Assembly (NCBI GenBank): GCA_030647005.1 | Contig: JAUSKG010000034.1 | Location: forward strand, 4,050-68,049 | Length of the DNA stretch: 64,000 nucleotides | Source: a bacterium | Lineage (GTDB): Bacteria; Patescibacteriota; Patescibacteriia; JACPHY01 | Direction of reading: 5' to 3' | Shown here: positions 1 through 64,000 of the stretch, piece after piece | Layout: every line of letters starts with the position of its first letter | How positions within the stretch are numbered: the first letter of the stretch is position 1 | Translations under genes and position numbers: made by a program | Notes under the pieces: model-generated | The model's input: only the letters and a program-made list of their open reading frames with translations | The model's database searches: none | Told to the model about the DNA's origin: nothing

Positions 1-897
1 TCGCCCCCGCTTTCCGGAAACGATCATGGAGAGCGGTGTTGCCATGACGAGCTGCGCGAGTGCCGCAGCCGCGTCCGTGAGCACCAGGGGCTCCTCGGGC
101 TGTCCGAGGCGCATCCCGAGCGTACGCATCCGGAACCCCGGGTGCGTCTCGTGGTGGCGCGAGTAGTACACGTACCGCACGAGCACATCCGGAAGGAAGG
201 TCACCTTGGGGATGTTTCCGTCTGGGAAGGCATGACGCGCGGTGGATGGATCGTGCGAACGTGCGAGCGCGTCGAGACCGCGCTGCGCATCGCAGCTCAC
301 GAGCAGGATGTGGAGGTACACGCTGAGCTCGCGCATCGCTGCGAGTTCTTCATCGCCCTCCGACCAACCCCGCGTGCGCACCTCTGCGTAGCTCGCGGTG
401 AGGTGCGCGATGAACCGCGCCGCCTCGGTGGCACCGAGGAGCATCTCCCACCACGCGTGGAGGTGCTCCCGCGTACGGTGCACGCGATGCACCCGTTGAT
501 CCGCGCTCGTGATGAGGAGTACCCGCGAGGTGCTCGCCATTATGAGCGGAAGGACGGCGTGGAGGTCCTGGATGTGCGACTCCATCGTCTGGCAGATATC
601 CCAGTGGAACACGTCGAGTCCCGTCTCGGGAACTGCCGCACGGAAGATGGCCGGAAACCCGTCGAGATCGCCGCAGTAGTGATGCGCGCCGCGCTCCATG
701 CGCAGGAGCGCGCGCTGCTTGCGACGATCACGCTCGATGAACCAGCAGTGTCCGATGGGGATGCCGAGCCGTGACCACACGCGACACTCGACACCATCTC
801 CACCGAGCGTCGCCACCGTGGCGCGCTCGGCATCGAAGTACGGCGCGAGCTGCGTGAGCACGGCATGCACACACCGCTCCTTCGTCACATTCCGCAT
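1..897 (-). CDS. hypothetical protein; C-terminal part runs off the window edge; absent from the ORF track
   Basis: Manual minus-strand translation from ATG (complement of 895-897). An AGAGGAGG Shine-Dalgarno lies 4 nt upstream. The frame stays open to position 1 with strong G/C third-position bias. N-terminus reads MRNVTKERCVHAVLTQLAPYFDAERATVATLGGDGVECRVW. The plus-strand ORF 142..774 is its Arg-rich antisense. Confidence 0.55.
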   Translation of the reverse strand, partial: MRNVTKERCVHAVLTQLAPYFDAERATVATLGGDGVECRVWSRLGIPIGHCWFIERDRRKQRALLRMERGAHHYCGDLDGFPAIFRAAVPETGLDVFHWDICQTMESHIQDLHAVLPLIMASTSRVLLITSADQRVHRVHRTREHLHAWWEMLLGATEAARFIAHLTASYAEVRTRGWSEGDEELAAMRELSVYLHILLVSCDAQRGLDALARSHDPSTARHAFPDGNIPKVTFLPDVLVRYVYYSRHHETHPGFRMRTLGMRLGQPEEPLVLTDAAAALAQLVMATPLSMIVSGKRGR

Positions 898-1063
898 GCG
901 TCCTCCTCTTTCGTTGTATTGTGAAAGACCAATACCTATCGCGCGCACCGTATCATGGCGGTATTTCCCTGTCAACCTCGCTACCATGGACTCCCTTGAC
1001 ACGGAGCGCACGCGGGGGTATCCTGAATGCGCAGTCCTTTCACCAATACGATGAGGAGGTGCC

Positions 1064-2518
1064 ATGACCGGACACGATGAGGGCGCGCAGCAACCACCAA
1101 CTGCCGCGCAGACCGCAACACGAACCATCACCTACAGCGACTTCATGGTGGCGCGCGACATGCTCCGTGAGCTCGTCGGAAATCAGTTCTCGGGCGAGAG
1201 CGCAGCATACGCGATCACCAAACGCTTCGATCGCCTCCTCTGGGTCATCGCGAAAGGCGATCCGCTCGATGATGCGATCGCGGAGCTTGCCGCCGCACTT
1301 GAAAACCTCGAGCACACACTCCGCGCGCAGCCGGAGGCCGAGCACACGGTGCCGACGCAACGCGCGGAGGACACCGTGGCCATCAACGATCTCCTCCGCG
1401 AGATCACCACGCTCACCCAGTCGCTCCGCGCCGCGCATGAGGACAACGCTGCAACGACGCAGACGCTCGAACGCGAACGTGCGCAACGCACAGAGCGTGA
1501 CCAGCTCGCGCTCGACGGTCTCCGGAGCACCACAGCGGCGATGCGCGATGAAGGGGCGCAGGTGGCGGGGAGCATCGCGCGGCTCACGCATCTCACCGCG
1601 ACGATCGCGGGTGCGCACGAGGCGCTCCAGTCCACGATCGCCGGCATGCACACCGCGGCGCACGGCGCAGATACGCCCGTCGGTATCCTGGAGCAGATGC
1701 GACTCGAAACTGCTGCGCGCGCTCGCGAGCGGTGGTGCATGGACGCGCATGATCGCATCGCCGAGATCGACGAGGCCATGGCTGCCCACCACAGCGAGCG
1801 CGATGTCCTCCAGGCGAAGCAGCGCACGCGGCGGCTCGATGCCGATGGCCTCGCACGGCTGGGATGGCTCGAGGCACGCATCGCGCAGCTCGAAGTCACG
1901 GCATCCTCCGTCCAGCACCTCGTGAAGCCCATCCAGAAGGAGGGAACACGAATCCGGGAGCGTCTCCACGCCATGGGACAGCTCGCGGAACAACTTCCGC
2001 TCGCAGAGCACCTCCCGGCACTCCCGCTATTCCCGGAGGAGCTGCCGGAGGATGCACGCGTGGCGGAGGCACCCGCACCGGAGCGTGCCACGCAGCCGAC
2101 CTCGGATGCGGGAACGGGTGACGATGAGCCGCTGCGCGAACCCACACCGGAGGACATCCTCGCGGTCAAGCTCACCGCCGTACTCATCGAGCGATGTGCG
2201 CAGGTCAACGAGGCACGAACGGGGAAGACATGGCTCCGCACGACCATCGGCAAAGTCCAACGGTGTGCACATACGAGCGGCATCCTCGCTGCGCATGGTC
2301 TCCAGAGGAAGCAATTCATGCTCGCCGTCGTCGGACTGCCCACGCGTGCCCTCGTGGATCGCTACCTCGCATGGAAAGGCAGTATGGGGAGAAACGTCAT
2401 CTCGAGCTGCTACACGCGGACGACGGAGCCCCTGCCGGACGAATGGAAGACGCTCCTCCGTGAAGAAGAAATCCTTGCATTCCTCGACGTATTCTACACG
2501 CCGCGAGAGCAGCCGTAG
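1064..2518 (+). CDS. hypothetical alpha-helical / coiled-coil protein
   Basis: 484-aa ORF with an AGGAGG SD 6 nt upstream of the ATG and strong GC3 bias. Composition is rich in A, E, L, R, Q, typical of a coiled coil. The overlapping minus-strand ORF 1040..2011 looks like antisense noise. Confidence 0.6.
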   Translation: MTGHDEGAQQPPTAAQTATRTITYSDFMVARDMLRELVGNQFSGESAAYAITKRFDRLLWVIAKGDPLDDAIAELAAALENLEHTLRAQPEAEHTVPTQRAEDTVAINDLLREITTLTQSLRAAHEDNAATTQTLERERAQRTERDQLALDGLRSTTAAMRDEGAQVAGSIARLTHLTATIAGAHEALQSTIAGMHTAAHGADTPVGILEQMRLETAARARERWCMDAHDRIAEIDEAMAAHHSERDVLQAKQRTRRLDADGLARLGWLEARIAQLEVTASSVQHLVKPIQKEGTRIRERLHAMGQLAEQLPLAEHLPALPLFPEELPEDARVAEAPAPERATQPTSDAGTGDDEPLREPTPEDILAVKLTAVLIERCAQVNEARTGKTWLRTTIGKVQRCAHTSGILAAHGLQRKQFMLAVVGLPTRALVDRYLAWKGSMGRNVISSCYTRTTEPLPDEWKTLLREEEILAFLDVFYTPREQP

Positions 2519-2528
2519 GCACAAGAGA

Positions 2529-2564
2529 ACCCCCCGGTCCCAAAGGGATCCGGGGGGTCTTTTC
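2529..2564. terminator. GC-rich hairpin with flanking T/A runs between convergent genes (bidirectional intrinsic-terminator-like)
   Basis: ACCCCCCGG-loop-CCGGGGGGT followed by CTTTTC. It lies exactly between the stop of the 1064..2518 gene and the stop of the 2563..4095 gene. Confidence 0.45.
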
Positions 2565-4095
2565 ATGCCTTGCGCTTCGCGAGGAGTGCGTGGCGATGCT
2601 TGCCGACGAACTCGCTCGCTTCTTCGCTGTTCCAGGGGTGCTGCGCCTGTCCGACCGCCGCGAGCATACTCATCGTGAGGTGCTCGAGGAGTGCGGCTTT
2701 TCCCGTGGGCAAGATACCGTAGCACGTGTTGAGAAGGATGAGGTGATCCTCGCTATTGCCGATCACCGCGAAGACGTGCGGTGCTGCGCGCGTGGAGCCA
2801 AAGAACCACGTCTGGTCGCCGACGTTCAGGGGAATGATGCGGCTGCCTTGCTTACGGTCACGACTGCCACCTCCACCACTTCCGCCGCCTCCACTTCCAC
2901 CGCCTCCACTTCCGCCATCACCACTTCCACCGCCACCACTTCCGCCATTACCACCCAAACCCTCGGGATTGCGGATAGGTGGCGAGGCGGTTGCCTTCCC
3001 CCATGCATGCTCGAACGCGGCGCGGATGTCGTGCGTGATGACCTCCGCCACCTTCGATCCGGCCATGATATCGGCGTCCTCGAGGAGTGCCTGCGCCTGC
3101 GGGGCAACCTCGGCCTGGAGGAGGTCTGCGATCTTCCTCCATGCCTTCCCCCTGAGGAACATATCGTGCAGCCCGCTGCGCGACGTGTCCTGCTGTTCCA
3201 GGAGTCCCGGGACGAAGATGTCGCCTCGGAGATCCGGACGGCCGAGCGGGTATGGCAGGTGCCGACCGAGTGCCGGACAGAATCCCACACGGAACCCCGT
3301 CTCTGCATCCACGAGCCAGATGCCGCTCCGCTCGCTCGCGGGGTCCGGAACGCGCTCGAGGTAGGCCTCGATGGCGGTATCCGGCACGGCGATCACGAGT
3401 GCGGACACGAGCGGTGGCGGGACGAACTTCTTCCCGCCGATGAGGAGCGTGCCGCAGCGATCACGCTTGCGTGGAAGCCAGGGTGCAACCGCATCTCGGA
3501 GCTCGTTGTGCGACCCGAAGACCGGGTTGTCCACGACGATGCAGGAGAATCGCCCGCGATGGCCCGCGTACGCACCGAGCTCCAACGCGTCGGGCTCGAA
3601 TGATTGCGGGAGCGCACCCGGCGGTGTCGTTGCCGCCGTTGGCGTGATGCGCCAGCACGTCACACGACCGGACACCGACGTGCGCGTGAAGACGGTGAAC
3701 CCCGTGTCGTAGCTATACCGATCGCGGCGCAGCGCGAACGCTGCGGTACGACCGATCCCCTTGTCCGATGCGCCACGGTATCTCCCGCGCTTTCCTTCCC
3801 GACGCTTCGCCCCGAGCGAGCAGAACCGATCGAAATCGGCCTGCGTGAAGCCGGTGCCGGAGTCAAAGCAGACGAGCGCGGACTCTCCCGTGAACGCGTG
3901 CCGCTTCTCGATGCTGAGCTCAACGTGGATCCGTGATGGCTCCCAGAGCTCCTGGGTCCCGCCGCCCATGCACGCCACCATCGCATTCCGAATGATCTCC
4001 ACGACGCACTTGCCCGGATCGGTGTACAGCTCTGCGCCGAGCGGTCCAACGAGCAGCTCGGCGGTTGCTTGAAAGAGAACCGGTGATACCTTCAT
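2563..4095 (-). CDS. GHKL-superfamily (HATPase_c / Bergerat-fold) ATPase with Gly/Ser-rich linker and C-terminal domain
   Basis: 510 aa with an SD GGTGAGGAG upstream. N-terminal Bergerat motifs are present: N-box EIIRNAMVAC, G1 FDSGTGF, G2 GASDKGIGRTAAFAL. A (GGSGG)n low-complexity linker sits near residue 385-415, followed by a ~90-aa C-terminal domain. Confidence 0.7.
   Translation of the reverse strand: MKVSPVLFQATAELLVGPLGAELYTDPGKCVVEIIRNAMVACMGGGTQELWEPSRIHVELSIEKRHAFTGESALVCFDSGTGFTQADFDRFCSLGAKRREGKRGRYRGASDKGIGRTAAFALRRDRYSYDTGFTVFTRTSVSGRVTCWRITPTAATTPPGALPQSFEPDALELGAYAGHRGRFSCIVVDNPVFGSHNELRDAVAPWLPRKRDRCGTLLIGGKKFVPPPLVSALVIAVPDTAIEAYLERVPDPASERSGIWLVDAETGFRVGFCPALGRHLPYPLGRPDLRGDIFVPGLLEQQDTSRSGLHDMFLRGKAWRKIADLLQAEVAPQAQALLEDADIMAGSKVAEVITHDIRAAFEHAWGKATASPPIRNPEGLGGNGGSGGGGSGDGGSGGGGSGGGGSGGGGSRDRKQGSRIIPLNVGDQTWFFGSTRAAPHVFAVIGNSEDHLILLNTCYGILPTGKAALLEHLTMSMLAAVGQAQHPWNSEEASEFVGKHRHALLAKRKA
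2866..2955 (-). repeat. 15-bp tandem repeat (about 6 units) encoding the (GGSGG)n linker of the GHKL ATPase
   Basis: Units CCACTTCC(G/A)CC(G/A)(C/T)C(T/A) are repeated head-to-tail on the plus strand. They translate on the minus strand as GGNGGSGGGGSGDGGSGGGGSGGGGSGGGGS. Confidence 0.8.
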
Positions 4096-4136
4096 GACGA
4101 CTCCTCACCTTCTTTAGGGTTTTCGGTTGTGACGAA

Positions 4137-5603
4137 CTACCGTCGTCCGCGAGCATCGCGTACCGTCGTGAGCGACGGGAGCAGGGTACGCAGCGTCTCT
4201 GCGACCTCGGGGACCACTTCCGGCCCCACGATGTCCGCATCGGTCAACTCGCCGATGGCAGCGAGATCTCGCATCGTAGTCACGATGATGCGACGCGCCC
4301 GTGCGTCCGGTTTCCAACCCGCGCGGCTCATCTGCTTGAGCCCGCGCATGATTGATGCGATGCCAACGAGGATGTCGTACGCACCGTCCGTGGGCGTGTG
4401 GTCGTCGGGCACCTCGACCGCGTCATCTACTCTTGCGGGAGGCCCGCCAATCTCCGCCGCGTGCGCGCGAGGCAATGCCTCGGTGAGCGCGTTGGCTACC
4501 GGAGACGCAGATTTGTCTTCATCTTCCAGCCACGCGATCGCCTTGTGCAACGCTTCGATCTGCTGCGGCCCCGGGAGCACCCGCCCCCGAATCCAGCTCA
4601 TGATCGAGTTCTGCGTGAGATCGGAGTGCTGCGCGACCGTCACCGGTGTCTCGCCGGACTGCTCATACGCAATGCAGAAACGCACGAGCAGAATCGCGAG
4701 GCGCTCACCCTGCGTTGACCGGTACCGAAGGTTCGGATGCGTCCCCTCCCCCAAAAACTGACTGATGCGCACCCAGGCAACACGACCGCGGGGGATGATC
4801 TGCCAGGCCTTCGGCATCGTCGGGCGATTCCTGATCATCTCCAGTGCCCGTGCGCACCCGTTATCGTGCAGTGCGTTGATCTCCACGTACGGAGTGCGCG
4901 TCAGGTAGTGGGCGACGCCGCAGAGCACGTCCGCGATATTCTCCACGCGGAGATGGATGCGCGCCTTTGCCGCCGCGCCGGACATGAGCACGTCCAGGCG
5001 CAGCTTCGATACGTTCGCCTGCTGGGCGAAAATTTCGGTCGTGAGGCCCGCGCCATCACGAATCGCACGCAGGACACCCGCGAGCACGGCCCGATCACCG
5101 ATGTCGTCGAGCGGACGGGGAAGCGGACTAAGGAATCGCATCCGTGCGCATTCCACCGCTCGCAGGATGTACCGCGGCTCGAACGCGTAGACCGTCAACT
5201 CCTCCACGCGCGCACGCTGACGATCACCCGGCACCTCACCGAAACGCTGCCATCGTCGCACCTGATAGTCGGGCACGCCGCAATGCTCTGCGAACCTCTC
5301 CGCGGACATCCGCTCGCGATCGAGGAACGCCGAGCAGTGCTCTTGCCAGGCACGATCGCAGTCCTCCGGAAGCGGCCCGTGCCGCTTCAGGTCGCGCAGG
5401 AGTCGGTCACGATACCGTTGCACCTTGTCCTGCATGCCGGGCCACTCTTTCTGGCGTTTGTGCTTCGTCCCGCGGTGCAACCACCCGTGCACGATCGTGG
5501 CGTACTTGAGATGCAGGAGCTCCTTGATCTGATCCTGCGTAACTCCCGGGTACTCGAGGCACTCCCGAATCAACGCACGAATCGGCTCGAATCCATCTTC
5601 CAT
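4137..5603 (-). CDS. DNA-binding protein with about four helix-turn-helix (XRE/Cro-like) modules
   Basis: Start chosen at MEDGFEP (GGAGGA SD 5 nt upstream); the track ORF begins 24 codons earlier. Four segments resemble HTH recognition helices: VTQDQIKELLHLKYATIVHGW, MSAERFAEHCGVPDYQVRRWQ, LTTEIFAQQANVSKLRLDVLMSG, VTVAQHSDLTQNSIMSWIRG. It lies 41 nt upstream of, and is co-oriented with, the GHKL ATPase gene. Confidence 0.6.
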   Translation of the reverse strand: MEDGFEPIRALIRECLEYPGVTQDQIKELLHLKYATIVHGWLHRGTKHKRQKEWPGMQDKVQRYRDRLLRDLKRHGPLPEDCDRAWQEHCSAFLDRERMSAERFAEHCGVPDYQVRRWQRFGEVPGDRQRARVEELTVYAFEPRYILRAVECARMRFLSPLPRPLDDIGDRAVLAGVLRAIRDGAGLTTEIFAQQANVSKLRLDVLMSGAAAKARIHLRVENIADVLCGVAHYLTRTPYVEINALHDNGCARALEMIRNRPTMPKAWQIIPRGRVAWVRISQFLGEGTHPNLRYRSTQGERLAILLVRFCIAYEQSGETPVTVAQHSDLTQNSIMSWIRGRVLPGPQQIEALHKAIAWLEDEDKSASPVANALTEALPRAHAAEIGGPPARVDDAVEVPDDHTPTDGAYDILVGIASIMRGLKQMSRAGWKPDARARRIIVTTMRDLAAIGELTDADIVGPEVVPEVAETLRTLLPSLTTVRDARGRR

Positions 5604-5671
5604 TGCTTCCTCCAGGTTTACTCGATTGTGCAAAGAGCACGGCTGCACCGTACCACGGCTCCCTACCGATG

Positions 5672-6133
5672 TCAAACCCCTCTCCGAGGGTCATTGCATG
5701 CTTGGAAATACGACGCAAACCACCACCCAATCACACCACCAATGATGAGGAGGTCTGCGATGTTAAACGCGGGGAACATGCTTGTGACGCTGAGATAATC
5801 CGTCACTCCGCCGAGAGCAATGCGCTCAGTGAGATTGGAGATCGCACCGAGGATGACGGCGAGGAGCAGCACATCAAATCGTCCCGTCGCCATGCGACGC
5901 CGCACCGCGTGGACAATGAGCGCAATGACAACCGCAACGCCCACCGGCCAAATGACCGCATTCGGGATCGGCAGCGAGAACGCGAGGACCTCATTCGTGC
6001 TCGGCATAAACCCCACCCACCCCGCGCGCGTCCCCCACGCAAAATGCTCCCCCACGGGGAGCATCTGACGTGCGACCATCTTCAACACGACATCCGTGGC
6101 AATGGCGACAGCAATCAACCCGCACGCAACCAT
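5672..6133 (-). CDS. lspA: lipoprotein signal peptidase (signal peptidase II)
   Basis: Polytopic membrane protein ~150 aa with the family-typical C-terminal motif FNIADLLIIGGVIGW. Start taken at MVACGLIAV. Confidence 0.75.
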   Translation of the reverse strand: MVACGLIAVAIATDVVLKMVARQMLPVGEHFAWGTRAGWVGFMPSTNEVLAFSLPIPNAVIWPVGVAVVIALIVHAVRRRMATGRFDVLLLAVILGAISNLTERIALGGVTDYLSVTSMFPAFNIADLLIIGGVIGWWFASYFQACNDPRRGV

Positions 6134-6187
6134 CCTTTTCTCAGTTCCCCATCTTACGTTCTGCATTCTGCGTTCATCGTTCTACGT

Positions 6188-6547
6188 TTATCCTCCCTTC
6201 TTCTCCGTCTTGCAGCGCACGCAGGAGCTGGAGGTTGGACGCGCGATCAGTCGCTTCTCTGGAATCTGCTCGTTGCAGTATCGGCACATCCCGTACGTGC
6301 CCGCGGCGATGCGCGAGAGCGCATTGTTCACATCGCGGAGCGCGTGGTCCAGTGCCTGCCCGAGGGACAGGTTGTCCGAGTACGTCGCAATTTCTGCGGC
6401 GTTCTCATCCTCACCGCGACCAAAGTCCTCAAACTTCCCGTAGCGTTTGAGCTCGAGTTCGAGTTCTTGCTTCCGCGTAAGCAATCTTTCCTCAATCGTC
6501 TTCAGGAGCCCCGTATCCATAGCAGTTGCTGTTGCGTGCATATCCAT
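6188..6547 (-). CDS. DksA/TraR-family C4-type zinc-finger protein
   Basis: N-terminal coiled-coil region (LLKTIEERLLTRKQELELELKRYGK) followed by CRYCNEQIP...CVRC (CxxC-x17-CxxC). Start assigned at MDMHATA. Confidence 0.7.
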   Translation of the reverse strand: MDMHATATAMDTGLLKTIEERLLTRKQELELELKRYGKFEDFGRGEDENAAEIATYSDNLSLGQALDHALRDVNNALSRIAAGTYGMCRYCNEQIPEKRLIARPTSSSCVRCKTEKKGG

Positions 6548-7131
6548 CCTTGGTGCTCCCGCACCAGCTTCGGAGGGAACATGCGAAACCACCCATCCCC
6601 ATCCCACCCCCTCAAAATGACGTGGAGGACCCACTCACAACAAGTGCTGTGAGATTTCTAGCATAGCGACTCGCAGAGGGACCGTCCAGTACGGAAAAAT
6701 GGCGCAAAAAGAAAGAGGCGCTTGGATGTGCGCCGCCGTTTTGATAGCGGTAATGATTTCAGCACAATCCTGCGCCTCTTGACGATCATTGGCCTTGGCT
6801 GTGTCCGCGGATCGCTGGCTCGGATGAACCCAGCCGAGGCACCGATCCGCGGAAACGAGCACGTACCAATATCGTTCTTGCACTTTGCTGAGAAGTGCGC
6901 CGCTCAACCATTCGCTGGGTGGCCACAAGTTGAAACGAGGGACTACACCCGTTGTGCTTTTGGTTTACCAACACTTGGCCCTATTCAGCATTCGGGCCGG
7001 TATGAGGAACAGTAGAGCGGAAGGAACTCCCGATGAGCGAGCACCGAACATGACATACCGACTGAAGCAATTCGCCTCACTCGGACTCTCCCAGGGAGAT
7101 CCCTACATGTGTTTCCCCTTCGTACTTATCC

Positions 7132-7160
7132 AATATACCAAGCGAACGGATTACAGTCAA
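7132..7160 (-). promoter_or_regulatory. sigma70-like promoter TTGACT-17-TATATT on the minus strand, facing the DksA-like gene
   Basis: 11 of 12 positions match the -35/-10 consensus, with 17-nt spacing. It lies inside the low-GC island about 580 nt upstream of the DksA/TraR start. It could also be a chance match in AT-rich DNA. Confidence 0.35.
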
Positions 7161-7333
7161 TCGAGCAATATAATGGGTCAAAAAATATCATTTTCGCTGT
7201 GTTGCAACAAAAAAAATGGAAGCTCGTTGCTGCGACACTTGGAAATCAACCACGATTGCTTGAGCTACTTTCGATTATCCACTGCAAAAAAACATTTTGT
7301 TATCAACAAGATCGCTCCGCTCAACAGAGCGCA

Positions 7334-8479
7334 TTATTCATTCCTTGGTTCAATCAATCCACAGATAGATACTTCGCTGAGCGATGCATAAAACATGCCA
7401 AGAACAACGACCTGTGGATGAACCATTGCCTGGAATGTCATCGCATCGCTTCCACGCATCGAACACGAGCGCGGGAGACGGAGGAGCGATTGCTCGCTGC
7501 TCGTGACGAGCTCCGGTCGGTTGGAGACGAGCACGCCATCCGCGTCTGCTCGCAGCGCGAGCACGGGAGCGTGCTGCGCGTCATACGCGATCATGGTCGT
7601 GCCGTCACGCTCGACGGTGATCGCCGATGCATCCGCGGTTGCCACCTGCGTGACGAACCCGTCGAGGAGCGCGGGGCGCAGCGCGGGTGCAATCATCGCA
7701 GCGGCGCGCGAGAGCGCATCGCTCGTGATATTCGCGGTATCCGCGCGCACCGCAATGGACTGCTCCCGCCAGTTCGCGTACACGTCTACGAACTGCTGCG
7801 TCGCGAGGAAGGAGGAGAACGGCTCCGGCATCATACGCAGTGGCACGCCGCTCGCGACGAGCGAGCCGTAGGTGAGCGGAGCCGACACGGTGATGATACG
7901 GCCGCGCGGAAATGGTTGCGCAAGATCGGCAGTACGAAGGAGTACGCCGTCGCGCGTGATGGTTCCCTGGAGCGCGATCGTCTCGGGGATACCTCCGTAC
8001 CCATCTGCTTGGATGCCGAGCACACTGAACAACTCTGGTGTACGGACAACTACGTTGAGTGGGCGGACATGCGGAGGACCAAGCTCACGACTAACCTCGC
8101 CGCGGAGATCACGCACGATGATCGGTGTTTGCCCAATGAATACGGGGTCTTTTGGTACGATTGGTGCAATACCAACCGTAGGGCCCCATAGGAAAATCGT
8201 CGCGCTGTCCGTTCCCAACTCCACACCAACCTCCTCCACCGACGGGTCCCCGATGATCTGCGCGAGGAGCGTGGCATCATCCCCACCCACGAGTACCGCG
8301 AGGTGATCCTGGAGCGCGCTCCGGACCCGCGGGGTGAGATGCGCATGCGCGTACACCGCAGCGCGTGCGGACACGTGCGGTGCGATGTGATCGCGATACG
8401 GGAACACTCGATGCCACTGGGTGGTGCCGATAGCAAGCGCAGCGCACGCGAGCACGAGCGCGAACACCGCCCTCTTCAT
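7334..8479 (-). CDS. secreted hypothetical protein (N-terminal signal peptide)
   Basis: Start chosen at MKRAVFALVLACAALAIGTTQW, which has a signal-peptide-like hydrophobic segment; the track ORF starts 79 codons earlier. The last ~20 codons extend into the low-GC island. Confidence 0.5.
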   Translation of the reverse strand: MKRAVFALVLACAALAIGTTQWHRVFPYRDHIAPHVSARAAVYAHAHLTPRVRSALQDHLAVLVGGDDATLLAQIIGDPSVEEVGVELGTDSATIFLWGPTVGIAPIVPKDPVFIGQTPIIVRDLRGEVSRELGPPHVRPLNVVVRTPELFSVLGIQADGYGGIPETIALQGTITRDGVLLRTADLAQPFPRGRIITVSAPLTYGSLVASGVPLRMMPEPFSSFLATQQFVDVYANWREQSIAVRADTANITSDALSRAAAMIAPALRPALLDGFVTQVATADASAITVERDGTTMIAYDAQHAPVLALRADADGVLVSNRPELVTSSEQSLLRLPRSCSMRGSDAMTFQAMVHPQVVVLGMFYASLSEVSICGLIEPRNE

Positions 8480-8619
8480 GTTTCGTGAGTGCCATGACCA
8501 TGTCATATATCTCCCAAGCACCATACCGCATGCACGCGTCACGAGAAAGCGGTGCTCCATGGTGGGGCACCGCTCATGATCGTGACGACCAATGCGCCGG
8601 TCTGGACAATCATCCTCGA

Positions 8620-8859
8620 TCAATCGCCCACGTAGAGCATCTCGAACCCGCAGATAGCGCACGACTGACCGGGCACGACGTACCCACCGACGCGCTCGAC
8701 CCCAGGATGGGGACACTGCTCCTCGAGCTTCGTGAGATCCGCTCGTGCACTACCAATGCTCCTGCGCAGTTCTCCGGCCTCCTTCTCATAGGCAGCGATG
8801 AGCGCCCGCAATGCCGCCGATTCGCACCGCATCTCCAGCTCGCTCTTCTTCTCGTCCAT
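8620..8859 (-). CDS. small hypothetical protein with C-terminal Cys pairs (zinc-ribbon-like)
   Basis: Start at MDEKKSELEM with a GGAGGTG SD. The C-terminus carries CPHPG...CAICG. Confidence 0.4.
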   Translation of the reverse strand: MDEKKSELEMRCESAALRALIAAYEKEAGELRRSIGSARADLTKLEEQCPHPGVERVGGYVVPGQSCAICGFEMLYVGD

Positions 8860-8926
8860 GATGCACCTCCACAACGAACGAACTGCTTTGATCCTCGCAT
8901 GCGCATGTGATCCTGTCAACCGAGCG

Positions 8927-9020
8927 CACCCCCTCTCGCTCCCCCTCAAGATGAGGGGGGAGGATCAGATAACACCCTTCCGGCTCTCCCCCTCATCTTG
9001 AGGGGAAGTAGGAGGGGGTG
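8927..9020. repeat. inverted pair of a 36-nt dispersed repeat (CACCCCCTCTCGCTCCCCCTCAAGATGAGGGGGAGG); third copy at 56907..56942
   Basis: Copies at 8927..8963 and 8985..9020 (opposite orientation); near-identical copy at 56907..56942. Each has a short internal hairpin CCCTCA-AGA-TGAGGG. Confidence 0.6.
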
Positions 9021-9137
9021 GTATTGAGCTTCTCGCTGCGAGTATCTCGCGACGAAAAGCTCGCTGTGCATCCGAGTACAACAGACGAAAGACGAACAGC
9101 CCACGCATGGTGCGCGGGCTGTTCGTCTGCAATCGCG

Positions 9138-11429
9138 TTATCGTCGTGGGGGACGCGGGCCGCTCCTGCGGGGGCCGCCACCGGGACCGTGGCGTGGCGG
9201 GCCGCTGTGGCCGCCGGGACGCGGACCACCGCGATCGAATCCGCCAACGGGACGCTCGGGTGCCGGTGGGAAGGTGAACTCCTCGCCGGCGCGCACGGCC
9301 TCCACGATCGAGAGGTTCACGCGGCCCATGTCGTCAATCTCCTTCACCTTCACGGGAACAATGTCGCCGACTTTCACGATATCCTCCACCTTGTTCACGC
9401 GGTACGGCGCGAGCTCGGAGATGTGCACCATGCCGTCGCGACCGGGGAGCACCTCGACGAATGCGCCGAAATCGAGAATCCGGACGACTGGCCCGTGGAA
9501 GATCTCGCCGGCCTCCACCTCACGGGTGAGGTCGCGAATCCACTTCTTCGCGCGCTCCATGCCATCCGCCGTCACCGCGGTGATGAAGATTTGGCCGGAC
9601 TGCTCGATATCAATCTCGCAGCCGGTCTTGTCGATGATCGCGTTGATAACCTTCCCACCTGGGCCAATGACCTCACGGATCTTCTCGGGGTTGATCTGGA
9701 TGGTCTCGACGCGCGGCGCGTACTGCGAGAGCTCTGCACGCGGCGCGGCAATGACCTCCGCCATGCTGTCGAGCACCTGGAATCGCGCTTCGCGTGCCTG
9801 GTCAATCGCCGCGTCACAAATCTCAAGCGCGAGGCCTTTCGTCTTGGTGTCCATCTGTACAGCGGTGATGCCGGCTCGCGTTCCCGCGATCTTGAAGTCC
9901 ATGCCGCCCTTGCCGTCCTCGAGGTCCTGGAGATCGGTGAGAACCTTCCAACGGCCGGTGTCATCGGATGCGAGGCCCATGGCGATGCCGGCGACGGGTG
10001 CCGTGATCGGCACGCCCGCATCCATGAGCGCGAGCGTTGAACCGCACGTGGAGCCCATGGAACTCGATCCGTTCGAGGACATGACCTCAGAGACAACACG
10101 GATGGTGTACGGGAACGACTCCTTCGACGGGATGACCGGCTCGAGCGCACGCTCGGCGAGCGCACCGTGCCCGATGTCGCGCCGACCCGGGCCGCGCATC
10201 GGCCGCGCCTCTCCCACCGAGAACGGCGGGAAGTTGTAGTGGTGCATGTAGCGCTTCTTCATGTCGTACTCCATCGTGTCGAGGATCTGCTCCATGCCAG
10301 GCGAGCCGAGTGTGACGGTCGAAAGCACGTGGGTCTGCCCGCGCTGGAAGAGCCCCGACCCGTGCGTGCGCGGGAGCAGCGCGACCTCCGAGTGGAGCGG
10401 TCGAATTTCGTTGAGCTTGCGGCCGTCAATGCGGTAGCCCTCGTCGAGAATGAGTCCCACGATAACCCGCTCAATGATCGGCTTGACGAGGCGACGGCAC
10501 TGCGGGAGGAGATCCTCGGCGACACCGCGCTCCACGAGATGCGCGTCGAGCTCATCAATGAGGTTCTTCACGAGCGCATTGCGATCTTGCTTGGTCTCCG
10601 CAATACCTGCCTTGAGCACCGTGCGAGCGCGCGCGGTGACGAACGTCTCCGTGACCGCCGCAGCCGCATCGAGGTCCGCCGCACCCGCAGCCGGCACCGG
10701 CAGTACCTTCTCCTTGCCGGCCTCCTCTTGAATCTTCCGCACGAGTGCAACGACGGGGCCAAGGTGCTTCGCGCCAAAACGGATGGCCTCCTTCATGATC
10801 GCCTCCGGAACCTCATTCGCGCCGGCCTCCACCATGATCACCTGCTCTGCAGTTCCGGCGATGACGAGGTCGAGGACGCTCTTGTCGCGCGCCGCGTACG
10901 TGGGGTTGATGACCCACTCCTGCCGCGTCACATCATCGTCCGATGCAATGCGTCCGATGCGAATCCCGCCGATGGGGCCATCCCACGGAATGTCGGAAAT
11001 CGCGAGCGCGATGGATGCCGCGGTGATACCGAGGACATCGGAATCGTTCTCCGCGTCCCAGGAGAGCGTCGAGATGACGACTTGAACATCGTTGCGAATC
11101 CCCTCCGGGAAGAGCGGTCGGATACAGCGATCAATGAGCCGTCCGGCGAGGATCGCCTCGTCCGTCGGCCTCCCCTCACGCTTAATGAAGCGCGATCCCT
11201 TGATTTTCCCCGCCGCGTAGAGCTTCTCCTCAAAGTCCACCATGAGCGGGAAGAAATCAATCCCCTCGCGCGTAGACGGCGAGAGCACCGCAGTCGCGAG
11301 GACAACGGTGTCACCGTAGCGCACGAGGCAGGCACCGTTTGCCTGTCCGGCGAGTTTCCCGAGCTCGACGGTGAGCGTTCGCCCACCCCATGGGAGCTCG
11401 TACGAACGAATCTGGTCAGCCATATACAT
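9138..11429 (-). CDS. pnp: polynucleotide phosphorylase / polyadenylase with Gly-Pro-Arg-rich C-terminal tail
   Basis: Two RNase PH domains, KH and S1 domains are recognisable (KWIRDLTREVEAGEIFHGPVVRILDFGAFVEV). Start taken at MYMADQ. C-terminus is GGFDRGGPRPGGHSGPPRHGPGGGPRRSGPRPPRR. Confidence 0.95.
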   Translation of the reverse strand: MYMADQIRSYELPWGGRTLTVELGKLAGQANGACLVRYGDTVVLATAVLSPSTREGIDFFPLMVDFEEKLYAAGKIKGSRFIKREGRPTDEAILAGRLIDRCIRPLFPEGIRNDVQVVISTLSWDAENDSDVLGITAASIALAISDIPWDGPIGGIRIGRIASDDDVTRQEWVINPTYAARDKSVLDLVIAGTAEQVIMVEAGANEVPEAIMKEAIRFGAKHLGPVVALVRKIQEEAGKEKVLPVPAAGAADLDAAAAVTETFVTARARTVLKAGIAETKQDRNALVKNLIDELDAHLVERGVAEDLLPQCRRLVKPIIERVIVGLILDEGYRIDGRKLNEIRPLHSEVALLPRTHGSGLFQRGQTHVLSTVTLGSPGMEQILDTMEYDMKKRYMHHYNFPPFSVGEARPMRGPGRRDIGHGALAERALEPVIPSKESFPYTIRVVSEVMSSNGSSSMGSTCGSTLALMDAGVPITAPVAGIAMGLASDDTGRWKVLTDLQDLEDGKGGMDFKIAGTRAGITAVQMDTKTKGLALEICDAAIDQAREARFQVLDSMAEVIAAPRAELSQYAPRVETIQINPEKIREVIGPGGKVINAIIDKTGCEIDIEQSGQIFITAVTADGMERAKKWIRDLTREVEAGEIFHGPVVRILDFGAFVEVLPGRDGMVHISELAPYRVNKVEDIVKVGDIVPVKVKEIDDMGRVNLSIVEAVRAGEEFTFPPAPERPVGGFDRGGPRPGGHSGPPRHGPGGGPRRSGPRPPRR

Positions 11430-11533
11430 GGGAGTTGAGCGCGCAATGCCCCTCAACTCATAAATGGGCTGACCGATAGACCCGAACACCAGAGGGTGCT
11501 CTCCGTCTAGCGGTCAGCCATTGATTACAATAC

Positions 11534-12076
11534 TCACGAGGCCGTCTCTCGTCCCGCGGTGGGACGTATCAACCGCCTCCGACCCTTCATGATAACGAAC
11601 TGCTTATCATTGAGGTCTGTGAATCCATCCGCGATGGTCTGCACCTTGCCCGACGTGGTCGGACGGAATCCGCAGACCTCCACGAGCCGTCCCTCGTGCT
11701 GGAGGTACTCGATGAGCGGAATGAAGTCACCATCGCCCGAGCAGAGCACCACGACATCCACGAGGTCCGCGATGCGAATCGCATCCACGGCGATACCGAC
11801 ATCCCAATCCGCCTTCTTCGCGCCGGATGCAAACTCCTGGAGGTCTTTCTCCTTCGCTTCGATGCCGAGGTTCGTGAGCGCATCAAAGAACGCCTGCTCG
11901 GTGCCGGACGAGCCGCGAATGACGTAGGCGATCGCGCGGACGAGCTTGCGTCCAGAGACCGCGGACTCCAGGATGGCCTTGAAGTTCGGGTTGCCGCCGA
12001 ACATGTGCTGCGCAGAGTGGTAGAGGTTCTGCGCATCAATGAACACCGCGACCCGTTGTTCCTCGTGTCTGATCAT
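11534..12076 (-). CDS. NYN-domain (LabA-like / DUF88) protein
   Basis: VAVFIDAQNLYHSAQ...DVVVLCSGDGDFIPLIEYLQHEGRLVEVCGF matches the NYN/PIN-like nuclease fold signature. It sits between rpsO and pnp. Confidence 0.7.
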   Translation of the reverse strand: MIRHEEQRVAVFIDAQNLYHSAQHMFGGNPNFKAILESAVSGRKLVRAIAYVIRGSSGTEQAFFDALTNLGIEAKEKDLQEFASGAKKADWDVGIAVDAIRIADLVDVVVLCSGDGDFIPLIEYLQHEGRLVEVCGFRPTTSGKVQTIADGFTDLNDKQFVIMKGRRRLIRPTAGRETAS

Positions 12077-12085
12077 GCGCGTGCG

Positions 12086-12484
12086 TTATGACGCATTGGC
12101 ACCGCGCACTTCCGGAACATTCCGGAGACCTGCGCCGTGCTTGATGGCCTGGTTCATGCGCTTCTTCGTGGCGCCAATGAGCGGCTCGGGTTCTGCACTC
12201 GCCGCTTCGACCGCGCTCTTCGTCTTGAGCTTGAGTCGCTTCGCGAGCTCATCGTGCGCCTCGGGATTCTCACGACCGAGGTACTTGAGGAGCCGACGAC
12301 GCTCCGAGACCTTCTTGAGGAGGCCGCGGCGGGACGAGAAGTCCTTCTTGTGGAGTTTGAGGTGATCCACGAGAAACCGAATCTCCTCCGTGAGGATCGC
12401 AATCTGTACCTGCGGGGAGCCGGTGTCACCCTCGTGCGTCTGGAACTTCTTGATGAGTCGCTCCTTGAACTTCTTGTCAACCAT
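12086..12484 (-). CDS. rpsO: 30S ribosomal protein S15 with ~40-aa C-terminal extension
   Basis: [69 protein letters not shown] is canonical S15. An extra tail [42 protein letters not shown] follows. Start is at the internal M of the track ORF. Confidence 0.9.
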
Positions 12485-12653
12485 AAACCGTGTCGCGAGT
12501 TGCCAAGCACCCGCCAATGGAGCGCGGTGCCGAGCAATCGCCAATGATTATTACCTGCGGCTAGCGTAGCACAGTGTCAGGAAAGAGCAAGAACCGGTAC
12601 GATTCGGTATAATTCCTCTACGACGCATCCTCGGAGCACCCTGCACACGGTGT

Positions 12654-13628
12654 ATGACCATCAAGTCCTTCCCCCTCCAACACGCAGTCCGGCAGTTCCT
12701 TGAGTACTGCGAGGTGGAGCGCGGTCGTGCGCCAGCGACGCTCACGATGTACGGGTTCGTGCTCGATCGATTCCTCGCGTTTGCCGCGAAGCGTGGGGCA
12801 AAATCCACGGAGGACATCACGATGGAGCTCGTGCGGGCCTTCCGCATGTGGCTCCACCGTCGGCCGGGCCGCGCGGCGGAGACGCTCACCATTGGGACAC
12901 AGAACCTCCACCTCGTCATCCTGCGCTCGTTCCTCAAGTTCTGCGTGAAGCGCGACATCGCATCGCTCGCGCCAGAGAAGATCGAGCTCCCCAAACAGAA
13001 CGAGCGGGAAGTGGCGTTCCTGGAGCCCGAGGAAGTAGAACGACTCCTCGCCGCGCCGCTCGCGGACGTGACGGAAGGTACACGGGGCACGGGACGCATC
13101 CTCCGCCTCCGCGATGCTGCGATCCTCGAAGTACTCTTCTCCACCGGCATGCGCGTGGGCGAGCTCGTGCGGGTGGAACGCGATGCCATCAACCTCAAAC
13201 GCGGCGAGTTCGCGGTGCACGGAAAGGGTGGGAAGGTACGCATCGTGTTCCTGTCGGACACCGCGACGGGCGCACTCAAACGCTACCTCGACGCGCGGCG
13301 CGATCCGTCGCCGTTCGTGTTCGTGCGGCACGATCGGGCAGTACGTCGCACGCCGGAGGAAGTGCGGTCACTCTCGGCGCGGAGCGTGGAGCGGCTCGTG
13401 GCGAAGTACGCGAGGGCAGCGGGAATCGTGAAGCACGTCCACCCACATACGCTGCGCCACAGTTTTGCGACGGACCTCCTCCGTGGCGGCGCGCAGCTCC
13501 GCGATGTCCAGGCCATGCTCGGCCACTCCTCCATCACGACGACCCAGATCTACACGCACGTCACCAACCGCCAGCTCCGCGCGGTGCACCAACGCCGCCA
13601 CCGACGACGCGCGACGCCCCGTGATTGA
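12654..13628 (+). CDS. tyrosine site-specific recombinase, XerC/XerD family
   Basis: An N-terminal SAM-like domain is followed by a catalytic domain with R...HPHTLRHSFATDLLRGGAQLRDVQAMLGHSSITTTQIYTHV (RHRY-type active site). Confidence 0.85.
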   Translation: MTIKSFPLQHAVRQFLEYCEVERGRAPATLTMYGFVLDRFLAFAAKRGAKSTEDITMELVRAFRMWLHRRPGRAAETLTIGTQNLHLVILRSFLKFCVKRDIASLAPEKIELPKQNEREVAFLEPEEVERLLAAPLADVTEGTRGTGRILRLRDAAILEVLFSTGMRVGELVRVERDAINLKRGEFAVHGKGGKVRIVFLSDTATGALKRYLDARRDPSPFVFVRHDRAVRRTPEEVRSLSARSVERLVAKYARAAGIVKHVHPHTLRHSFATDLLRGGAQLRDVQAMLGHSSITTTQIYTHVTNRQLRAVHQRRHRRRATPRD

Positions 13629-13680
13629 CAGGACGCACTGCACCTGCTACCATGGTGACAGCATCTTCCACGGAGGAACC

Positions 13681-14187
13681 ATGCAACTGGAGAAGCAGCT
13701 ACACATCGAGGGAGCCCACTACACCCTTGGGGGCAGAACCGAATATCTCACCATATCCGCCACGCAAAGCGATCACTGGGGGAGTCAGACCACCTCAACG
13801 CTCGTCCTAGACCTCACGACCTCCCTGCGATTTGGGATCCCTTGGAACGCCGGAGGCCTCCCGGACACCATCACGGTGCTGGTAGAACCCGTACCCTACG
13901 AGGGATTTCATGCCTTTCGTGACAGCGGCGGGCATACGAATGAGCTCCTCGCACTCGAACGACTCGTGTGGGAAGAGCTCGTGCAGGACCGCCCAACACT
14001 CCCGCCACACCGCGAGGTTCGTACCAACCGCGTTCTCCACATCGGCACATGGCATGCCAGCGGCGAGCCGCTCCGACTTCCGCGGTACACCCTCGCCCTG
14101 CTTCTCACCCCGAACGAATACCTCGCGTGCAAGAATCAAACACCCGGGACGCACTACCGCATCACGCTATCCCTCGTACACGCGTGA
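13681..14187 (+). CDS. hypothetical protein (paralog A of tandem pair)
   Basis: Start MQLEKQ with a GGAGGA SD. It shares its C-terminal motif (PGTHYRITLSLVHA vs PGTYYSVTITAPHQ) and overall pattern with the next gene. Confidence 0.5.
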   Translation: MQLEKQLHIEGAHYTLGGRTEYLTISATQSDHWGSQTTSTLVLDLTTSLRFGIPWNAGGLPDTITVLVEPVPYEGFHAFRDSGGHTNELLALERLVWEELVQDRPTLPPHREVRTNRVLHIGTWHASGEPLRLPRYTLALLLTPNEYLACKNQTPGTHYRITLSLVHA

Positions 14188-14202
14188 GCACCGCACCCGC
14201 AG

Positions 14203-14233
14203 ACACCCGCTCCCCTCCGGAGCGGGTGTTTCC
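14203..14233 (+). terminator. intrinsic-terminator-like hairpin (ACACCCGCTCC-CCTC-GGAGCGGGTGT + TTTCC), copy 1 of a duplicated module
   Basis: Perfect 11-bp GC stem immediately 3' of paralog A, followed by T residues. Identical hairpin at 14769..14796. Confidence 0.5.
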
Positions 14234-14242
14234 TTGAGGCAG

Positions 14243-14271
14243 TTGACAGGATACGGTGATCCAGCTACCAT
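14243..14271 (+). promoter_or_regulatory. putative promoter TTGACA-17-TACCAT upstream of paralog B
   Basis: Perfect -35 hexamer with 17-nt spacing to a TANNNT-type -10. It is ~28 nt upstream of the RBS and ATG at 14300. Confidence 0.3.
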
Positions 14272-14299
14272 GCTCACGGAGTCCTTTCGAGGAGAAAAC

Positions 14300-14755
14300 A
14301 TGGAACTCGCAAAGTACATGACCGTACACTCGGTGGAGTTAGGACAGCACCGGCAAGTCGTTCGACTGGAGCACCCTGAGCTGCCCGATACGCACTCGAT
14401 GCTCATCCACCACCCCGCGCACAGCCACTGCACGCTCCCGGATCACTTCTGGGTCCCGGACCGAAAAGCCCTGGTGACGCTCTCGACCTTCGTCGGCGAG
14501 GCCCCACACCAACGAGGTGCGGGTGGCCGGCACATCCTCGGGCTCAAGAGCATCACCTCTATCCATGCCGTCGAAGAACGCGCGGGTGAGCGCTGGACAC
14601 ACAAGCGCTGGACGATCCACGTCACGACGCTCGCGGGGCAAGAGTTTCCGAACTACACGTTCACGCTCCCGCTCACGGAGGCCGAGTGGTGCTCGTGTCT
14701 CGATCAACCACCGGGGACGTACTACTCTGTAACGATCACCGCGCCGCACCAGTAG
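14300..14755 (+). CDS. hypothetical protein (paralog B of tandem pair)
   Basis: Start MELAKYM with a GAGGAG SD; paralogous to 13681..14187. Confidence 0.5.
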   Translation: MELAKYMTVHSVELGQHRQVVRLEHPELPDTHSMLIHHPAHSHCTLPDHFWVPDRKALVTLSTFVGEAPHQRGAGGRHILGLKSITSIHAVEERAGERWTHKRWTIHVTTLAGQEFPNYTFTLPLTEAEWCSCLDQPPGTYYSVTITAPHQ

Positions 14756-14768
14756 CAGCTTTACACCG

Positions 14769-14796
14769 ACACCCGCTCCCCTCCGGAGCGGGTGTT
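14769..14796 (+). terminator. intrinsic-terminator-like hairpin, copy 2 of duplicated module
   Basis: Same ACACCCGCTCC-CCTC-GGAGCGGGTGT hairpin immediately 3' of paralog B. Confidence 0.5.
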
Positions 14797-14800
14797 GCCA

Positions 14801-14828
14801 TTGAACAGTATGTCGTGTATGCTACGGT
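14801..14828 (+). promoter_or_regulatory. putative promoter TTGAAC-16-TACGGT upstream of the tRNA-Arg/tRNA-His pair
   Basis: The -10-like TACGGT also occurs in the predicted promoter at 26710..26738. It is ~180 nt upstream of tRNA-Arg. Weak evidence. Confidence 0.25.
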
Positions 14829-15006
14829 GATGATGTGGTCCATGCCCGTTACCGGCGCATCGTCGCTCCCGCATCTGAACGCGAGCGAGCCGCAGGACGA
14901 GCGGGGGCAGAAGGGCTTTGCCCGACCCCCGCGAAGTCCGGAGACGAGCGACCTTGGCGTAGGGAAAAGAGGCCGAGAAAAACCGGGAGGTTTGTCTCGG
15001 AATGTT

Positions 15007-15078
15007 GCCCCCGTAGTTCAATGGATAGAACGCCGGACTTCTAAGCCGGCTATGGGAGTTCGATTCTCTCCGGGGGCA
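15007..15078 (+). tRNA. tRNA-Arg (anticodon TCT)
   Basis: Manual cloverleaf fold: acceptor GCCCCCG/CGGGGGC, D-arm GTTC-AATGGATA-GAAC, anticodon loop CTTCTAA, T-arm GGAGTTCGATTCTCC, discriminator A. No encoded CCA. Confidence 0.85.
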
Positions 15079-15100
15079 TAGGTGACAAGAAACACCGTAC

Positions 15101-15176
15101 GGCGGCCGTAGTTCAATGGTCAGAACACCGGGTTGTGGTCCCGGGGACGGGGGTTCAATTCCCCTCGGCCGCCCCA
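15101..15176 (+). tRNA. tRNA-His (anticodon GTG) with extra 5' G(-1) and encoded CCA
   Basis: G-1 followed by acceptor GCGGCCG/CGGCCGC. Anticodon loop TTGTGGT. T-arm GGGGGTTCAATTCCCCT. Discriminator C then CCA. Confidence 0.85.
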
Positions 15177-15215
15177 GCAAACACTCCGACGTAATGTCGG
15201 AGTGTTTGCTGTTGG
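15177..15215 (+). terminator. intrinsic terminator after the tRNA pair
   Basis: GCAAACACTCCGAC-GTAA-GTCGGAGTGTTTGC 14-bp stem, followed downstream by a T-rich run (TAGAATTTTTTT). Confidence 0.55.
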
Positions 15216-15695
15216 GCGTATAGAATTTTTTTCCCGTCCGTCATTGCGAGTCCGCGAAGTGACGCTCCTGCGTCATCTCGAGTGAGGTTTGACGAGCGAG
15301 AGACCCCACACTATCCATGAACCGTGTGAGATCCTTCGGTCGCAGATGCCCTCAGGACGACATCGGAACGTCGTCTCACCAGCAACAATCCCTTGTATCG
15401 TGTGAGATTGCTTCGCGGACTCGCAATGACGACAGAGGAGGTGGGAAGGTATGAGGTGAGCTGGTACAGCGAGCCGAGAGCAATCGGAATAGTACTGTCG
15501 CAAGCACGTCATTCGTCGAGCGAGTGGTAGATGGAGGCCGCGATGACGGAGGAGACCGCTGTGACAAGATGCCACGCCGCAATTTCGATGAGCATAGGTG
15601 ATGTCTCCATCGTAGTGCGGAGGCATGCAAGCGCACCAGTGGATAGCGGAGAAAAAAAGAGTGCACCCCCAACTTACGTTGGGGGTGCGTGGTAC

Positions 15696-17036
15696 TCAGG
15701 GAGACGCAGCATCGCGTGGATGCTGGCGCGTGTGGTCTGCGAGGAACCGCTCGCGGTCGAAGGTCGCGCCGACCCACGTGCAGACCTGCGCGATGTCCTC
15801 GCACGCGATGCCGAGGCAGACGCTCGCGCCCGGGGAGGGGGTGATCTCGTAGATGTCACCGTTCCCGACAATGCGTCCCTCGGCGTTGCTGAGCGCCATG
15901 GCCCGCGTATCAACGAGCTGTGGCCGTATGCCGCCCGCGCCACGCGCCCAGGTGAGGTCGCGCGACCGAAGCGTGGGCACGATCTTCTGCGCGGCGCGAA
16001 GGAAGATGCGCCTACCGAGCACCGGAATGAGCTCGATGGCTGCCATCCGCACGATGAAGGCGATGAGGTCTGGCCGGCAGAGCACCGCGACGTAGGAGAG
16101 GAGACCACGAATACTCCACACGATCGTCCGGAGAAAATCCCACGCGGTCTTGAGGCGGAACCGCTCGAGCACGGGGACCGCGAGCGCCGTGGGACCAAAG
16201 CGCGTCACACGCAGGTCGTGTACTTCTGGATCGCCGTGGATCGCCGCGAACGGGCGGGTGGGGTGCTGCATCGTATACACCTTGCCACGGAGGAGATGCG
16301 GAATGCGCGTCTGGAGGAACCGCCCCCGAATGGGGAGGATCTCGAGGTGCGCCGCGAGGCCCATCTCCTTCGCAAACCGGAGTGCGTGCGCGCCTGCGGC
16401 CACGATGACCGTGCGCGCGTGGATCGTGGCACGGCGCGTCGTGATGCGGAATCCATCCTCCTCGCGCGCGAGCGCGGTCACTGGCGTTGCGCGGAACACG
16501 TCCACCGCCGTCGTACTGCTCTTCCGCGCGAGGCGGACGAACGCCCGCGCGATACTCGCGAAGTCCACGATGTACCCATCGGTGGAGATGATCGCACGGA
16601 TGGCGCAGCGTGGAGAACGTCCCGCAATCACGCGTGGCTCAAACTGCGCGATCTCCTCGCGCCCGATGAGTCGGATGTCGGGGAAGAGATCATGGATGGC
16701 CTCATAGCGCGCGTTGAGCTGCGCGACTTCGTGCGCACCCACGGCGAGGAGCATCTTATGCCCCTTCCGGTACATCGCCGCATGCCCATACCGATCGAGA
16801 AACGCGGCGACGAGCTCTGCGGCATCCCGCACGCGCTCCGTCGTTGCCCGATCGAAGTTGGACTCGATGTCGCCGAAGTGCAGCGTCTGGGAGTTCGTTT
16901 GGGGGCTCGATGCGCCCGTGGCGATATCCTGTTCACGCTCGATGAGCGCGATGCGCTGCATGCTCGTGTAGCGGGATGCGACGTAGATGCTCGCAGTGCC
17001 GGTGTCACCAGCGCCGATGACTGCAAGATCGTACAT
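15696..17036 (-). CDS. FAD-dependent oxidoreductase (malate:quinone oxidoreductase / L-2-hydroxyglutarate oxidase-like family)
   Basis: Start MYDLAVIGAGDTGTASIY gives a Rossmann GxGxxG FAD-binding motif. An AGAGGAGG SD lies upstream. The track ORF extends 153 codons further into GC-rich noise. ~447 aa. Confidence 0.6.
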   Translation of the reverse strand: MYDLAVIGAGDTGTASIYVASRYTSMQRIALIEREQDIATGASSPQTNSQTLHFGDIESNFDRATTERVRDAAELVAAFLDRYGHAAMYRKGHKMLLAVGAHEVAQLNARYEAIHDLFPDIRLIGREEIAQFEPRVIAGRSPRCAIRAIISTDGYIVDFASIARAFVRLARKSSTTAVDVFRATPVTALAREEDGFRITTRRATIHARTVIVAAGAHALRFAKEMGLAAHLEILPIRGRFLQTRIPHLLRGKVYTMQHPTRPFAAIHGDPEVHDLRVTRFGPTALAVPVLERFRLKTAWDFLRTIVWSIRGLLSYVAVLCRPDLIAFIVRMAAIELIPVLGRRIFLRAAQKIVPTLRSRDLTWARGAGGIRPQLVDTRAMALSNAEGRIVGNGDIYEITPSPGASVCLGIACEDIAQVCTWVGATFDRERFLADHTRQHPRDAASP

Positions 17037-17131
17037 GGCACACTCCTCCTCTGGAGGGACAATCGAAGGAACCATGAACAACGCGGCACCGAGGCCGCTC
17101 GTTCCGATGCTCGCACGGATGTGCGACGCGG

Positions 17132-17776
17132 TCAAGCGCGCGGAAGGTTCACGCGGAAGAGGAGGATCGCGTAGGGCACGAGGGTGACCGCGGCGTAGAA
17201 GACGAGCGACGTGACGGCGAGCACGCGGAGGTCCTGGAGGAACCGCGGGAATGTCCGCTGGTAGCGCATCGAAAAGATCGATACGAGGAGCACGAGCCCG
17301 ATGAGCGCGTAGAGTATGATGAGGGGCGGCGACTCCACCGCCGTCCAGAGCGGACGCCCGTAGGCATGGAGGACGAGCATGAGCGGCGCAGCGATGAGCG
17401 CGGCGAGGTAGCCGCCCACCACCCAGCGCATGCGATCCAGGTGCATCGCGAACACTGCGAGGAGCACGAAGTTCACGAGCGTGTGGTAGAGCCACGAACC
17501 CTCAAACCCGACGAGTGTCGTGTCCACGATATCCAACCGATCGAACAGCCGCGCGGCGACGAGGAACGTCGTCGCGGTATGCACGGTGAAGAAGAGAACC
17601 CACCCGGTTCCGATGGACACGAGATACACAGCGGTCGCGTGCGGCATGACGAGCCCCACGGCGAGCACGAGTGCGCCGATCATGCACATGGTCACGTGTG
17701 CATCGCGCACGAACACGAGTCCAACAAATGCGATGACCGAAAGGAAGATGCCAATGAGGAGACGGACGAGGTGCAT
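17132..17776 (-). CDS. polytopic membrane protein, hypothetical
   Basis: 214 aa with ~6 hydrophobic helices; no recognisable catalytic motif. Confidence 0.45.
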   Translation of the reverse strand: MHLVRLLIGIFLSVIAFVGLVFVRDAHVTMCMIGALVLAVGLVMPHATAVYLVSIGTGWVLFFTVHTATTFLVAARLFDRLDIVDTTLVGFEGSWLYHTLVNFVLLAVFAMHLDRMRWVVGGYLAALIAAPLMLVLHAYGRPLWTAVESPPLIILYALIGLVLLVSIFSMRYQRTFPRFLQDLRVLAVTSLVFYAAVTLVPYAILLFRVNLPRA

Positions 17777-17832
17777 AGGCCCTCAGTATACCACCTCGAC
17801 ATGGAGCATGGGGTGGCCTATACTGGAGAAAG

Positions 17833-19443
17833 ATGGTCGCTGTCGAAACACCAAGTGATTCGTGGAAACGCGCACTCGGGCACCCCGTTCTCCAGGGGTG
17901 CGTTCTCATGGTGCTCGCGGTGATCATTGCGATCATCGTGCAGGTGCCCGGCCACTTCCCGGACCCCGACTCCTACTACCACGCCGGCATGGCGGAGCTC
18001 GCGGCGGAGGGGGTGTTCGAGCAGACGTTCCCGTGGCTCACGCTCACAAACTTCCCCGAGACCTTCGCAGACCTCCACTTCGTCTACCACCTCGTCCTCG
18101 TTCCATTCGTGAACATCTTTGGTACCGCAACGGGCCTCCGCATCGCAACGATCGCCGCGGTCGGGCTCCTCGCGATCACGTTCTCCGCACTCCTCCGCAC
18201 GCTCAACGTCCGCGGCGCGTTCTGGCTCACCGCGCTCCTCCTCGGGAGCTCGTCATTCATGCTCCGCGCGAACCTCGCAAAGTCCCAGGGGTTCGCGTTC
18301 ACTATTCTCTTCCTCGGCATGACCGCGGCAGCGAAGCGGTCGCACATCGGCATCTTCCTCGCCACGCTGTTCGCGACGTGGACCTCAAGCCACTGGCCTG
18401 TGCTCACCGTTGCGGTGTGCGCTTTTGCGCTCGCGCAGTGCGTCGTGGAGATCGTTGACGGCACCGCGCCCACGCTACGCATCGGCAAGCCGTTCCTCCG
18501 CATGTGCGGAATGATCCTCACCGCGCTCTGCGGCAATGCGGTCGCACTCATCGTCAACCCGTACTTTCCTGCGAACCTCACGATGGCGCGCGAGCAAATC
18601 CTGAACATCGCAGTCATCGGCGGCATCCCCGAGGCCATTCCCGGTGGCGAATGGGTGCCACTCTCCGTGATGGAGCTCGCCTCCGCGATCGGATTCCTCA
18701 TTCCGCTCCTCCTCATCGCCACGTACGGACTCATGGTGCTCATCATGCGGACGGTGCGTGGGACTGATGCGAACGGGCGACAGACGACCGCGTACGCGAT
18801 CGCGACCGCACTCCTCGCCGCGACGTTCTTCGCACTGACGCTCGGCGCGCGCCGCCACATCGAGTTCCTCACACCGCTCCTCATCGCCTTCATCGCCGTG
18901 GGTATCCAGCCGGCGGTCCAGTGGGCGTGGCCGCCGCGTGTCGCGATTGCCTGGCGGAGGCCGGGTGAGCTCCGACGCCCGCTCGCGACGATCATGCTCC
19001 TCGTCGCCATTGCGGGATTCACCGTGGGCGCCATCCGTGGCATCCGCGCGCAGCGCGAGCGCTTTGCCACCGGATACTCCGTGGAAACGCTCGCGGGCGC
19101 GAGCGCGTGGATTGCGGAGCACGCACCGGAAAATGCCATCATCTTCCACGCGGACTGGGATGATTTTCCCCTCCTCTTCTTCCATGACCGACGCCACCGC
19201 TACCTCGTGGGGCTCGACCCACGCTTCGCGTACTACCACAACCGCGAACGCTACCGCGAGCTCCTCGCCATTCGTGCGGGTGATATCCCCGATGGCCGCA
19301 TCGCGCAGCGCATCATCGCGGTGACGGATGCGTCCTACGCAATCGTCACCGCGGACCAACCCGAACTCACCGCGCTCCTCGATGCCGACCTCGACGCGAC
19401 GCAGGTCTACGGCGACGACGAAGCGCGTGTGTACGCATTGTAA
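17833..19443 (+). CDS. polytopic membrane protein, putative GT-C-type glycosyltransferase (PMT/ArnT-like)
   Basis: 536 aa with >10 TM helices. An early periplasmic-loop acidic motif PDPDSYYHAGMA resembles the DE/DxxY motif of the GT39/GT83 families. It sits in a glycosyltransferase cluster. Confidence 0.45.
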   Translation: MVAVETPSDSWKRALGHPVLQGCVLMVLAVIIAIIVQVPGHFPDPDSYYHAGMAELAAEGVFEQTFPWLTLTNFPETFADLHFVYHLVLVPFVNIFGTATGLRIATIAAVGLLAITFSALLRTLNVRGAFWLTALLLGSSSFMLRANLAKSQGFAFTILFLGMTAAAKRSHIGIFLATLFATWTSSHWPVLTVAVCAFALAQCVVEIVDGTAPTLRIGKPFLRMCGMILTALCGNAVALIVNPYFPANLTMAREQILNIAVIGGIPEAIPGGEWVPLSVMELASAIGFLIPLLLIATYGLMVLIMRTVRGTDANGRQTTAYAIATALLAATFFALTLGARRHIEFLTPLLIAFIAVGIQPAVQWAWPPRVAIAWRRPGELRRPLATIMLLVAIAGFTVGAIRGIRAQRERFATGYSVETLAGASAWIAEHAPENAIIFHADWDDFPLLFFHDRRHRYLVGLDPRFAYYHNRERYRELLAIRAGDIPDGRIAQRIIAVTDASYAIVTADQPELTALLDADLDATQVYGDDEARVYAL

Positions 19444-19457
19444 TCACGCACGCTCGG

Positions 19458-20312
19458 ATGCTCACCGTTATCCTCCCAGTACGGAACGAGGAGCCCATCA
19501 TCGCGGCAACCATCGAGCGACTCCTCACGTTCCTCCACGCGACGCTCCACGAGCCGTGGCGCGTTATCGTTGCTGACAATGCCTCGACGGACCGCACGCG
19601 CGATGTCGTGCGGGATGCGATAGTACACGATGGCACGCACCTCGCACTCCTCGAGCTCGATCGCCCGGGCAAGGGCCACGCGGTAATGAGCGCGTGGCGA
19701 AAAGCTGCAAGCGAAACAACAACGGCATGTCATTGCGAGCCGAATCCGAGAGGCGTGGCAATCCCGGTCATATCGGTACAAGGTGAAAGCCGGGTGCACT
19801 GCATGGCCGGGATTGCCACGTCGCGGACTCCTCGCAATGACAAACAAGGGAGTTTTGCAGAGGTCCCTCAAAATATCTTCCTCTTCCTCGATGCCGATCT
19901 CGCCACTGATCTTCGACACATCCCGGAGCTCATCGCCGCGGTGCGCAGTGGCGCGGACATCGCGGCGGCGTCGCGGTACCTCCCGGGATCGCAGACGCAC
20001 CGGAGCACCTTCCGCCACATCATCTCGCGTGCGAACGCGCTCCTCCTCCGGCTCCGGTTTGGACTCCGCATGACCGATGCGCCGTGCGGCGCGAAAGCGG
20101 TGAACGCTCGGGTGGTGCGCGACATCGTCCCGCTCATCCGGGACGACCAGTGGTTCTTTGATACGGAGCTCTGCATCCGTGCGCAGCGCGCCGGTTTCCG
20201 CATCGTTGAGATTCCGATCGCATGGCATGAACCGCGCGAGGGTGTTGCCATCGCGAAAGTCCTCAGGATCATTGTGCGCAACTGCCGGACGATCCTCCGC
20301 TCACCGCTATGA
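19458..20312 (+). CDS. GT2-family glycosyltransferase (polyprenyl-phosphate sugar synthase-like) carrying an in-frame palindromic-element insertion
   Basis: ILPVRNEEPIIAATIERL...IVADNASTDRT...GKGHA...FLFLDADL (DxD motif) is present. About 38 extra residues (TTACHCEPNPRGVAIPVISVQGESRVHCMAGIATSRTPRNDKQ) lie between the GKG and DAD motifs and are encoded by repeat copy 19729..19841. Confidence 0.8.
   Translation: MLTVILPVRNEEPIIAATIERLLTFLHATLHEPWRVIVADNASTDRTRDVVRDAIVHDGTHLALLELDRPGKGHAVMSAWRKAASETTTACHCEPNPRGVAIPVISVQGESRVHCMAGIATSRTPRNDKQGSFAEVPQNIFLFLDADLATDLRHIPELIAAVRSGADIAAASRYLPGSQTHRSTFRHIISRANALLLRLRFGLRMTDAPCGAKAVNARVVRDIVPLIRDDQWFFDTELCIRAQRAGFRIVEIPIAWHEPREGVAIAKVLRIIVRNCRTILRSPL
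19729..19841. repeat. MITE-like palindromic element copy A (GTCATTGCGAG...CTCGCAATGAC), inserted in frame in the GT2 gene
   Basis: Left arm GTCATTGCGAGCCGAATCCGAGAGGCGTGGCAATCCCGGTCAT; core ACAAGGTGAAAGCCGGGTGCACTGC; right arm ATGGCCGGGATTGCCACGTCGCGGACTCCTCGCAATGAC. The host ORF remains open across it. Confidence 0.85.
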
Positions 20313-22036
20313 CCGGCCGCACAATGCCGTTCCCCACCTGGAAAACGCTCGCACGCAGCGAGCGACGATTCGCGCTGCTCGTTGGACTCGCGCTCGTGGT
20401 CATCACCGGCCTGCCGCTCCTCTACGGCTGGAGCAACACGCCTCCGGATGCCACGTTCACCGGCCTCCAGTCCATCAACGTCGGGGACTTCTCGGTCTAC
20501 GCCTCATACATCGAGCAGGTACGCGAGGGACGCCTCCTCTTCGTCAATCGCTTCACGTCAGACCTGCCGCCATTCCCGCGCCTCCACGCGTTCTGGCTGG
20601 GTATGGGACTCATCGCGACGGTGCTCCACCTCCCCGCGATCGTGGCGTTCCATGCGGTACGCCTCGTCCTCATCATCCCGTTCGTCGCATTCCTCGCGGT
20701 GTTCGTCACGACGTTCATCGAGCGCGGCGCTGGCACCTGGAGCGCGTCCACGCTCCGGCGTATCGCACTCCTCGGCATCGCGTTTGCTGCGGGGTTTGGT
20801 GGCATCGTGCACGGACTCACCTCATACGCGACGCATGCACCGCCAGAGGAAGCGGGAGTCCTCATGGACTTGCTCGTCGCGGAGGCATTCCCGTTCACCG
20901 CGATGTACACGTCGCCGCACTTCATCGCATCGCTCTGGCTCCTCCTTGGCATCATCCTTTTGGGGTACCGTTACGCGCTGTCCGGCCACATCCGCGATGC
21001 CGTGCTCGCCGGCATCGCGGCACTCGCGCTCTTTCACATGCAGCCGTACTACGTCGTGACGATCTTCGGTGTACTCGCCGCATGGATCACCATCGAAACA
21101 ATCGTTGCGCGACGCATCCCGAAGCGCCTCGTGGCACTCACGGTGGTCGTACTCCTCATGGGTGCGCCAGCGATTGCGTACCAACTCTGGCTTATCCACG
21201 CAGACCCGATCACCGTGTGGCACCTTCGACAAAACATCCTCCCGATGCCGCGCTGGTGGGTCGTCCTCATCAGCTACGGCGCGCTCATTCCGCTCGCCAC
21301 TGCGGGAATCGTTCTACGTCTGCGCACGATGACACGCACCGATCGGCTCCTCATCGCGTGGCTCGTGGCGAATGTGGTCCTCCTTGTCACGCCGTTCCCA
21401 TGGCAGCGCAAGCTCAGCGAGGGATTTCAGGTTGCGCTCGTGCTCGCGGGTACGCCAGCGCTCGCGGCGATCCTCGCGACGCTGCGCGCGCACCTCCCGC
21501 AGCCCATCGCGCGGTACGGCTGGACGCGGCTCACGGGCGCGATCACCGCGATCGTCGTCTTCGCGCTGTCGCCAATCACCGTCGTTGGCGCGGACCTCCT
21601 CCGGTACGATCCGCGCAATGCACACACCCCCACATTCCTGTATTACTTCTTCTACCCGAATGCCACCATTGACGCAATGCACTGGATCCGCGCGCACGCG
21701 GACGAACGCGACGCGACCGTCGCGGCAAGTATTGATGGGTACTTTGTTCCGCGATACGCCGCGCGGCCCGTTGCGTACGGACACATGCACGAGACGACAA
21801 ACGCCACGGTGAAACGCGCAGCACTTCTGGATATCCTCATGGCGCGGATGTCACCCGCTGATGCACTGCTGCTCCTGCGCAATCTCAACGTCCGCTATTT
21901 TCTCGTCACCGATACCCATCGCGATGTATGGGTGCTCCATCCCACAGATCTCCCGGGGGTGCACCTCGCATACGCGAACGACGGCGCCGAGGTCTACGAG
22001 CTCGCGCCACCATCCACCGAAGAAACACCCCGATAA
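20309..22036 (+). CDS. polytopic membrane protein, hypothetical (possibly GT-C-like glycan transferase)
   Basis: 575 aa with >12 TM helices. Its start overlaps the stop of the GT2 gene (ATGA), suggesting translational coupling. Confidence 0.45.
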   Translation: MTGRTMPFPTWKTLARSERRFALLVGLALVVITGLPLLYGWSNTPPDATFTGLQSINVGDFSVYASYIEQVREGRLLFVNRFTSDLPPFPRLHAFWLGMGLIATVLHLPAIVAFHAVRLVLIIPFVAFLAVFVTTFIERGAGTWSASTLRRIALLGIAFAAGFGGIVHGLTSYATHAPPEEAGVLMDLLVAEAFPFTAMYTSPHFIASLWLLLGIILLGYRYALSGHIRDAVLAGIAALALFHMQPYYVVTIFGVLAAWITIETIVARRIPKRLVALTVVVLLMGAPAIAYQLWLIHADPITVWHLRQNILPMPRWWVVLISYGALIPLATAGIVLRLRTMTRTDRLLIAWLVANVVLLVTPFPWQRKLSEGFQVALVLAGTPALAAILATLRAHLPQPIARYGWTRLTGAITAIVVFALSPITVVGADLLRYDPRNAHTPTFLYYFFYPNATIDAMHWIRAHADERDATVAASIDGYFVPRYAARPVAYGHMHETTNATVKRAALLDILMARMSPADALLLLRNLNVRYFLVTDTHRDVWVLHPTDLPGVHLAYANDGAEVYELAPPSTEETPR

Positions 22037-22039
22037 CGT

Positions 22040-23335
22040 ATGCGCTTCCCATCTCCCATAAGAACAATAACCATCATCGTCCCGAGCTTCAATGAGATAC
22101 GCACCATCGCACGCATCTACGATGCGCTCGTACGCTTGCGCCTCGCGGTGGATAACAACGAGATTGAAAAAAGTATCCTTTTTGTTGACGATGGATCAAC
22201 TGACGGAACACGAGAGTGGATCACGCACACGCTTGCGGATGCCCGTTGTGACGGTTCGATTCGCCTCCTCACGCATCCGACAAACCGCGGCAAGGGTGCC
22301 GCCATCCGCACTGCGCTGGAACATGCACATGGGGACTACATCATCATCCAGGATGCCGATCTCGAATATGATCCGCAGGACATCCAGACACTCGTCACTG
22401 CAGCGCATCTGACTCATGCCCCCGCCATCTACGGGTCTCGCGACAAGGACATCGTGAATGCGTGCTCCAGTAAGACGTTCCTCTGGGGCAATCGCATACT
22501 CACCCTTCTGACAAACCTCCTGTTTCGACAACGTCTCACCGATGTTGAAACGTGCTATAAGCTCATCAATACGCAGCTCTATACATTCCTAGATCTCCGA
22601 GAGCACGGTTTTGGCACCGAAATCGAGGTGACGGCAAAAATCGCGACGCTCGGCATCACCATCCCGGAGGTTTCCATCACCTACACGCCGCGCTCGTACC
22701 ATGAGGGAAAAAAGATTCGTGTGCGGGATGGCGTTCGAGCAGTGCTATTACTCGTGAAGTACAGAGTGTCCGATCTCCATTACGGTCCTTTAGATCTCTG
22801 CATCCGCGCATGGCGGGAACGAGCGCTCTGGCGCGTCTTCGCGCCGCACGCATCCGCAACCGTACTCGATGTCGGTTGCGGACGACAAGCATCGCTCGCA
22901 TGGAAGTTGCGCACACGGGTTTCCACGTACACAGGCGTTGATCCTGATGTCCGTCCTGCACAGTACCGGAATGTCCGCATCCTCCGCACTCCAGCCGAGC
23001 AAATGGTGGCGCAATTGGACGGCGAGACATTTGACACCATCATTGCGCTTGCTGTCCTTGAGCATCTCGATGACCCGGATCATTTCCTACACGAATGCCG
23101 AACACTCCTCAAGAACAACGGATGCCTCATCCTCACCACTCCAACACCGCGAGCGCAACCCATACTCCACCTCCTTGCGTTCCTTCGCCTCATTGATGCC
23201 CATGAGATTGAGGAACATAAAACACTCTTCCATCCCCGCGAGCTCCACGAGATGCTCCGGCGAGCGGGATATTCCTCCGTCCGAGTACGGCCGTTCCTCT
23301 TTGGATACAACTGCTGCTATGTTGCAACGCGCTAA
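22040..23335 (+). CDS. bifunctional GT2 glycosyltransferase / class I SAM-dependent methyltransferase fusion
   Basis: N-terminus IIVPSFNEIRTI...FVDDGSTDGT...IIQDADLEYDP (GT2). C-terminus VLDVGCGRQ...LKNNGCLILTTP (methyltransferase motifs I and post-I). Confidence 0.7.
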   Translation: MRFPSPIRTITIIVPSFNEIRTIARIYDALVRLRLAVDNNEIEKSILFVDDGSTDGTREWITHTLADARCDGSIRLLTHPTNRGKGAAIRTALEHAHGDYIIIQDADLEYDPQDIQTLVTAAHLTHAPAIYGSRDKDIVNACSSKTFLWGNRILTLLTNLLFRQRLTDVETCYKLINTQLYTFLDLREHGFGTEIEVTAKIATLGITIPEVSITYTPRSYHEGKKIRVRDGVRAVLLLVKYRVSDLHYGPLDLCIRAWRERALWRVFAPHASATVLDVGCGRQASLAWKLRTRVSTYTGVDPDVRPAQYRNVRILRTPAEQMVAQLDGETFDTIIALAVLEHLDDPDHFLHECRTLLKNNGCLILTTPTPRAQPILHLLAFLRLIDAHEIEEHKTLFHPRELHEMLRRAGYSSVRVRPFLFGYNCCYVATR

Positions 23336-24653
23336 AGGATTCTTCGCACATCTCTCAACTCGCGCCGACCGGTACCTCCCCGGACTCTTCCGCAGGGGGA
23401 CACCTCCACGCATGTTCGTCGAGATCATCGTGCTCGCGGTCAGCATCCTGTCACTCTTCTTTGTGACGCTCCATACAAACTTCTCCATCACTTCACAACA
23501 ACAGTTCGCGCACCTCGCACAGTCGTTCCTCCAGGGTGTCGCCTATTTTCTCAATCCATTCTTTGACGCACCCGGAGAAACCCTCATTGATACGGTCTTC
23601 ATCCACGGACGGTACTACTGGCCACTGAGCCCACTTCCAGCGATCCTGCTCATGCCGTTTGTCCACGTTGCGAGTGTGTTCCATGGATTCTTCCTCCAGG
23701 GATATCTCCAATTCTTCCTCACACTGGGGATTTTCATGCTCTGCGTTTCCATCGCACGGCACTGGTCATACTCGCATCGAGATGCGCTGTGGCTCGCATT
23801 CGCATTTGTCTTTGCCTCAACGTACCACCTCGTTGCGTTCGTATCACACAGCTGGTACTTCGTTCAGGCCATCGCGGTGTTCTTTACACTCTTCGCAATC
23901 CAGGAATGGCTTGGCAGGAGACGGTGGTGGATGATTGGCATCGCGTGCGCACTCGTTTTTGCAAGTAGAGTGACTGCGGGTGTGGGCGTGCTCTTCTTCG
24001 TGGGCGATATCCTGTTCCAAAGCAGTCGTCTCCCATCCCGAAAACAGTACGTCTCCCTCGCACAGCTTCTCGTACCCATCTTCCTCGCGGGCGTGCTGCT
24101 CCTCGGATACAATGCTGTCCGCTTTGGGACGATATTCGAAAACGGCTACCGCTTAGCCAATGCGAGCACCGCAACCGCCGAGGACCGCTACGAGTTGCTG
24201 CACTACGGCCTCTTCCGTATCGAGAATATTCCGACGAATCTCTACTACTACTTCGTCAGGTCATTGGATCCTGTCACGCTTCCCATTGCAACGAGCTCCA
24301 GAAGAACGTACCACCTCACCGCACCGTACGTCACCGTCGGAGACCCGGGCGTGAGCTTCTTTGTGACGGCACCCATCTTCCTCTACCTGTTCTCAAGGAA
24401 AACGAGACAATCACTTCGCGAGGAGCGCTCGGTGCGCCTGGCGGCGATGACCGTTGTTCCCATCCTCCTGTTACTCCTCCTGTACTACTGGCCGGGATGG
24501 ACGCAGGTCGGACCGCGCTATATGCTTGACCTCCTTCCGTATCTCTTTCTCGTACTCCTTGCATCGTTCCACAACTACCGCCTCCCTGCTTTCGCAAGGA
24601 TCCTCATCATCTGCAGTGCTGCGCTCAACCTCTTTCTCACGATACATTTCTGA
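23319..24653 (+). CDS. polytopic membrane protein, hypothetical
   Basis: Start MLQRAKGFF overlaps the stop of the preceding gene. ~444 aa with many TM helices. The track ORF start at 22869 is an upstream extension inside the previous gene. Confidence 0.45.
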   Translation: MLQRAKGFFAHLSTRADRYLPGLFRRGTPPRMFVEIIVLAVSILSLFFVTLHTNFSITSQQQFAHLAQSFLQGVAYFLNPFFDAPGETLIDTVFIHGRYYWPLSPLPAILLMPFVHVASVFHGFFLQGYLQFFLTLGIFMLCVSIARHWSYSHRDALWLAFAFVFASTYHLVAFVSHSWYFVQAIAVFFTLFAIQEWLGRRRWWMIGIACALVFASRVTAGVGVLFFVGDILFQSSRLPSRKQYVSLAQLLVPIFLAGVLLLGYNAVRFGTIFENGYRLANASTATAEDRYELLHYGLFRIENIPTNLYYYFVRSLDPVTLPIATSSRRTYHLTAPYVTVGDPGVSFFVTAPIFLYLFSRKTRQSLREERSVRLAAMTVVPILLLLLLYYWPGWTQVGPRYMLDLLPYLFLVLLASFHNYRLPAFARILIICSAALNLFLTIHF

Positions 24654-24675
24654 AGGACATGACCGGCATCGTGCT

Positions 24676-26457
24676 CTAAGGTGCCGCCTCTACCTCGCGC
24701 AGCGGCCCGATGATGCGGTGCGTGATGCGCTCTGCGGGCGTGAAGAGTTCGAGCGGGGGTGCGGGGCCGTCCGCGCCGCGCGCGAGGAGGAACACGCCAT
24801 CGCGCTCCGCAGCAACGCGGAACCCGCCATCCTCGAGAAGACGCGCCAACCGTGCTGGCGCGTCCGCGGCGTAGGGCTTGGTCCAGGAAACGTGGAGGAG
24901 CGCGGTGTACTCCTCCGCCATGTCCGCAATGACTGCGAGGACGTGCGTCGTTTGGGACGGAAGCACATACGGCGCGAACGCGTACTGCTGCTGGCCGAGT
25001 GCAGCGTTCGGGAGGTACGTCGTGCCGCGACGCGCGGCGACGCGCGTGATGACGGACGCGCTCGCGGAGATGACCGCGTTGTCGGGTACTGCGGCGAGGA
25101 GCACATCCGTGGCCTGCGCCTGCACGCGCTGCGTATCCGTTGCACCGAAGACCGCGGCGCGTGCGATGCCTGGGAATGGGCCGAGAAGAAACGCGACGGC
25201 GATATATGCGCTCACGCCAAGCATCATCGCAGCGCGGTGTGGGAGCGGGAACCAGTGTCCGAAGAATGTAGCGACGCGGCCTCCATACCACCCCCCTGTA
25301 TCCCCCCTCTGGAAGAGGGGGGAGCGGAGTGTGGCGAGCACGAGCGCGGGGACAAAGAGGAGCCCGTAGTGCATCTGCACCATGAGGTTGGAGCCGCCGC
25401 TCGCCGTGAGGAGCACCTGGGCCGCCGGCGGCAACGCGAGGAGAAACCACGCGGGCGCGAGGAACGGAAGGAACAAAAACGGAAGAAGAAGCCCGAGTAC
25501 GAAATCGAGATTCGAGAGACGCAGGAGGTGCTGCGCAACGAGCACGGGATGTCCAATGGTGTTCACGATCACCTCACCGAACGACTCGCCGAGCCATCCG
25601 TAGTACACGAGGAACGGGTACGCGCCCGCCGGACTATGTACTGCCGCGATGCGCGTTGCGATGGAGAACCACGCGATGCCCAGGAGGAGAGGTAAGAGCA
25701 TCCAGTACCACTTCTTGCTGTCATTGCGAGGAGTCCGCGACGCGGCAATCCCGGTCATAGGGGTTACGCAACGGTCACGCGCATTGGCCGAGATTGCCAC
25801 GCCTCGCGGACTTGGCTCGCAATGACAGAGGCGTGAGGAGAAGGAGGAAAATCGTAAAACAATCGCCACCACCCCAAACATCATCGCGATGAGCGCGATG
25901 TCCTCCCGTACGAACAGCGCGAGTATGAGAAACAGGATGAACGGCAAGAAGCGACGTTGCAGGAAAAAGTACCCCGCACTCAAAAGGAGAACGGGCGCGA
26001 ACGCGAGCGCGTGGAACTCGAAGAGTGCGGCGTTCCAAAACAGCGGATTCCCGAGCCAGAGCGCGGTGAGGAGCAGTGACCATCGTGACCGACGGAGCAA
26101 CGCGTACACTGGCACCGCAGTGAGTCCGAGCACGAGTGCCTGCACGATGACGAGGAGCCGCGCATCCGACCACACCCGGAAGATCGGTATGAGCAAGAGT
26201 AGCACGGGCTCCACGTGATCACCGAGGTAGCTGTGCTGCTGGATGTCCGACCACCACCCATTGCCGGCCGCGAGGTTCGCGAGCACGTTCGTGTAGATCG
26301 CGAGGTCGAGCCCGTTGTAGAGCAGGTACCGATACTTGAAGAAACCCACCGCGCTCACCGCGAGCGTGAAGAGCGCGATCATGCCCGCGAGCGCGAGGCG
26401 GCGCAACGTGATGGTCATCCATGGAGCATCTGCATCATGTTGATGAGGTTGTGTCAT
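24676..26457 (-). CDS. DUF2079-like polytopic membrane protein with in-frame palindromic-element insertion
   Basis: 593 aa, N-terminal half multi-TM. The internal segment CHCEPSPRGVAISANARDRCVTPMTGIAASRTPRNDSKK is encoded by repeat copy 25720..25826. Confidence 0.5.
   Translation of the reverse strand: MTQPHQHDADAPWMTITLRRLALAGMIALFTLAVSAVGFFKYRYLLYNGLDLAIYTNVLANLAAGNGWWSDIQQHSYLGDHVEPVLLLLIPIFRVWSDARLLVIVQALVLGLTAVPVYALLRRSRWSLLLTALWLGNPLFWNAALFEFHALAFAPVLLLSAGYFFLQRRFLPFILFLILALFVREDIALIAMMFGVVAIVLRFSSFSSRLCHCEPSPRGVAISANARDRCVTPMTGIAASRTPRNDSKKWYWMLLPLLLGIAWFSIATRIAAVHSPAGAYPFLVYYGWLGESFGEVIVNTIGHPVLVAQHLLRLSNLDFVLGLLLPFLFLPFLAPAWFLLALPPAAQVLLTASGGSNLMVQMHYGLLFVPALVLATLRSPLFQRGDTGGWYGGRVATFFGHWFPLPHRAAMMLGVSAYIAVAFLLGPFPGIARAAVFGATDTQRVQAQATDVLLAAVPDNAVISASASVITRVAARRGTTYLPNAALGQQQYAFAPYVLPSQTTHVLAVIADMAEEYTALLHVSWTKPYAADAPARLARLLEDGGFRVAAERDGVFLLARGADGPAPPLELFTPAERITHRIIGPLREVEAAP
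25720..25826. repeat. MITE-like palindromic element copy B, inserted in frame in the DUF2079-like gene
   Basis: GTCATTGCGAGGAGTCCGCGACGCGGCAATCCCGGTCAT ... ATTGGCCGAGATTGCCACGCCTCGCGGACTTGGCTCGCAATGAC. Confidence 0.85.
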
Positions 26458-26477
26458 AGGTCGCGCTGACGATGGAC

Positions 26478-26499
26478 GGGAGGGGGTAAACCCCTCCCC
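26478..26499. repeat. GC hairpin repeat GGGAGGGGGTAAACCCCTCCCC (copy; others at 40624..40650 and 60682..60708)
   Basis: Perfect 9-bp stem with TAAA loop, directly abutting MITE copy C. Confidence 0.5.
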
Positions 26500-26508
26500 T
26501 ACGGTGCT

Positions 26509-26625
26509 GTCATTGCGAGGAACGAGTCAGCGAGAGACGCGGCAATCCTGGTCGTGCAGGGTACCCGACTTTCACCTTGTACTGGTATAACCGGGATTGC
26601 CGCGTCGCCGACTCCTCGCAATGAC
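26509..26625. repeat. MITE-like palindromic element copy C (intergenic, full length with core)
   Basis: Termini GTCATTGCGAGG...CTCGCAATGAC. The core GTACAAGGTGAAAGTCGGGTACCCTGCAC is present in reverse orientation. Confidence 0.85.
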
Positions 26626-26709
26626 AGAAGTGTGGTTGTGGTGCAGAGTCCATTTTACTGTTAACTGAGCATTAATCTTGATATTCTCCATCAAACTGTC
26701 AAACCCTAT

Positions 26710-26738
26710 TGACAATGTAGCATATTTCTGCTACGGTG
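26710..26738 (+). promoter_or_regulatory. putative promoter TTGACA-17-TACGGT upstream of the lipoprotein operon
   Basis: Perfect -35, 17-nt spacer, TANNNT-type -10. It lies in a locally AT-richer stretch ~125 nt upstream of the 26866 start. Confidence 0.35.
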
Positions 26739-26865
26739 AGACATCCTGATGCGTCAGAATGGAGCATTGGGAATGGCACCTTTCCAAGTACCAACACCCA
26801 TATTGTAGCGCGTGAGATACCTCGTCACGTCATCCCTCGGGATAACGGAGAAAGGAGCAACGGAG

Positions 26866-27336
26866 ATGTTCACGATTCAACCACACACCATCGTGGTGAC
26901 TTGCATCGCAGTGCTCATTGGGAGTGCGTGTGGCACCACGCGGATCGTCTCGCCGCAAGCGGCGAACGGGTACGCGGAGTTCCATTCGGACTCCGGGTAC
27001 TTCCCCTCAACCGAAAACCCGGGTGCGCAATGGAAGCTGCTCGCGGCCGGTATCCGCGACATCGAGTGGGCGCGCGCGGATGCCGCATACGTGCAGTCCC
27101 TGCGACTCGTCGGCGCGGAGATGGCATCCAGCCAGCACCAATTCGCGGATGTCTACGCGTCCATCGGCATCCTCGCCGACCACATCCGTGGACTCCAGGC
27201 GAACGGACAGGCGATGGGCCTCCCCACGCAGGACGCGCAGCTCGTCCAAACGCTCACGGAGTGCGCGACGGGAACATGGTCTGACGTCTGCGCGCAACTC
27301 GCGCAGGAGTTCGAGCGAAGCGAGGCGGCGCGATGA
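26866..27336 (+). CDS. putative lipoprotein, hypothetical
   Basis: Start MFTIQPHTIVVTCIAVLIGSACGT (lipobox-like LIGSAC) with an AAGGAG SD. The track ORF starts 18 codons upstream. Confidence 0.5.
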   Translation: MFTIQPHTIVVTCIAVLIGSACGTTRIVSPQAANGYAEFHSDSGYFPSTENPGAQWKLLAAGIRDIEWARADAAYVQSLRLVGAEMASSQHQFADVYASIGILADHIRGLQANGQAMGLPTQDAQLVQTLTECATGTWSDVCAQLAQEFERSEAAR

Positions 27337-27881
27337 TGCGATTCATGGTCATTGTCGTCTTCCTCCTCACGGCGTGCGGGACCGCAAACCAGCAGGAACT
27401 CACGAAGCTCCGCCTGCAGCTCGCTGGCATCCAAGCCCGGAACGCCACGCTCACGGCGCAGCTCGCACAGCGGCCGGCTCCTGCGCAGACCGCGACCGAG
27501 CTCCACACACGTCCGCCGCTCCGCGGGGACATTGACTCGCGCGAGGAGTTTTGTACGGGGGCGATGTGCCTGGAGGTGTGGAACGGCTCAACGTTCCCCA
27601 TCACCGAGCTGTTCGTGGACAATCGGCCGGTCGAGCTCCACTCACACCGCGGACCCATCCTCTGGCCCAAGAGCAGAGTATACATCTTGCTCCACCGCCC
27701 GGGGTTGCACACCATCCAGGCAACACTCACGAACGCCGTGCACGTTCCGGGCGGTGCAATTCCAACCGGCGTGAAGGTTGGCGAGTGCCACGGACGTCGC
27801 CAGGTTCCGCTCACCATGGATGAAAATCTTGGCGTTGCGCGTGTACGACTTGGCCAAGGCACCTGCAATTTCGTCCAGTAA
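27333..27881 (+). CDS. putative lipoprotein, hypothetical
   Basis: MMRFMVIVVFLLTACGT (lipobox LLTAC). Its start overlaps the upstream stop (ATGA). Confidence 0.5.
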   Translation: MMRFMVIVVFLLTACGTANQQELTKLRLQLAGIQARNATLTAQLAQRPAPAQTATELHTRPPLRGDIDSREEFCTGAMCLEVWNGSTFPITELFVDNRPVELHSHRGPILWPKSRVYILLHRPGLHTIQATLTNAVHVPGGAIPTGVKVGECHGRRQVPLTMDENLGVARVRLGQGTCNFVQ

Positions 27882-27945
27882 ATTATACCGTAGGATAGAA
27901 GACACCCCCCAATCTCGGGGGGTGTCTCTTCATGCATAACCGTAG

Positions 27946-28338
27946 CTATCCACTCGTTGCTGTTCTCACGCGACTCAAAACGAACGCTGAGATTGCAAAA
28001 GCGGCGAGCGTGACTACCAACCCAATGAGTGCGCGACTGAAGGTCTCCTTCGCCTTGGTCACTTTGGTCTCTTCGCTCCCTGCGGTCATCCAGAGGAATC
28101 CGCCATACACCACGAGTCCAAAGAAGATAATACTAACGAGCTGGAGCAACCCGTTGACGATCCGTGTGACAAGGATGATAGGCGAGGAGGGATCGGTAAT
28201 GTATCCGGCACCAAGACCGATCTGCTGACGCTGTTCCTTGATATCGTCTTTAAGGGATGCCACCGCGATAGAGGGAAGAACCGCAAACACCGCGCACCAC
28301 ACGAAGATGTTCGCGCAGACCGTCCGTATCATCCGCAT
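27946..28338 (-). CDS. TrbC/VirB2-like (T4SS-type) pilin-family small membrane protein, paralog 1 of 7
   Basis: Signal peptide, then a TM helix with the conserved motif VVYGGFLWMTAGSEETKVTKAKE, then a second TM helix. Confidence 0.65.
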   Translation of the reverse strand: MRMIRTVCANIFVWCAVFAVLPSIAVASLKDDIKEQRQQIGLGAGYITDPSSPIILVTRIVNGLLQLVSIIFFGLVVYGGFLWMTAGSEETKVTKAKETFSRALIGLVVTLAAFAISAFVLSRVRTATSG

Positions 28339-28390
28339 TCCCAGATGTGTGTGCTGTGGTGCGTGCATACGTCAGGAGGTTGCTGCAGCA

Positions 28391-28777
28391 CTACACCACG
28401 CCAGACGCAGCGACAAGACGGTCAATGATGAAGAAGGAGAGCGACCATGCGGCGAGTACGATTGCCAAACCAATAATGGAGCGGCGAATCGTCTCCTTTG
28501 CCTTCTCAACCTGCGGTGCCTCTCCGCGCGCGGTCATCCAGAGGAAACCCGCGTAGACCATTTGCACGAAAAAAATGACACCAAGCAATGAGATGGCGGC
28601 CATGACGATCTGGCCAATGAATACCGCCAGGGAAAACTTGTCCGTGATCACGCCTCCCCACCCAGCTTCCGCTCCTACGTCTTGCAGGCGTTCCAGTATC
28701 GAACCAGCATACACACGCACGGGCACCATACCGAACATCACCAGTGCAAGCAGAAAGTGCCGTAGGTGTTTCCGCAT
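28391..28777 (-). CDS. TrbC/VirB2-like pilin-family small membrane protein, paralog 2
   Basis: Motif MVYAGFLWMTARGEAPQVEKAKE. Start at the internal MRKHLRHF. Confidence 0.65.
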   Translation of the reverse strand: MRKHLRHFLLALVMFGMVPVRVYAGSILERLQDVGAEAGWGGVITDKFSLAVFIGQIVMAAISLLGVIFFVQMVYAGFLWMTARGEAPQVEKAKETIRRSIIGLAIVLAAWSLSFFIIDRLVAASGVV

Positions 28778-28778
28778 A

Positions 28779-29165
28779 CTACGAGATCCCCGAAGCGGCC
28801 TCAATGGCCTGCACGACAAAGTACGCAATCGCATACGCGCCGAGTGTGATTGCAAGTCCGATAATGGCGCTGGTGATGGTCTGCTTCGCCTTCTCGATCT
28901 GCGGGGAATCCCCGCGTGCGGTCATCCAGAGAAATCCGCCGTAGATCATGAGCACAAAGAATATCACGCCTACGAGCGAAAGGCCGGTGAGGATGATATC
29001 CGCGATAACAAAATCAATGTCTGTCTGAGCTCTCCGTGTAACATCGAGTTCTAAAAACTTCTTGAGTGCCTCATCAAACACACCCGCCGCTCGCGCGACG
29101 ACTGGCTGCACGATGAGTACCGCCCCCGTGACGATCCCGATGCCGTAGCGCGTTATGGTGCGCAT
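28779..29165 (-). CDS. TrbC/VirB2-like pilin-family small membrane protein, paralog 3
   Basis: Motif MIYGGFLWMTARGDSPQIEKAKQ. Confidence 0.65.
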   Translation of the reverse strand: MRTITRYGIGIVTGAVLIVQPVVARAAGVFDEALKKFLELDVTRRAQTDIDFVIADIILTGLSLVGVIFFVLMIYGGFLWMTARGDSPQIEKAKQTITSAIIGLAITLGAYAIAYFVVQAIEAASGIS

Positions 29166-29169
29166 ACGC

Positions 29170-29625
29170 TCACGCAAAAATGCTCAGTACGAACGCCGTT
29201 GCGGCGAAGGCGAGGCCGATGATGATGATGCCGATGATGGCGGCCTTAATGATGTCCTGGGCCTTCTTCACCTGGTCGGGCGCGCCCTGGGCGGTCATCC
29301 AGCGGATACCGGCGTAGATCATGAGGATGAGGAACGCGACGCCGACGAGCGAGAGTACGTTGTAGATGACAGCACCAACGATGACCTCGAGCGGACGCGC
29401 TTCACCGAGCACCGCCTTTGCTGCGCTATCCTTAAGCCCACACTCCGCGAGACAACGCGCGGAAAGCGTTGCGCGAGCTGCTTCTCCCGCTGCGCCTAGC
29501 TCCGGACAGGTGCACGGTGCTACAGATACAGAAGCTTGAGCGGAGACAGCAGGCGGCAAGAACACCGTCGCGCCAAGCGTGGCGAGGAGTACTGCGGTGG
29601 CGATGGCGGTTGCGCGAACACGCAT
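29170..29625 (-). CDS. TrbC/VirB2-like pilin-family small membrane protein, paralog 4 (Cys-containing N-region)
   Basis: Motif MIYAGIRWMTAQGAPDQVKKAQD. Cys-containing segment CTCPELG...CLAECG. Confidence 0.6.
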   Translation of the reverse strand: MRVRATAIATAVLLATLGATVFLPPAVSAQASVSVAPCTCPELGAAGEAARATLSARCLAECGLKDSAAKAVLGEARPLEVIVGAVIYNVLSLVGVAFLILMIYAGIRWMTAQGAPDQVKKAQDIIKAAIIGIIIIGLAFAATAFVLSIFA

Positions 29626-29650
29626 AGCGGGAACGTTTTTGGAGAGCGAG

Positions 29651-29682
29651 GAACGCGCCCCGATCTTGATCGGGGCGCGTTC
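29651..29682. terminator. perfect palindromic hairpin between pilin paralogs 4 and 5
   Basis: GAACGCGCCCCGATC / GATCGGGGCGCGTTC. There is no clear T-run, so it may be a terminator or a processing site. Confidence 0.3.
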
Positions 29683-29708
29683 CGATCGCGCGATACGAAA
29701 CGGTGATC

Positions 29709-30131
29709 TTAGGTCGTCGCAGTGACGAGGGAGTTGATGACGAACTTGGCGATGGCGAATGCGGAGAGGATGATCGCAAGGCCGATGATGCCGGAGAAGA
29801 TGAGCTGCTTCGCCTTGGTCACCTTGGTCTCTTCACCGCCTGCGGTCATCCAGAGGAATCCGCCCGCGAGGATGATGACAACTGCAACGATGCCCAGGAG
29901 TCCCATGGCGACGTTGATGATCGAGGCAACCGTCGAACGGACATCGCGCGTGCCGAGCTGGATCGTGTTCCCGACCTCATTGATGCCAATGTCAAGTGTG
30001 CCGACGGCACCGACTGCATGCGGCAACATGAGTGCCGTTGCAGCTCCGGCGGCGACCGCAGTGGCGGCAACCTTCCGGAGAGTACTCCGATTGCGCAGTG
30101 ATGCGATGTGCATAGAAGCGATACGTGGCAC
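29709..30131 (-). CDS. TrbC/VirB2-like pilin-family small membrane protein, paralog 5
   Basis: Motif IILAGGFLWMTAGGEETKVTKAKQ. Confidence 0.65.
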   Translation of the reverse strand: MPRIASMHIASLRNRSTLRKVAATAVAAGAATALMLPHAVGAVGTLDIGINEVGNTIQLGTRDVRSTVASIINVAMGLLGIVAVVIILAGGFLWMTAGGEETKVTKAKQLIFSGIIGLAIILSAFAIAKFVINSLVTATT

Positions 30132-30215
30132 TGAGCCGATTCGGGCGAGCTCCTGGAGATCGCGGGACGACGACGCGTGCCTGTTAACAATGCGTGGTTA
30201 TGATGGAACCAATAC

Positions 30216-30584
30216 TCACGAAGCAGACCCCAGTCGCGAGATGATGAAGGTGGTGACGGCGTATGCGGTGAACATGACCGCAATCCCGAGCACCGCCCAC
30301 ACCATGACATCCCTCCCTTTCTTCACTCTTTCAGGACTCCCGGCAGAGGTCAACCACAGGAACCCGCCGTAGATGAACATGAGGAGCGCGATGGAGCCCA
30401 CGAGCCCAAATCCCGCACGAATGACGTTCCCGATGAGCACCGCGATGGACGACGTACCGATCGGGTTCTCGAGGGACGTTGTACTCGCGGTTGTGCCCGC
30501 TGCATGAGCCGCAACAGGAACGAGTGCCGCCACCGCCATCATCCACAGCACTTTCGCACGCATCCACAGAATCATATGCAGCAC
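30216..30584 (-). CDS. TrbC/VirB2-like pilin-family small membrane protein, paralog 6
   Basis: Motif FIYGGFLWLTSAGSPERVKKGRD. Confidence 0.65.
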   Translation of the reverse strand: MLHMILWMRAKVLWMMAVAALVPVAAHAAGTTASTTSLENPIGTSSIAVLIGNVIRAGFGLVGSIALLMFIYGGFLWLTSAGSPERVKKGRDVMVWAVLGIAVMFTAYAVTTFIISRLGSAS

Positions 30585-30639
30585 ATTCTTAGTATACCAT
30601 GAACTCTACGTGGCTGTGTACAAGTGTCACAATGGGGGC

Positions 30640-30734
30640 GTAGCGGAAACCTTTAGGTTTCCATCCGCCTACCCGCGACCAATCCGCCTACAACGAACGG
30701 CCGGATGGAGGCCTGAAGGCCTCCGCTACACCAT
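30640..30734. repeat. structured ~95-nt repeat, copy 1 (two internal hairpins closed by an outer GTAGCGG/CCGCTAC stem); second copy at 55689..55764
   Basis: GTAGCGGAAACC-TTTA-GGTTTCC ... GGAGGCC-TGAA-GGCCTCC-GCTACACCA. The second copy carries the compensatory change GGAGGTC/GACCTCC. Confidence 0.5.
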
Positions 30735-30757
30735 ACAGCTCGCACCTGGTATCGGTA

Positions 30758-30804
30758 TGACCGGGATTGCCGCGTCGCTCGCGGACTCGCTCCTCGCAAT
30801 GACA
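30758..30804. repeat. solo right arm of the MITE-like element (copy D)
   Basis: ATGACCGGGATTGCCGCGTCGCTCGCGGACTCGCTCCTCGCAATGAC. Confidence 0.7.
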
Positions 30805-30821
30805 GGGGGGGGGTGATCAAC

Positions 30822-31391
30822 TCACTCCGTCTTTGGCAGCGTGGACCACTCTACTGCCCAGTCACCAGTGAAGAGCTTCGCGGGCGTGGTTGCTCCAAGC
30901 TGGCCGGTGAGCGCGCCGAGGATGGTGTTCACGAGGAGCCACGCGCCAAAGATGATGACGATGCCGATCGTCGCGTGGACGAGCGTCTCGCGCCCCTTCT
31001 TTACCTGCTCCGCGCTGCCGGCTGAGGTCACCCAGAGAAACCCGCCGATCGTGAACATGAGGAGCGCGAGCGATCCGGAGATGCCGAAGATAAACTTGGA
31101 AACCTGCACGACGATGACCACGAAGTCCGCGAGCACGCAGTTCCCGTAGCAGAAGCAGTTCGCGCTCGTGAAGAGTATCGGTCGCGGATTCTCCTCGGTG
31201 GGCGCATCGAACCGCGCGCGGCACTGCCCCGTCGGCTCGCTCGCGTTCACCCACTCGCCCTCCGTATTCTGCACCGCGACGGTCGCGCGCTTCCGATCCG
31301 TATCCACGCCCTGCGCCCACACCGCGAGCGGCGCGACGACGAGCGTCGCGAGCGAAGCAATCACCGCAAGCGTCAGCAGGCGTCGCAGCAT
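30822..31391 (-). CDS. TrbC/VirB2-like pilin-family membrane protein, paralog 7 (extended Cys-rich N-region)
   Basis: Motif MFTIGGFLWVTSAGSAEQVKKGRE, preceded by an ~80-aa region with CRARFDAPTEENPRPILFTSANCFCYGNC. Start MLRRLLTLAV. Confidence 0.6.
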   Translation of the reverse strand: MLRRLLTLAVIASLATLVVAPLAVWAQGVDTDRKRATVAVQNTEGEWVNASEPTGQCRARFDAPTEENPRPILFTSANCFCYGNCVLADFVVIVVQVSKFIFGISGSLALLMFTIGGFLWVTSAGSAEQVKKGRETLVHATIGIVIIFGAWLLVNTILGALTGQLGATTPAKLFTGDWAVEWSTLPKTE

Positions 31392-31405
31392 ATGAGATTT
31401 CTCCA

Positions 31406-31428
31406 CTCGCGGACTCGGTCGAAATGAC
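31406..31428. repeat. solo terminus of the TCATTTCGAG-subfamily palindromic element
   Basis: CTCGCGGACTCGGTCGAAATGAC. Confidence 0.45.
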
Positions 31429-31441
31429 GTTCTAGGCATCA

Positions 31442-32911
31442 TCACAGCGTCTGCTGAATCTTCTGCGCGGCGAGCTGGAGCGCGCGGTTGATTTCAATGG
31501 TATCCGAATACGCATCGCGGACGAGCTGCACGAACGCCTGCTCCGCACCCTCCGCGTTCTTTCCATGGTACCACGTCCGCGCGGTGAGGAGCTGGTTTGC
31601 GAACACCTTGAGGTCAACGTCCTGCTGCTGCTCGCCCACGAGCGATCGCAGTGCGGTGGGACGCTTGGCCTGCTCGAGGAACCGACGCGTCACCTGCGGC
31701 TGCGTCGTGATGTAGGTGAGGAAGTCCCACGTCTCGTTCGGGGCACTCGTGCGCTCGGAGACCGCCTGGAGCCAGAAATCCGCGTAGGTAATTGCCGCAC
31801 CCTGTCCACCCGGCACGACATCACTCCCGATAACGCTCCCGGTCTGCGGGTCTACGGCGGCGGCAATGTGTGGCACCGCACTCACCGAGAGATTCAACTG
31901 CGGTGCGCGGCTGCGGATGATCGGACGGTGGTAGCTGTAGCCAAAGAAGTACGCCACCTTCCCCTGGAGGAACGCCTCAAGCGCGTCGGGCTGGTCATCG
32001 TTCCACGAGTAGACGAGCTTGTTCGGGTTGGCGAAATCCGCGTAGTACGCGAGCGCGTCTGCCGCCGGCAGCGACGTGCGTCCCGTGATGCCCGCCGGTA
32101 GGAGGTGGAACGACGGCACGCCGCGCGCGATCATCTGCGTCCCGTTCTGCATCATGAGGAGCGAGAGGATATCGAACGACCGCGGGACGTTCCCCATCGT
32201 CCCGAGCGCGACGCCGGACTGGAGGATCGCGCCATCCGCAGCGACGCGCGTGAGACGCGGCACCTGCTGCTGGAGTTCTGCCCAGGTCTTTGCAGGCACC
32301 GGAATACCCCCCGCGTTCAAGAGGTCACGGTTCGCGTAGAGCACGAGCGTATCCACGTAGAGTGGCAGACCGTAGACGGCATCTCCCCCCTCGCGCGGGA
32401 GCACGACATCCGACACGACGACGTCCAGGAAGAGGTCGCGGAGCGTCTGCGGGTTGGGCGTGGTTGTCGCGCGGAGCTCGCCCACCTGCTCCTTGCGCAC
32501 TGTACCCGTGAGCGTGACAAACGGCATGGTGACGACGGACGGCGCGGGGAGGAGCTTCGACTGGTACCGCCGCGTCCACGTCGCGGGAATCGAGATGATG
32601 TCCGGTCCGGCGAAGTCGCCCTCGGAAAGCGCGTCGAGGAGTGCGGTCTCATACTCATCGAGCCGGAGCTTCCGGTAGGTGATCTGCACATGCGGGTGAA
32701 TCTGCCGGTACGCGTCAATGAGCGGGCGCACGTCATCGCTCGTCTCATTGACCCCCCACCAGACAAGATTGACCGGCCGAAGCCGCGCTGCGACCTCCTG
32801 CGGAATCGCGTCCCGCACGCACCCGGCGCCAAGGAACACTACGGACACGGCGATGAGCGCAATCGCACGGAGCCGTGACCAGCTGCCTCTTTGTTCTTGT
32901 CTGTGTTGCAT
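31442..32911 (-). CDS. extracellular solute-binding protein (ABC-transporter SBP family-1-like), probable lipoprotein
   Basis: Start MQHRQEQRGSWSRLRAIALIAVSVVFLGAGC (lipobox). ~490 aa with periplasmic-binding-protein-like composition. The track ORF extends 16 codons into the upstream repeat. Confidence 0.55.
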   Translation of the reverse strand: MQHRQEQRGSWSRLRAIALIAVSVVFLGAGCVRDAIPQEVAARLRPVNLVWWGVNETSDDVRPLIDAYRQIHPHVQITYRKLRLDEYETALLDALSEGDFAGPDIISIPATWTRRYQSKLLPAPSVVTMPFVTLTGTVRKEQVGELRATTTPNPQTLRDLFLDVVVSDVVLPREGGDAVYGLPLYVDTLVLYANRDLLNAGGIPVPAKTWAELQQQVPRLTRVAADGAILQSGVALGTMGNVPRSFDILSLLMMQNGTQMIARGVPSFHLLPAGITGRTSLPAADALAYYADFANPNKLVYSWNDDQPDALEAFLQGKVAYFFGYSYHRPIIRSRAPQLNLSVSAVPHIAAAVDPQTGSVIGSDVVPGGQGAAITYADFWLQAVSERTSAPNETWDFLTYITTQPQVTRRFLEQAKRPTALRSLVGEQQQDVDLKVFANQLLTARTWYHGKNAEGAEQAFVQLVRDAYSDTIEINRALQLAAQKIQQTL

Positions 32912-32920
32912 ACTAAGTGT

Positions 32921-33036
32921 GTCATTGCGAGGAGTCCGCGACGTGGCAATCCCGGTCATCGGCGCACCAATCCGACAACAACAGTATACGCATCCTTCCG
33001 GTGATGACCGGGATTGCTTCGTGGACTCGCAATGAC
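32921..33036. repeat. MITE-like palindromic element copy E (variant core)
   Basis: GTCATTGCGAGGAGTCCGCGACGTGGCAATCCCGGTCAT-CGGCGCACCAATCCGACAACAACAG...-ATGACCGGGATTGCTTCGTGGACTCGCAATGAC. Its core resembles copy G. Confidence 0.85.
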
Positions 33037-33062
33037 ATGGTCATGAGGTTTTGCAAAATGGG

Positions 33063-33932
33063 CTACGCTAATGTCTTCTTCAGGAATCGTCGAAAATCCT
33101 TCTTGAGCTCCGGGTGCTTGAGCGCGAGTGCGACGTTCGCCGAGAGGAACCCGAGCGGGTTGCCGCAGTCGTACCGATCGCCGTCAATCTCACGCGCGAA
33201 AATTGGGATGCTGCGGTCGAGTGCGGTGATGAACGCATCTGCGAGTCGGATCTCACCGCCCTTCCCCGCGCGCTGGCGCGTGAGGATCCGGAGGACGTCC
33301 GGCGTGACGACATACCGTCCAATAACCGCCAAGCGCGACGGCGCGTCCGCGGGGTGGGGCTTCTCGACGAACGTTTCAACAGCATGGACGCGATCGCCCG
33401 CGGGCGTTCCCGCGATGACACCATACTGGTGTGTCTCGCGCCGCGGAACCTGCGTCACAGCGATGACCGATCCACCGTACGCGTCGTGGGTATCTATGAG
33501 CTGCGCGATCCCCGGGCGTTCCGCGACGATCATGTCGTCGCCAAAGAGCACCGCGACCGGCTCGTCCGCGTCCACGAACGGGAGCGCGGAGAGGATGGCG
33601 TGACCGTCGCCGAGCGGCTTGGACTGGCGGACGAACGCGAACGAGGCGAGCTGACCGATCCGCGCGACTTCCTTGAGGAGTGCGCGCTTGCCCTGCTGCT
33701 CCAGGCGGTACTCGAGCTCGAAGTTGCGGTCGAAATGGTCCTCGATGGCGCGTTTGCCGATGGCGGTGACAAAAATAATCTCGCGGATGCCCGCCGCCAC
33801 CGCCTCCTCCACGATGTGCTGAATAATCGGACGATCAACGACGGGCAGCATCTCCTTCGGCTGCGCTTTCGTCGCGGGCAGGAATCGCGTGCCGAGTCCG
33901 GCGACAGGAATGATGGCCTTGCGGATGGACAT
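33063..33932 (-). CDS. galU: UTP--glucose-1-phosphate uridylyltransferase
   Basis: MSIRKAIIPVAGLGTRFLPATKAQPKEMLPVVDRPIIQHIVEEA is canonical GalU. ~289 aa. Confidence 0.9.
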   Translation of the reverse strand: MSIRKAIIPVAGLGTRFLPATKAQPKEMLPVVDRPIIQHIVEEAVAAGIREIIFVTAIGKRAIEDHFDRNFELEYRLEQQGKRALLKEVARIGQLASFAFVRQSKPLGDGHAILSALPFVDADEPVAVLFGDDMIVAERPGIAQLIDTHDAYGGSVIAVTQVPRRETHQYGVIAGTPAGDRVHAVETFVEKPHPADAPSRLAVIGRYVVTPDVLRILTRQRAGKGGEIRLADAFITALDRSIPIFAREIDGDRYDCGNPLGFLSANVALALKHPELKKDFRRFLKKTLA

Positions 33933-34026
33933 GGAGCGTATGTGACGAAATGCGGGGAGCTCGTGTGTCCCCATCCTCTATGGTATAGTATAGCGCAAAG
34001 GAGACCCCGCGCACGAGTCGCTCATC

Positions 34027-34947
34027 ATGCACGCCCACCCTATGCCGTCGATCCTCCCATTTGATCGTCACCAGGAGCCGAAACCGGAGCGGACACGCCG
34101 TGAACGCCCGGCCGCACGCGGCAATGACATCGCCGCAGAACTCGAAGAAATCCTCGGCATCGCCGAGCTCACGGAGCCCGACATTGATGCCGTGGATATC
34201 GTTCCGCCCGGGTTTGACGTCACACTGACGGAGCGCGAACGGGACGACGCGGAGGACACGACGCTGACCGACGCGGCGGAAGCGATCGAACCAACGGAGA
34301 TCACACCGCCCAACGCCGGAACGAGCATCCACAAGGCGCGCGAGGCAAAGGAGTTTGCCGAACGGCTCCAGGCGTGGGAGCACCACGGCCCGACGATGCT
34401 CGCGCAGACCGCAAAGGGGTACGAACGCATCCTCCGCGAGCTGAGCGCGGGGACGGCGGTCGAACCGCAAAAAATCTCAAACATCCAGGGCAGACGCGAT
34501 GCGTTCACGCGCGCGAAGGACATGGACGATGCGGCGACGATGGAGCGCATCATCGCCGAGGATCGCGCGTTCAAGCAGCTCGCGATTGCCGCGCTCGAAA
34601 TGGTGCGCGGCCAGGTGGAGCGGAGTCCCATCCCGGAGTCCACGCTCACCGAGTGGGAGCGCATGGGCACCGGCGAGCTCGAGGCCATCCGCGACATGTA
34701 CGCGAAGGGTGTCACGAAGCACGAGGACCGCGTGAAGCGTTCAACGATGCAGCCGGCGGAGATCTCCCGCGCGTACAACCTCCGCGAGACCTTCGTGCGC
34801 GCGCACGCGACGAACCAGGCGCGACTCGCCGCGATCGTCCTCGAGGACGACGCGTGGTACAAGCGCGCGGCACTCGATGCGATCAACGATATCCTCGCGA
34901 AGCGACTGCTCGATGCGAGCGACCGCGCGCTGCCGCTCGCGAGCTAA
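34027..34947 (+). CDS. hypothetical acidic protein
   Basis: 306 aa, D/E-rich, with plausible codon bias. The overlapping minus-strand ORF 34068..34886 is Ser/Ala-rich antisense. Confidence 0.45.
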   Translation: MHAHPMPSILPFDRHQEPKPERTRRERPAARGNDIAAELEEILGIAELTEPDIDAVDIVPPGFDVTLTERERDDAEDTTLTDAAEAIEPTEITPPNAGTSIHKAREAKEFAERLQAWEHHGPTMLAQTAKGYERILRELSAGTAVEPQKISNIQGRRDAFTRAKDMDDAATMERIIAEDRAFKQLAIAALEMVRGQVERSPIPESTLTEWERMGTGELEAIRDMYAKGVTKHEDRVKRSTMQPAEISRAYNLRETFVRAHATNQARLAAIVLEDDAWYKRAALDAINDILAKRLLDASDRALPLAS

Positions 34948-34957
34948 AACGATCTTC

Positions 34958-34983
34958 GGCGCTCCCGCGCCAGCTTCGGAGGG
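34958..34983 (+). repeat. 26-nt dispersed repeat GGYGCTCCCGCRCCAGCTTCGGAGGG (copy)
   Basis: Immediately 3' of the 34027..34947 stop. Other copies at 6552..6577, 36188..36211 (reverse) and 40661..40682 (reverse). Confidence 0.5.
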
Positions 34984-35045
34984 ACAAACCAGAAACACAG
35001 AGAAACGACCCCGCGAGAGCGGGGTCGTCTGTTGGATGTGCCATC

Positions 35046-35540
35046 CTACGGCACCATGCGGAGGCGCGAGCGCCGCTGCGCGCGATCGTAGCACTCCGCG
35101 AGTCGTCGCTGGAGCACCACCGACTCGCGCACGAGGTGCTCCGGCGCGTAGCCGAACACGAGGATCGCGGCGATCGTGCTCTCGTGGCACTCCACCATAC
35201 CGGCGATCACCTGCGTCACCATCTCCGCGCCCTCGCACCCATCGGCATCGAAATACGCGGTGATGCATTCCCGAATGGGCTGCTCGAGATCGCGCACCAA
35301 CATGCCTTCACGCACCGCGACGCAGATGCGATCGCACAGGAACGAACCCGCGGTGAGACGTGTATGGAGATCACACTCGAGCGCGGCGGCGTAGAGCAGG
35401 AACGATTCGTTCGCCGGAAAACATCGGATCCCCATCTGCAGACACTGGAGCGCATCACGGTATGCGCCGCGTCTCCGATGAGTGGAGGCGAGCTCGAAAA
35501 GCTCCGCTGCGCGCTGCGCGAGATAAATGACGACTCCCAT
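35046..35540 (-). CDS. hypothetical protein (helical; paralogous to 35709..36107)
   Basis: Start MGVVIYLAQRAAELFE with a GAGGAGG SD. Shares an ...AYRDALQCLQMGI... type pattern with the neighbouring gene. Confidence 0.45.
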   Translation of the reverse strand: MGVVIYLAQRAAELFELASTHRRRGAYRDALQCLQMGIRCFPANESFLLYAAALECDLHTRLTAGSFLCDRICVAVREGMLVRDLEQPIRECITAYFDADGCEGAEMVTQVIAGMVECHESTIAAILVFGYAPEHLVRESVVLQRRLAECYDRAQRRSRLRMVP

Positions 35541-35708
35541 GCACGACCTCCTCTCTGGAAAGGTGCGCCACCACCGTAGCACTGTTTGTTCCGTGGTGTC
35601 AAGGGCTCGTACAAAGTAAAACCCTCGAGTGGGCTCGAGGGTGAGCAAGCGGTGCCGCAGGATGGGCGATGGACAGGAGGGACGATGGAAATGGAGGGCG
35701 ATGGACGG

Positions 35709-36107
35709 CTACGTGGAAACGATCCTGAGTGGCCGCACTGCTGCGATGACGGTGCAATGGGACGCGAACGTCCCATCGGTGGGCGGGAGCGTGTGCTCGA
35801 CATCCTCAAGGAGGCGGGTGATGAGCTCCTCACGGAGCTGGCATGCGCGGCGTATGCCAAAATCGTCCTTCGGTGCCACGCGCTGCGCGAATGCAATGAG
35901 CTCCTGCGTGTCGAGCACCTCGGGTGCGGGCCGGATGGCCCAAGCGAGGTCTGCTGCGGCGATCGCCATTTGTGCTGCTGCAAGGTGCTTGCCATCTTCC
36001 AGGAGAAGTTCCGCAAGTTTGCGGTGCACGGTGCGGTAGTCAAGGGATCCCGCAGCAATCGCGCCACGGAGTCGTATGATCTCCGCCGTGCGCAATCGTT
36101 CGTGCAT
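35709..36107 (-). CDS. hypothetical protein (helical; paralogous to 35046..35540)
   Basis: GGAGGA SD 8 nt upstream. 132 aa. Confidence 0.45.
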   Translation of the reverse strand: MHERLRTAEIIRLRGAIAAGSLDYRTVHRKLAELLLEDGKHLAAAQMAIAAADLAWAIRPAPEVLDTQELIAFAQRVAPKDDFGIRRACQLREELITRLLEDVEHTLPPTDGTFASHCTVIAAVRPLRIVST

Positions 36108-36187
36108 GGACTGTTTCCTCCATTAAAAGGGCTATGCCACCACCGTACCGTGCCGTCCGAAATGTGTCAAGGATGGACCGTACTCGT

Positions 36188-36211
36188 CTCCGAAGCTGGT
36201 GCGGGAGCACC
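36188..36211 (-). repeat. 26-nt dispersed repeat copy, reverse orientation, immediately 3' of the DUF5667-like gene
   Basis: CTCCGAAGCTGGTGCGGGAGCACC on plus, which is GGTGCTCCCGCACCAGCTTCGGAG on the minus strand. Confidence 0.5.
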
Positions 36212-36223
36212 AAAAATTACGGG

Positions 36224-38893
36224 CTACGGCACGAGCGCGGCAATAACTTTGAGGGGTGCGAGGATGCCGAGCGGTGATGCGGGTGCGTGCTGCTCGCCAG
36301 CGTTTGGTCCTGGACCGGGACCGCCAGCCGGGCCGCGTGCATCCGGTGCATCGAATGAACGCGGGGGCTCGGGGCGACTTCCGTCCCCGCGGCCCTCGAT
36401 GAACCGCTCGAACGGAACCTCGCGGCGCATCTCGACGGGCTGCTGCGGTTCCGATGGACGGAATCCCCGGAGGTCGTCCTTTCGCATACGCGGTTCCGGC
36501 GGGGCGACGAACGAATCAAACTTTTGCGGCTCATCGCCGACGGGTCTCGCCGGAACGGCTGTCTCCACGTCGTGACGCGGTTCCGGTGGGGGGCTCGCGT
36601 CGCCCTCACCCTGTGGTCGGAAGAGCATCGGCTTCCCGTTCGGTCCCATGAGCGGTTGTCCATCAGACCCAACCCCATTGGGACGGAAATCGTTGCCGAA
36701 ACTCGGCCGCCCATCGGGCGTGAACGGCAGGTACGGACGCGACGGATCGTGCGGCTGCTCGCCGGAGAGCTCCTCACGCTTCTCCTCGATGAGCGCGCGG
36801 AATCGCTCCGATGCACCTGGCGACGGCGGGGAAGTGGGGTCCGTACCAAACTGCTCGGGCATGCGCCCCTCGCGGCGAAACTCGGCTTCGAGAGCGCCAT
36901 CGCGCTCCCGGAACTCGAATGGCGGTGCACCGTCGAGCGGCTTTGGTGCGCGATCAAACCCTGGCGTACCAAACGAACCCGGTGCAAACTCCGGCGGCAC
37001 GCCCTCGCCCTCAATCGCGCGGTGGAAATCCTCCCGACGGCGCTTGAACTCCTCCATGGCCTCGGGCGGGAGTCCCATGTCTTCCGGAATATCCCCCTCC
37101 GTACCCTCGAACGCCTCTCGCATCTTCACTTCGAGTTCCATCCGTCGCTCCGCACCCTTCCGCATGAGCTCCTCGCGCTGCTCGCCGATCCTCATGAAGA
37201 ACGATGGATCGCCTGCCTCGAACTGCTGTTTGAGATTCGGGTCAAGCTCAATGGCCTCCTTGATGTGCCCGAGGATCTCGGGATTCTCGAGGTCGTTGAG
37301 GTGCTCCTGGAATCGCTGACGCTGCACCGCGATGGCGCGGTCAATGCCGAGTCCGGGAACGCCGCGCGCACGCAACCCCTCCAGTACTTCGAGCGACTGC
37401 GGGGCGCTCGTGTCCACGAACCGATCGAGGAACTGCTCACCGCCCTCGCGGAACTGACGCTCAAACTGCGCCGTGCCCTCGCGCTCCAATCCCTGGACGA
37501 ACGCGCGCTGCTCCGGCGTGAGTTTCTCCTCCAGTTTCTGCAGCAGGATGAAATCCGTGGGCTCCGGATTCTCGCGGAGCTTCCGCATGAGCTGCTGCGC
37601 TTCACCGGCGACCGCCTCTGCCGCTTCACCCGTTGCGGTCGTCGTACCGGCGAATTGCGCTTTGAACTTTTCGATGGATGTATCTTCACGCCGCTCGATC
37701 TCCGCGCGCACCTCCGGCGGCACGAAATGCTTGAACTGCTCAGCGACACGCACGGCTGTCGTGTCACCCTCCTCGAACCTGCGGAGGAGGTGCTCGCGCG
37801 CACCCTCGCTCGCTCCGGAGAACTCCGTGTTGAACTTCTCCACGGCCTTCGCCTTCATCGCGTCAATCTGTTTGAGGAATGCCGGCGGGAGGTCTCGCGT
37901 CGTGCGCACGTCGTCGAGAATCTCGAAGTGCCGCACCGCATCGCCGGACAAATGTTCAACGTAGTTGCCGAAGCGTTCAGGATCCTCCTCGATCTGCTCA
38001 GCCATGCGGGACACCGCGTGCTCCTGCGCCGCGCGGATGGCCTCGCGGGCCTGCTCCGGCACCTGCTGCTCGAGTTGCTTGAGGACCTCGACGCTCTTGA
38101 AGTTCCTGAACTCGCCACCACGCTGGTTCTCGAGCGCGCGCTCGAATCGCCCGCGGAGGAGCGAGGGATCATCAACGCCGCCCATGACACCTCCCACGTG
38201 CTCGAGGATACCATCGCGACGCTCGGCGATCTGCGCACGGAACTCCTCCGGCGCGTACTCGGCAATGCGCTCCATCGCCTTCTGCTGCGTGAACGAGGTA
38301 TTCGCGACGCGATCGAGGAACCGCTCCACCGCTTCCGGATCGCGATCCTTCCGCTCGCGGAGCTGCTGTGCATCTGCCGCGATCTCCCGCATCCCATCCT
38401 GCGCCTGACGCATGGCACGCTCCACGTCAGCGAACGCACCTGCGTCGCCGCCGCGATCTTCCGCGAGCTTCTGCGCGTCCGCGAGCTCCTGGTTGGCGTA
38501 CTGAAACTTGCGCTCGGCCTTCTTGACCGGATTGAACGTCATCGCGGTCCGAAACCCGCGCCAGAGCCGCTTTGATGCATAGAGCGGGCTGTCCTGGAGC
38601 ACGCGCGCATCCGTAGCACCGAGGTCTGCCGCGCTGACCTCGGCATCGCTCGTCACCGCTTCGGGAATGTCCGCAGTCGCCGCCTCCTCGAGTGCGGCAT
38701 CAACGGCGGCCTCGACCGCTGCGCTCTCATCCGCCGTCTCCGCCGCCGGAGCATCCGGCTCCTGTGCGTGCGCAGGCGGAGCAACCACCGTCAGGCCAAT
38801 AAAAAACGCTACGGCGAGCGTCGTAGCGAAAACGAGGAGCGCGCCCGAACTCGTGTGGAGGCCGCCTGCGTATACGTCGCGAGTTCCCTGCAT
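36224..38893 (-). CDS. DUF5667-like secreted / membrane-anchored helical protein with Pro/Glu-rich C-terminal half
   Basis: N-terminal TM or signal segment, then DSPLYASKRLWRGFRTAMTFNPVKKAERKFQYANQELADAQKL, the DUF5667 signature common in CPR genomes. 889 aa, highly charged, with a Pro-rich tail. Confidence 0.6.
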   Translation of the reverse strand: MQGTRDVYAGGLHTSSGALLVFATTLAVAFFIGLTVVAPPAHAQEPDAPAAETADESAAVEAAVDAALEEAATADIPEAVTSDAEVSAADLGATDARVLQDSPLYASKRLWRGFRTAMTFNPVKKAERKFQYANQELADAQKLAEDRGGDAGAFADVERAMRQAQDGMREIAADAQQLRERKDRDPEAVERFLDRVANTSFTQQKAMERIAEYAPEEFRAQIAERRDGILEHVGGVMGGVDDPSLLRGRFERALENQRGGEFRNFKSVEVLKQLEQQVPEQAREAIRAAQEHAVSRMAEQIEEDPERFGNYVEHLSGDAVRHFEILDDVRTTRDLPPAFLKQIDAMKAKAVEKFNTEFSGASEGAREHLLRRFEEGDTTAVRVAEQFKHFVPPEVRAEIERREDTSIEKFKAQFAGTTTATGEAAEAVAGEAQQLMRKLRENPEPTDFILLQKLEEKLTPEQRAFVQGLEREGTAQFERQFREGGEQFLDRFVDTSAPQSLEVLEGLRARGVPGLGIDRAIAVQRQRFQEHLNDLENPEILGHIKEAIELDPNLKQQFEAGDPSFFMRIGEQREELMRKGAERRMELEVKMREAFEGTEGDIPEDMGLPPEAMEEFKRRREDFHRAIEGEGVPPEFAPGSFGTPGFDRAPKPLDGAPPFEFRERDGALEAEFRREGRMPEQFGTDPTSPPSPGASERFRALIEEKREELSGEQPHDPSRPYLPFTPDGRPSFGNDFRPNGVGSDGQPLMGPNGKPMLFRPQGEGDASPPPEPRHDVETAVPARPVGDEPQKFDSFVAPPEPRMRKDDLRGFRPSEPQQPVEMRREVPFERFIEGRGDGSRPEPPRSFDAPDARGPAGGPGPGPNAGEQHAPASPLGILAPLKVIAALVP

Positions 38894-39029
38894 AGATGTG
38901 GTCGCCGGGACGATCGCGCGGTGCGCTATCCCCAGGCAGTGATGTTTGTCTTTCCTCTAGTATACCACACTTTCCCCGTCAAGACGAAGAACATGAAGAG
39001 CGGACTCCGTGAGGAGTCCGCTCGAATCG

Positions 39030-39404
39030 TCATGCATTGCTCGGCGTGGGCGGTGCGCGCAACGCTGCGAGCTCGCACGCACGCCTCAGGCGCGGTGCCT
39101 CATCAAACCCGAAGAACCGCGTGTGGGGGTGCCGCGCCACGAGCGCGCTGAGAATCCGCTGCTCGTCGCTCACGAGCCGCGAGATAGCGACTGCGGCACG
39201 ACGATCGTAGTCGTTGCACTCGGCGATGCGCTTGCGCATACGACAGCGGCGCAGTGCGGGCAGCAGGCGTACGAAATCCTCGCTGAACCACGTCGCGATC
39301 TCGTCCTCCGTCACCGCGCCGGCGAGATCGAACAGTCGCTCGAGCACCGCTTCTTCCACTTCGGTGAGCGGGGGGTCATCCCGCGTCGTTGCACTCTGGA
39401 ACAT
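39030..39404 (-). CDS. hypothetical protein
   Basis: GGGAGG SD; 124 aa. Confidence 0.4.
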   Translation of the reverse strand: MFQSATTRDDPPLTEVEEAVLERLFDLAGAVTEDEIATWFSEDFVRLLPALRRCRMRKRIAECNDYDRRAAVAISRLVSDEQRILSALVARHPHTRFFGFDEAPRLRRACELAALRAPPTPSNA

Positions 39405-39453
39405 GGTCCACCTCCCTCTGGAAAGGACAGCCCCGTCTCCTCAGAGCGTACTC

Positions 39454-39705
39454 CTACCCGTTCCCGATCGGGAGTGTGGAGAAGTAGCCGAGATCGAAGA
39501 ATAGCTCGATGAACGGCGCGCAGAGGAGCAGCGCGAGCATGGCGATGATACCGACCGCGTTGACCGCGATGATCGGAGCGATCACCAGGAAGAGGAACCG
39601 CTCGGGCCCATCCTCTTTTGACCAGTACCGCCGCACCCAGTAGATCTCCCACGCTACCAGTGCCCACACCCATGTGAAGATACCAAACATCGCAAACCAC
39701 GACAT
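39454..39705 (-). CDS. small membrane protein, hypothetical
   Basis: 83 aa with two hydrophobic helices. Confidence 0.4.
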   Translation of the reverse strand: MSWFAMFGIFTWVWALVAWEIYWVRRYWSKEDGPERFLFLVIAPIIAVNAVGIIAMLALLLCAPFIELFFDLGYFSTLPIGNG

Positions 39706-39790
39706 GGTGCCTCCCTTGTTCCTCAGGGAACCTGCGGTAAAGTCCGCAGTGTCAACCGTAGCACATCACACGCGCGGTGTCAATCGTTGC

Positions 39791-40069
39791 GGCATTGCGA
39801 GGGAGTCCACGATTCTCTGTCATTGCGAGGAGTCCGCGACGTGGCAATTCCGGTCATACCAGCACAAAGGTGAAAGCCGGGTGCACTGCATGACCGGGAT
39901 TGCTTCGATCGGGGACTCCTCGCAATGACAGCGATGGAGTGCCATGTTCCTTTCATTGCGAGGAACGAGTCCGCGAGTGACGCGGCAATCCCGGCCATGC
40001 CGTGTACAAGGTGAAAGCCGGGTGCACTGCATGACCGGGATTTCCACGTCGCGGACTCCTCGCAATGAC
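39791..40069. repeat. tandem cluster of MITE-like palindromic elements: partial arm (39791..39817) plus two full copies (39819..39929, 39953..40069)
   Basis: Both full copies have GTCATTGCGAGG...CTCGCAATGAC termini and the core AAGGTGAAAGCCGGGTGCACTGC. They are separated by 23 nt of unique sequence. Confidence 0.85.
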
Positions 40070-40074
40070 AGCGC

Positions 40075-40545
40075 TCACCGAATGCGCAGCGTGGCTTTCA
40101 GCGATTGGAGCCGCGCGTAGAACCCGCTCGTGTGGATGGAATCCAGGCCGAGGCGCACGCTGTCGTAGTGGTGGACCCACTCGTGGAGGAGCGTGTCGAG
40201 GAACGTCTTTGCCGCGAGGAGCTGGCCGCGCACGGCGGTACGATTGGTGATGTATACGTAGCGCGTTGCCGGTTTGTAGTACCCGTACTGCTTGAACACC
40301 GTCCGCCCGCCGCGCTTCTTGTGGTACTGGTGCGCGTCGGATATCGTCACGCGGGCGATGATGTCCATCGCCGCCCCGTCGCACAGCGCGTCGCACAGCT
40401 CTTGTGCGACGCGCTGCCGATGTTCGGTCTCCAGAGGTCCCGTGAGGATCTGCTTCGCGAGTGCGCGCGCCTCCCGTGATGCGCGGAAGTCCACCTCCCG
40501 AATCCGATTGCTCGCCACGTAGTTGCGCTGAGACGCCATACTCAC
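40075..40545 (-). CDS. SprT-like zinc-metalloprotease-domain protein
   Basis: C-terminal region TFLDTLLHEWVHH contains HExxH in a SprT-like context. 156 aa. Confidence 0.45.
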   Translation of the reverse strand: MSMASQRNYVASNRIREVDFRASREARALAKQILTGPLETEHRQRVAQELCDALCDGAAMDIIARVTISDAHQYHKKRGGRTVFKQYGYYKPATRYVYITNRTAVRGQLLAAKTFLDTLLHEWVHHYDSVRLGLDSIHTSGFYARLQSLKATLRIR

Positions 40546-40682
40546 GCGGGCGGGTATAAAACCCGCCCCTACGCCGTTACTTCGGAGGGGAGGAGTTCAT
40601 TCCATCGTCGCGTTATGCGTCTCCGTAGGGGAGGGGTTTACCCCCTCCCATCCGGGCTCCCCCTGAAGCTGGCGCGGGAGCG
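40546..40682 (-). repeat. composite repeat: GCGGGTATAAAACCCGC hairpin + GGGAGGGGGTAAACCCCTCCC hairpin + 26-nt repeat, reverse orientation; overlaps the 3' end of the giant ORF
   Basis: The same ordered pair of hairpins recurs at 60682..60784. The 26-nt element lies at 40661..40682. Confidence 0.5.
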
Positions 40683-43600
40683 TCAAAGAACGCGCGATGT
40701 CGGCCCATGCGGATGGGATGATGGCGGTGATGCCGACTGATTCCGGTGCGTCTGCGACCGCTACGACATCCGTCTCGCGGGCATCGGAGGTTTTGGGGGA
40801 TGACGGCTCCACGATGATCTGCACGGTGTCCGCCGCTGATGCGCCACCGTTGTCCACGACTTCGAGGATGACGGACGTCGTTCCAATCGGCGCGGCGTAC
40901 TCCAGCTGCGCGCCGGAGCCGATGTACTCCCGACCGACGCGCCAGCGCAAGCGCGCGATGGACCCGTCTGCATCACGCGAGCGCGATCCATCGAGGGTGA
41001 CGGTGACCACTCCGTCGCCATCGTCATCGCGCACGGTTTGATCTTCGCCCGCGTGTGCAACCGGCATCGTATTGAGCCCAACCATGCTGCGCCAGGCACT
41101 CAGCACCGCGCGGTTGTTCAGCTCATCGAGCTCCGCGATGGCATCGTTCGGGTCAACGGTGAGCTCGAGGATCGCCGCGCCTTCCGGTGGGGTGGTCGCG
41201 TAGACGCCGAGCGGCCGCGGGAGGCCGACGGTGTCCGGAATCGCGGACGTCATCTGGAACCGCCAGTCCGGTTCGAGGGCATCCTGCGTGCGCAGGTAGT
41301 GCTGCCCAAGCGGCAGCCCGCTCCCACCCCGCCACTGGAGCCGCCAGGTGAACGCGGGACTGATCACACCACCGCGATTCGTGAGGATGATGCGGAGCGC
41401 GCCGCTCTCGTCCACGCTGAGGTCGAGGATGGCAAGATCCACCGGACGATCCGGCTCGAACACCGCGAGCGTCGTGCGGGCCTGTGCCTCCCGCCCGTCG
41501 GCATCGCGTACCTGCACGGTGGCGGCAATGAGCCCGCCGGCATCGAACCGACGCTGGATGGTCGGCGAAGCACCAACGACGCCGTCTGCAAAACGCCAGG
41601 AGACCGTGTACGGCTTGCGACCGCCGGTGATCGCCGCGTGGTAGGTTGCGGAGAGCGGCGCGGGACCGGATGCCGGATCAACCGTCGCCGTCACCGCGAG
41701 CGGCGCGACGCGCACCACCGGCGTGCGCTCCGCGACTGGCGCGATATCCGGTGTGATGACTCCTGCCTCCTTCGGGCTGCTCGGTTCCTCAGGCACATCC
41801 GTCACCAGCTCGGGCTCGTCAACGATGGTCGGCTCGCGTGGAGGCACTGCGGGTTCCGGTATGCGACCCTCGGCCTCCTCGGGAATGGTGATCGTGACGT
41901 CATTGTCGGACTCGTTCACCTCAACAATTGCGTTTGGCCCATCCACGGTGATGAGGAGCTCCACCGCCCCGCTCGGCACGGTGCGCAGGAATTGCGGGAA
42001 GGTCTGCCCCGCGCCGCTCCCACGGTGCGGGAAGAACGTCGCGCCGAGGTCACCTGCGAAGGTAATCGTCTGTGGATCTCCGGGCGCGAACGCTTGCGCG
42101 GGCGCATCGTGCCAGAACCGCACCGCACCTACGGACAGCCCAAGCGTGTCGGTCCAGGTGAACCAGTACGACAACGGTACGCCGATGTCACCGATTGCCG
42201 CGCCATCGTTCACGACCGTGACGGTGACGGCGCGGGCGTCGTCCGCATACGTCGCGGACACGGCGCGAAGGTTGGGGAGCGGCGGCTGCTCCGCCTGCAC
42301 ACTCGCCACCGGAACCGGGAGCGTCGCGACGTTGTTGAGCTCATGCTGCTCGGCAATGCGACCATCACCGTCCGCGACGATGCGCAGGTGTGTGGCGCCC
42401 GCTGGCGGGTGCGCGAGGAATACCGCGAGATTCTCCGTCCGATGTCGCGTGAAGATGAGGAGGAACCGCTCGCGGTAGGTGACGGAGAGTAGGCCGGTCC
42501 CGAGCGACTTCGCATCGCCTGCGGCGAGCGCGTGGAGGGTGAGTGTACGCACCGCACCAAGAGGAACCACACGGTCATCCACCCACGCGAGCTGGAGCGT
42601 GGACGACGGTGCCTCCGCGTCCCCGTCATTGCGCACGACGAACGCGAGCGTACCATCTTCCTCCCACGCTGCGGAGGACAGCAGGAGGTCCGGGAGTGCG
42701 GCCGCACCTACCTGCGTCGCGCCAGTGAGCGCACCGAGTATCGTGCCGACGGTATCCCGCGCGCGCGATGCGATGCGCGTCGCCGTCTCCGCGGGCAGAC
42801 GCGCAATCGTGAGGGTCACCTGTTTGCAGTTGTTCGACTCATCGGACTCCGCGATCTCCTTATTGACATCTATGCACACCTCGAACGCGTGGTTGCCGGA
42901 CGTGGCCTCCCAAGCGTCGGCCCACGTGATGGTTCCTTCCGCCGCCTTCGCGAGCGTCGGGAGTGCCTCCGTGGACGGGAAGGCATCCGGAACACCGTCA
43001 TTGTTCAAATCCACAACCAACCACGCAGTCGTCGCCGCAACATCCGCCGATCCGCTATTCCGGATCGTCGCCGTAAACGACACCGCCTGCCCGGTCATCG
43101 GCACGGCAGGTGACGCAACGACACGCACCATCACGAGGTCCGGCCCGATGGTGACCGGTTCTGGTTCGGGTTCCGGCTCGGGTTCTGGTTCCGGTTCCGG
43201 CTCTGGTGCCACGACCGGGCGCGTGAGCACGCGGGCATTATTCTGCTCGTTGGCTTCTGTCACCGCGTCCTTCGGATCCACCACGATGCGCAACTGCATC
43301 GCGTGCACGGGAGGCGCGGCGATGAAGTTTGCGTAGTATCCGGTCCAACCAATGGTCCCCAGGTCTTTCGCCGCGCCGCGGGAGAGCCCCATGAAGTCCC
43401 GCGTCTCTTCCGCAAGAACGGTGCCATCACGATCGAGCCATGCAATCGTCGCACTCGTACCCACCGTGCGCACGGCACCGTCATTACGCACGACGAGTCG
43501 TAGTCCCGCATCCGTCAGTGCGGCATCGGCAATGGCGAGATCGGCGACCCCGAGCGGCCATCGGTCCGACGTAAGACGATTGTTGTCTTCGCGCTCCTCT

Positions 43601-46600
43601 GCGATCCGGTTGTCCGGGTCCACGATGAGCTCGATACCTGCGGCACCTGTTGGCGGATCGAGCACGTACTCACCAAACGGCCGCGGTGTCCCCGTCCGAT
43701 CACCGACGTCGCTCATCATGGCGTAGAAGCTCCCCGCGCGCTGCGCATCGTGCGGCTGGCGGTACGGTGGTACAGCAATGCGCGCACCGGAGGCGTCCAA
43801 CCACGCGAGCTCCCACGTGTACGCCGGCGCGGGAACTGTTCCCTCCACTTGCATGTTCACGATGAGTCGCTCGTCGTCGGTCACGCTGATGAGATTCGCC
43901 TTGAGATCCGACAGCGGCGCACCGGCAAAGGGAACATCGAAGGTATTGTTCGATTCGTCCGCTTCCGTCAGCTTGCCCGCCGGATCAACCGTAAACCGAA
44001 TCTGCGTTGCACCCGCGGGCGGGTCCTTGAAGAACTGCACCTCGGGGCCGTAGCCGGAGTCCTTGTACGCGAAGAGGAGCTGGTAGCGGTGGAGAAACTG
44101 CTTCTGGAGACCGTCACCGCGACCGATGTACGGCGCGCCAAGGAGCGTACCGGAAGCATCGGCCCACTGCATAGACCAGAAGAACACGGGTGATGCAATC
44201 TCGCCGACGTTGCGGACATCGAGTCCATAGATATCACCGTCGGCATTCGTGAAGAGCTTGGGGACACCGGTGATCGTGAGATCCGGCAGCGCGCTCCGGT
44301 CCGGACGATCGAAGGTCACGCGGTTGTTCTCCTCGTTCTTCTCCGCGATTGCATGATCCGGATCCATCGTCACGCGGAGCGTGCGCGCCGCATCCGGCGG
44401 CGATGCGAGCAGCTCGCCCGCGCGACCCACACCGCGTTCGATGATGATCGAACGGCCACTGCGCGAGGAGAGCTGCGGCCCGTCCACGCGGACCGACGCG
44501 CCCACGACCGTGCCTTCCGCATCGAGCCACGCGAACTCCCACACGAATGCCTGGACGTCCTGCTTCCCCTTGTTCCAGAGCGTCGCCGAGAAGCTGTCCA
44601 TGCCCAGCGCAGGTTCGCCGAACTCGAGATCGGGCTGCTGCACGATGACGAGTGCCGCGCGCGCGGTGTTATTCTGCTCATCGTGCTCGCGGAGCACATG
44701 CTCAGGATCAGCGGTGATCTCCAGCCCGCTCGCGTTCGCTGGCGGATCGGCGAGGAGGCCCGCCAAGGGTGTCTGCTCCTGTGCGAGACCGGTCGCGGTC
44801 CACAGAGGTGACGTGAGCGTGGTGGTTGCTGCGGTGAACGTCCGCGATGCACCAGATGCGAGCGCGGCGGTGTCCAACCAGTACCGACCGTACGAACCGG
44901 CAAAGTGCACTGCGATGCGGATGCGTCCCTCACGATCTCCGGCGGGCGCGTCGCCGACATTCGTCACCGTGAACGTCGCGCCGTCGCGCGTGACGGCAAC
45001 GTCGCGCACAACGAGGTCTGCGAGTTTCCGTCGCGCAGCAACGTCCGCGCTGTTGTTCTCCTCCGAGGACTCCGCGATGGCATTGCCCGCATCAATCGTC
45101 ACGCGGAGTGCCGCAGCCCCCGTCGGCGACAACGCGAGCGAGCGCTCATCGTACCCGTACCCGTCGTAGCGCAAGGTGCGAACTTCGGTGGCCCCGGGGC
45201 TGAGGAAGCCCGTCCCGCGGGTGACGGTCGGCGTGCCGAGTACCCCGCCGGCGGCATCCACCCACTGGAGCGTGAGCGTGGCGGGCGTGGCGCGCGCTGC
45301 ACCACGATTTGCGATGGTGATACGGAACGTGTCGCCGCTCGCCTCGATGCCGGTTGCTGCGGCAACGAGCTGGAGGTCCGGCAGCGGGAGCGGCAGGGTG
45401 ACGATGTTGTGCTCCTCATCCCGCTCGGGAATTGCATCCGTCACATCTGCCGTGATGCGGAGTGCGGTTGCGGTGCTCGGTCGCTGCTGGAGGAACTGCG
45501 CGAGCGATTGGCTCGATGGTTGGGGACGATGATTGGCGTAGGCGAAGGAGAGCATCGTATCGGCCGCGCTCATGCGCGCGGATGTTCCAGGTGCAATGGG
45601 GAGCATCGTGAGGACGCGCTCGCCGCCGGGAATGGGAGTGCCGCTGCCGTCCAGCCAGAGGAGGCCGACGGAGACATCACCGCCCGTGATGCCCGGCCCA
45701 TCGTTCACCACCGCGAACGTGAGCGATGCATCCACGAGGTGCGCGTCCGCAATGCGGAGATCGGCGCGCGGACGTTCGAGGAGCACCGCGTTGTTCCCGT
45801 CGTTCGTCTCGCGAATCACATGGTCCGGATCGAGCGTGAGGTGGAGGTGCGTCGCATCGCGCGGTGGCATCCGGAGCACCTCGGTGAGGGCGATCGTCGA
45901 GACCTGCGTGCGACCCCACCACCCGCCCCGGAACTCGTACGACACCTGCACATCACGCGCATGGAGTGTGATGCGTCCACCCGCGACGATCGGCGCGAGG
46001 TCCACGAAGTAGCGCTGGCCCGTCGCCTGCCGATCTGCCGTGCGCCACACGATGTCCGCGCGCACGCGCGCGCCATCCGTTGCGCCTGCGCCGTCATTCT
46101 GCACGGTGAAGACGAGATCGTCCGCGGTGAGCGATGCACCCACGATGGTGAGGTCTGCGAGTGCGGATGGTTGCGGCGGGGGCGGCGGGAGCGCGGGTGC
46201 GTCGAGCACCGCGATGTTGTTCAACTCATCGGACTCGTCGAGCGTCCCTGCGCTGTCGAGTGCGACCCGAAGGAATGCCGCGCCATCCGGTCGGTCGGTG
46301 AGGAACGCGGCGAGCGACTGTGTCTCCATGCTCCGGAGCAGACCGCTCCGGTAGGATACCGTGGACGTTGCCGAAGAGATGCCGGTCGTCGCACCGGCAT
46401 CGAGTGCGGGGTACGCGATGGAGCGTGGGGAACCGAGCGGTTGGCGTTCCCCGTCCAACCACTGGAATGCGACGTGGAATGCACTCCCGATGCGCGTCGT
46501 GCCGATGTTGGAGACCCGTGCCGCAAACGCACCGGCATCACCGCCGACAAAACCCGCTTCCGTGATGGCGAGGTCGGGGAGCGGGAGGTGCACGACCGCC

Positions 46601-48618
46601 GCGTTGTCGTCTCGTGTCTCCTCGAGGAGTACCGCACCCGCATCGAGCGCGATGCGAAACTGCGTCGCGCCCGCCGGACGGTTGACGAGGTACGTCGCGA
46701 GCGGTTCATCGTGTGCAGTCGAGAACATGCGACCGGTGGTGTAGGACGCGACGGCGTGCGCGGAGCGTAGGGTGACCCGCTCGAACGGCGCAACGTGTTC
46801 CACCGCAATGGAGCGCGGCGCACCGAGGCGCCCACCCGCAGCGTCGAGCCACTGGAGCTCGATGGCAAACGGCGTCATGATGACGGTCGCGCTGGTGTTG
46901 TGGTACGAAAAGGTGAGCGCGCCATCGGCAATGGTGGGTGCGATGATCTGGAGATTGGGGAGTGCAAACGGGATCGCAAGCGTATTGTTCTCCTCGTTCG
47001 CCTCGGCAATCGCACCTCCTTCGTCAAGGACCATCTGGAGCAGGGTTGCATCCGCCGGACGATCGGCGAGAAACGCGCTCAGCAACAACGGCTCCGCGCG
47101 CTTGAACATGCGCCCACGCGTCCGCTCGACGGTCGTTGTTGCCGCGTCCACAAACGTGGAGGAGCCGGCAGCACTGCCGACGCGCACCATCGCAACGGCA
47201 TCCTGCACCGCACCCTCCGCGTTCACCCATTGGAACAGTACTTGGTACGCATCAGCAATCGTACCGCCGACGTTGCGGTACACCATCATCGCACGTTCCG
47301 GCGTGATGTCGTAGGACTCAGCAATGAGATCGGGCTGTGGTTCGGGTTCCGGCTCAGACACATCCTCTGGTGGTGGCGCAATCGGCTCGCCATCCTCAGG
47401 AGGGAGGAGCACGACGTCATCGGGCGTTTCCAAAAGAGGTGGCGACACCACAACCGGCACGTCTTCAGGCGCGGCAACGATCTCCGGCCCGCAGCTGCAA
47501 CAGAACAACCCATCGCTGCCATTGCGCGTCGTGATGGTGTGCAGGGTGCCACACGCCTGCGCACACTGATCGTAGGAGGTAAACTCGTCCGGTTCGCACG
47601 CAACGACGCACGCGTAGCACGTCGCCGCGGTCGTCGCGTCACGAACGCAACGCTCGTTCGCGTCACCGCACATTCCACCACAAGTATCATTGGTGAATCC
47701 CGGGCACGATGGTGCTTGTGGCACTTCCGATGGCGACACCGGAACGGGAGTGACGGTCGGCGTACCGCTTGCCGGACGCAATCGCGCAGCGACCCGTCCA
47801 AAAAAACCACGCGGCGGATCGGGAGCCGGCACGGCAACACCGACGAATGCCGGGGCTGCTGCTTCCACTCCCGGGGCCGCAACCGCATCGGGGACGGATG
47901 GTGCCGGAGCAAAAGCATCCTGTTCTGGCACGCCCGAGACAACAGGGATCGTGCGTTCGAGCACTCGCTCGGGAGCGGGTGTCACCACCGGCACCGCATC
48001 AACTCCACCACTCGATACGCGCGCAGGCGGAGCGAACGGAGCTGGCGTGGAGACGGGGACGGGAACCGGCGCGGGTGGCGCGGTCGCGGTGGGTGCGGAT
48101 TCCGGTTGCGCAAGAGCCGGTGTTGGCACGGATGCGAGACGATCGAGAATCTGTTCGGCGATGACCGAGCGATCCGCATCGCCGCCCTGTTCCGGTGCGG
48201 TGAGCTGCGCCGCGATGGACGTAAACACCCGGGTCTGCTGCGCGAGCTGCGTCGTCACCGCCGCATCAATCGCATCGGCGGTGCCATCCACTCCCGATAC
48301 ATCGGCCTGCTCCTGCGCGAGCTGCACATATCGCTGCGCGATCACCTGCACGACGAGCACACGCTCCGGTGCGCGCTCCGCGATCACCTGCGCCTCCTCC
48401 ACCTTCTCCTGTGCGTAGCGGAGCGCACGCGCGGCCTTCTTCTCCGGATTGATCGTCAGCGCGAGCGCGACGCGCTCGAACGTGAGATCGAAGAAATAAA
48501 AACGGCTCGCCGGCGTGAGGCCGGCAGCCGCGTGTGCTGCGCTCGGGACGAGCAATACGAACGCTGCGATGAACGTCAGCACTGCCTGTCGCGCGCGCAC
48601 GACGGTGAGCTTATCCAT
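40597..48618 (-). CDS. giant surface protein (~2670 aa): DUF5667-like N-terminus, Pro-rich and Cys-rich segments, about 14 CARDB-like repeats, (PE)n linker, PKD-like domains
   Basis: Start MDKLTVVRARQAVLTFIAAFVLLVPSAAHAA (signal/TM) then TINPEKKAARALRYAQEKVEEAQ (DUF5667-like). The Cys cluster is CPGFTNDTCGGMCGDANERC...CYACVVACEPDE. ~110-aa repeats each carry VxNxGxxxA...W.D..G patterns. A PEPEPEPEPEPEPEP linker follows. The PKD-like domain includes TATVDPASGPAPLSATYHAAITGGRKPYTVSWRFADG. The last ~30 codons read through dispersed repeats, so the true stop may be earlier. Confidence 0.75.
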   Translation of the reverse strand: MDKLTVVRARQAVLTFIAAFVLLVPSAAHAAAGLTPASRFYFFDLTFERVALALTINPEKKAARALRYAQEKVEEAQVIAERAPERVLVVQVIAQRYVQLAQEQADVSGVDGTADAIDAAVTTQLAQQTRVFTSIAAQLTAPEQGGDADRSVIAEQILDRLASVPTPALAQPESAPTATAPPAPVPVPVSTPAPFAPPARVSSGGVDAVPVVTPAPERVLERTIPVVSGVPEQDAFAPAPSVPDAVAAPGVEAAAPAFVGVAVPAPDPPRGFFGRVAARLRPASGTPTVTPVPVSPSEVPQAPSCPGFTNDTCGGMCGDANERCVRDATTAATCYACVVACEPDEFTSYDQCAQACGTLHTITTRNGSDGLFCCSCGPEIVAAPEDVPVVVSPPLLETPDDVVLLPPEDGEPIAPPPEDVSEPEPEPQPDLIAESYDITPERAMMVYRNVGGTIADAYQVLFQWVNAEGAVQDAVAMVRVGSAAGSSTFVDAATTTVERTRGRMFKRAEPLLLSAFLADRPADATLLQMVLDEGGAIAEANEENNTLAIPFALPNLQIIAPTIADGALTFSYHNTSATVIMTPFAIELQWLDAAGGRLGAPRSIAVEHVAPFERVTLRSAHAVASYTTGRMFSTAHDEPLATYLVNRPAGATQFRIALDAGAVLLEETRDDNAAVVHLPLPDLAITEAGFVGGDAGAFAARVSNIGTTRIGSAFHVAFQWLDGERQPLGSPRSIAYPALDAGATTGISSATSTVSYRSGLLRSMETQSLAAFLTDRPDGAAFLRVALDSAGTLDESDELNNIAVLDAPALPPPPPQPSALADLTIVGASLTADDLVFTVQNDGAGATDGARVRADIVWRTADRQATGQRYFVDLAPIVAGGRITLHARDVQVSYEFRGGWWGRTQVSTIALTEVLRMPPRDATHLHLTLDPDHVIRETNDGNNAVLLERPRADLRIADAHLVDASLTFAVVNDGPGITGGDVSVGLLWLDGSGTPIPGGERVLTMLPIAPGTSARMSAADTMLSFAYANHRPQPSSQSLAQFLQQRPSTATALRITADVTDAIPERDEEHNIVTLPLPLPDLQLVAAATGIEASGDTFRITIANRGAARATPATLTLQWVDAAGGVLGTPTVTRGTGFLSPGATEVRTLRYDGYGYDERSLALSPTGAAALRVTIDAGNAIAESSEENNSADVAARRKLADLVVRDVAVTRDGATFTVTNVGDAPAGDREGRIRIAVHFAGSYGRYWLDTAALASGASRTFTAATTTLTSPLWTATGLAQEQTPLAGLLADPPANASGLEITADPEHVLREHDEQNNTARAALVIVQQPDLEFGEPALGMDSFSATLWNKGKQDVQAFVWEFAWLDAEGTVVGASVRVDGPQLSSRSGRSIIIERGVGRAGELLASPPDAARTLRVTMDPDHAIAEKNEENNRVTFDRPDRSALPDLTITGVPKLFTNADGDIYGLDVRNVGEIASPVFFWSMQWADASGTLLGAPYIGRGDGLQKQFLHRYQLLFAYKDSGYGPEVQFFKDPPAGATQIRFTVDPAGKLTEADESNNTFDVPFAGAPLSDLKANLISVTDDERLIVNMQVEGTVPAPAYTWELAWLDASGARIAVPPYRQPHDAQRAGSFYAMMSDVGDRTGTPRPFGEYVLDPPTGAAGIELIVDPDNRIAEEREDNNRLTSDRWPLGVADLAIADAALTDAGLRLVVRNDGAVRTVGTSATIAWLDRDGTVLAEETRDFMGLSRGAAKDLGTIGWTGYYANFIAAPPVHAMQLRIVVDPKDAVTEANEQNNARVLTRPVVAPEPEPEPEPEPEPEPEPVTIGPDLVMVRVVASPAVPMTGQAVSFTATIRNSGSADVAATTAWLVVDLNNDGVPDAFPSTEALPTLAKAAEGTITWADAWEATSGNHAFEVCIDVNKEIAESDESNNCKQVTLTIARLPAETATRIASRARDTVGTILGALTGATQVGAAALPDLLLSSAAWEEDGTLAFVVRNDGDAEAPSSTLQLAWVDDRVVPLGAVRTLTLHALAAGDAKSLGTGLLSVTYRERFLLIFTRHRTENLAVFLAHPPAGATHLRIVADGDGRIAEQHELNNVATLPVPVASVQAEQPPLPNLRAVSATYADDARAVTVTVVNDGAAIGDIGVPLSYWFTWTDTLGLSVGAVRFWHDAPAQAFAPGDPQTITFAGDLGATFFPHRGSGAGQTFPQFLRTVPSGAVELLITVDGPNAIVEVNESDNDVTITIPEEAEGRIPEPAVPPREPTIVDEPELVTDVPEEPSSPKEAGVITPDIAPVAERTPVVRVAPLAVTATVDPASGPAPLSATYHAAITGGRKPYTVSWRFADGVVGASPTIQRRFDAGGLIAATVQVRDADGREAQARTTLAVFEPDRPVDLAILDLSVDESGALRIILTNRGGVISPAFTWRLQWRGGSGLPLGQHYLRTQDALEPDWRFQMTSAIPDTVGLPRPLGVYATTPPEGAAILELTVDPNDAIAELDELNNRAVLSAWRSMVGLNTMPVAHAGEDQTVRDDDGDGVVTVTLDGSRSRDADGSIARLRWRVGREYIGSGAQLEYAAPIGTTSVILEVVDNGGASAADTVQIIVEPSSPKTSDARETDVVAVADAPESVGITAIIPSAWADIARSLTLPRQLQGEPGWEGVNPSPTETHNATME

Positions 48619-48637
48619 AGCGTATTTTTCATCTCCA

Positions 48638-49468
48638 TCATAGCACACGCGAGAGAAGAGCGGCGATAATCGTGAGCATGCCGATGACGATGACGAACAC
48701 GCCGAGGTTCACGCGACGGGTGAACGCCATGAACGCGTGGATCGTCGCAATCCCGAACGCAAACGAGGTGAGGAGGCCCCAGAGCAGCGTCGCATCGAAC
48801 GGTGCGCCGTTGCGGAGCAGCACGAGGTTCCCCGCAAACACGATGGGGATGGACATGAGGAACGACAGGCGGAGCGCCTGCTGCCCATCGAACTTCCGGA
48901 GGAGGAGCGCCATGATCGTGAGGCCGGAGCGCGAGAGCCCGGGGAGCACCGCAAATCCCTGCATGACCCCGAGGAGCACCGTGTCGAACAGCGTGATCCG
49001 TTGACGCGGCACCGCCGCGGCCTGCCGCTTGCGCGCGGACAGGAGCATGGCGCCCGTGGCGATGAGGAACACCCCGATCGCACCCACGATCACCCGAATC
49101 GTCGCCGCGCCGCTCGTGGAGCCAATCACCTGGATCGCGCGGCCAAACCCCTCGAGGAGCACGAGCCCGAGCGCACCGGAGATGAGCGTTGTCCCGATGA
49201 GGAACCAGAGCAGGTCTCGAGACGCGCCTCGCTCCCGACGCGTAATGACACGCCCGAGCTCCCGCAGGAGCTCGCCGACATCCCGCCGGAAGTACACGAT
49301 GGCCGCAACCATCGTCCCAAAGTGGAGCATGAGTGCCACGTCAATGGACTCCCGCACATCCGTGTGGCCAAAGAGCACCGTGCGCGCGAGCACGATCATC
49401 CCGTCCGAGGAGATCGTGATCCACTCCGTCATTCCCTGAATGGCACCGAGCACGAGTGCTTCGAGCAT
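48638..49468 (-). CDS. uppP: undecaprenyl-diphosphate phosphatase (BacA/UppP)
   Basis: GAIQGMTEWITISSDGM and PGLSRSG motifs are present. 276 aa with 8 TM helices. Confidence 0.9.
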   Translation of the reverse strand: MLEALVLGAIQGMTEWITISSDGMIVLARTVLFGHTDVRESIDVALMLHFGTMVAAIVYFRRDVGELLRELGRVITRRERGASRDLLWFLIGTTLISGALGLVLLEGFGRAIQVIGSTSGAATIRVIVGAIGVFLIATGAMLLSARKRQAAAVPRQRITLFDTVLLGVMQGFAVLPGLSRSGLTIMALLLRKFDGQQALRLSFLMSIPIVFAGNLVLLRNGAPFDATLLWGLLTSFAFGIATIHAFMAFTRRVNLGVFVIVIGMLTIIAALLSRVL

Positions 49469-49523
49469 AGGAATTCATCTGTAAGATTCCCTCGCGTTGT
49501 TTTACACGCTGCATCTCCCTCTC

Positions 49524-49675
49524 GTCATTTCGAGCGGAGTGAGCGCGCGGGCGAACGAAGCCGAGAAATCTCACGTTCTATGGGAAAACTTCACACCAGA
49601 GAGATCTCTCCGCTCTCTGTTGCGGAGCCTGCCCTGAGCGAGTCCGCGAGTCGAACGGGGTCGAGATGACGAAAC
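49524..49675. repeat. palindromic element of the TCATTTCGAG subfamily (intergenic, 152 nt)
   Basis: GTCATTTCGAGCGGAGTGAGCG...GAGAAATCTC...GAGATCTCTC...GGTCGAGATGACGAAAC. Its termini are related to the GTCATTGCGAG family. Confidence 0.7.
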
Positions 49676-49833
49676 ATATTGGATTAGGATATCCATCCTA
49701 CCACAGACGCTTGACAACCGGACGACAACCTGGTACCTTGCATGTAGCGATGCGCAGCGCGCATCGGCTGGAACTCGGCTCATTCCAACAGTGCTACCGC
49801 GATGCGGTGGCACAGAGCGAAAGGATGGAACCC

Positions 49834-51555
49834 ATGGCAGAGCCATGCAGGTACGCAGCACCCGATTCCTACACCGACCTCACGGAGGCCCTCCGCGAGC
49901 GCCCCTGGCGGCCGCCGCATGACGCACAGAGACGCGAGCGCCCCAGCGGACTCACGGAGTTCTTCGCGCGATTCGCAGACCCGCAGACGAGCGAAATCGA
50001 GTCGTGCGATCTCATCGAGCGCATTGACATCACCGCGGACGCTGCGGGGAGAAATCTCTCCACCATGACGGGACGCAACCTGCGCCTCGCCATCGTGGAG
50101 TTCCTCTGCGACATCGGCAGCGAACTACCGAACTCCAGGGAGTCGGGCCTGACGCGCGGGATCGCGCGCAAGACGCTCGCAACGCGCATTGCGCCGATCC
50201 TCGTGCAGGGGACGGAGCACCTCCAGACACTCGTGACGCTCGCTTCGTTCTACAGCGCGCAACCGTTTGCCGGGAGTGGCCGCGTGTACGTCTCGGAGCT
50301 CTCCGAACCGGAGCAGCGCATCGTCTGCGACATGCTCGAGCGTGCGTACGAAGAGCTGCGGCGGCACTACCGCCACCCCTCCTCGGATACAAACGTCGAG
50401 GCAGACGCTTTCCACGCCATGCGCTGGCTCAATACGCTCTTCTCCTCCCAGCGCTGGTGGGACTCCCTCGCGCATGTGCGCGCCATCGAGGCGGTCCCTG
50501 ACCTCTACAGCGCGGTGCAGAGCATCGCACGATACCACCTCCCGCCACTGCAGTTCCCGTGGTGGGAAGTCGAGCTGCTCCGTCGCAATGGCCAGCTCAC
50601 GGACCATGCGTTCATCGCGTCCCATCATGAAGACCTCCGTGATGACCTCGTTGCCCTCCTCATCGCAACCAGCCAATGCGAGGTCATCGGCAGGCTCGCT
50701 GCGATGCTCGTGTCCGATATAGAGGATGTGCACCCGGGCATCATCACCGGCACCGCGCCACCATCGGAGACGCCTCCGCGCATCGAATCGGGAGAGCACC
50801 CGCACGCGGTCGCCGAGCCGCCCGCACTCCTCCCGCCCACGTTCGAGGAACGCATGGCGCTCTGGACGGAAAACCTGCCGCCGCTCGTCACCGAGCTCCG
50901 CGCGCTCCTCGATGACGAGGCGTTCGCGCGATGCGTGAACTACGCTGTGGACGCTCGCTCGGGCTTTCGTCGCCACGAGCTCACCGCGCTCACGTCGCTG
51001 AAAATCATCGCGTGGTCCCGCCTGACGGACTACGCGTACGCATGGCCTGCGTTTCTCCGGCTCCTCCAGGAAGACGCATTGAACAACGACTTCTGGTACG
51101 ATGCGTGGAGGCTCAAGTGGCTCGATGTTGCGGGCTTCGCATCGCGCGTCACACTGAGCGAGGAGCGCCTCGCCTTCGCCGCCACGTTCCTCGCTTCGAC
51201 GCACAGCACGGCATCGCCACTGGACCTCCTCGCGACCTACGCGACGCTCACCGAAATCGTCGGGAAGGAGGAGCTCGACCGACGCGTGCCGGAAGTCGCT
51301 GCGGTTGTCGCCGCATCCTGGGACGACATCGCGGAAACGGTCCTGGCACTGGTGCCCGTGAGTTCTTTCGTCGCGGCGGGCAATGCCATGTGCGTGCAGC
51401 CCGCCGGCAGCACCGCCATCACCATCGCTCCCGCTGTCTGGACGGTGGTCCGAGAACAATACCAAAAGGCCCTCCATCCGAAACGCACGCTCGACCTCCT
51501 CCAAGCATCGGCCATCCTCCGGGCCGCCCACTACCTCACCGTGACGCGCACGTAG
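49834..51555 (+). CDS. hypothetical helical protein (paralog 1 of tandem pair)
   Basis: Start MAEPCRY, 9 nt after an AAAGGA SD. Shares blocks with the next gene: LRERPWR, FADPQTS/FADFRTS, IVEFLCDIGSE/IIAFLTDIGCES, LERAYEELRRHYR/LERVYHELREHRR, HVRAIEAVPDLY/RVRAVTAVPLLY. Confidence 0.5.
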   Translation: MAEPCRYAAPDSYTDLTEALRERPWRPPHDAQRRERPSGLTEFFARFADPQTSEIESCDLIERIDITADAAGRNLSTMTGRNLRLAIVEFLCDIGSELPNSRESGLTRGIARKTLATRIAPILVQGTEHLQTLVTLASFYSAQPFAGSGRVYVSELSEPEQRIVCDMLERAYEELRRHYRHPSSDTNVEADAFHAMRWLNTLFSSQRWWDSLAHVRAIEAVPDLYSAVQSIARYHLPPLQFPWWEVELLRRNGQLTDHAFIASHHEDLRDDLVALLIATSQCEVIGRLAAMLVSDIEDVHPGIITGTAPPSETPPRIESGEHPHAVAEPPALLPPTFEERMALWTENLPPLVTELRALLDDEAFARCVNYAVDARSGFRRHELTALTSLKIIAWSRLTDYAYAWPAFLRLLQEDALNNDFWYDAWRLKWLDVAGFASRVTLSEERLAFAATFLASTHSTASPLDLLATYATLTEIVGKEELDRRVPEVAAVVAASWDDIAETVLALVPVSSFVAAGNAMCVQPAGSTAITIAPAVWTVVREQYQKALHPKRTLDLLQASAILRAAHYLTVTRT

Positions 51556-51775
51556 CGTCCCACACCCCCGCGCTCCGACATCACGTCGGAGCGCTTCTCA
51601 TTTGGACACGCAGCACTTGACGATACCGCGCCGTCGTGCTACGATCTCGCTGGTGATGCGCATGGGGCGCATCACACCGCACGCTGCCCAACGAGGGCCG
51701 CGCGCGGCGTTCATTGCACATGCTCCTAGGCACTGCCCGAGAACGGCGATGCGGAGAAGGAGCGAGGAGCGCACC

Positions 51776-53188
51776 ATGAGTACTCGAGTTGAGGGTTGGA
51801 TCGAAAAGGTACTACGCGAACGGCCGTGGCGCAATGCGCAGCAGGGTCGGCGCGCAGCTGGCGAGGGTCTCATATACCTGTTCAGCGAGTTCGCCGACTT
51901 CCGCACGTCGGGACATGCCGCGCGCGGACTCGTACAGGGCGTCGTACTCGCGACCGGCGAGCACGGGAGATGGGCGCGGCGCGACACACAGGAGGGTAGG
52001 GACGCTCGCGAAGCAATCATCGCGTTCCTCACGGACATCGGGTGCGAGAGTCCCCTGAAAGGACCGGAACATGATGAAGACGTGCGTCGGACGGCGCGCC
52101 TGACGCTCGCGAAGCACGTATGCCCGCTCATCGCCCGTCCGTCCGATGTTTTTGGGCAAGGACCGCAACCAGAGAACCTCGGGACGCTCACACGACTCGT
52201 CGCGTTCTACGGTGCACTCGCGTGCGAGGGAGGACTCCCGCGAGACGACGGTGGTTGGGGGCATGAGCTCACCGGCAAGAACCTCCGAAACGTCCTGGAG
52301 TGCCTCGAGCGCGTGTACCACGAGCTCCGCGAGCACCGGCGCGAAGACGTCCCCACGTCCCCTGCCGAATCTCGCGAGGTGATGCTTGCTTGCTGGGAAC
52401 TCGACGAGCTCCTCGTGGACCGCGCCTGCTGGGACATCCTCTCGCGCGTTCGTGCGGTGACCGCCGTTCCACTGCTGTACGCTGCACTCCTACGGCTCTC
52501 CTCCACGCCGGAGGACACGAGCACTCCCGTCCGAGTCGCGCCGTCGCTCCTATTCAACTGGTCCGATATCGAGCACCTCCGACACGACGGAATACTCAAG
52601 GACCGCAGTATCGCACAGACTTTGCGTGTGGTGCTCCACCACGACATCGTCGCGATCATGCAGGTGACCGGATCATCCCTCGATCCGGACGCCGACCAGC
52701 AGCTGCTCGCGCACCACGGTGACGTGCTCCGGGGTCTCCGGCAGCTCCTCCTCGAGCTCACCGCGACGTTCGTGCGCGAGATCGAGACCGCGTGCCCGGG
52801 CGTGCTCTCCGACATCGCGCCGCCACCCGAGGCGCCGGCCCGCAGCGATCCCCCAGAAATGGGGAGCGCCACGGGTGCGTGCGACGCCATCATCGAGCAG
52901 CTCAAGGATATGGTCCTGCGGCACACGCGCGACACCCGCGCGCTCAACACCGCGTTCCACCAGGGCGACCGCACCAACGAGGAGCTCCAAACGTGGTCGG
53001 ACCAGCTCAAAGAGCTCCGACTCACGGCGCAGACCCAGCTCAACACCCTACTCGAGCTCCCCTGGGGCGGCGAGCGCGCTCGCTACATCGCGTTTCTCCG
53101 TGAGCTCCCGGAAGAGATCCTCACGCAAGGTGCGAAGACCATGATCCGCGCGGACGACACCGCGCCACACGAAACGCCCGCAGGATGA
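51776..53188 (+). CDS. hypothetical helical protein (paralog 2 of tandem pair)
   Basis: Start MSTRVEGWIEKVLRERPWR with an AGGAGCGAGGAG SD. The track ORF starts 58 codons upstream. Confidence 0.5.
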   Translation: MSTRVEGWIEKVLRERPWRNAQQGRRAAGEGLIYLFSEFADFRTSGHAARGLVQGVVLATGEHGRWARRDTQEGRDAREAIIAFLTDIGCESPLKGPEHDEDVRRTARLTLAKHVCPLIARPSDVFGQGPQPENLGTLTRLVAFYGALACEGGLPRDDGGWGHELTGKNLRNVLECLERVYHELREHRREDVPTSPAESREVMLACWELDELLVDRACWDILSRVRAVTAVPLLYAALLRLSSTPEDTSTPVRVAPSLLFNWSDIEHLRHDGILKDRSIAQTLRVVLHHDIVAIMQVTGSSLDPDADQQLLAHHGDVLRGLRQLLLELTATFVREIETACPGVLSDIAPPPEAPARSDPPEMGSATGACDAIIEQLKDMVLRHTRDTRALNTAFHQGDRTNEELQTWSDQLKELRLTAQTQLNTLLELPWGGERARYIAFLRELPEEILTQGAKTMIRADDTAPHETPAG

Positions 53189-53368
53189 CCGGCCTCCTCC
53201 CGCGCTCCTGAACTCCCCTCACGATTGACGCCCCGATCCCAACGGATCGGGGCGTTCTCCATGACGGGGACGCACCTTGACCATCGCGCCCATCACTGAT
53301 ACGGTGGAACGTGGTGCGTCGAATGGCGCATCCGCGTTCGTTCACAACACAATCTGAGGAGGTGTACC

Positions 53369-54133
53369 GTGGAACGCGAGAGCAGAAAAGTATTCCTGGC
53401 GAGCGCACTCGGAGCGGGCGTCGGCTCGCTCGTGGCGCTCGAGGTACAGGTAGCACTCTGGTGGATCGGCATCATCGCGGGTGGCGCCGTCGGCTACCTC
53501 TCCTACGAGTGGCGCACCGTCGTCGCGACGGCACCGCGCGCGTGGCGCGACGCGAAGGCATGGAGGTCGCCCGCGGACTTCTGGGTCGTGTTCCCGCTCG
53601 CGATGCTCATCGGCACCTCGATGACGGCACTCCTCATCATGGGCATGGTGGGAATGCTGGCCGTAAGCAGCGTCATCTCCGGTGAACTTTCCTGGTGGAC
53701 GACACCCATGGGAACTGTTGATGGCGCGATCCGCACGATGGTCTGTGGCGCGATCCTGTCGTCCATCTTCGGGCTCATCATCGCACTTGACCCCGTCGCA
53801 AACCGCGATCACGAACTCCGCATCCTCCGAACACCGACGGCAAAAAGGATGCTCTGGTACGTATTCCCACCGATCTTCCTCTGCTACCACCTCCCAAAGT
53901 TCGTACTCCGTGAGTGCGCCGCTGCCGTCCGCTTCCTCGCGCGCTTCATCCGCGAGCTCTCCATCCGCATCTTCTCGGAGCGACGACTCACCTGCGGCGT
54001 GTGCGTGATGCTCGGCGCGGCCGCGGGGCACTTCTTCGGCTTCGTGCTCATCGGCGCGTTCGCCGGCGGCATCTTCGGCCTCGCAACCCACGAGCTCATC
54101 GCCCGTCGCGTGCTGCGGGTGAATGCTCGCTGA
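53369..54133 (+). CDS. polytopic membrane protein, hypothetical (GTG start)
   Basis: GAGGAGG SD 6 nt before the GTG. ~6 TM helices. Confidence 0.45.
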   Translation: MERESRKVFLASALGAGVGSLVALEVQVALWWIGIIAGGAVGYLSYEWRTVVATAPRAWRDAKAWRSPADFWVVFPLAMLIGTSMTALLIMGMVGMLAVSSVISGELSWWTTPMGTVDGAIRTMVCGAILSSIFGLIIALDPVANRDHELRILRTPTAKRMLWYVFPPIFLCYHLPKFVLRECAAAVRFLARFIRELSIRIFSERRLTCGVCVMLGAAAGHFFGFVLIGAFAGGIFGLATHELIARRVLRVNAR

Positions 54134-54164
54134 ACAACAACCACGGCAACGAGAGGAGCAATCC

Positions 54165-54893
54165 ATGATCCAAACGACAACCTCGCAGCAGATCATCGAG
54201 GAGAACGAGGAACGCCTGCTCGCGTGCATGCCGGAGGACGCACTTCTCGATGCAGTGAACAACTACCTCCTCCGAGAGCAAGCGCGGTACACGGAGGAGC
54301 GCGCGATGCCGATAACGGCCGCTCAACGGTACGTCCGAAAGCAACTCGAACCCGAGATCGTGGCGCGGTTCGGCGATGTCGGACGTGCGGCCATTCGGTA
54401 CATCGTGCAAGCCGTGGGCATGGTCGAACGGGGCCTTCAGCCCACGATCGTAGAGGTCATCGCCGAGAGCTCCCTCGCGCGAAAAGAAATCCTCCAGTCC
54501 TGGCTCGGCGTGCTCCACGCCATCGCGACGGAGACCCCCAACACGATCTCCGGAACCATCGGGCTCGACGCGCTCCTCTTTCCGGAAGGTGACGACACCG
54601 AACCGCTCAGCGGCCCGGTGCTCGGCGCGGCCCACGATGCGTACCCGCACGCGCACACCTGGCGCGCTGTGCTCCTCACGGCCACCCAGCACTGCACGCT
54701 CGACCACGAAGCTGTGCTGCGCGTCTGGCAACTGTTCGCGCACAACTGCACGGTCATGATCGCAGAACACGAGCAGCGCAACCCGCAGAGCGGCGGCTTC
54801 CTCCTCCATCGCACCACCACCCACGAGTACGCGCTGCGCTACCACGCGGAGCGCAGCCGCTGCGCCCTCCACTGGCGCGTCTACCGTCCCTGA
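54165..54893 (+). CDS. hypothetical protein
   Basis: Start MIQTTTSQQ with a GAGAGGAG SD. 242 aa. Confidence 0.45.
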   Translation: MIQTTTSQQIIEENEERLLACMPEDALLDAVNNYLLREQARYTEERAMPITAAQRYVRKQLEPEIVARFGDVGRAAIRYIVQAVGMVERGLQPTIVEVIAESSLARKEILQSWLGVLHAIATETPNTISGTIGLDALLFPEGDDTEPLSGPVLGAAHDAYPHAHTWRAVLLTATQHCTLDHEAVLRVWQLFAHNCTVMIAEHEQRNPQSGGFLLHRTTTHEYALRYHAERSRCALHWRVYRP

Positions 54894-55035
54894 ACACCCA
54901 AACGCCTCGCTGGCCCACCGGCCACCGAGGCGTTTTCCTTTGCGTGCAAACCGCCTACGCGACGTTTGACAAACGTCGCAGGATGTGGTATCGTGATGTC
55001 ATCATCATGCAACACGCACACTGGAAAGGAGGTGC

Positions 55036-55392
55036 ATGATGCCGTTCATCGAAGTACGAAACTGGCCGTGTCACAAGACGGAGGAATGGCAGATGAGCAT
55101 GGCAAACGCACTCCGCAGTGCAGCCGTGGAGGCTGCAGTGCCGGGCATCACGGCACCACATCTCGTCACGGTCACATTTGGCGGGAGCGCGCTGATGGCA
55201 CTGCCCGACAACCAGACGGTCGGCATCATCGTGGACTTCCTCTTCGAGAAACCGGATCGCACGAAGGACGTCCTCAACCGACTCGCGGAGTGCCTCCACA
55301 TCGCCGCACGAGAGTACTTCCGTGATAGCTGGCGGATCGAAGTCATCGTCCGCCCCTTCAACACCGAGACCGGCGCGTACCGCACCGACTAG
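55036..55392 (+). CDS. hypothetical protein
   Basis: AAGGAGG SD; 118 aa. Confidence 0.4.
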   Translation: MMPFIEVRNWPCHKTEEWQMSMANALRSAAVEAAVPGITAPHLVTVTFGGSALMALPDNQTVGIIVDFLFEKPDRTKDVLNRLAECLHIAAREYFRDSWRIEVIVRPFNTETGAYRTD

Positions 55393-55475
55393 CTATCGGT
55401 GGCGCCACTCCACTCGCAACACGAAACGCCCGCGATCGCACCATGCGACTCGCGGGCGTTTTCCTTTCTGCAAAA

Positions 55476-55563
55476 ACGGAGGGGGAGGGATTCGAACCCT
55501 CGATACCCTTGCGGGTATACAGGTTTTCGAGACCTGCTCCTTCAACCTCTCGGACACCCCTCC
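55476..55563 (-). tRNA. tRNA-Ser (anticodon CGA), type II with long variable arm
   Basis: Reverse complement folds as acceptor GGAGGGG/CCCCTCC, D-arm, anticodon loop CTCGAAA, long variable arm CCTGTATACCCGCAAGGGTATCGAG, T-arm GAGGGTTCGAATCCCTC, discriminator G. Confidence 0.85.
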
Positions 55564-55688
55564 ATCCTTGGCGCTATCGCGCCAGCTTCGGTCACAGGAC
55601 AAGCATAGCGTAGCGCATTGCGTCGCGGGAATCAACTCATGGAGAGACCGTTGAAAAAGTCCGAACATGCACCATCTGCCTGTCCGAT

Positions 55689-55764
55689 GTAGCGGAAACC
55701 TTTAGGTTTCCACGTACAGCGCGAGACGGATGGAGGTCTGAAGACCTCCGCTACACCATTTTTT
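55689..55764. repeat. structured repeat copy 2 (shorter variant, ends in T-run)
   Basis: GTAGCGGAAACC-TTTA-GGTTTCC...GGAGGTC-TGAA-GACCTCC-GCTACACCATTTTTT. Confidence 0.5.
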
Positions 55765-55772
55765 CAACGGTC

Positions 55773-57133
55773 TCACGGAGAGAATTCACGCGTAGGCACA
55801 AGCGGGAGCGTGCCGAGGGCGAGGAGGGTCCAGAACTGGATGGCGAGGTCGTTCTTGAATGTGGGGATGTCCACGAGGCCGAAGATGAGCAGTGCACACA
55901 TCGCTGCGATGATGGACGCGGAGCGCCACGTTGCGAACGCGCGGGTGAAGAACACGATGAGGAGCACGAGGAAGATGAGGAGCCCGAGGAGCCCGAGCTC
56001 TGACCACACGGCGAGGAGGAGATTATGCGGATACACGAACGTCTCGACATCCTGCTTCTCCTTGTACTGCTGGATGGCGATGGGGTAGCCAGCGAGTCCG
56101 GCACCGCGGACGGGATGGTCGGCAAGGAGCCCCCACATCTCGCGGTACTGCGAGAGCCGCACGCTGCCAGACCACTGCTGGAACGTGAGCTTCTGCCACA
56201 CCGTACTCCCGTCCCGCGGCCGCTCGGGCTGGAACGGCAGCCATGCGGTGATGAGGAGGCACGCCGCAACCCACCCAACGACAATCGTCACCGCAATCCC
56301 GCGCGCATGTCGCGCGACGAACGACTTCCACACTTTGAACGCGACGAGCGCGATGAAGCCCGCGACGACCGCAACCATTGCCCCCGCGCCTCTCGTGAAG
56401 AACACCGCCGCAATCGCCGCGATGCCGACGAGGAACAGGAAGATGAGCGCGAGCACGGAGTGCACGATGCTCTGTTCCCCCACCTCTTCTAGAGGGGGGG
56501 TGTTCGCCGCCGCGTAATCGCCACCATCCCGAACGCGAGCGGCACGAGCGGCGCGAGGTACAACCCCACCGCATTCGGGTATCCGAACACGCTCGTCACG
56601 CGCCGCGTCGCGACATCGAACCACGGGAACGGAATCCCGTAGCCGCTCCAGTGCTGCCAGATCGCCACTCCCGCAACGCCCGCTGCGCCAACGAGGATCG
56701 GCAATACGATGGTGCGGAGCGGACTGAAAATGTTGAGTGCCCGAATCACAAAATACGCCAACACCGGCTCCACGATGTACGCCTTCCAGATACCCCACGC
56801 CGCCGCCCCCGCATCCGACCACATCGCCGCGAGCAACCCCGCGACAACCCAGAGCACCGCGAGCACGACCATGCGATCCGCAAACGGCGACGCCGCCGCT
56901 ATAGTCCTCCCCCTCATCTTGAGGGGGAGCGAGAGGGGGTGTCCCCCCCGCCCACACCCCAGCACCACCACCGCCAATACCAACACCATTCCTTCCAACA
57001 GCGTCATCGGAATCCCAAGCACCTCGAACCGCACGAGGTACGTCGGCAGCAACGCGAGGAGTACCCCGAGTGCAAGACGGGGGCGATACCAGGCAACAGC
57101 GGCGTAGGGGAGGAGCGCGAGGGCGTAGGGCAT
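55773..57133 (-). pseudogene. O-antigen ligase / Wzy_C-family membrane protein split by a -1 frameshift in a G7 homopolymer (possible phase-variable gene or sequencing error)
   Basis: The N-terminal half (frame A, 56489..57133) ends ...GMVAITRRRTPPL*. The C-terminal half (frame B) has the Wzy_C/WaaL signature RLSQYREMWGLLADHPVRGAGLAGYPI...YPHNLLLAVWSELGLLGLL. The two frames meet at the tract GGGGGGG 56495..56501. Adding one G would fuse them into a single ~450-aa ORF. Start ATG is 1 nt after the upstream flippase stop. Confidence 0.6.
56907..56942. repeat. 36-nt dispersed repeat copy 3 (inside the N-terminal part of the O-antigen ligase-like gene, encoding HPLSLPLKMRG)
   Basis: Identical, bar one G, to copy 1 at 8927..8963. 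Confidence 0.55.
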
Positions 57134-57134
57134 A

Positions 57135-58673
57135 CTACGACGCGCGGAACGCGACGACCATCCGGCGCGTCCATGGAATAAGGAGTACGGCCGCACCGTA
57201 CGCGATCACCCCGAGTGCTACGCGCGGGATGATGTGCCACGCGGGAACCGCGAGGACGGCGAGCGCCATGAGACCGGAGGCGAGGAGCGCGGCGACGGGG
57301 ATGCGGAGGTCCAGGCGCACTGCGGACGTACGGCGCACGACGGCGAACGTCGCAACGGCGATAGCGATCTCGGACGCGACGGTCATCCACGCAGCGCCCC
57401 AGTACGAGTAGCGCGGGATGAAGACGAAGTAGCCGATGAGCGTGACCGCGGCCACTGCAGCGTACCCCCAGAGCATCGCACGCTGCCGCTCGAGCGCGAC
57501 GATCGCGTAGCCGAACGGCTGGCCGAGGAAGATGCCCAGGAGCGCGAGCGACAGCACGCCGAGAATCGGACCGGACACCGCGAAGTCGCTCCCCGCCACG
57601 AACGCCATGATCGGCGTGCCCAGTGCCAGGGCACCCGCGGCGAGCGGGAATCCGAGGAACGCGAGCCCGTCGAACACGCGCTGGAGGCGATGCCGGAACG
57701 CCGCGCGATCACCCGTTGCCCACGCCGCCGCGAGGAGCGGGAGCACGAGCCCCATGACGAGGTGCGGGAACTGCGTGACGACATCGAGGAGGCGGTACGG
57801 CGCGGCGTAGATGCCCACCTCCTCCTCCGGCCGCACGAACGAGAGGATGACGGTGTCCGCGCGGAGGTAGACGAGGTTGAAGATGATGGAGAGCGCGACG
57901 GGCCAGCTCTTCGTCAGGATGCGCTTCCAGAGCGGGAAGTCGAACGCGAGCCGGACGCGCACGATGCGCTGCGCGGCGATGAACGTGATGGCGAACATCG
58001 CAACGTTGCCGATGACCGTCGCCCACACCATCGGGAGGATACCCATCCCCCGCCACGCGGCGAACGCGACGCCCGCCGTGAGCAGCGCGCGACCCGCGAC
58101 ATCCGCGATAGCCGGCCAGACCATCCGCTGCGCCACCTGGAACGGTGCCAAGAGAATCTGGTGGAGCACGATGCCGAGGAACGAGAACGTCGCCGCCGCG
58201 ATGCCGACGCGCACCACGGGATCGTACACGGGAATGACGAAAGCCACCGCCGCAGCCGCCGCGAACACCACAACCGCCACGGTGAGGCGCATGGTGAAGA
58301 TGTTGGAGAGCAGGACCGCTCGTTCGTCATTTCGACCGAGCGAATCCGATGCGGTCGCGGAGAAACCTCGTTCCGCCGCGGAGATCTCTCGACTCGAATA
58401 CTCGCTCGAGATGACGAAAGAAGAGGAATCACTCGCTCGAGATGACGAGGAGGAGAGCCGTCCCAACTCGCTCGGCGCGAGGACATTCAACCCCAAATCC
58501 ACCGCAACGCCGAAGAGCTGGAGATATGCCATGATCGTGGCGTACTTCCCGTACCCCGCGAGGCCGAGCGCGCGCGTGATAATCGCGATCGCCGCTACCC
58601 CAAACGCAATCCCCGCGAGCTTCCCCGCGAGCTGGATGCCGGACTGCGAAATGATCCGCCGTGTCATGGTCAT
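57135..58673 (-). CDS. Wzx-like oligosaccharide flippase / polysaccharide biosynthesis protein (MOP superfamily) with Ser-rich in-frame insertion
   Basis: 512 aa with ~14 TM helices and flippase-like composition. An inserted ~45-aa Ser-rich segment SSSSSRASDSSSFVISSEYSSREISAAERGFSATASDSLGRNDER is encoded by a TCATTTCGAG-subfamily palindromic element. Confidence 0.6.
   Translation of the reverse strand: MTMTRRIISQSGIQLAGKLAGIAFGVAAIAIITRALGLAGYGKYATIMAYLQLFGVAVDLGLNVLAPSELGRLSSSSSRASDSSSFVISSEYSSREISAAERGFSATASDSLGRNDERAVLLSNIFTMRLTVAVVVFAAAAAVAFVIPVYDPVVRVGIAAATFSFLGIVLHQILLAPFQVAQRMVWPAIADVAGRALLTAGVAFAAWRGMGILPMVWATVIGNVAMFAITFIAAQRIVRVRLAFDFPLWKRILTKSWPVALSIIFNLVYLRADTVILSFVRPEEEVGIYAAPYRLLDVVTQFPHLVMGLVLPLLAAAWATGDRAAFRHRLQRVFDGLAFLGFPLAAGALALGTPIMAFVAGSDFAVSGPILGVLSLALLGIFLGQPFGYAIVALERQRAMLWGYAAVAAVTLIGYFVFIPRYSYWGAAWMTVASEIAIAVATFAVVRRTSAVRLDLRIPVAALLASGLMALAVLAVPAWHIIPRVALGVIAYGAAVLLIPWTRRMVVAFRAS
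58314..58408. repeat. TCATTTCGAG-subfamily palindromic element inserted in frame in the flippase gene
   Basis: GTCATTTCGACCGAGCGAATCCG...GAGAAACCTC...GAGATCTCTC...CGCTCGAGATGACGAAAG. Same architecture as the intergenic copy 49524..49675. A second partial right terminus lies at 58418..58441. Confidence 0.65.
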
Positions 58674-59022
58674 AATCCCAAAGCTTGAGGAGCACCTCCA
58701 TTCTATGGTATACTGATACTAGGTGCTAGTTCGAGTTCGCTCGGTTGAGCGAAACGGAATGCGACCCGCTCCAAAGCATTGAGCGAGTTGCTCCGAAAAA
58801 ACCAACAGCCACACCAACATGGGTATCCCCGACCTCGCGCAGCGCGTCGGTGGCCTCGAGCCGAACGCTGACGCGACTTTCACCACCGGACAGCTCACCT
58901 TTGCCGATCTCACGGGCGGCGCGTCCGCGCAGTTCGTTGGTGCCGGTAGCACGCTCGTGAACGCCGCGTCGGTCTCGCGTGCATGCCGCATCGAAATCGG
59001 ATGGAAGACGTGCCGGAAGCAG

Positions 59023-60597
59023 ATGCCTATGGCTCCTCAGCGTGGCGCAACGCTCGCAGCGTCCGCGGCAACCATTGCCGTGGCGCTTGTTTGTGTCCTG
59101 GCAGTATCGTACTGGCTCACGCTCATCGAGCGCCGCATTGATGCATCCATGAGCACGCGCGAAGCCGTCCACACGATCCTTGGCATTGAGACCGCGTATG
59201 CCGCAGGCGAGCGCGCGCCGCTCCTCATTCGCTCGCACCACATGCCTGTCACGATCACTGCGGGCGACACCGTGAACCTCTCCCTCGGATTCAAGAACGA
59301 GAGCACGTTTACCTGGAAGCGCGGCATGGGTTCCACCGCGATCCTCGAACGACTCACGCCGAACGCGCCCAGCCGGCTCATGGCGGACAACTGGATTGAT
59401 ACGATGCGCGCGACATTCCAGGATGAGGACGCCCTCGCCATTGGATCACTCGCGCTCTTCACCGCGTCGTTCCGCGCGCCGATGGAGGCGGGGACGTACA
59501 CGGACACCTTCGTCCTCCGCACGCTCGATGGTCGCACGCTCGATGGATCGGAGACCGAGGTGACGATGGTCGTCACGCCGTCGCTCTCCATCACCACCGC
59601 GCAGACCTCAATCCCGCAGGACGCGACCGCCCCATCCACCATCCTCGCCGCCGCAGGCACCGATGGTACCGATCCGTTCTTCGTTGCCGAGATCATTCGC
59701 TACCCCGAGGAGCCCAAAATTCGCGTGGGTATTGAGTACATGGAGCCAAAGGAGAGCGTCTGGTTCCCGCACGTTGTCACCTCCAAGAGTGCCTTCCGTG
59801 TGATCGAGGAGAGCGGCAACGAGGTCCTCGTGGCAAAAGCAAACGAGAGCGTCGCGGTGGACTACAAGCCGTCCGATGGCACCTACCGCCTCAAGTACGG
59901 CACGGATTGGTACACGCTCGACGAGCCGCTCCGATTCATTCCGGTGGAGAGCGGCGCGCTCATGCAGCTCCCCTACTACACGGATAAGCTCTCCTGGGAG
60001 GGCAACACCGCGGACAACATCTTCCGCGGCATTCTCGAGGTACGGTACGTCCCGCACACGGATCGGCTCTGGGCGATCAATGAGCTTGGCCTTGAGGACT
60101 ACCTCCGCGGTCTCGTCGAGACGAGCGACTCGGCACACCCCGAGTTCCACAAAGCCCAGGTGGTGGCCGCGCGCTCGTTCGCGCTCTACCACATCGAGCA
60201 GGGCGGCAAGTACCCGAAGGGCGAGTTCATCCTGCGCAACGATGCGCGTGATCAGGTATACCGCGGCGAGAACGCGGCACAGCGACGGCCGCGCCTCACG
60301 GAGGCCGTCGCAGCAACACGCGGCATCGTGGTGACGTACGGCGGCGATGTCGCCGTCACACCGTACTTCGCGCAGTCGAACGGCGCCACGAAGGGCTGGC
60401 ACGAGGTTTGGGGCGGTGCCACGAAGGGCTGGCTCACCGGCGTGTCCGATCCGGTCTGCGCCGGCAAGCGCGAACTCGGCCACGGCGTGGGCCTCGCCCA
60501 GCGCTGCGCCATGGAGCTCGCCAACCAGGGCTGGGTCTGGCAGTCCATCCTCCACCACTACTACCAGGGCATCCAGCTCCGAAAGATCTACGAGTAG
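59023..60597 (+). CDS. SpoIID/LytB-domain protein (peptidoglycan-active)
   Basis: Start MPMAPQRGATLAASAATIAVALVCVLAV (TM anchor). C-terminal half has AHPEFHKAQVVAARSFALYH...RNDARDQVYRGENAAQ...VVTYGGDVAVTPYF, typical of SpoIID/LytB. Confidence 0.7.
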   Translation: MPMAPQRGATLAASAATIAVALVCVLAVSYWLTLIERRIDASMSTREAVHTILGIETAYAAGERAPLLIRSHHMPVTITAGDTVNLSLGFKNESTFTWKRGMGSTAILERLTPNAPSRLMADNWIDTMRATFQDEDALAIGSLALFTASFRAPMEAGTYTDTFVLRTLDGRTLDGSETEVTMVVTPSLSITTAQTSIPQDATAPSTILAAAGTDGTDPFFVAEIIRYPEEPKIRVGIEYMEPKESVWFPHVVTSKSAFRVIEESGNEVLVAKANESVAVDYKPSDGTYRLKYGTDWYTLDEPLRFIPVESGALMQLPYYTDKLSWEGNTADNIFRGILEVRYVPHTDRLWAINELGLEDYLRGLVETSDSAHPEFHKAQVVAARSFALYHIEQGGKYPKGEFILRNDARDQVYRGENAAQRRPRLTEAVAATRGIVVTYGGDVAVTPYFAQSNGATKGWHEVWGGATKGWLTGVSDPVCAGKRELGHGVGLAQRCAMELANQGWVWQSILHHYYQGIQLRKIYE

Positions 60598-60681
60598 GAA
60601 GCATCGCGACGAAAAACCACCGGAAACTCCATCCGGTGGTTTTTCTGATGCTCGACCCATGACGGCGCGTCGGTGCGGAAC

Positions 60682-60784
60682 GGGAGGGGGTAAACCCCTC
60701 CCCTACGGGGTACGCGCAACGCAAGGAGGATGAGATGCCCAATCGCCACGGGAATCGCGTAGGGGCGGGTTTTATACCCGCCCG
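60682..60784 (+). repeat. composite hairpin repeat copy (GGGAGGGGGTAAACCCCTCCCCTACGG ... GCGTAGGGGCGGGTTTTATACCCGCCCG)
   Basis: Same two hairpins in the same order as the reverse-oriented copy at 40546..40650. Confidence 0.5.
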
Positions 60785-60833
60785 TCCGGATGGCCCAAAA
60801 ACAGCGTAGGCCTAGGATATTCTATGTGCCTCT

Positions 60834-60867
60834 GTCATTTCTCGCTAGCGGACTCGCTCGAAATGAC
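60834..60867. repeat. mini palindromic element GTCATTTCTCGCTAGCGGACTCGCTCGAAATGAC
   Basis: Carries only the TCATTTC...GAAATGAC termini around a short core. Confidence 0.5.
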
Positions 60868-61061
60868 AAAGAAAAAAGGTTGGAATCACACAATAGTAAC
60901 GATCTCCATGAGTTCTACGGTTGCATATTTGCTCCGTTGAGCCAAGCACTTGACAATCTGCCAAAAATATGGTCTACTGATTAGTCCCGCTGCACTGCTG
61001 CAGCGTGGTCCGTGCCGGATTGCGGCGCGCTTTCCCAATCGAACAGATAGAGGAGTCCGAG

Positions 61062-62489
61062 ATGAGAATCATGCTCGCTTGTGTTCTCGCGGTGGCAGGT
61101 GGCTGCGCCGCGGTCGGCACGCAACACGTAGCAAACAACACCGGAAGCTGCGACATCGTTGTGGCGATCGCGGCGGACGGGCGCAGTGCGCTGTACAAGG
61201 ATCTGAGCGCCGAAGGCGGAACGGATGCGGTCGGCAACAACGTGTGCGTCGGCGAGGTGAGCGTCGCCTGGGACGCGAGCTACGAGGCCCGCGCCCAAAC
61301 GCTCGATTCCGCGGAGCTCCGCTCCGCGATCGCCGAGTCCGTCGCCGCGTACCGCGAAGTCCTCGCGGCGAACACGGGGCACCTCCACGAGATGCACGCG
61401 CTGGACATCGGGATCGCCATGTGTCGCTTCGAGAGCTACACCACCGATCGCGCCCAATCCACGGGCTCGATGAAGCGCGTGCGCACCGCCGTGGCCACCG
61501 GTAGCGGGGACCTCGGCGGACCCGGATACCTCGCCCTGTTGCTCAATCGCGCGGTGGCGCTGCACGATGTGGATGCCGCGCAATCGTTAGCGACGCTGTT
61601 CCACGAACAGGCCGTCGCGGTGCATGGCGCGCACACCAACTACGCGCACCCGGGGGCCTGCGCCCGGGTCGCGGAGTCCGCGTATCGCAATGAGCTGCAG
61701 ACCCTCCTGCGGAGCGGGCGCGAAACCCTCGTGCCGGAGATCATGCCGCAATTCGCGTTCCTCCTCGGCAACATGCCGTGGCACATCTCGCAGAACGACA
61801 TCGTCGAGCAAGTCATCAGCGAGAAGCTCCGCGCGCTCGACTTCGCCGCGGTGGATCGCATCGCCGCCGCCATGGGCGTGGAACACGCTTCCATGGCCGG
61901 CCTCGCCGAGGCCGCGCTCAGGGAAGCGTACCGCCACGCGTTCATCGAGCGCGACCTCTCCGAGCGTCCCGCGAATGTCGTCGCCATCGGGGAGCACTAC
62001 GGCTTCGACGAACGGTCGTACTCCTGGGCGCGGACGTACGGCTACGCCGATGCCGCGAACGCGCGATGGGCATCCATCGAAGCCGTCCTCCCGGACCTCC
62101 CGCATGAGAGTCGCGTGGAGGTTGCGAACGACCGCATCGTTGGCGAGCGATGGAGCAGAAGCATCACCGTGGACACGCTACGCGAAGTACACCGCTTCAT
62201 GCAACTCGCCGGCGTGACGGTTCCGGATGTACGTTTCAACCTCGCCATGGCACTCATCGGCAGCGTCGAGGCGGAGAACGAGAACCTCGAACTCGCCGTC
62301 GCGTACGCGGCGCAGCACATGGGCGTCACGCCGGATCAACTCTGGAACGAGGACACATGTACGCGCTTCGCTCCGGAAGAGAATACGGTGAGGACTGGCG
62401 CATGGGAGCTGCGCTGCGGTGACGCACTGGAACGCGCCCGTCGCAGCGCCCGCCTGCACCCCGAAAAGATCGTCCCGCTCCCGCTCTGA
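61062..62489 (+). CDS. putative lipoprotein, hypothetical
   Basis: Start MRIMLACVLAVAGGCAAV (lipobox VAGGC) with an AGAGGAG SD. ~475 aa. Confidence 0.5.
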   Translation: MRIMLACVLAVAGGCAAVGTQHVANNTGSCDIVVAIAADGRSALYKDLSAEGGTDAVGNNVCVGEVSVAWDASYEARAQTLDSAELRSAIAESVAAYREVLAANTGHLHEMHALDIGIAMCRFESYTTDRAQSTGSMKRVRTAVATGSGDLGGPGYLALLLNRAVALHDVDAAQSLATLFHEQAVAVHGAHTNYAHPGACARVAESAYRNELQTLLRSGRETLVPEIMPQFAFLLGNMPWHISQNDIVEQVISEKLRALDFAAVDRIAAAMGVEHASMAGLAEAALREAYRHAFIERDLSERPANVVAIGEHYGFDERSYSWARTYGYADAANARWASIEAVLPDLPHESRVEVANDRIVGERWSRSITVDTLREVHRFMQLAGVTVPDVRFNLAMALIGSVEAENENLELAVAYAAQHMGVTPDQLWNEDTCTRFAPEENTVRTGAWELRCGDALERARRSARLHPEKIVPLPL

Positions 62490-62549
62490 GGGAGCACCAA
62501 AAACGCCCCAGCACCATCACGGTGCTGGGGCGTTCTCTTGCGCCATCGC

Positions 62550-63119
62550 TCACGGGGTGGTCACCGGAGGTGGCGGCATCGCGTCGCTGTGGTGGAACCG
62601 CCGATCAACATCCGCCATCTCCAGGATGAACGTGCGAACCGCGTTGGGGTCGGGGACATCTTCGAGTAAGAACCGCTCGGTTGCAGCGGCGGTCTGCACG
62701 TGGACGTTGCCGTAGTTGAAGAACGTGGGGAACACGCCGCGCACGTCTGTCGTGACGTCCTGCACGCGCCAGAGGTCGAGCTCGGCAACGGTCCGCGCGA
62801 AGAGCCCGTGCTGCTCCATGGAGACGAGCCGATCGTTCGTGATGACCCAGAGGTCCAGCTCGTAGTCAATGAACATCGTGAAGAAGACGAGCCACATCGA
62901 GAGCTCGAACGCGCCAAAACCCAGCACGAGCGCGGGGTACGCCACGGGGTGCGCGAGGATTGCCGGAACGTTCACGCGGAGAAAGACGAACAGCCCGAAG
63001 GGGATCGCGGCGAGCGCGGCCCAGACGATCACGCGCTTGAGGAGCAAGAGCCAGTGCCGCCGGAGCTCGAGGACGCGCGTCTCGTATGCCTTCTGATGGA
63101 TGAGTGTTGAGATGTTCAT
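62550..63119 (-). CDS. membrane protein, possibly bacterial PH (bPH_2/DUF304-like) domain
   Basis: Start MNISTLIHQKAYETRVLELRRHWLLLLKRVIVWAALAAIPFGLFVFL: two TM helices followed by a soluble domain. The track ORF extends into repeat copy G. Its start overlaps the upstream stop (ATGA). Confidence 0.4.
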   Translation of the reverse strand: MNISTLIHQKAYETRVLELRRHWLLLLKRVIVWAALAAIPFGLFVFLRVNVPAILAHPVAYPALVLGFGAFELSMWLVFFTMFIDYELDLWVITNDRLVSMEQHGLFARTVAELDLWRVQDVTTDVRGVFPTFFNYGNVHVQTAAATERFLLEDVPDPNAVRTFILEMADVDRRFHHSDAMPPPPVTTP

Positions 63120-63373
63120 AGCGAGATGCGTGACGGCGCGCGGAGCGTCAGACCCTGGAGCAGTGGCCGTGACCAGTCCACATCGCGCAGGAGCGTGAAC
63201 GTGCCCCACATGACGACGGATACTCCGGCCAGAAAGAGGAAGAGGGCGACGTAGTTGCGCGTGCCATACGTCCCGAACTTCACCATGTGCCAGATCGCGG
63301 CGAGCGCGAGCACGCCGAAGAGTACGAGGAAGCCGTAGAAGAGGTAGAGGAGATGGATGAGGGTGAGGGTCAT
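63116..63373 (-). CDS. small membrane protein, hypothetical
   Basis: Start MTLTLIHLLYLFYGFLVLFGVLALAAIW. ~85 aa. Confidence 0.4.
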   Translation of the reverse strand: MTLTLIHLLYLFYGFLVLFGVLALAAIWHMVKFGTYGTRNYVALFLFLAGVSVVMWGTFTLLRDVDWSRPLLQGLTLRAPSRISL

Positions 63374-63386
63374 AAAACAATCCTGT

Positions 63387-63520
63387 GTCATTGCGAACCG
63401 AGTCCGCGAGGTGTGGCAATCCCGGTCATCAGCAGACCCATCCGACAACAACGGCACGCGCATTCGTCCTGTGATGACCGGGATTGCCGCGTCGCTCGCG
63501 GACTCACTCCTCGCAATGAC
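63387..63520. repeat. MITE-like palindromic element copy G (variant core, as copy E)
   Basis: GTCATTGCGAACCGAGTCCGCGAGGTGTGGCAATCCCGGTCAT-CAGCAGACCCATCCGACAACAACGG...-ATGACCGGGATTGCCGCGTCGCTCGCGGACTCACTCCTCGCAATGAC. Confidence 0.85.
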
Positions 63521-63539
63521 AGAAGCAAGAGGATTCGCT

Positions 63540-64000
63540 TTAGAGGAGCGTTGCTACTCCAGCGGGAATGGGGATACCGAGGTGCTCGTACGCGCGCGGG
63601 GTTGCGATGCGGCCGCGGGGGGTGCGGTCGAGGAAGCCGAGCTGGAGGAGGAAGGGTTCGTAGACCTCCTCGATGGTCGCGGCCTCCTGATTGGTGGCGG
63701 CGGCGATCGTGGAGAGGCCGACGGGACCGCCGGCGAACTTCTCGATGATGGTGGTGAGGATGGTGCGGTCGAGCGCGTCGAGGCCGAGCGCGTCCACCTC
63801 GAGCTGCGCGAGTGCCGCGTGCGCGAGTGCGAGCTGCACCTGCCCATCGCCCTTCACCTCCGCGTAGTCACGCACGCGCTTGAGGAGGCGATTCGCGATG
63901 CGCGGCGTTGCGCGCGCACGCTTCGCGAGCTCATCGCGCGCATCGGTGGCGAGGCGCACACCAAGGATGCGTGCGGAGCGTTCGAGGATCGCGGCGATCT
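63540..64000 (-). CDS. ruvB: Holliday-junction branch-migration helicase RuvB (C-terminal part; 5' end beyond the window)
   Basis: ...[45 protein letters not shown]...[28 protein letters not shown] is canonical RuvB C-terminus. The frame stays open to position 64000. Confidence 0.85.

Follow-up and report, generated by a model that had tools for sequence, protein, structure and literature searches.

In the window, the 64,000-nt stretch of Patescibacteriota DNA that was analysed as a whole, a short and strongly structured repeat occurs in two intergenic copies, which differ from each other by a base pair that is altered on both sides. This raises the question whether the repeat is a structured RNA or a mobile DNA palindrome, and the sequence-only reading had named both, a small RNA or a REP-like element. 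The REP-like part of that proposal was borne out, while the small-RNA part did not hold, since neither copy has a match in Rfam, the spacer is variable and the tails are not conserved. We consider it highly probable (roughly 0.85) that each copy is a REPIN, a head-to-head heterodimer of 23-nt GTAG-tagged REPs in inverted orientation around a variable spacer, which is a kind of element that is already well known (PMC3733652; PMC3116915; PMC8266576). The two copies are built as follows:

30640-30729, plus strand: copy 1 as a whole, intergenic, with a 44-nt spacer and ACCAT directly 3'.
30640..30662, plus strand: left REP unit of copy 1, GTAGC GGAAACC ttta GGTTTCC, with GTAG head, 7-bp stem and TTTA loop.
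30663..30706, plus strand: spacer of copy 1, 44 nt, containing ATCCGCCTAC twice; its ends form an ATCCG/CGGAT pair that lengthens the long hairpin.
30707..30729, minus strand: right REP unit of copy 1, in minus-strand reading GTAGC GGAGGCC ttca GGCCTCC.
55689-55754, plus strand: copy 2 as a whole, intergenic, with a 20-nt spacer and ACCAT directly 3'.
55689..55711, plus strand: left REP unit of copy 2, GTAGC GGAAACC ttta GGTTTCC.
55712..55731, plus strand: spacer of copy 2, 20 nt.
55732..55754, minus strand: right REP unit of copy 2, in minus-strand reading GTAGC GGAGGTC ttca GACCTCC, the variant with the compensated pair.

The window holds only these four units in two doublets, and all four span 23 nt, composed of GTAGC and a hairpin in which a perfect 7-bp stem encloses the 4 nt of a TTYA loop. 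In both copies the units form an inverted pair with the GTAG heads outermost. The two structured copies reported by the sequence-only reading are thus present, with their ends refined to the positions given above. Copy 1 and copy 2 show no difference over the 5' 24 nt (GTAGCGGAAACCTTTAGGTTTCCA), and over the 3' 31 nt (GGATGGAGG[C/T]CTGAAG[G/A]CCTCCGCTACACCA) the sole differences are at the two bases of one stem pair. Allowing up to 3 mismatches, a search of the window gave no further occurrence of either half, and there were 0 in 100 shuffles. An insertion in the linker of copy 1 had been described as 25 nt long; it is present, but comprises 24 nt (44 vs 20 nt of spacer). The spacer of copy 1 begins with the 10-nt direct repeat ATCCGCCTAC, which recurs with a 19-nt period (30663-30672 and 30682-30691).

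Compared to shuffled sequence, RNA folding yielded z = -8.2 for copy 1 and -4.1 for copy 2 and DNA folding z = -4.4 and -3.1, respectively, and with both parameter sets the two hairpins and an outer GTAGC/GCTAC stem were predicted. All parts of the architecture proposed before, an outer stem around two hairpins, were recovered for RNA and DNA alike, but its GG/CC bases are common to the outer stem and the hairpins, so that the fold is either 5 + 7 + 7 bp or, for copy 1, one long hairpin. What had appeared as an outer stem of seven pairs consists of the two GTAGC heads lying opposite each other. For copy 1, a single long hairpin is predicted (-49.9 kcal/mol as RNA, -21.3 as DNA), and for copy 2 a clover with two small hairpins; clover and hairpin are also the folds that are discussed for REPINs (PMC3116915).

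According to the text of PMC3733652, a GTAG-tagged REP consists of an unpaired GTAG beside a short stem-loop, with a unit size of 20–40 bp and a stem of 6–13 bp, and such REPs favour spacers between genes in the same direction or convergent genes, mostly downstream of genes. The same text describes head-to-head (HH) and tail-to-tail (TT) dimers as well as REPtrons, which are RAYT genes flanked by REPs. The window units have the head and the stem-loop of such REPs, lie outside genes and show complementary changes in their stems, and each copy consists of two inverted REPs with a short spacer between them, copy 1 folding as one hairpin as expected of a REPIN. Both copies are located downstream of minus-strand genes: copy 1 has two T4SS_pilin genes as neighbours, and copy 2 a Wzy_C gene and tRNA-Ser(CGA); every one of these genes is on the minus strand. 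The intergenic siting stated by the sequence-only reading was confirmed for both copies, including the neighbourhood of copy 2 to tRNA-Ser and of copy 1 to another repeat (30757-30805). Copy 1 sits between two members of an array of small paralogous minus-strand genes in tandem (27980-31445; repeat families D1, D3 and D11), at least two of which match T4SS_pilin (PF18895).

The REP family extends far beyond the window. A search with the left unit (GTAGCGGAAACCNNNNGGTTTCC, loop left free, one genome per species) found it in at least 120 loci from about ten phyla; the matches listed comprise 120 loci with 131 matches. Hosts among the matches listed are Ignavibacteria, Zixibacteria, Scalindua and other Planctomycetota, Dadabacteria and WWE3 (CPR), and furthermore Thermodesulfobacteriota, Margulisiibacteriota, Stahlbacteria, Vulcanimicrobiota and Thermotogae. 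Often there are several loci per genome, with at least seven each in single MAGs of Scalinduaceae, Zixibacteria and WWE3. A recognisable right-hand partner unit (pattern GGARGNC-TRAA-GNCYTCC-GCTAC) accompanies about half of the 131 listed matches, the rest being lone units or doublets broken up by nested palindromic repeats. In the strict doublets among the matches listed (n = 32), the spacer ranges from 5 to 67 nt with a median of 13.5, and unit spacing among the listed matches exceeds 200 nt where other repeats intervene. The left unit had 0 matches in 2.9 million viral contigs, and a phage origin was rejected on this basis; the 31-nt right half had 0 matches in a lineage-specific metagenome scan.

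Several further features were observed around the family members. The loop of the right unit is a recurrent site of nested palindromic insertions, for example ...GGCTACCCGCCCGTACCGAACGGG...GGGAAGCC... and ...GTCTCAAGACCTTG..., both in Scalindua and related Planctomycetota (L009, L035, L045, L071, L079, L087) and in Ignavibacteria and Zixibacteria (L001, L026, L044, L060, L097, L106, L107), indicating that hairpin loops attract further small elements. In a WWE3 locus (L091, 701-900), a ~29-nt piece of left unit and spacer (TTTAGGTTTCCATTTCCCCGGATCATGGC) stands in tandem about three times within one doublet, which is an example of local REP amplification. Near the REPs of seven loci (L018, 6610-7075, and six others) there is a small gene for a ~155-aa protein, which by eye looks like a member of the four-helix-bundle family of 23S rRNA intervening sequences, and in three loci (L059, 1496-1883, and two others) a protein of ~100 aa was assigned by eye as GIY-YIG-like.

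In other genomes, the REP family is tightly linked to RAYT genes. Clustering of all reading frames of the 120 listed loci brought out a recurrent protein of ~150 aa, whose gene is directly flanked by these units on both sides in six places and is cut by the locus end in a seventh; the loci concerned are L018, L027, L058, L062, L069 and, with flanking units at one end, L119. Two full-length genes were scanned and matched Pfam Y1_Tnp (E = 1e-10 to 1e-13) as well as NCBIfam NF047646, the REP-associated tyrosine transposase (110 bits vs a cut-off of 80). The protein carries an HxH motif and a tyrosine within a YxxxNP motif, and its best relative in the PDB is 4ER8, the TnpA-REP of E. coli. In a converse test, the protein served as starting point, and GTAG-stem-TTYA(Y)-stem units were sought around the gene in 80 metagenomic RAYT relatives. 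A unit was present at no more than 350 nt from the gene in 69 of the 80. Units stood on either side of the gene in 49 of 71 relatives, and in 43 of 71 a plus-strand unit upstream was combined with a minus-strand unit downstream, so that the gene is wrapped with the heads facing outward. The density of units was 4.58 per kb by the RAYT gene vs 0.11 per kb at more than 1 kb distance. Stems vary by lineage (GGAAACC, GGAGGCC, GGCGACC, GCAGGGC, GCAAGGC and others), and GTAG and the loop are fixed. Exactly the right unit of copy 1 (GTAGCGGAGGCCTTCAGGCCTCC) is found beside RAYT in the high-GC metagenome loci L126, L127, L145 and L176, and the GGAGGTC variant of the right unit of copy 2, which is common in Scalindua and other genomes, flanks the RAYT gene in L123. 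The 64-kb window itself yielded no RAYT when a profile from five RAYT-like ORFs of the loci was run against all reading frames of at least 40 aa (best hmmsearch E-value 0.34).

The C-G to T-A double change between the two window copies is real, and it turned out to be typical of the family, in which all seven stem pairs covary. Units were gathered from the RAYT loci blind to pairing, by the pattern GTAGN-N7-TTYA-N7. Seven of seven Watson-Crick pairs were formed in 161 of 218 units and six of seven in another 28, while a control with a GATG tag reached six or more pairs in just 2 of 21; a control with a TYTA loop was left out as it overlaps the real TTTA loop. Among 116 distinct units, 89.2% of the cells were paired compared to 58.1% in shuffles. 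Changes on both sides occurred at all seven pairs (247 cells in the 116 distinct units), and the covariation score was 0.765, compared to 0.219 in shuffles. None of 500 shuffles reached the observed values, and slid controls paired at 28–46%. At the pair that had first been noticed, the family has CG 50 times, GC 35, UA 9, AU 4, UG 3 and other combinations 15 times. Since both stem variants of the window, GGAGGCC and GGAGGTC, occur as subfamilies elsewhere, each window copy probably has a master copy of its own, rather than the two being related by a double mutation in place.

The surroundings of copy 2 allow a comparison between relatives. Four of them share the gene order Polysacc_synt, Wzy_C, tRNA-Ser(CGA) with the window, and their spacer from Wzy_C to tRNA-Ser measures 14, 22, 37 and 290 nt, in all cases without a REP, vs 208 nt holding copy 2 in the window. 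The element is absent from the orthologous spacers of the relatives; at the 57–69% protein identity of the relatives compared, this absence is visible and the insertion junction is not readable. The short REP-less spacers suggest that copy 2 is an addition in the source lineage and no conserved RNA gene of the locus. The nearest named relatives of the window Wzy_C protein belong to Candidatus Uhrbacteria (58% identity), which, taken with the pilin family, makes a CPR bacterium the probable source. In the Uhrbacteria relative with the 290-nt spacer (L204, ~3360-3600), the spacer houses a small reading frame that is GIY-YIG-like by eye, and the region between Wzy_C and tRNA-Ser may be a hot spot for small selfish insertions. 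Copy 2 is in addition enclosed by a second palindrome:

55644-58 and 55760-74, no strand assigned: arms GAGACCGTTGAAAAA and TTTTTCAACGGTCTC of a 15-bp inverted repeat enclosing copy 2, unique and overlapping the Wzy_C stop codon.

This inverted repeat was detected in none of the 204 fetched loci, nor in the short spacers of the relatives. The T6 run that follows copy 2 (55759-64) is an arm of this repeat and separate from copy 2.

A mechanism for the origin of the window copies can be carried over, by analogy, from the enzymes of E. coli, Stenotrophomonas and Marinomonas. REPINs are non-autonomous elements that RAYT (TnpA-REP), an HUH/Y1 enzyme, presumably spreads and maintains; we infer that a RAYT mobilised the two window copies as well. 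REP hairpins were described to be kept as substrates on which RAYTs act in single-stranded DNA, and frequent compensatory changes were reported for REPINs (PMC3116915; PMC8266576). TnpA-REP cleaves the single-stranded REP and needs the GTAG, the loop and a perfect stem for this (PMC8266576). The combination of a constant head, a constant loop and a stem that is free in sequence but perfect in pairing matches, by comparison with these enzymes, the biochemistry of TnpA-REP on single-stranded DNA. If the RAYT of this family likewise binds a folded single-stranded DNA hairpin and depends on its GTAG head, on its loop and on an unbroken stem, selection that keeps the stem foldable but leaves its sequence free would lead to differences such as the compensatory C-G to T-A exchange. 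The exchange had been put forward as a signature of selection on RNA structure; it fits selection on a single-stranded DNA hairpin and does not point to RNA in particular. Should transcripts of the adjoining minus-strand genes include the copies at their 3' ends, these may fold as RNA too, which would be a secondary effect.

Some E. coli REPs stabilise mRNA or slow or stop transcription, and the window copies might act in cis in the same manner, as hairpins in the 3' UTRs of the minus-strand T4SS_pilin and Wzy_C genes. We regard this as rather unlikely to be their explanation, although such a role is compatible with a REPIN origin and would then be secondary and co-opted. It would agree with the position of both copies just 3' of minus-strand genes, with the strong RNA fold predicted for either strand and with the siting of the family, in which, among the 25 doublets that have a called ORF on either side, 23 lie between genes of the same direction or convergent genes and 2 between divergent genes; the text of PMC3733652 also argues that many REPs are transcribed. 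However, a scan for terminator-like sites (GC-rich hairpin, T-run within 0–2 nt, strand of the upstream gene) found none in the region of either copy on either strand, the orientation of doublets relative to transcription shows no significant bias (10 vs 4), and the spacers of 14–37 nt in the relatives do without the element. Among single mismatches in the stems, G-T is the commonest (18, vs 12 A-C and 15 other), as would suit an RNA, but this asymmetry is too weak to decide an RNA strand. An independent small RNA gene, acting in trans or resembling a tRNA, was suggested by GTAGCGG/CCGCTAC followed by ACCA in both copies, which recalls an acceptor stem with discriminator base and CCA end, by the T6 after copy 2 and by the strong folding z-scores. 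This is very improbable and was largely refuted. ARAGORN and Rfam were blank at both copies with E-values up to 10, so that the Rfam scan that had been proposed as a check gave no family match: in Rfam 15 only tRNAs pass in the window, local hits at this level are chance-like matches of miRNA type (10–18 bits vs cut-offs of 42–100), and ARAGORN and RF00005 return just the three real tRNAs of the window. The base after CTAC is usually A in the family, yet ACCA and T-run tails are not conserved across the matches listed. The spacer varies from 5 to 67 nt and beyond 200 nt with intervening repeats, more repeats are nested in the loop of the right unit, and a transposase gene is found between such units. 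On the plus strand there is no promoter ahead of either copy, and the genes neighbouring both copies are on the opposite strand. The T6, which the sequence-only reading had likened to that of a terminator, could not be upheld as such: it starts 5 nt past the outer stem and 9 nt past the second hairpin, belongs to the other palindrome and is not on the strand of the flanking genes but on the opposite one. Two related candidates were rejected as well, a tRNA-like minihelix (7-bp stem plus ACCA) on account of the blank ARAGORN and Rfam scans and the lack of conservation of ACCA, and a type II hammerhead ribozyme, suggested by CTGAAGA and GAAAC motifs, whose stem II register misfits by eye and for which Rfam finds no ribozyme.

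We likewise give very little credence to a MITE derived from a DDE-type insertion sequence, in which GTAGCGGA... would be the terminal inverted repeat and movement would be by cut and paste with a target-site duplication. The ends are indeed inverted repeats, and the orthologous spacers of the relatives lack the element. Immediately outside the element, the 32 strict doublets mostly have T on the 5' side (23/32) and A on the 3' side (23/32), possibly a sign of a TA target, but the T...A flank amounts to a palindrome that is longer by one pair, and neither window copy has a direct target duplication (ggggc/accat and ccgat/accat). The supposed terminal repeats each form a perfect hairpin of their own, with GTAG at the head and a conserved loop, and thus bear the signature of a REP; among the genes between the units only that of the Y1/HUH RAYT recurs, not one for a DDE transposase.

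The REPINs are not the only repeats in the window. A second family of GTAG REPs forms tail-to-tail heterodimers ~52 nt apart, plus one lone unit, and units much like it (GTAG GGGCGGG tttac/tttat CCCGCCC) flank a RAYT relative in L191:

Second GTAG REP family, form a: GTAG-GGGAGGGG-tttac-CCCCTCCC.
Second GTAG REP family, form b: GTAG-GGGCGGGT-tttat-ACCCGCCC.
Second GTAG REP family, sites: 26478-26502 (minus strand), 40548-40572 (minus), 40625-40649 (plus), 60682-60706 (minus) and 60759-60783 (plus).
Third repeat family, sites: 19840, 25721, 26510, 26624, 30802, 32922, 39820, 39928, 39953, 40068 and 63519.

The third family has at least 11 copies of the form CTGTCATTGCGAGGAG(YGAG)TCCGCGA..GACGYGGCAATCCCGGTCAT, often as inverted pairs around a spacer of the GGTGAAAGCCGGGTGCAC type, and looks like another palindromic MITE- or REPIN-like element; the repeat at 30757-30805 that adjoins copy 1 is one of its copies. 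A 33-nt motif (ATCYTYGGYGCTNYCGCRCCAGCTTCGG...) without Rfam match occurs three times (6546-6578, 34952-34984 and 55564-55596), one copy abutting the 5' end of tRNA-Ser and another following a stop codon and preceding a GC-rich hairpin. Between 41113 and 47014, sequences recur every ~730–750 nt (families D2, D4 and D9: GTTGTTCNNCTC...CTCCGCGAT...), suggesting either paralogous genes or repeated domains in tandem array. At 2858-2946, 5–6 CCACCACTTCCGCCG-like units follow one another with a period of 15 nt and probably represent a low-complexity coding repeat.

The REPINs of the window and their relatives resemble the GTAG-tagged REPs described in the text of PMC3733652 in the unpaired GTAG, the short perfect stem-loop (here 7 bp) and the extragenic position mostly downstream of genes. 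They also share with them the inverted heterodimers with GTAG outside, subfamilies that arise by complementary stem changes, the presence of several REP families per genome and the occurrence of REPtrons. In contrast to the REPs in that text, the hosts here are uncultured lineages outside that paper, including CPR, and the 23-mer spans about ten phyla, which is broader than most families there. With the REPINs of Pseudomonas fluorescens SBW25 and E. coli, they have in common the inverted REPs with a spacer, the long hairpin or clover, the compensatory changes, a spacer less conserved than the REPs and the association with RAYT, here at the level of the family (PMC3116915). They differ from these in a far more variable spacer, ranging here from 5–67 nt to above 200 nt with intervening repeats, and in their low copy number in the window. 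The REP of the Group 3 TnpA-REP of Stenotrophomonas maltophilia is likewise a perfect palindrome of 23 nt with a GTAG head, albeit with an 8-bp stem and a 3-nt loop, compared to the 7-bp stem and 4-nt loop found here (PMC8266576). That enzyme needs GTAG, a specific loop base and an unbroken stem, matching the constant GTAG and TTYA and the covarying stems of this family (PMC8266576).

Although the kind of element is known, the GTAGC-GGARNNC-TTYA family and its hosts were not found in the searchable literature. The family is absent from the text of PMC3733652, whose consensus sequences stand in figure 1 and supplementary files, and the 12-mer GTAGCGGAAACC appears in no relevant paper of the searchable literature. 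REPs or RAYTs of Scalindua, Zixibacteria, Ignavibacteria, Dadabacteria and CPR were not described in the literature searched.

The finding means that what looked like a covarying structured RNA in the window is a transposase-linked DNA palindrome and should be dropped from the small-RNA candidates, as should the other GTAG-headed hairpins of the genome. It also means that one RAYT clade with a simple and recognisable REP grammar is widespread in uncultured phyla, namely Scalindua, Zixibacteria, Ignavibacteria, Dadabacteria and CPR. It is mildly surprising that the 23-mer, with the loop left free in the search, is common to about ten phyla when the transposases flanked by it are only 44–48% identical. 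REPIN-RAYT systems have been described as lineage-specific and vertically inherited (PMC3116915), whereas the REP sequence found here is common to several phyla, and REP sequences that are identical between phyla offer a concrete test of vertical-only inheritance of these systems. As a speculation that we consider doubtful, a single RAYT-REP lineage with a fixed code (GTAG, free 7-bp stem, TTYA) might keep identical 23-nt REPs in about ten phyla, including the reduced CPR genomes (WWE3 and the Uhrbacteria-like source MAG), while its transposases have diverged to ~45% identity. If this were true, either REPtrons would move between phyla, contrary to the view of strict vertical inheritance of REPIN-RAYT systems, or CPR episymbionts would have 'orphan' REPINs that came from other organisms or were mobilised by them.

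Follow-up and report, generated by a model that had tools for sequence, protein, structure and literature searches.

Dense palindromic repeats on a Patescibacteriota contig as likely inverted pairs of CGTC-REP/SRM-type hairpin units recognised by the Ssn nuclease

The CGTC-tagged REPs comprise families CGTC-1 to CGTC-4 (Di Nocera, De Gregorio & Rocco 2013, BMC Genomics 14:522; PMC3733652) and include the Neisseria dRS3/NTS repeats and the Rickettsia elements RPE-4 and RPE-6 (PMC3733652). The published units carry a CGTC tag (variants TGTC and CCTC), a continuous stem of 8–9 bp that starts with A–T pairs, a loop of 4–5 nt and a 3-nt unpaired tail, mostly CCA. They occur mainly as head-to-head dimers folding into large stem–loops; some are intragenic and in frame, no transposase gene adjoins them, and they were reported from five phyla. 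According to Chenal et al. (2025, Nat Commun 16:2388; PMC11893778), CGTC repeats, named NTS or SRM, are the recognition sites of Ssn, a 94–95-aa single-domain GIY-YIG nuclease. Ssn binds a hairpin in single-stranded DNA only, the cut falling a few nucleotides 5′ of the hairpin; for cutting, the GTC triplet that precedes the palindrome is important, and for binding, the C that directly follows it (PMC11893778). SRM/NTS repeats reach hundreds of copies, often as inverted pairs, and the arrangement NTS–ssnA–NTS, with the nuclease gene between two units, has been published; an Ssn homologue is encoded by 81% of the genomes in which SRMs number more than 200 (PMC11893778). The main text of that paper names no CPR, cyanobacterial or Bacteroidota hosts (PMC11893778).

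The window analysed here is a 64,000-nt stretch of a contig from a CPR bacterium (Patescibacteriota; GCA_030647005.1, contig JAUSKG010000034.1, positions 4,050 to 68,049 of the forward strand). The first-pass annotation, made from the letters alone, described a dense family of short palindromic repeats in it, and this description is borne out: 17 exact matches of the terminus GTCATTKCGAG occur in the window, with 0.16 expected, and none of 100 shuffles reaches 17. The tally is eight full inverted dimers, one composite copy and several units that are solo or variant, which together occupy 2.2% of the window. Predicted folds of the copies are near-perfect hairpins (−62 to −80 kcal/mol, z-scores −7 to −11), in agreement with the strong hairpin or cruciform potential suggested earlier. 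A profile HMM trained solely on arms from other phyla and then run on the window retrieves 16 full-length units at E ≤ 3e-4, one further unit at 63386–63422 (E = 0.26) and four partial heads. Each coordinate given in the first-pass annotation corresponds to a copy or fragment, and the non-coding, probably non-autonomous nature of the repeats is upheld; no mobilising enzyme was found in the window. The reported lack of a transposase there is consistent with a comparison of 20 ORFs with Pfam and with a tblastn search for Ssn-like genes, which found no Ssn gene in the 64-kb window or 2 kb beyond (best E = 1.6).

The composite copy (15239–15431, 191 nt) is located just 3′ of tRNA-His, between that gene and the 3′ end of a DAO-family oxidoreductase gene, and is absent from the earlier list. 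Its outer units are CGTCATTGCGAGTCCGCGAAG... and ...CTTCGCGGACTCGCAATGACG, with a GTCATCTCGAG head inside at 15272; the arms are 21 nt long and 100% complementary, and the right unit has a profile E of 2e-4. Head-out dimers are present within a GT2 glycosyltransferase gene (copy 19728–19842; gene 19458–20312, +), where the in-frame peptide is CHCEPNPRGVAIPVISVQGESRVHCMAGIATSRTPRNDK, and within a DUF2079 membrane-protein gene (copy 25719–25827; gene 24676–26457, −), where it is CHCEPSPRGVAIS...GIAASRTPRNDS. The dimer at 26508–26626 occupies a divergent intergenic region and has a core in the opposite orientation to that of the copies at 19728 and 39818; the dimer at 32920–33037 precedes the likely start codon of a solute-binding-protein gene by about 10 nt, and a 134-nt dimer (63386–63521) separates a bPH_2-domain gene from the ruvB stop codon. 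Solo units are found on the minus strand: TGTCATTGCGAGGAGCGAGTCCGCGAGCGACGCGGCAATCC at 30764–30804, 18 nt past the stop of a T4SS-pilin gene (profile E = 2e-7); a T-type head fragment, GTCATTTCGACC..., at 31406–31428, between the solute-binding-protein and pilin genes; and a T-type unit, TGTCATTTCGAGCGAGTCCGC..., at 60834–60868 (profile E = 0.05).

The region 39791–40069 is organised as described at first pass. A partial, degenerate head, GGCATTGCGAGGGAGTCCACG... (39791–39813, +; profile E = 0.5), is followed by two tandem palindromic copies, both head-out dimers, at 39818–39930 (−77 kcal/mol, z = −11.4) and at 39952–40070, where the head is mutated to TTCATT. The second copy stops about 5 nt short of the stop codon of the ORF 40075–40545 (−). 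The related T-type subfamily proposed earlier is also real: the type with T at position 7 pairs with a third type, GTCATCTCGAG, in heterodimers at 49523–49672 and 58326–58446. The former is situated in a divergent intergenic region beside bacA and joins a left unit, CGTC-ATTTC...GAAAT-CTC, to a right unit of the ATCTC...GAGAT type. The latter is a T/C-type dimer with an extra head, located in frame within a Polysacc_synt flippase gene (57135–58673, −).

The repeating unit consists of the tag (C/T)GTC, a palindrome composed of ATTGC, GAG, a variable inner hairpin, CG(A/T/C)(A/G) and GCAAT, and a terminal CC; its length ranges from 26 to 87 nt. The stem is split, with 5 bp (ATTGC/GCAAT) followed by a conserved GA/GAA-type internal loop and then by the inner hairpin of variable length; the stem variants are ATTGC...GCAAT, ATTTC...GAAAT and ATCTC...GAGAT. 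Pairs are inverted and head-out, the 5′-end unit being forward on either strand, and dimers in the window carry an extra inner palindromic module, GGCAATCCCGGTCAT. Among the 16 tabulated window units, the first tag base is T or C in all 16, followed by GTC in 15 and TTC in one; C comes directly after GCAAT in 15 of the 16, and the tails are mostly CC(C). Among 210 unique arms taken from other phyla, 67% of the folds computed with DNA parameters have the arm hairpin closed by ATTGC:GCAAT, and the inner segment beats 95% of shuffles in 45% of the arms, 5% being expected. The tails of these arms are CCA (74), CTC (53) and CCC (25), and the seven commonest all start with C. Across 130 copies from different phyla, the base at −1 is a pyrimidine in 94% (C in 56%, T in 38%) and the base at +1 a purine in 96%.

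Window-type units also heterodimerise with canonical CGTC-1/NTS units, as in TGTCATTCCCGCGAAAGCGGGAATCCAG at locus L174 and likewise at loci L134 and L155. The reading of each element as two tagged units is preferred because units occur alone and with unlike partners. A single long hairpin and a conserved four-way-junction RNA were considered and dropped on the same grounds.

The window units share with CGTC-tagged REPs the CGTC/TGTC tag, the stem starting with A–T pairs, the 3-nt unpaired tail (mostly CCA in both), the prevalence of head-to-head dimers folding into large stem–loops, the occasional in-frame intragenic position and the lack of an adjoining transposase gene. They differ in having neither the continuous 8–9-bp stem nor the 4–5-nt loop, and the window type alone is found in well over 15 phyla. 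The likeness to SRM/NTS comprises the GTC tag directly 5′ of the hairpin, a stem starting A–T, T–A, the C directly 3′, copy numbers in the hundreds, frequent inverted pairing and a nuclease gene between units. Unlike SRM/NTS, the window unit has the split stem, the window dimers contain the extra inner module and the window has no ssn gene; lone window units fold weakly (−3.2 kcal/mol, compared with −8.9 kcal/mol for Neisseria NTS). The published SRM pattern, HGTCWYN(0-2)YYVSBRHN(0-5)WNVSBRGN(0-2)RNCYNB, has no matches in the window, with about 0.9 in shuffles; it matches an NTS control and misses both the window unit and the minimal GAG unit. The split-stem unit with its conserved GA/GAA loop appears to be an undescribed variant, and the CPR host is apparently new as well. 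The split-stem class, with its expandable inner hairpin, is present in CPR, Cyanobacteria, Bacteroidota, Chloroflexota and other groups; it is suggested that the published pattern misses this large class, so censuses of Ssn and SRM may undercount.

The association of such units with the nuclease is seen at locus L138, where a CGTC-unit is followed by a 95-codon GIY-YIG ORF, running from ATG to TGA, and then by an inverted window-type unit that starts directly after the stop codon. The encoded protein (Pfam PF01541) shares 43% identity with a Neisseria SsnA homologue (E = 1e-29). When 19 loci were picked by the nuclease protein alone, units were present no more than 150 nt from the nuclease gene in all 19, and on both sides of it in 17; at one of these loci the flanking unit is of the window's own type. 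Where the N-termini of homologues were mis-called, unit peptides are encoded immediately ahead of the true Met. The unit–ssn–unit layout also occurs at loci P0104 and P0102 and at Bacteroidetes, Nostoc, KSB1 and other loci, and the type of the flanking unit tracks the CGTC family of the host in S. meliloti, Rhizobium, N. aromaticivorans, Sphingobium, Azospirillum and Aeromonas. A first scan for the GIY-YIG motif gave matches at 2 of 120 genome loci, a search of viral contigs using an alignment of the nuclease yielded three loci, and clustering of the neighbouring ORFs over the 120 genome loci gave no recurring family. Members of the Ssn clade are 65–80% identical among Patescibacteria, Cyanobacteria, Bacteroidota, Ignavibacteriota, KSB1 and Poribacteria; they are candidate single-strand-DNA nucleases with new specificities, of possible use to enzyme developers. 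The link of the units to the nuclease was recovered independently, before the paper of Chenal et al. was found.

The repeats had been regarded as probably lineage-specific and usable as a lineage marker, a view contradicted by their distribution. The same termini and spacing are present in at least 120 genome stretches from hosts ranging from Bradyrhizobium to Chloroflexus, Bacteroidota, Helicobacter, Bacillota and several CPR groups (well over 15 phyla), finished genomes and plasmids included, and the exact 30-nt window arm is carried by 53 metagenome contigs of 33–65% GC. A scan of metagenomes for copies in which both arms carry the inner module of the window gave no matches, and a literature search for the exact termini returned chance primer matches alone. 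The ‘lineage-specific MITE’ can be re-filed under a pan-bacterial repeat and enzyme system, understood only since 2025; in this CPR bacterium it makes up 2.2% of a compact genome segment and breaks assemblies. The identity of a GC-rich 30-nt unit across contigs of such different composition hints at horizontal spread which, if true, bears on whether Ssn systems move.

The repeats of the window are likely to be inverted head-out pairs of CGTC-REP/SRM-type hairpin units that serve as sites for the Ssn nuclease. Judged by their sequence, the window units keep both Ssn recognition features, the GTC tag and the C after the palindrome, and the GAG-type unit, TGTCATTGCGAGGAGTCCGCGACGTGGCAATCC, is a predicted substrate of the L138-clade Ssn. 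The window copies would be non-coding derivatives of unit–ssn–unit modules. The window has no Ssn gene and, therefore, a putative cognate enzyme, encoded elsewhere in the genome, is assumed to act on them in trans. The copies may become single-stranded, or extrude as cruciforms, in replication, repair or DNA uptake, and copies in these states would be cut at their outer edges; such cutting might either drive the spread of the repeats or mainly control incoming or recombining DNA, as in Neisseria.

A further proposal, that GAG-type units and the Ssn clade constitute a mobile, horizontally spreading single-strand-DNA element, is possible but doubtful. In this case, unit–ssn–unit modules would be autonomous and unit–unit dimers non-autonomous, the dimer would be freed once each strand had been cut at the tag, and the activity would seed in-frame peptide insertions in CPR proteins. 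If this were true, Ssn would be the ‘missing transposase’ of the CGTC repeats and a new kind of transposition enzyme, beyond its role as a transformation-limiting nuclease. A comparison of filled and empty sites on Methylobacterium plasmids gave no clean junctions at the three sites covered; the copies there are old and degenerate, the intergenic DNA has diverged, and one site has a tandem duplication larger than the element. One Methylobacterium allele that lacks the element keeps CCGTC at the junction, a single case that is not relied on.

Among the alternatives to Ssn-recognised units, host-selected RNA elements (terminators, mRNA stabilisers or RNase III sites) are improbable, even though the hairpins are very stable as RNA, many copies closely follow genes or are located in 5′ leaders and REPs are known to affect mRNA stability (PMC3733652). 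The pyrimidine run–hairpin–purine run order, found on both strands, is the opposite of a terminator layout; the conserved parts are the helix sequence and the unpaired tag and tail, not loops or junctions; and copies occur in either orientation, also within coding regions. A search of Rfam at gathering thresholds returned three tRNAs and nothing for the repeats, and permissive E-values added spurious plant and animal microRNA hairpins far under threshold. In addition, SsnA does not bind RNA (PMC11893778). The elements may nevertheless have secondary effects on transcripts.

REPINs, replicated by RAYTs (IS200/IS605-type HUH tyrosine transposases; Bertels & Rainey 2011) as GTAG-tagged REPs are, have the same geometry: a non-autonomous doublet is made up of two hairpin units in inverted orientation, each with a conserved tag that stays unpaired; one small enzyme gene lies between units; and target duplication is lacking, which fits single-strand ‘peel and paste’. 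A REPIN-like identity of the window repeats is, however, very improbable. The window units carry (C/T)GTC where REPINs have GTAG; no credible HUH/Y1 ORF emerged when 173 loci and the window were scanned for the motif (two matches were spurious); ORF clustering, as noted above, found no recurring neighbour family; and no CGTC-flanked RAYT was found by Di Nocera et al. (PMC3733652). The nested gene encodes Ssn, and the IS200/IS605 TnpA or rolling-circle protein envisaged at first pass as a mobiliser thus gives way to a minimal Ssn-family GIY-YIG nuclease. Inheritance of REPINs and RAYTs is reported to be mostly vertical, whereas the 30-nt arm studied here recurs unchanged at 33–65% GC. The Coxiella elements QMITE1 and QMITE2 (PMC5896051) are GTAG-REP-containing or unrelated and were set aside as not belonging to the window family.

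The repeats had also been called MITE-like. A classical MITE would be a deletion derivative of an IS moved in trans by a DDE transposase, and the ends of the parent IS would match GTCATTGCGAG. The short length, palindromic structure, high copy number, lack of coding capacity and density in the window suit this origin, as does the flanking T...A of most window copies, which gives the TG...CA ends seen in many DDE elements; across phyla, however, the flanking pair C...G is commoner than T...A. Among 130 copies, target-site duplications of 1–8 nt do not exceed chance; the surroundings of the elements at 120 loci share no recurring transposase family, and the gene between units encodes a GIY-YIG nuclease. 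Each arm is itself a tagged hairpin unit, occurring alone and with different partners, and not a transposase-binding terminal repeat. This identity is highly unlikely and the classical MITE label does not stand. Chance sharing of an 11-nt motif, the condition under which the family was to be abandoned, or an assembly artefact, for which the metagenomic origin of the contig is all that speaks, has a negligible probability, given the motif count, the termini shared across phyla, the full-length profile matches, the presence of the family in finished genomes and plasmids and an independent Logan assembly of the same organism, which has the same sequence and breaks at the repeats.

The open frame continues through three copies, those in the GT2, DUF2079 and flippase genes, a feature overlooked at first pass. 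As predicted from the reading frames, they add segments of 35–45 residues to the glycosyltransferase, the DUF2079 protein and the flippase. Copies that land in tolerant protein loops in an open frame would persist as insertions of this size, like the Rickettsia palindromic elements (RPE; Ogata et al. 2000, per PMC3733652), which are likewise palindromes of ~100–150 nt, found in frame within functional genes and adding a peptide segment in a tolerant region. The two systems differ in unit sequence, host phylum and gene targets, and the inserts described here are known as predicted peptides; RPE-4 and RPE-6 are themselves CGTC-tagged (PMC3733652). The intragenic peptides listed for CGTC-tagged REPs include none of the ...RND / CHCE... 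kind found in the window, and in-frame copies inside GT2, DUF2079 and flippase genes of a CPR host are apparently new. A search for an empty site of the window's own genes gave none at the nucleotide level, the nearest GT2 homologues being 54–59% identical. The GT2 protein has 284 aa, compared with about 240 aa in its orthologues, and the insert is located in a variable loop; in the DUF2079 protein the PF09852 match (residues 44–556) continues unbroken across the insert.

The palindromic repeats of the window are real. In the region 39791–40069 a partial, degenerate head precedes two palindromic copies in tandem, and every interval listed in the first-pass annotation proved to be a copy or a fragment; one further copy, at 15239–15431, directly downstream of tRNA-His, had been overlooked. 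Dinucleotide-preserving shuffles predict 0.16 occurrences of the 11-nt terminus GTCATTKCGAG, whereas the window has 17; full copies fold into near-perfect hairpins (−62 to −80 kcal/mol, z-scores −7 to −11). Searched with a profile HMM built solely from arms found in other phyla, the window yields 16 full-length units at E ≤ 3e-4 and a further one at E = 0.26; the summed copies amount to 1,415 nt, or 2.2% of the window. Overall, the observation is confirmed and its first interpretation is partly supported. Logan contigs of the same organism (L215 and L001) end at window positions ~8956, 15405 and ~19757, exactly at repeats; since independent assemblies break there, the repeats fragment short-read assemblies of this genome.

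The anatomy of the element was derived by comparing about 130 copies, which showed each arm to be a self-contained unit. The unit has an unpaired (C/T)GTC tag, a closing stem ATTGC...GCAAT, a GA/GAA-type internal loop formed by a conserved 5′ GAG and a 3′ CG(A/T/C)(A/G), an inner hairpin that is highly variable in sequence and length, and a tail beginning with C, most commonly CCA. Besides single units there are homodimers and heterodimers, and the tags always face outward. Where stem position 4 varies (T or C), all four stem segments change together. The ~130 copies show no target-site duplication; 94% of them have a pyrimidine at position −1 and 96% a purine at position +1. On both strands the 5′ flanks are pyrimidine-rich and the 3′ flanks purine-rich, the reverse of the terminator layout. 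The dimers of the window are longer than the basic 61–80-nt form of AT-rich genomes and their variable core is enclosed by an extra inner palindrome, GGCAATCCCGGTCAT / ATGACCGGGATTGCC; this module appears to be new, and no match with it on both arms was found in the metagenome collection. In the dimers it ends again in GTCAT...ATGAC (CCCGGTCAT, core, ATGACCGGG; e.g. 32950–33010 and 63415–63490) and may represent a second head pair that is nested and degenerate. The core recurs in two variants, ACAAGGTGAAAGCCGGGTGCACTGC and CCAATCCGACAACAAC.

The window repeats are of a known kind, the CGTC-tagged REPs, also termed Ssn-related motifs (SRMs). CGTC-tagged REPs have a CGTC or TGTC tag, a stem opening with A–T pairs and a CCA tail; they are mostly head-to-head dimers, include intragenic in-frame copies and lack a dedicated transposase, and their members include dRS3 of Neisseria and RPE-4 and RPE-6 of Rickettsia (Di Nocera 2013, PMC3733652). 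The layout of the window unit matches theirs, but their stem is continuous, whereas the stem of the window unit is split. Back-translation of the peptides listed in PMC3733652 gives CGTC-ATTCCTGC-GAAA-GCAGGAAT-CCA for CGTC-1 and CGTC-ATTGCCGGG-CTTGA-CCCGGCAAT-CCA for CGTC-3. The intragenic peptides listed there include none of the ...RND / CHCE... kind. Nonetheless, the two types are found physically linked in nature: several metagenome contigs carry heterodimers that pair a window-type unit with a canonical CGTC-1 unit, such as TGTCATTCCCGCGAAAGCGGGAATCCAG of contig L174.

The repeats had been regarded as probably lineage-specific, but they are not. A search of one genome per species for both termini at an element-like spacing found at least 120 genome stretches, against about four expected by chance according to our estimate. 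Hosts among the listed matches include Bradyrhizobium and other Alphaproteobacteria, Chloroflexus, Anaerolineae, Dehalococcoidia, Bacteroidota, Ignavibacteriota, Planctomycetota, Legionellales, Helicobacter, Bacillota, Atribacterota, Spirochaetota and a Rickettsia endosymbiont, as well as the CPR groups Parcubacteria, Kuenenbacteria, Komeilibacteria and Peregrinibacteria. The exact 30-nt window arm GTCATTGCGAGGAGTCCGCGACGYGGCAAT is present on 53 metagenome contigs, many from Hainich groundwater, with GC contents of 33% to 65%; none of the 53 is syntenic with the window. In eight high-GC metagenome contigs (L146, L157, L163, L168, L171, L176, L178 and L184), a short dimer lies inside a larger conserved repeat (...GGGACCCTGGCGGAGCG..CCTT, dimer, ...GCTCGSYGACAGGACCCG), which is a composite element built around the GAG-type unit.

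A link between such repeats and small GIY-YIG genes was suspected beforehand. Unbiased ORF clustering across the 120 genome loci revealed no recurrent neighbour gene, and a GIY-YIG motif scan of 120 loci was positive at only two. At locus L138, a 95-codon GIY-YIG ORF (Pfam PF01541) exactly occupies the spacer of a head-out pair: the left unit tail is followed by the start codon, and the stop codon overlaps the right unit, which is of the window's own type. Among the candidates searched, 4,670 belong to the nuclease family at E ≤ 1e-5, and identity is 65–80% across Patescibacteria, Nostoc, Melioribacter, Deltaproteobacteria, Bacteroidetes, KSB1 and Poribacteria; in homologues with over-called N-termini, unit peptides directly precede the true Met (e.g. 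SLRAKRSNL|M and VIASTAKQS..|M). Among 19 loci chosen on the protein alone, units lie within 150 nt of the nuclease gene at all eight obtained by exact protein look-up and at all 11 from plasmids and a viral contig, and on both sides of it at 17 of the 19. The flanking type tracks the host's own CGTC family: S. meliloti has ATCCTCGGG, N. aromaticivorans GCCCCGTG, Sphingobium ACCCCGGG and Azospirillum ATCCCCGC. In small samples, GAG-type units flank 10 of 10 homologues at least 57% identical to the consensus, and continuous-stem units flank seven of eight that are at most 51% identical. On plasmid p3 of Azospirillum lipoferum 4B (L220, 255206–256090), a gene of this nuclease family, bordered left and right by complete CGTC-1 dimers, is located between sufB and sufC in an otherwise conserved operon.

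The nuclease corresponds to Ssn, described by Chenal et al. (2025, Nat Commun 16:2388; PMC11893778). The Neisseria target NTS (CGTCATTCCCGCGMAVGCGGGAATCYRG) includes dRS3, and the 94-aa GIY-YIG protein SsnA binds the NTS hairpin in single-stranded DNA only and cuts upstream of it; the three bases 5′ of the palindrome govern cutting and the C 3′ of it governs binding, while the enzyme leaves the reverse strand, duplex DNA and RNA uncut (PMC11893778). The genes are arranged NTS-ssnA-NTS, with at least one SRM near 71% of homologues and on both sides of 42%; the system limits transformation in Neisseria, and its mobility was raised as a hypothesis only (PMC11893778). As the repeat/nuclease link was already reported there, the link found here is an independent confirmation rather than a discovery. 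Over 89 residues the L138 nuclease shares 43% identity with a Neisseria SsnA homologue (E = 1e-29), which comfortably satisfies the homologue criterion of that study. The window units retain the GTC tag in 15 of 16 cases and the C after the palindrome in 15 of 16. The published degenerate SRM pattern has no matches in the window; it misses both the window unit and a minimal GAG-type unit and matches the NTS control, and the split-stem GAG-type unit it overlooks appears to be a new variant. The main text of PMC11893778 makes no mention of Patescibacteria, Cyanobacteria or Bacteroidota.

The window's unit type flanks a conserved Ssn clade and is presumably cognate to it. In a head-out dimer, each strand has one forward unit at its 5′ edge. 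If the dimer were exposed as a single strand or extruded as a cruciform, Ssn supplied in trans would nick each strand at the outer boundary, and such nicking could promote excision and spread, or help to process DNA that is entering the cell or recombining. Three points are consistent with ongoing dynamics and horizontal spread, although none proves them: the lack of target duplications, the recurrence of an identical unit in genomes that differ greatly in GC, and a 38-nt polymorphism (a 28-nt unit plus TACTCCTGAT) at the unit-ssn-unit locus of nuclease P0104. At this locus, groundwater metagenome contigs L185, L186 and L194 differ from L189 and L191 by one extra tandem left unit, which is a recent gain or loss between samples. 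The weak points of this mechanism are that the window has no ssn gene, that its lone units are weak hairpins and that comparisons of filled and empty sites yielded no clean empty site.

According to a GC3-based gene map and Pfam, most copies are intergenic, a few to a few tens of nucleotides from gene ends. Three lie inside real genes, in frame and free of stop codons: 19728–19842 in a GT2 glycosyltransferase gene, 25719–25827 in a gene for a DUF2079 membrane protein, where one Pfam match spans the insert unbroken, and 58326–58446 in a Polysacc_synt flippase gene. The in-frame copies in these three envelope-biogenesis genes appear to be new. The GT2 protein has 284 aa against ~240 aa in orthologues, its insert occupying a variable loop between conserved AW..A and F.F.DADL motifs. 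Its closest homologues are annotated as Candidatus Uhrbacteria; the host is thus a CPR bacterium, as had been guessed, and a CPR host of such repeats also appears to be new. Intragenic copies persist at sites with two open frames out of three and a host loop that accepts 35–45 extra residues; the RPEs of Rickettsia likewise survive in genes as in-frame insertions.

Orthologues of this GT2 gene (19458–20312) from related CPR genomes (P0002, P0013, P0014, P0017 and P0020–P0023) have inserts of other, unrelated kinds, both in this loop and at further positions, e.g. PPLP..GGE..SPSP..GEREGV, and the C-terminal end of P0014, ...GEIASRTRND, is an arm of the window's unit type; in this lineage, in-frame insertions derived from repeats seem to be common. 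A gammaproteobacterial MAG (L112) has GAG-type dimers with in-frame readthrough at 782–889 and 3182–3313, in genes that look like UvrB and TruB, judging from conserved motifs; both gene classes are recurrent hosts of intragenic REPs (Di Nocera 2013, PMC3733652).

Other short repeat families adjoin the CGTC-type units of the window in a BIME-like mosaic. These include GTAG-headed REP-like hairpins (GTAGCGGAGG...; 55688–55755 and 30710–30740, reverse complement at 30720 and 55745), the palindrome CCCCTCATCTTGAGGGG (at 8989 in the region 8927–9020, and at 56910) and GGGGTAAACCCC (26483 and 60687). Stretches at 6000–8000, 22000–24000 and 28000–30000 have a lower GC content (55–58% vs ~64%) and may be acquired DNA; most of the long ORFs tested in them lack a Pfam match, the exception being a GT2/methyltransferase ORF at 22040–23335. 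A single 2,683-aa ORF with coding-like GC3 (40597–48648, minus strand) directly adjoins the tandem copies.

Follow-up and report, generated by a model that had tools for sequence, protein, structure and literature searches.

The window analysed here, i.e. the whole stretch of 64 kb of Patescibacteria DNA, carries on its minus strand a two-gene unit, formed by a Wzx/MurJ-like flippase gene of the Polysacc_synt type (57135..58673) and a gene of the Wzy_C family, the coding sequence of which is distributed over two reading frames. The flippase gene ends with the TAG at 57137..57135 and, after a gap of only 1 nt, frame A (56489..57133) opens with the ATG at 57133..57131. Its 214 codons, closed by the TAG at 56491..56489, encode the N-terminal half of the Wzy_C-family protein, with about six predicted transmembrane helices. 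Frame B (55773..56501), which ends with the TGA at 55775..55773, encodes the C-terminal half with the Wzy_C domain. At the junction lies a homopolymer (56494..56500), which reads C7 on the coding strand and G7 on the plus strand. On the other side of the gene, a palindromic element of 131 nt (55644..55774) overlaps the stop codon of the Wzy_C gene with its 5′ arm. Its arms are perfect over 15 nt and its folding energy is -63.8 kcal/mol (z = -5.98); it probably closes the two-gene unit as a terminator or MITE-like element. Further downstream, a tRNA-Ser(CGA) gene is found (55476..55564, minus strand), besides which no known RNA element was detected between positions 55400 and 57300 with Rfam.

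The family assignment is based on the match of the frame-B half to PF04932 (Wzy_C; 61.2 bits versus a cut-off of 31.7, 1.3e-16, profile positions 3-149 of 149), a domain also present in every homologue listed, and it bears out the Wzy_C/O-antigen-ligase identity that the first-pass annotation of this DNA had proposed. A continuous polytopic chain of about 400-470 aa is not encoded by the sequence as assembled and is obtained only when one base is added at the homopolymer; the resulting ORF of 453 aa agrees with the single ORF of about 450 aa that the same annotation had expected from one added G. The merged protein finds 798 homologues at E ≤ 1e-5. Among the best 120 of these 798, 117 are single ORFs of 396-562 aa with a coverage of the merged protein of at least 91%, the remaining three being shorter or partial entries (coverage 65-82%). 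The best matches show 67% and 63% identity over 98% of the length, and the named homologues belong to Candidatus Uhrbacteria and other Patescibacteria. A natural two-gene arrangement, i.e. orthologues consisting of two separate proteins, which the first-pass annotation had suggested looking for, is ruled out by these single-ORF orthologues.

The AlphaFold2 model of the merged protein (86-sequence alignment) reaches a pLDDT of 90.2 and a pTM of 0.91, and its only weak internal segments are residues 61-80 (pLDDT 48-56) and about 210-219, which correspond to two loops derived from a dispersed repeat (see below). Both loops are rich in Arg and Lys and are probably cytoplasmic in the predicted topology, as judged by counting helices from the conserved, presumably outward catalytic loops that contain R178, S322/R326 and E364/P369/H370. 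Of these residues, the conserved S322, R326, E364, P369 and H370 sit in the frame-B half.

The protein shares with the WaaL/PglL/TfpO-TfpM/Wzy superfamily the Wzy_C domain above threshold, about 12 helices, a Wzx-type flippase as partner and conserved Arg, His and Glu residues in predicted outer-face loops, but it differs from the named members in falling far below their equivalog cut-offs. Against the RfaL equivalog model NF012031 it scores 25.4 bits versus a cut-off of 277, so that it is not a WaaL equivalog, and the matches to the IctB and TfpM models are weak. Neither sequence search nor Foldseek found a solved structure in the PDB that matches it. The flippase, in turn, matches PF01943 (62.8 bits) and PF13440 (54.4 bits), with HfsF/Wzx matches below threshold. 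The flippase-Wzy_C gene order recurs in the related loci L002, L007 and L008, and in the latter two (a JGI contig and an NCBI Uhrbacteria MAG) a divergent SpoIID gene, the flippase and the Wzy_C gene are found together, with BacA and a very large protein further on. This neighbourhood is a conserved envelope-biogenesis unit. The locus is, therefore, that of one conserved gene and not of two, encoding a membrane protein of about 453 aa and about 12 helices, which belongs to the Wzy_C family and is translationally coupled to the flippase, as the annotation had inferred from the 1-nt gap between TAG 57137..57135 and ATG 57133. Its predicted role would be the transfer or polymerization of an undecaprenyl-phosphate-linked glycan on the outward-facing side of the membrane. 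Patescibacteria are generally held to lack lipopolysaccharide, and the acceptor must, therefore, differ from the lipid A-core.

The position of the frame break can be defined by comparison with the nearest orthologue (P0001, 475 aa). In tblastn, its residues 7-231 match 57121..56495 in frame -1 with 68% identity, and residues 233-463 match 56501..55806 in frame -3. As the two matches abut, lie in different frames and correspond to consecutive orthologue residues, the switch of frame is pinned to the C7/G7 run. Furthermore, the spacing between conserved anchors on the two sides of the junction is 113 nt in the window (2 mod 3) versus 126 and 108 nt (both 0 mod 3) in two intact orthologues. On the coding strand, run lengths of C5, C8 or C11 would be in frame. 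Either C8 or CCCCCACC in place of C7 would restore the sequence T-P-P-P-L-E-E, and the peptide read across the junction in the merged frame, i.e. that of the full-length protein, is ..RRRTPPPLEEVGEQ... The 1-nt deficit is most parsimoniously assigned to the C7 run itself, the exact base being placed by inference within the roughly 30 nt that precede the TAG. The division into an N-terminal frame A and a catalytic frame B, as first annotated, is in line with both the ORFs and the P0001 matches; the meeting of the two frames at the G7 run is likewise supported by tblastn, but the run occupies 56494..56500 and not 56495..56501, where it had been placed.

The half of the gene downstream of the break carries no trace of decay. 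Its dN/dS is 0.24 for the window versus the orthologue L001 and 0.23 versus L002, compared with 0.22 between L001 and L002, both intact, and that of the upstream half is 0.29-0.31. All 32 columns that are invariant across 86 family members are kept, including the 17 that lie downstream of the break, and a pseudogene test for further lesions or relaxed constraint in this downstream portion found none. With no decay in the downstream half, the break is either very recent, or not of biological origin, or compensated, and, if the gene is a pseudogene, it is a very young one. The first-pass suggestion of a pseudogene is only weakly upheld, since relaxed selection is not seen in the C-terminal half, in which all family-invariant residues are retained.

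Compensation could take the form of a functional split gene, in which both halves would be made by reinitiation and the two six-helix halves would assemble in the membrane. Split polytopic transporters can indeed assemble from separate halves, and the cut lies between helices 6 and 7, in a loop that is disordered and hypervariable. Frame B, moreover, contains in-frame GTG codons at 56483 and 56465, i.e. 5 and 23 nt after the TAG at 56491..56489, the second with a GGTGGGGG stretch 11 nt before it. A C-terminal half made in this way would have MGEQSIVH/VHSVLA.. as its N-terminal peptide. The unchanged constraint on the downstream half would also be consistent with a product that is still made, but it is uninformative if the break is recent. 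As no orthologue is split at the junction and GTG 56483 is not accompanied by a convincing Shine-Dalgarno sequence, we regard such an arrangement as quite improbable.

The origin of the homopolymer itself can be traced to a small hairpin repeat that is dispersed in the window. The full copy within the Wzy_C gene (38 nt, ACACCCCCTCTCGCTCCCCCTCAAGATGAGGGGGAGGA; 56905..56942, minus strand) is read in frame. It forms a hairpin of 9-10 bp, with a second C-rich module before it, and encodes ..HPLSLPLKMRGR.., i.e. the disordered loop of residues 61-80. Directly 5′ of it on the coding strand lies a G7 run (56943..56949, minus strand), also in frame. Two near-identical intergenic copies (8926-8963 on the plus strand and 8985-9020 on the minus strand) lie downstream of the PNPase gene as a pair, inverted relative to each other, and a degenerate copy is found at 6605 (plus strand). 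A variant at 25285-25330 (plus strand), TCCCCCCTCTGGAAGAGGGGGG, is the one closest to the copy at the frame break described below. Shuffled sequence gave no match to the repeat. The runs within the repeat vary by ±1 between copies, and the sole difference between the genic copy at 56905-56942 and the intergenic copy at 8926 is G5 versus G6. Alignment of the copies revealed neither terminal inverted repeats nor target-site duplications and, at about 38 nt, the unit does not fit the definition of a MITE (about 100-150 bp).

The frame break coincides with another copy of this repeat. Folding and alignment with the other copies identify the segment 56474..56503 (minus strand) as a truncated copy, ACACCCCCCCTCTAGAAGAGGTGGGGGAAC, which forms a hairpin of the type ACACCCCCCCTCT-AGA-AGAGG(T)GGGGGAAC with the frame-A stop codon TAG at its tip. 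The 5′ arm has 10 nt and the 3′ arm 11 nt, with a bulged T, and this mismatch of the arms is what the loss of 1 nt from the C-rich arm would leave. The annotation had noticed the copy of the dispersed repeat at 56905..56942, but not that the junction is a second, truncated one.

The orthologues allow the history of the two loops to be followed. In L001, the site corresponding to the junction is occupied by a fuller copy, read in frame (KTPPPTPPLEAGEGR), and the first loop by another; L002 has the repeat at neither loop. The homopolymers follow the same distribution. Five G/C runs of at least six bases are found in the Wzy_C gene of L001 (C7, C7, C6, G8 and C7) and two in that of the window (G7 and C7), and none is found anywhere in the Wzy_C gene of L002, L007 or L008, so that in this gene family such runs are confined to the two repeat-derived loops. 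One C7 of L001 lies at the position homologous to the run of the window, where it is part of the repeat, and its four other long runs are in the other loop. These alignments identify the run of the window as the C-rich arm of another, decayed copy of the hairpin repeat, an origin that explains why the Wzy_C gene has a long G/C run at all. Since L001 has in-frame copies at both sites, the repeat occupied both loops, in frame, before the lineage of the window and L001 diverged (dS about 0.8-1.0). The junction loop, hypervariable as it is, is a permissive site, as P0008 and P0032, which belong to other lineages, also have repeat-like peptides there. It is only in the window that the copy at the junction has left the frame.

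A hairpin combined with a C run raises the question of recoding, i.e. of a -1 ribosomal shift, with tRNA-Pro slipping on CCC CCC C, or of RNA-polymerase slippage on the run, which would yield the full-length protein from the gene as assembled. The C run would let the P-site tRNA-Pro re-pair one base back, giving T-P-P-P-L-E-E, and a structure is present at the junction. However, the slippery run lies inside the hairpin and not 5-9 nt upstream of it, the local fold is not significant when compared with shuffled sequences (z = -1.5), there is no Rfam match, and a tract of C7 is short for efficient transcriptional slippage. Furthermore, the frameshift is found in no relative, all of them being in frame. 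Programmed -1 frameshifting is, therefore, ruled out, with a break that is not conserved and a structure that is wrongly placed, and recoding in any form is very improbable.

A much more serious competitor is an error in the consensus or assembly, whereby the tract of the organism would have 8 bases (or read CCCCCACC) and its 453-aa gene would be intact, one base having been lost in sequencing or polishing. This is what one might suspect for a gene that is conserved as a single ORF in relatives, with an undecayed downstream half (dN/dS 0.24) and every invariant residue in place, and that is broken at a G/C run of at least seven bases, a length reached inside genes of the window only here and in the G7 at 56943..56949. 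The broken run is a G/C homopolymer and, at the same time, forms the stem of a G/C-rich hairpin. Indels at 7-mers, on the other hand, are rare in a short-read consensus. The homopolymers of the window as a whole also speak against a noisy consensus built from long reads only. Every run of at least five bases was scanned, and the ORFs joined across it were required to have coding-type GC by codon position. Among the 120 such runs, only that at 56494..56500 joins two gene-like ORFs by ±1 nt, and no other gene is broken at a homopolymer; three other sites flagged by the scan had antisense-type codon-position GC and were discarded. Fourteen G/C 6-mers and the second G7 of the Wzy_C gene (56943..56949, at a distance of 450 nt) are among the unbroken runs, all of them in frame. 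The assembly thus has no general trouble with homopolymers, and a local error becomes less probable without being eliminated. Inverted repeats have been described as triggers of sequence-specific Illumina errors (PMC3141275), an account that concerns miscalls and not indels. The same-strand overlapping ORF pairs 26809/27285, 30822/31442 and 48638/40597 were also considered as frameshifts and rejected, being separate genes or having no family matches. As for a second assembly of the same strain, no record was found via the flippase product, the merged protein found nothing closer in GTDB species genomes than relatives at 28-36%, and an exact degenerate DNA pattern of 70 nt from the junction had no match in metagenome contigs. 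An error of this kind is, overall, a real if doubtful possibility, and it is nearly as likely as a recent slippage deletion in the organism itself.

The first-pass annotation had put forward a candidate phase-variation switch. An evolved switch of this kind would be a contingency locus in which the tract is kept because reversible G7/G8 slippage toggles surface-glycan attachment, e.g. under phage or host pressure. Homopolymer phase variation of surface-glycan genes is known from Neisseria (pgl/lgt), Campylobacter, Haemophilus and Helicobacter, and the locus resembles these contingency loci mechanistically, in that the length of a G/C homopolymer sets the frame of a surface-polysaccharide gene and a gain of 1 nt turns it on, here by restoring the 453-aa ORF. 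The lineage, moreover, tolerates mutable tracts, as indicated by the C7 of L001 at the homologous position and by its four long runs in the other loop, and the repeat copies do vary by ±1 in their runs. The difference from the named loci is that the run is only 7 nt long, stems from the arm of a dispersed hairpin repeat and is accompanied by no enrichment of similar tracts. Seven bases are at the low end for tracts with useful switching rates. GGGGGGG occurs in the window with 5 overlapping matches, versus 7.0 ± 3.2 expected from dinucleotide shuffles; the G7 run is by itself not unusual, and the non-random part is its coincidence with the frame break. No second candidate locus was found in the 64 kb. 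Finally, the tract is a by-product of the repeat arm, being absent from orthologues without the repeat. We know of no report of such switching in Patescibacteria, and a literature search retrieved no paper joining 'Candidate Phyla Radiation' with 'O-antigen ligase', which we also counted against it. One defining feature of a contingency locus, the frame-setting tract, is thus present and another, the enrichment, is not. With long runs that are not enriched, and with a tract that is found only where the repeat fills the loop and is a decayed repeat arm, the proposal of an evolved switch is not sustained and we consider it unlikely. A broader version, in which a lineage-specific, G/C-rich hairpin repeat of Uhrbacteria/Patescibacteria would colonize in frame the cytoplasmic loops of membrane proteins of envelope biogenesis (two in the Wzy_C gene, one in the DUF2079 gene described below) and its homopolymeric arms would serve as repeat-borne, reversible ON/OFF switches of surface-glycan display, a contingency mechanism brought to ultra-small episymbiotic bacteria by selfish repeats, is a speculative idea to which we assign slightly less weight still.

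The reading that we tentatively prefer is a recent and incidental slippage deletion of 1 nt in a repeat-derived tract, giving an OFF or split allele. In the common ancestor with L001, a G/C-rich hairpin repeat would have settled in frame in two change-tolerant loops of the Wzy_C protein. In the lineage of the window, truncation would then have affected the copy that follows helix 6 and left its C-rich arm 1 nt short (C7), with the consequence that frame A ends at the TAG on the tip of the hairpin. The deficit would be present in the organism's own DNA as the product of real, very recent strand slippage. It would be in principle revertible, although the tract would not be maintained by selection as a switch. 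Two considerations weigh against such a deletion. The undecayed downstream half is predicted equally well by a consensus error, and loss of the gene should be costly, since it is conserved across Patescibacteria and lies in a conserved envelope-gene neighbourhood.

The phenomenon as such is ordinary, with a conserved gene that is perfect in all other respects and has its frame broken by a single base at a homopolymer, as in young pseudogenes and in the sequencing frameshifts found at homopolymers of MAGs, from which the present case differs only in the repeat origin of its tract. What adds value to the observation is this origin of the tract from an in-frame hairpin repeat that has decayed, which points to a wider colonization of membrane-protein loops by small palindromes in this lineage. 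A real break would mark a strain, belonging to an uncultivated and ultra-small bacterium, in which a conserved surface-glycan enzyme has only just been lost or split, and a change of this kind can alter host attachment or phage susceptibility. In this manner, genes that look essential would acquire slippage-prone tracts from hairpin repeats that have settled harmlessly in protein loops. In the case of an error, the lesson would be that Patescibacteria assemblies should be checked at intragenic G/C hairpin repeats before pseudogenes or switches are called.

In either case, small in-frame palindromes in membrane-protein loops of Patescibacteria offer a parallel to the Rickettsia palindromic elements (RPEs), which, like other MITEs, are inserted in frame in protein-coding genes (PMC10969869, a review). 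As in RPEs and intragenic MITEs, a multi-copy palindrome is found both between and within genes, is read in frame in fold-compatible loops and is present or absent among orthologues. The repeat of the window differs in being much shorter (about 38 nt versus about 100-150 bp) and in having no MITE termini; furthermore, the peptide that it encodes varies with strand and frame, and one copy has lost the frame. Outside the window, a search of metagenome contigs with the repeat core returned 7 contigs (36-46% GC) with unrelated flanks, which were set aside as chance or convergent hairpins. Within it, in-frame reading inside an ORF is found for the first loop of the Wzy_C gene and for the gene of a DUF2079 membrane protein (24676..26526, minus strand), in which the hairpin repeat (SPLFQRGDTGGW) is read through. 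The same DUF2079 gene also reads in frame a copy of an unrelated repeat, TGTCATTGCGAGG...GGCAATCCCGGTCAT.

The DUF2079 membrane-protein gene (24676-26526, minus strand; PF09852, 167 bits) carries two unrelated dispersed repeats that are translated in frame (25285-25330 and 25719-25769): the G/C hairpin repeat, which is read as 'SPLFQRGDTGGW', and the TGTCATTGCGAGG...GGCAATCCCGGTCAT repeat, which is read as 'LCHCEPSPRGVAIS...MTGIAASRTPRND'. That one gene reads through both suggests that colonisation of membrane-protein loops by repeats, with the frame maintained, is common in this genome. In the closest orthologue of the Wzy_C-family ligase-like gene (locus L001; gene 710-2137, Logan SRR13727527), five G/C runs of at least six nucleotides are found (C7, C7, C6, G8 and C7), all of them confined to two repeat-derived loops and with the net frame kept; this orthologue looks even more exposed to slippage than the ligase-like gene of the window.

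The 38-nt hairpin repeat is also found outside genes: immediately beyond the 3' end of the PNPase gene (minus strand, 9138..11489), two copies 44 nt apart form an inverted pair (8916-9032) that probably serves as a compound terminator. Between the copy at 8926 and that in the ligase-like gene, the sole difference is the length of a G run, which is G6 in the former and G5 in the latter. At the 3' end of the ligase-like gene itself, a palindromic element of 131 nt (55644-55774) begins within the stop codon and is flanked on the other side by tRNA-Ser(CGA). Its terminal arms, of 15 nt, are perfect (GAGACCGTTGAAAAA / TTTTTCAACGGTCTC) and enclose two more hairpins, the predicted RNA fold reaching -63.8 kcal/mol (z = -5.98); the element is present once in the window and has no match in Rfam.

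An abundant family of dispersed repeats, built on TGTCATTGCGAGGA(G/A)...GGCAATCCCGGTCAT and its reverse complement, is found at 19776-19843, 25719-25769, 26507-26627, 30757-30805, 32920-33022, 39818-40071 and 63413-63522, with frequent inverted pairs and a copy-to-copy identity of 84-98%. The longest G/C homopolymer of the window, a G9 run (30805-30813), adjoins the end of a copy of the TGTCATTGCGAGG family. Furthermore, a 29-nt hairpin, ACGGGAGGGGGTAAACCCCTCCCCTACGG, is found with 100% identity at two sites 34 kb apart (26476-26504 and 60680-60708), and diverged variants of it lie at 40546 and 40627.

An ORF of 2704 codons (40597-48708, minus strand), which adjoins BacA (48638..49474), contains internal repeats with a period of roughly 730-750 nt (families D2, D4 and D13); a large protein occupies the same position in the syntenic envelope-gene loci L007 and L008, that of L008 giving faint or weak PKD and CARDB matches. 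Between 5690 and 8620, no ORF has the high third-position GC usual for the genome, and several A7-A8 runs are found at 7180-7292; this stretch may be foreign or non-coding DNA. Finally, at 27980-29901 and 30310-31493, paralogous units of about 370-550 nt follow one another in tandem, four or five in all (start-to-start spacing 373-551 nt, identity 63-79%). They adjoin an ORF in which a T4SS_pilin domain is recognised (PF18895, 39 bits), and appear to encode an array of small membrane proteins that resemble pilins.
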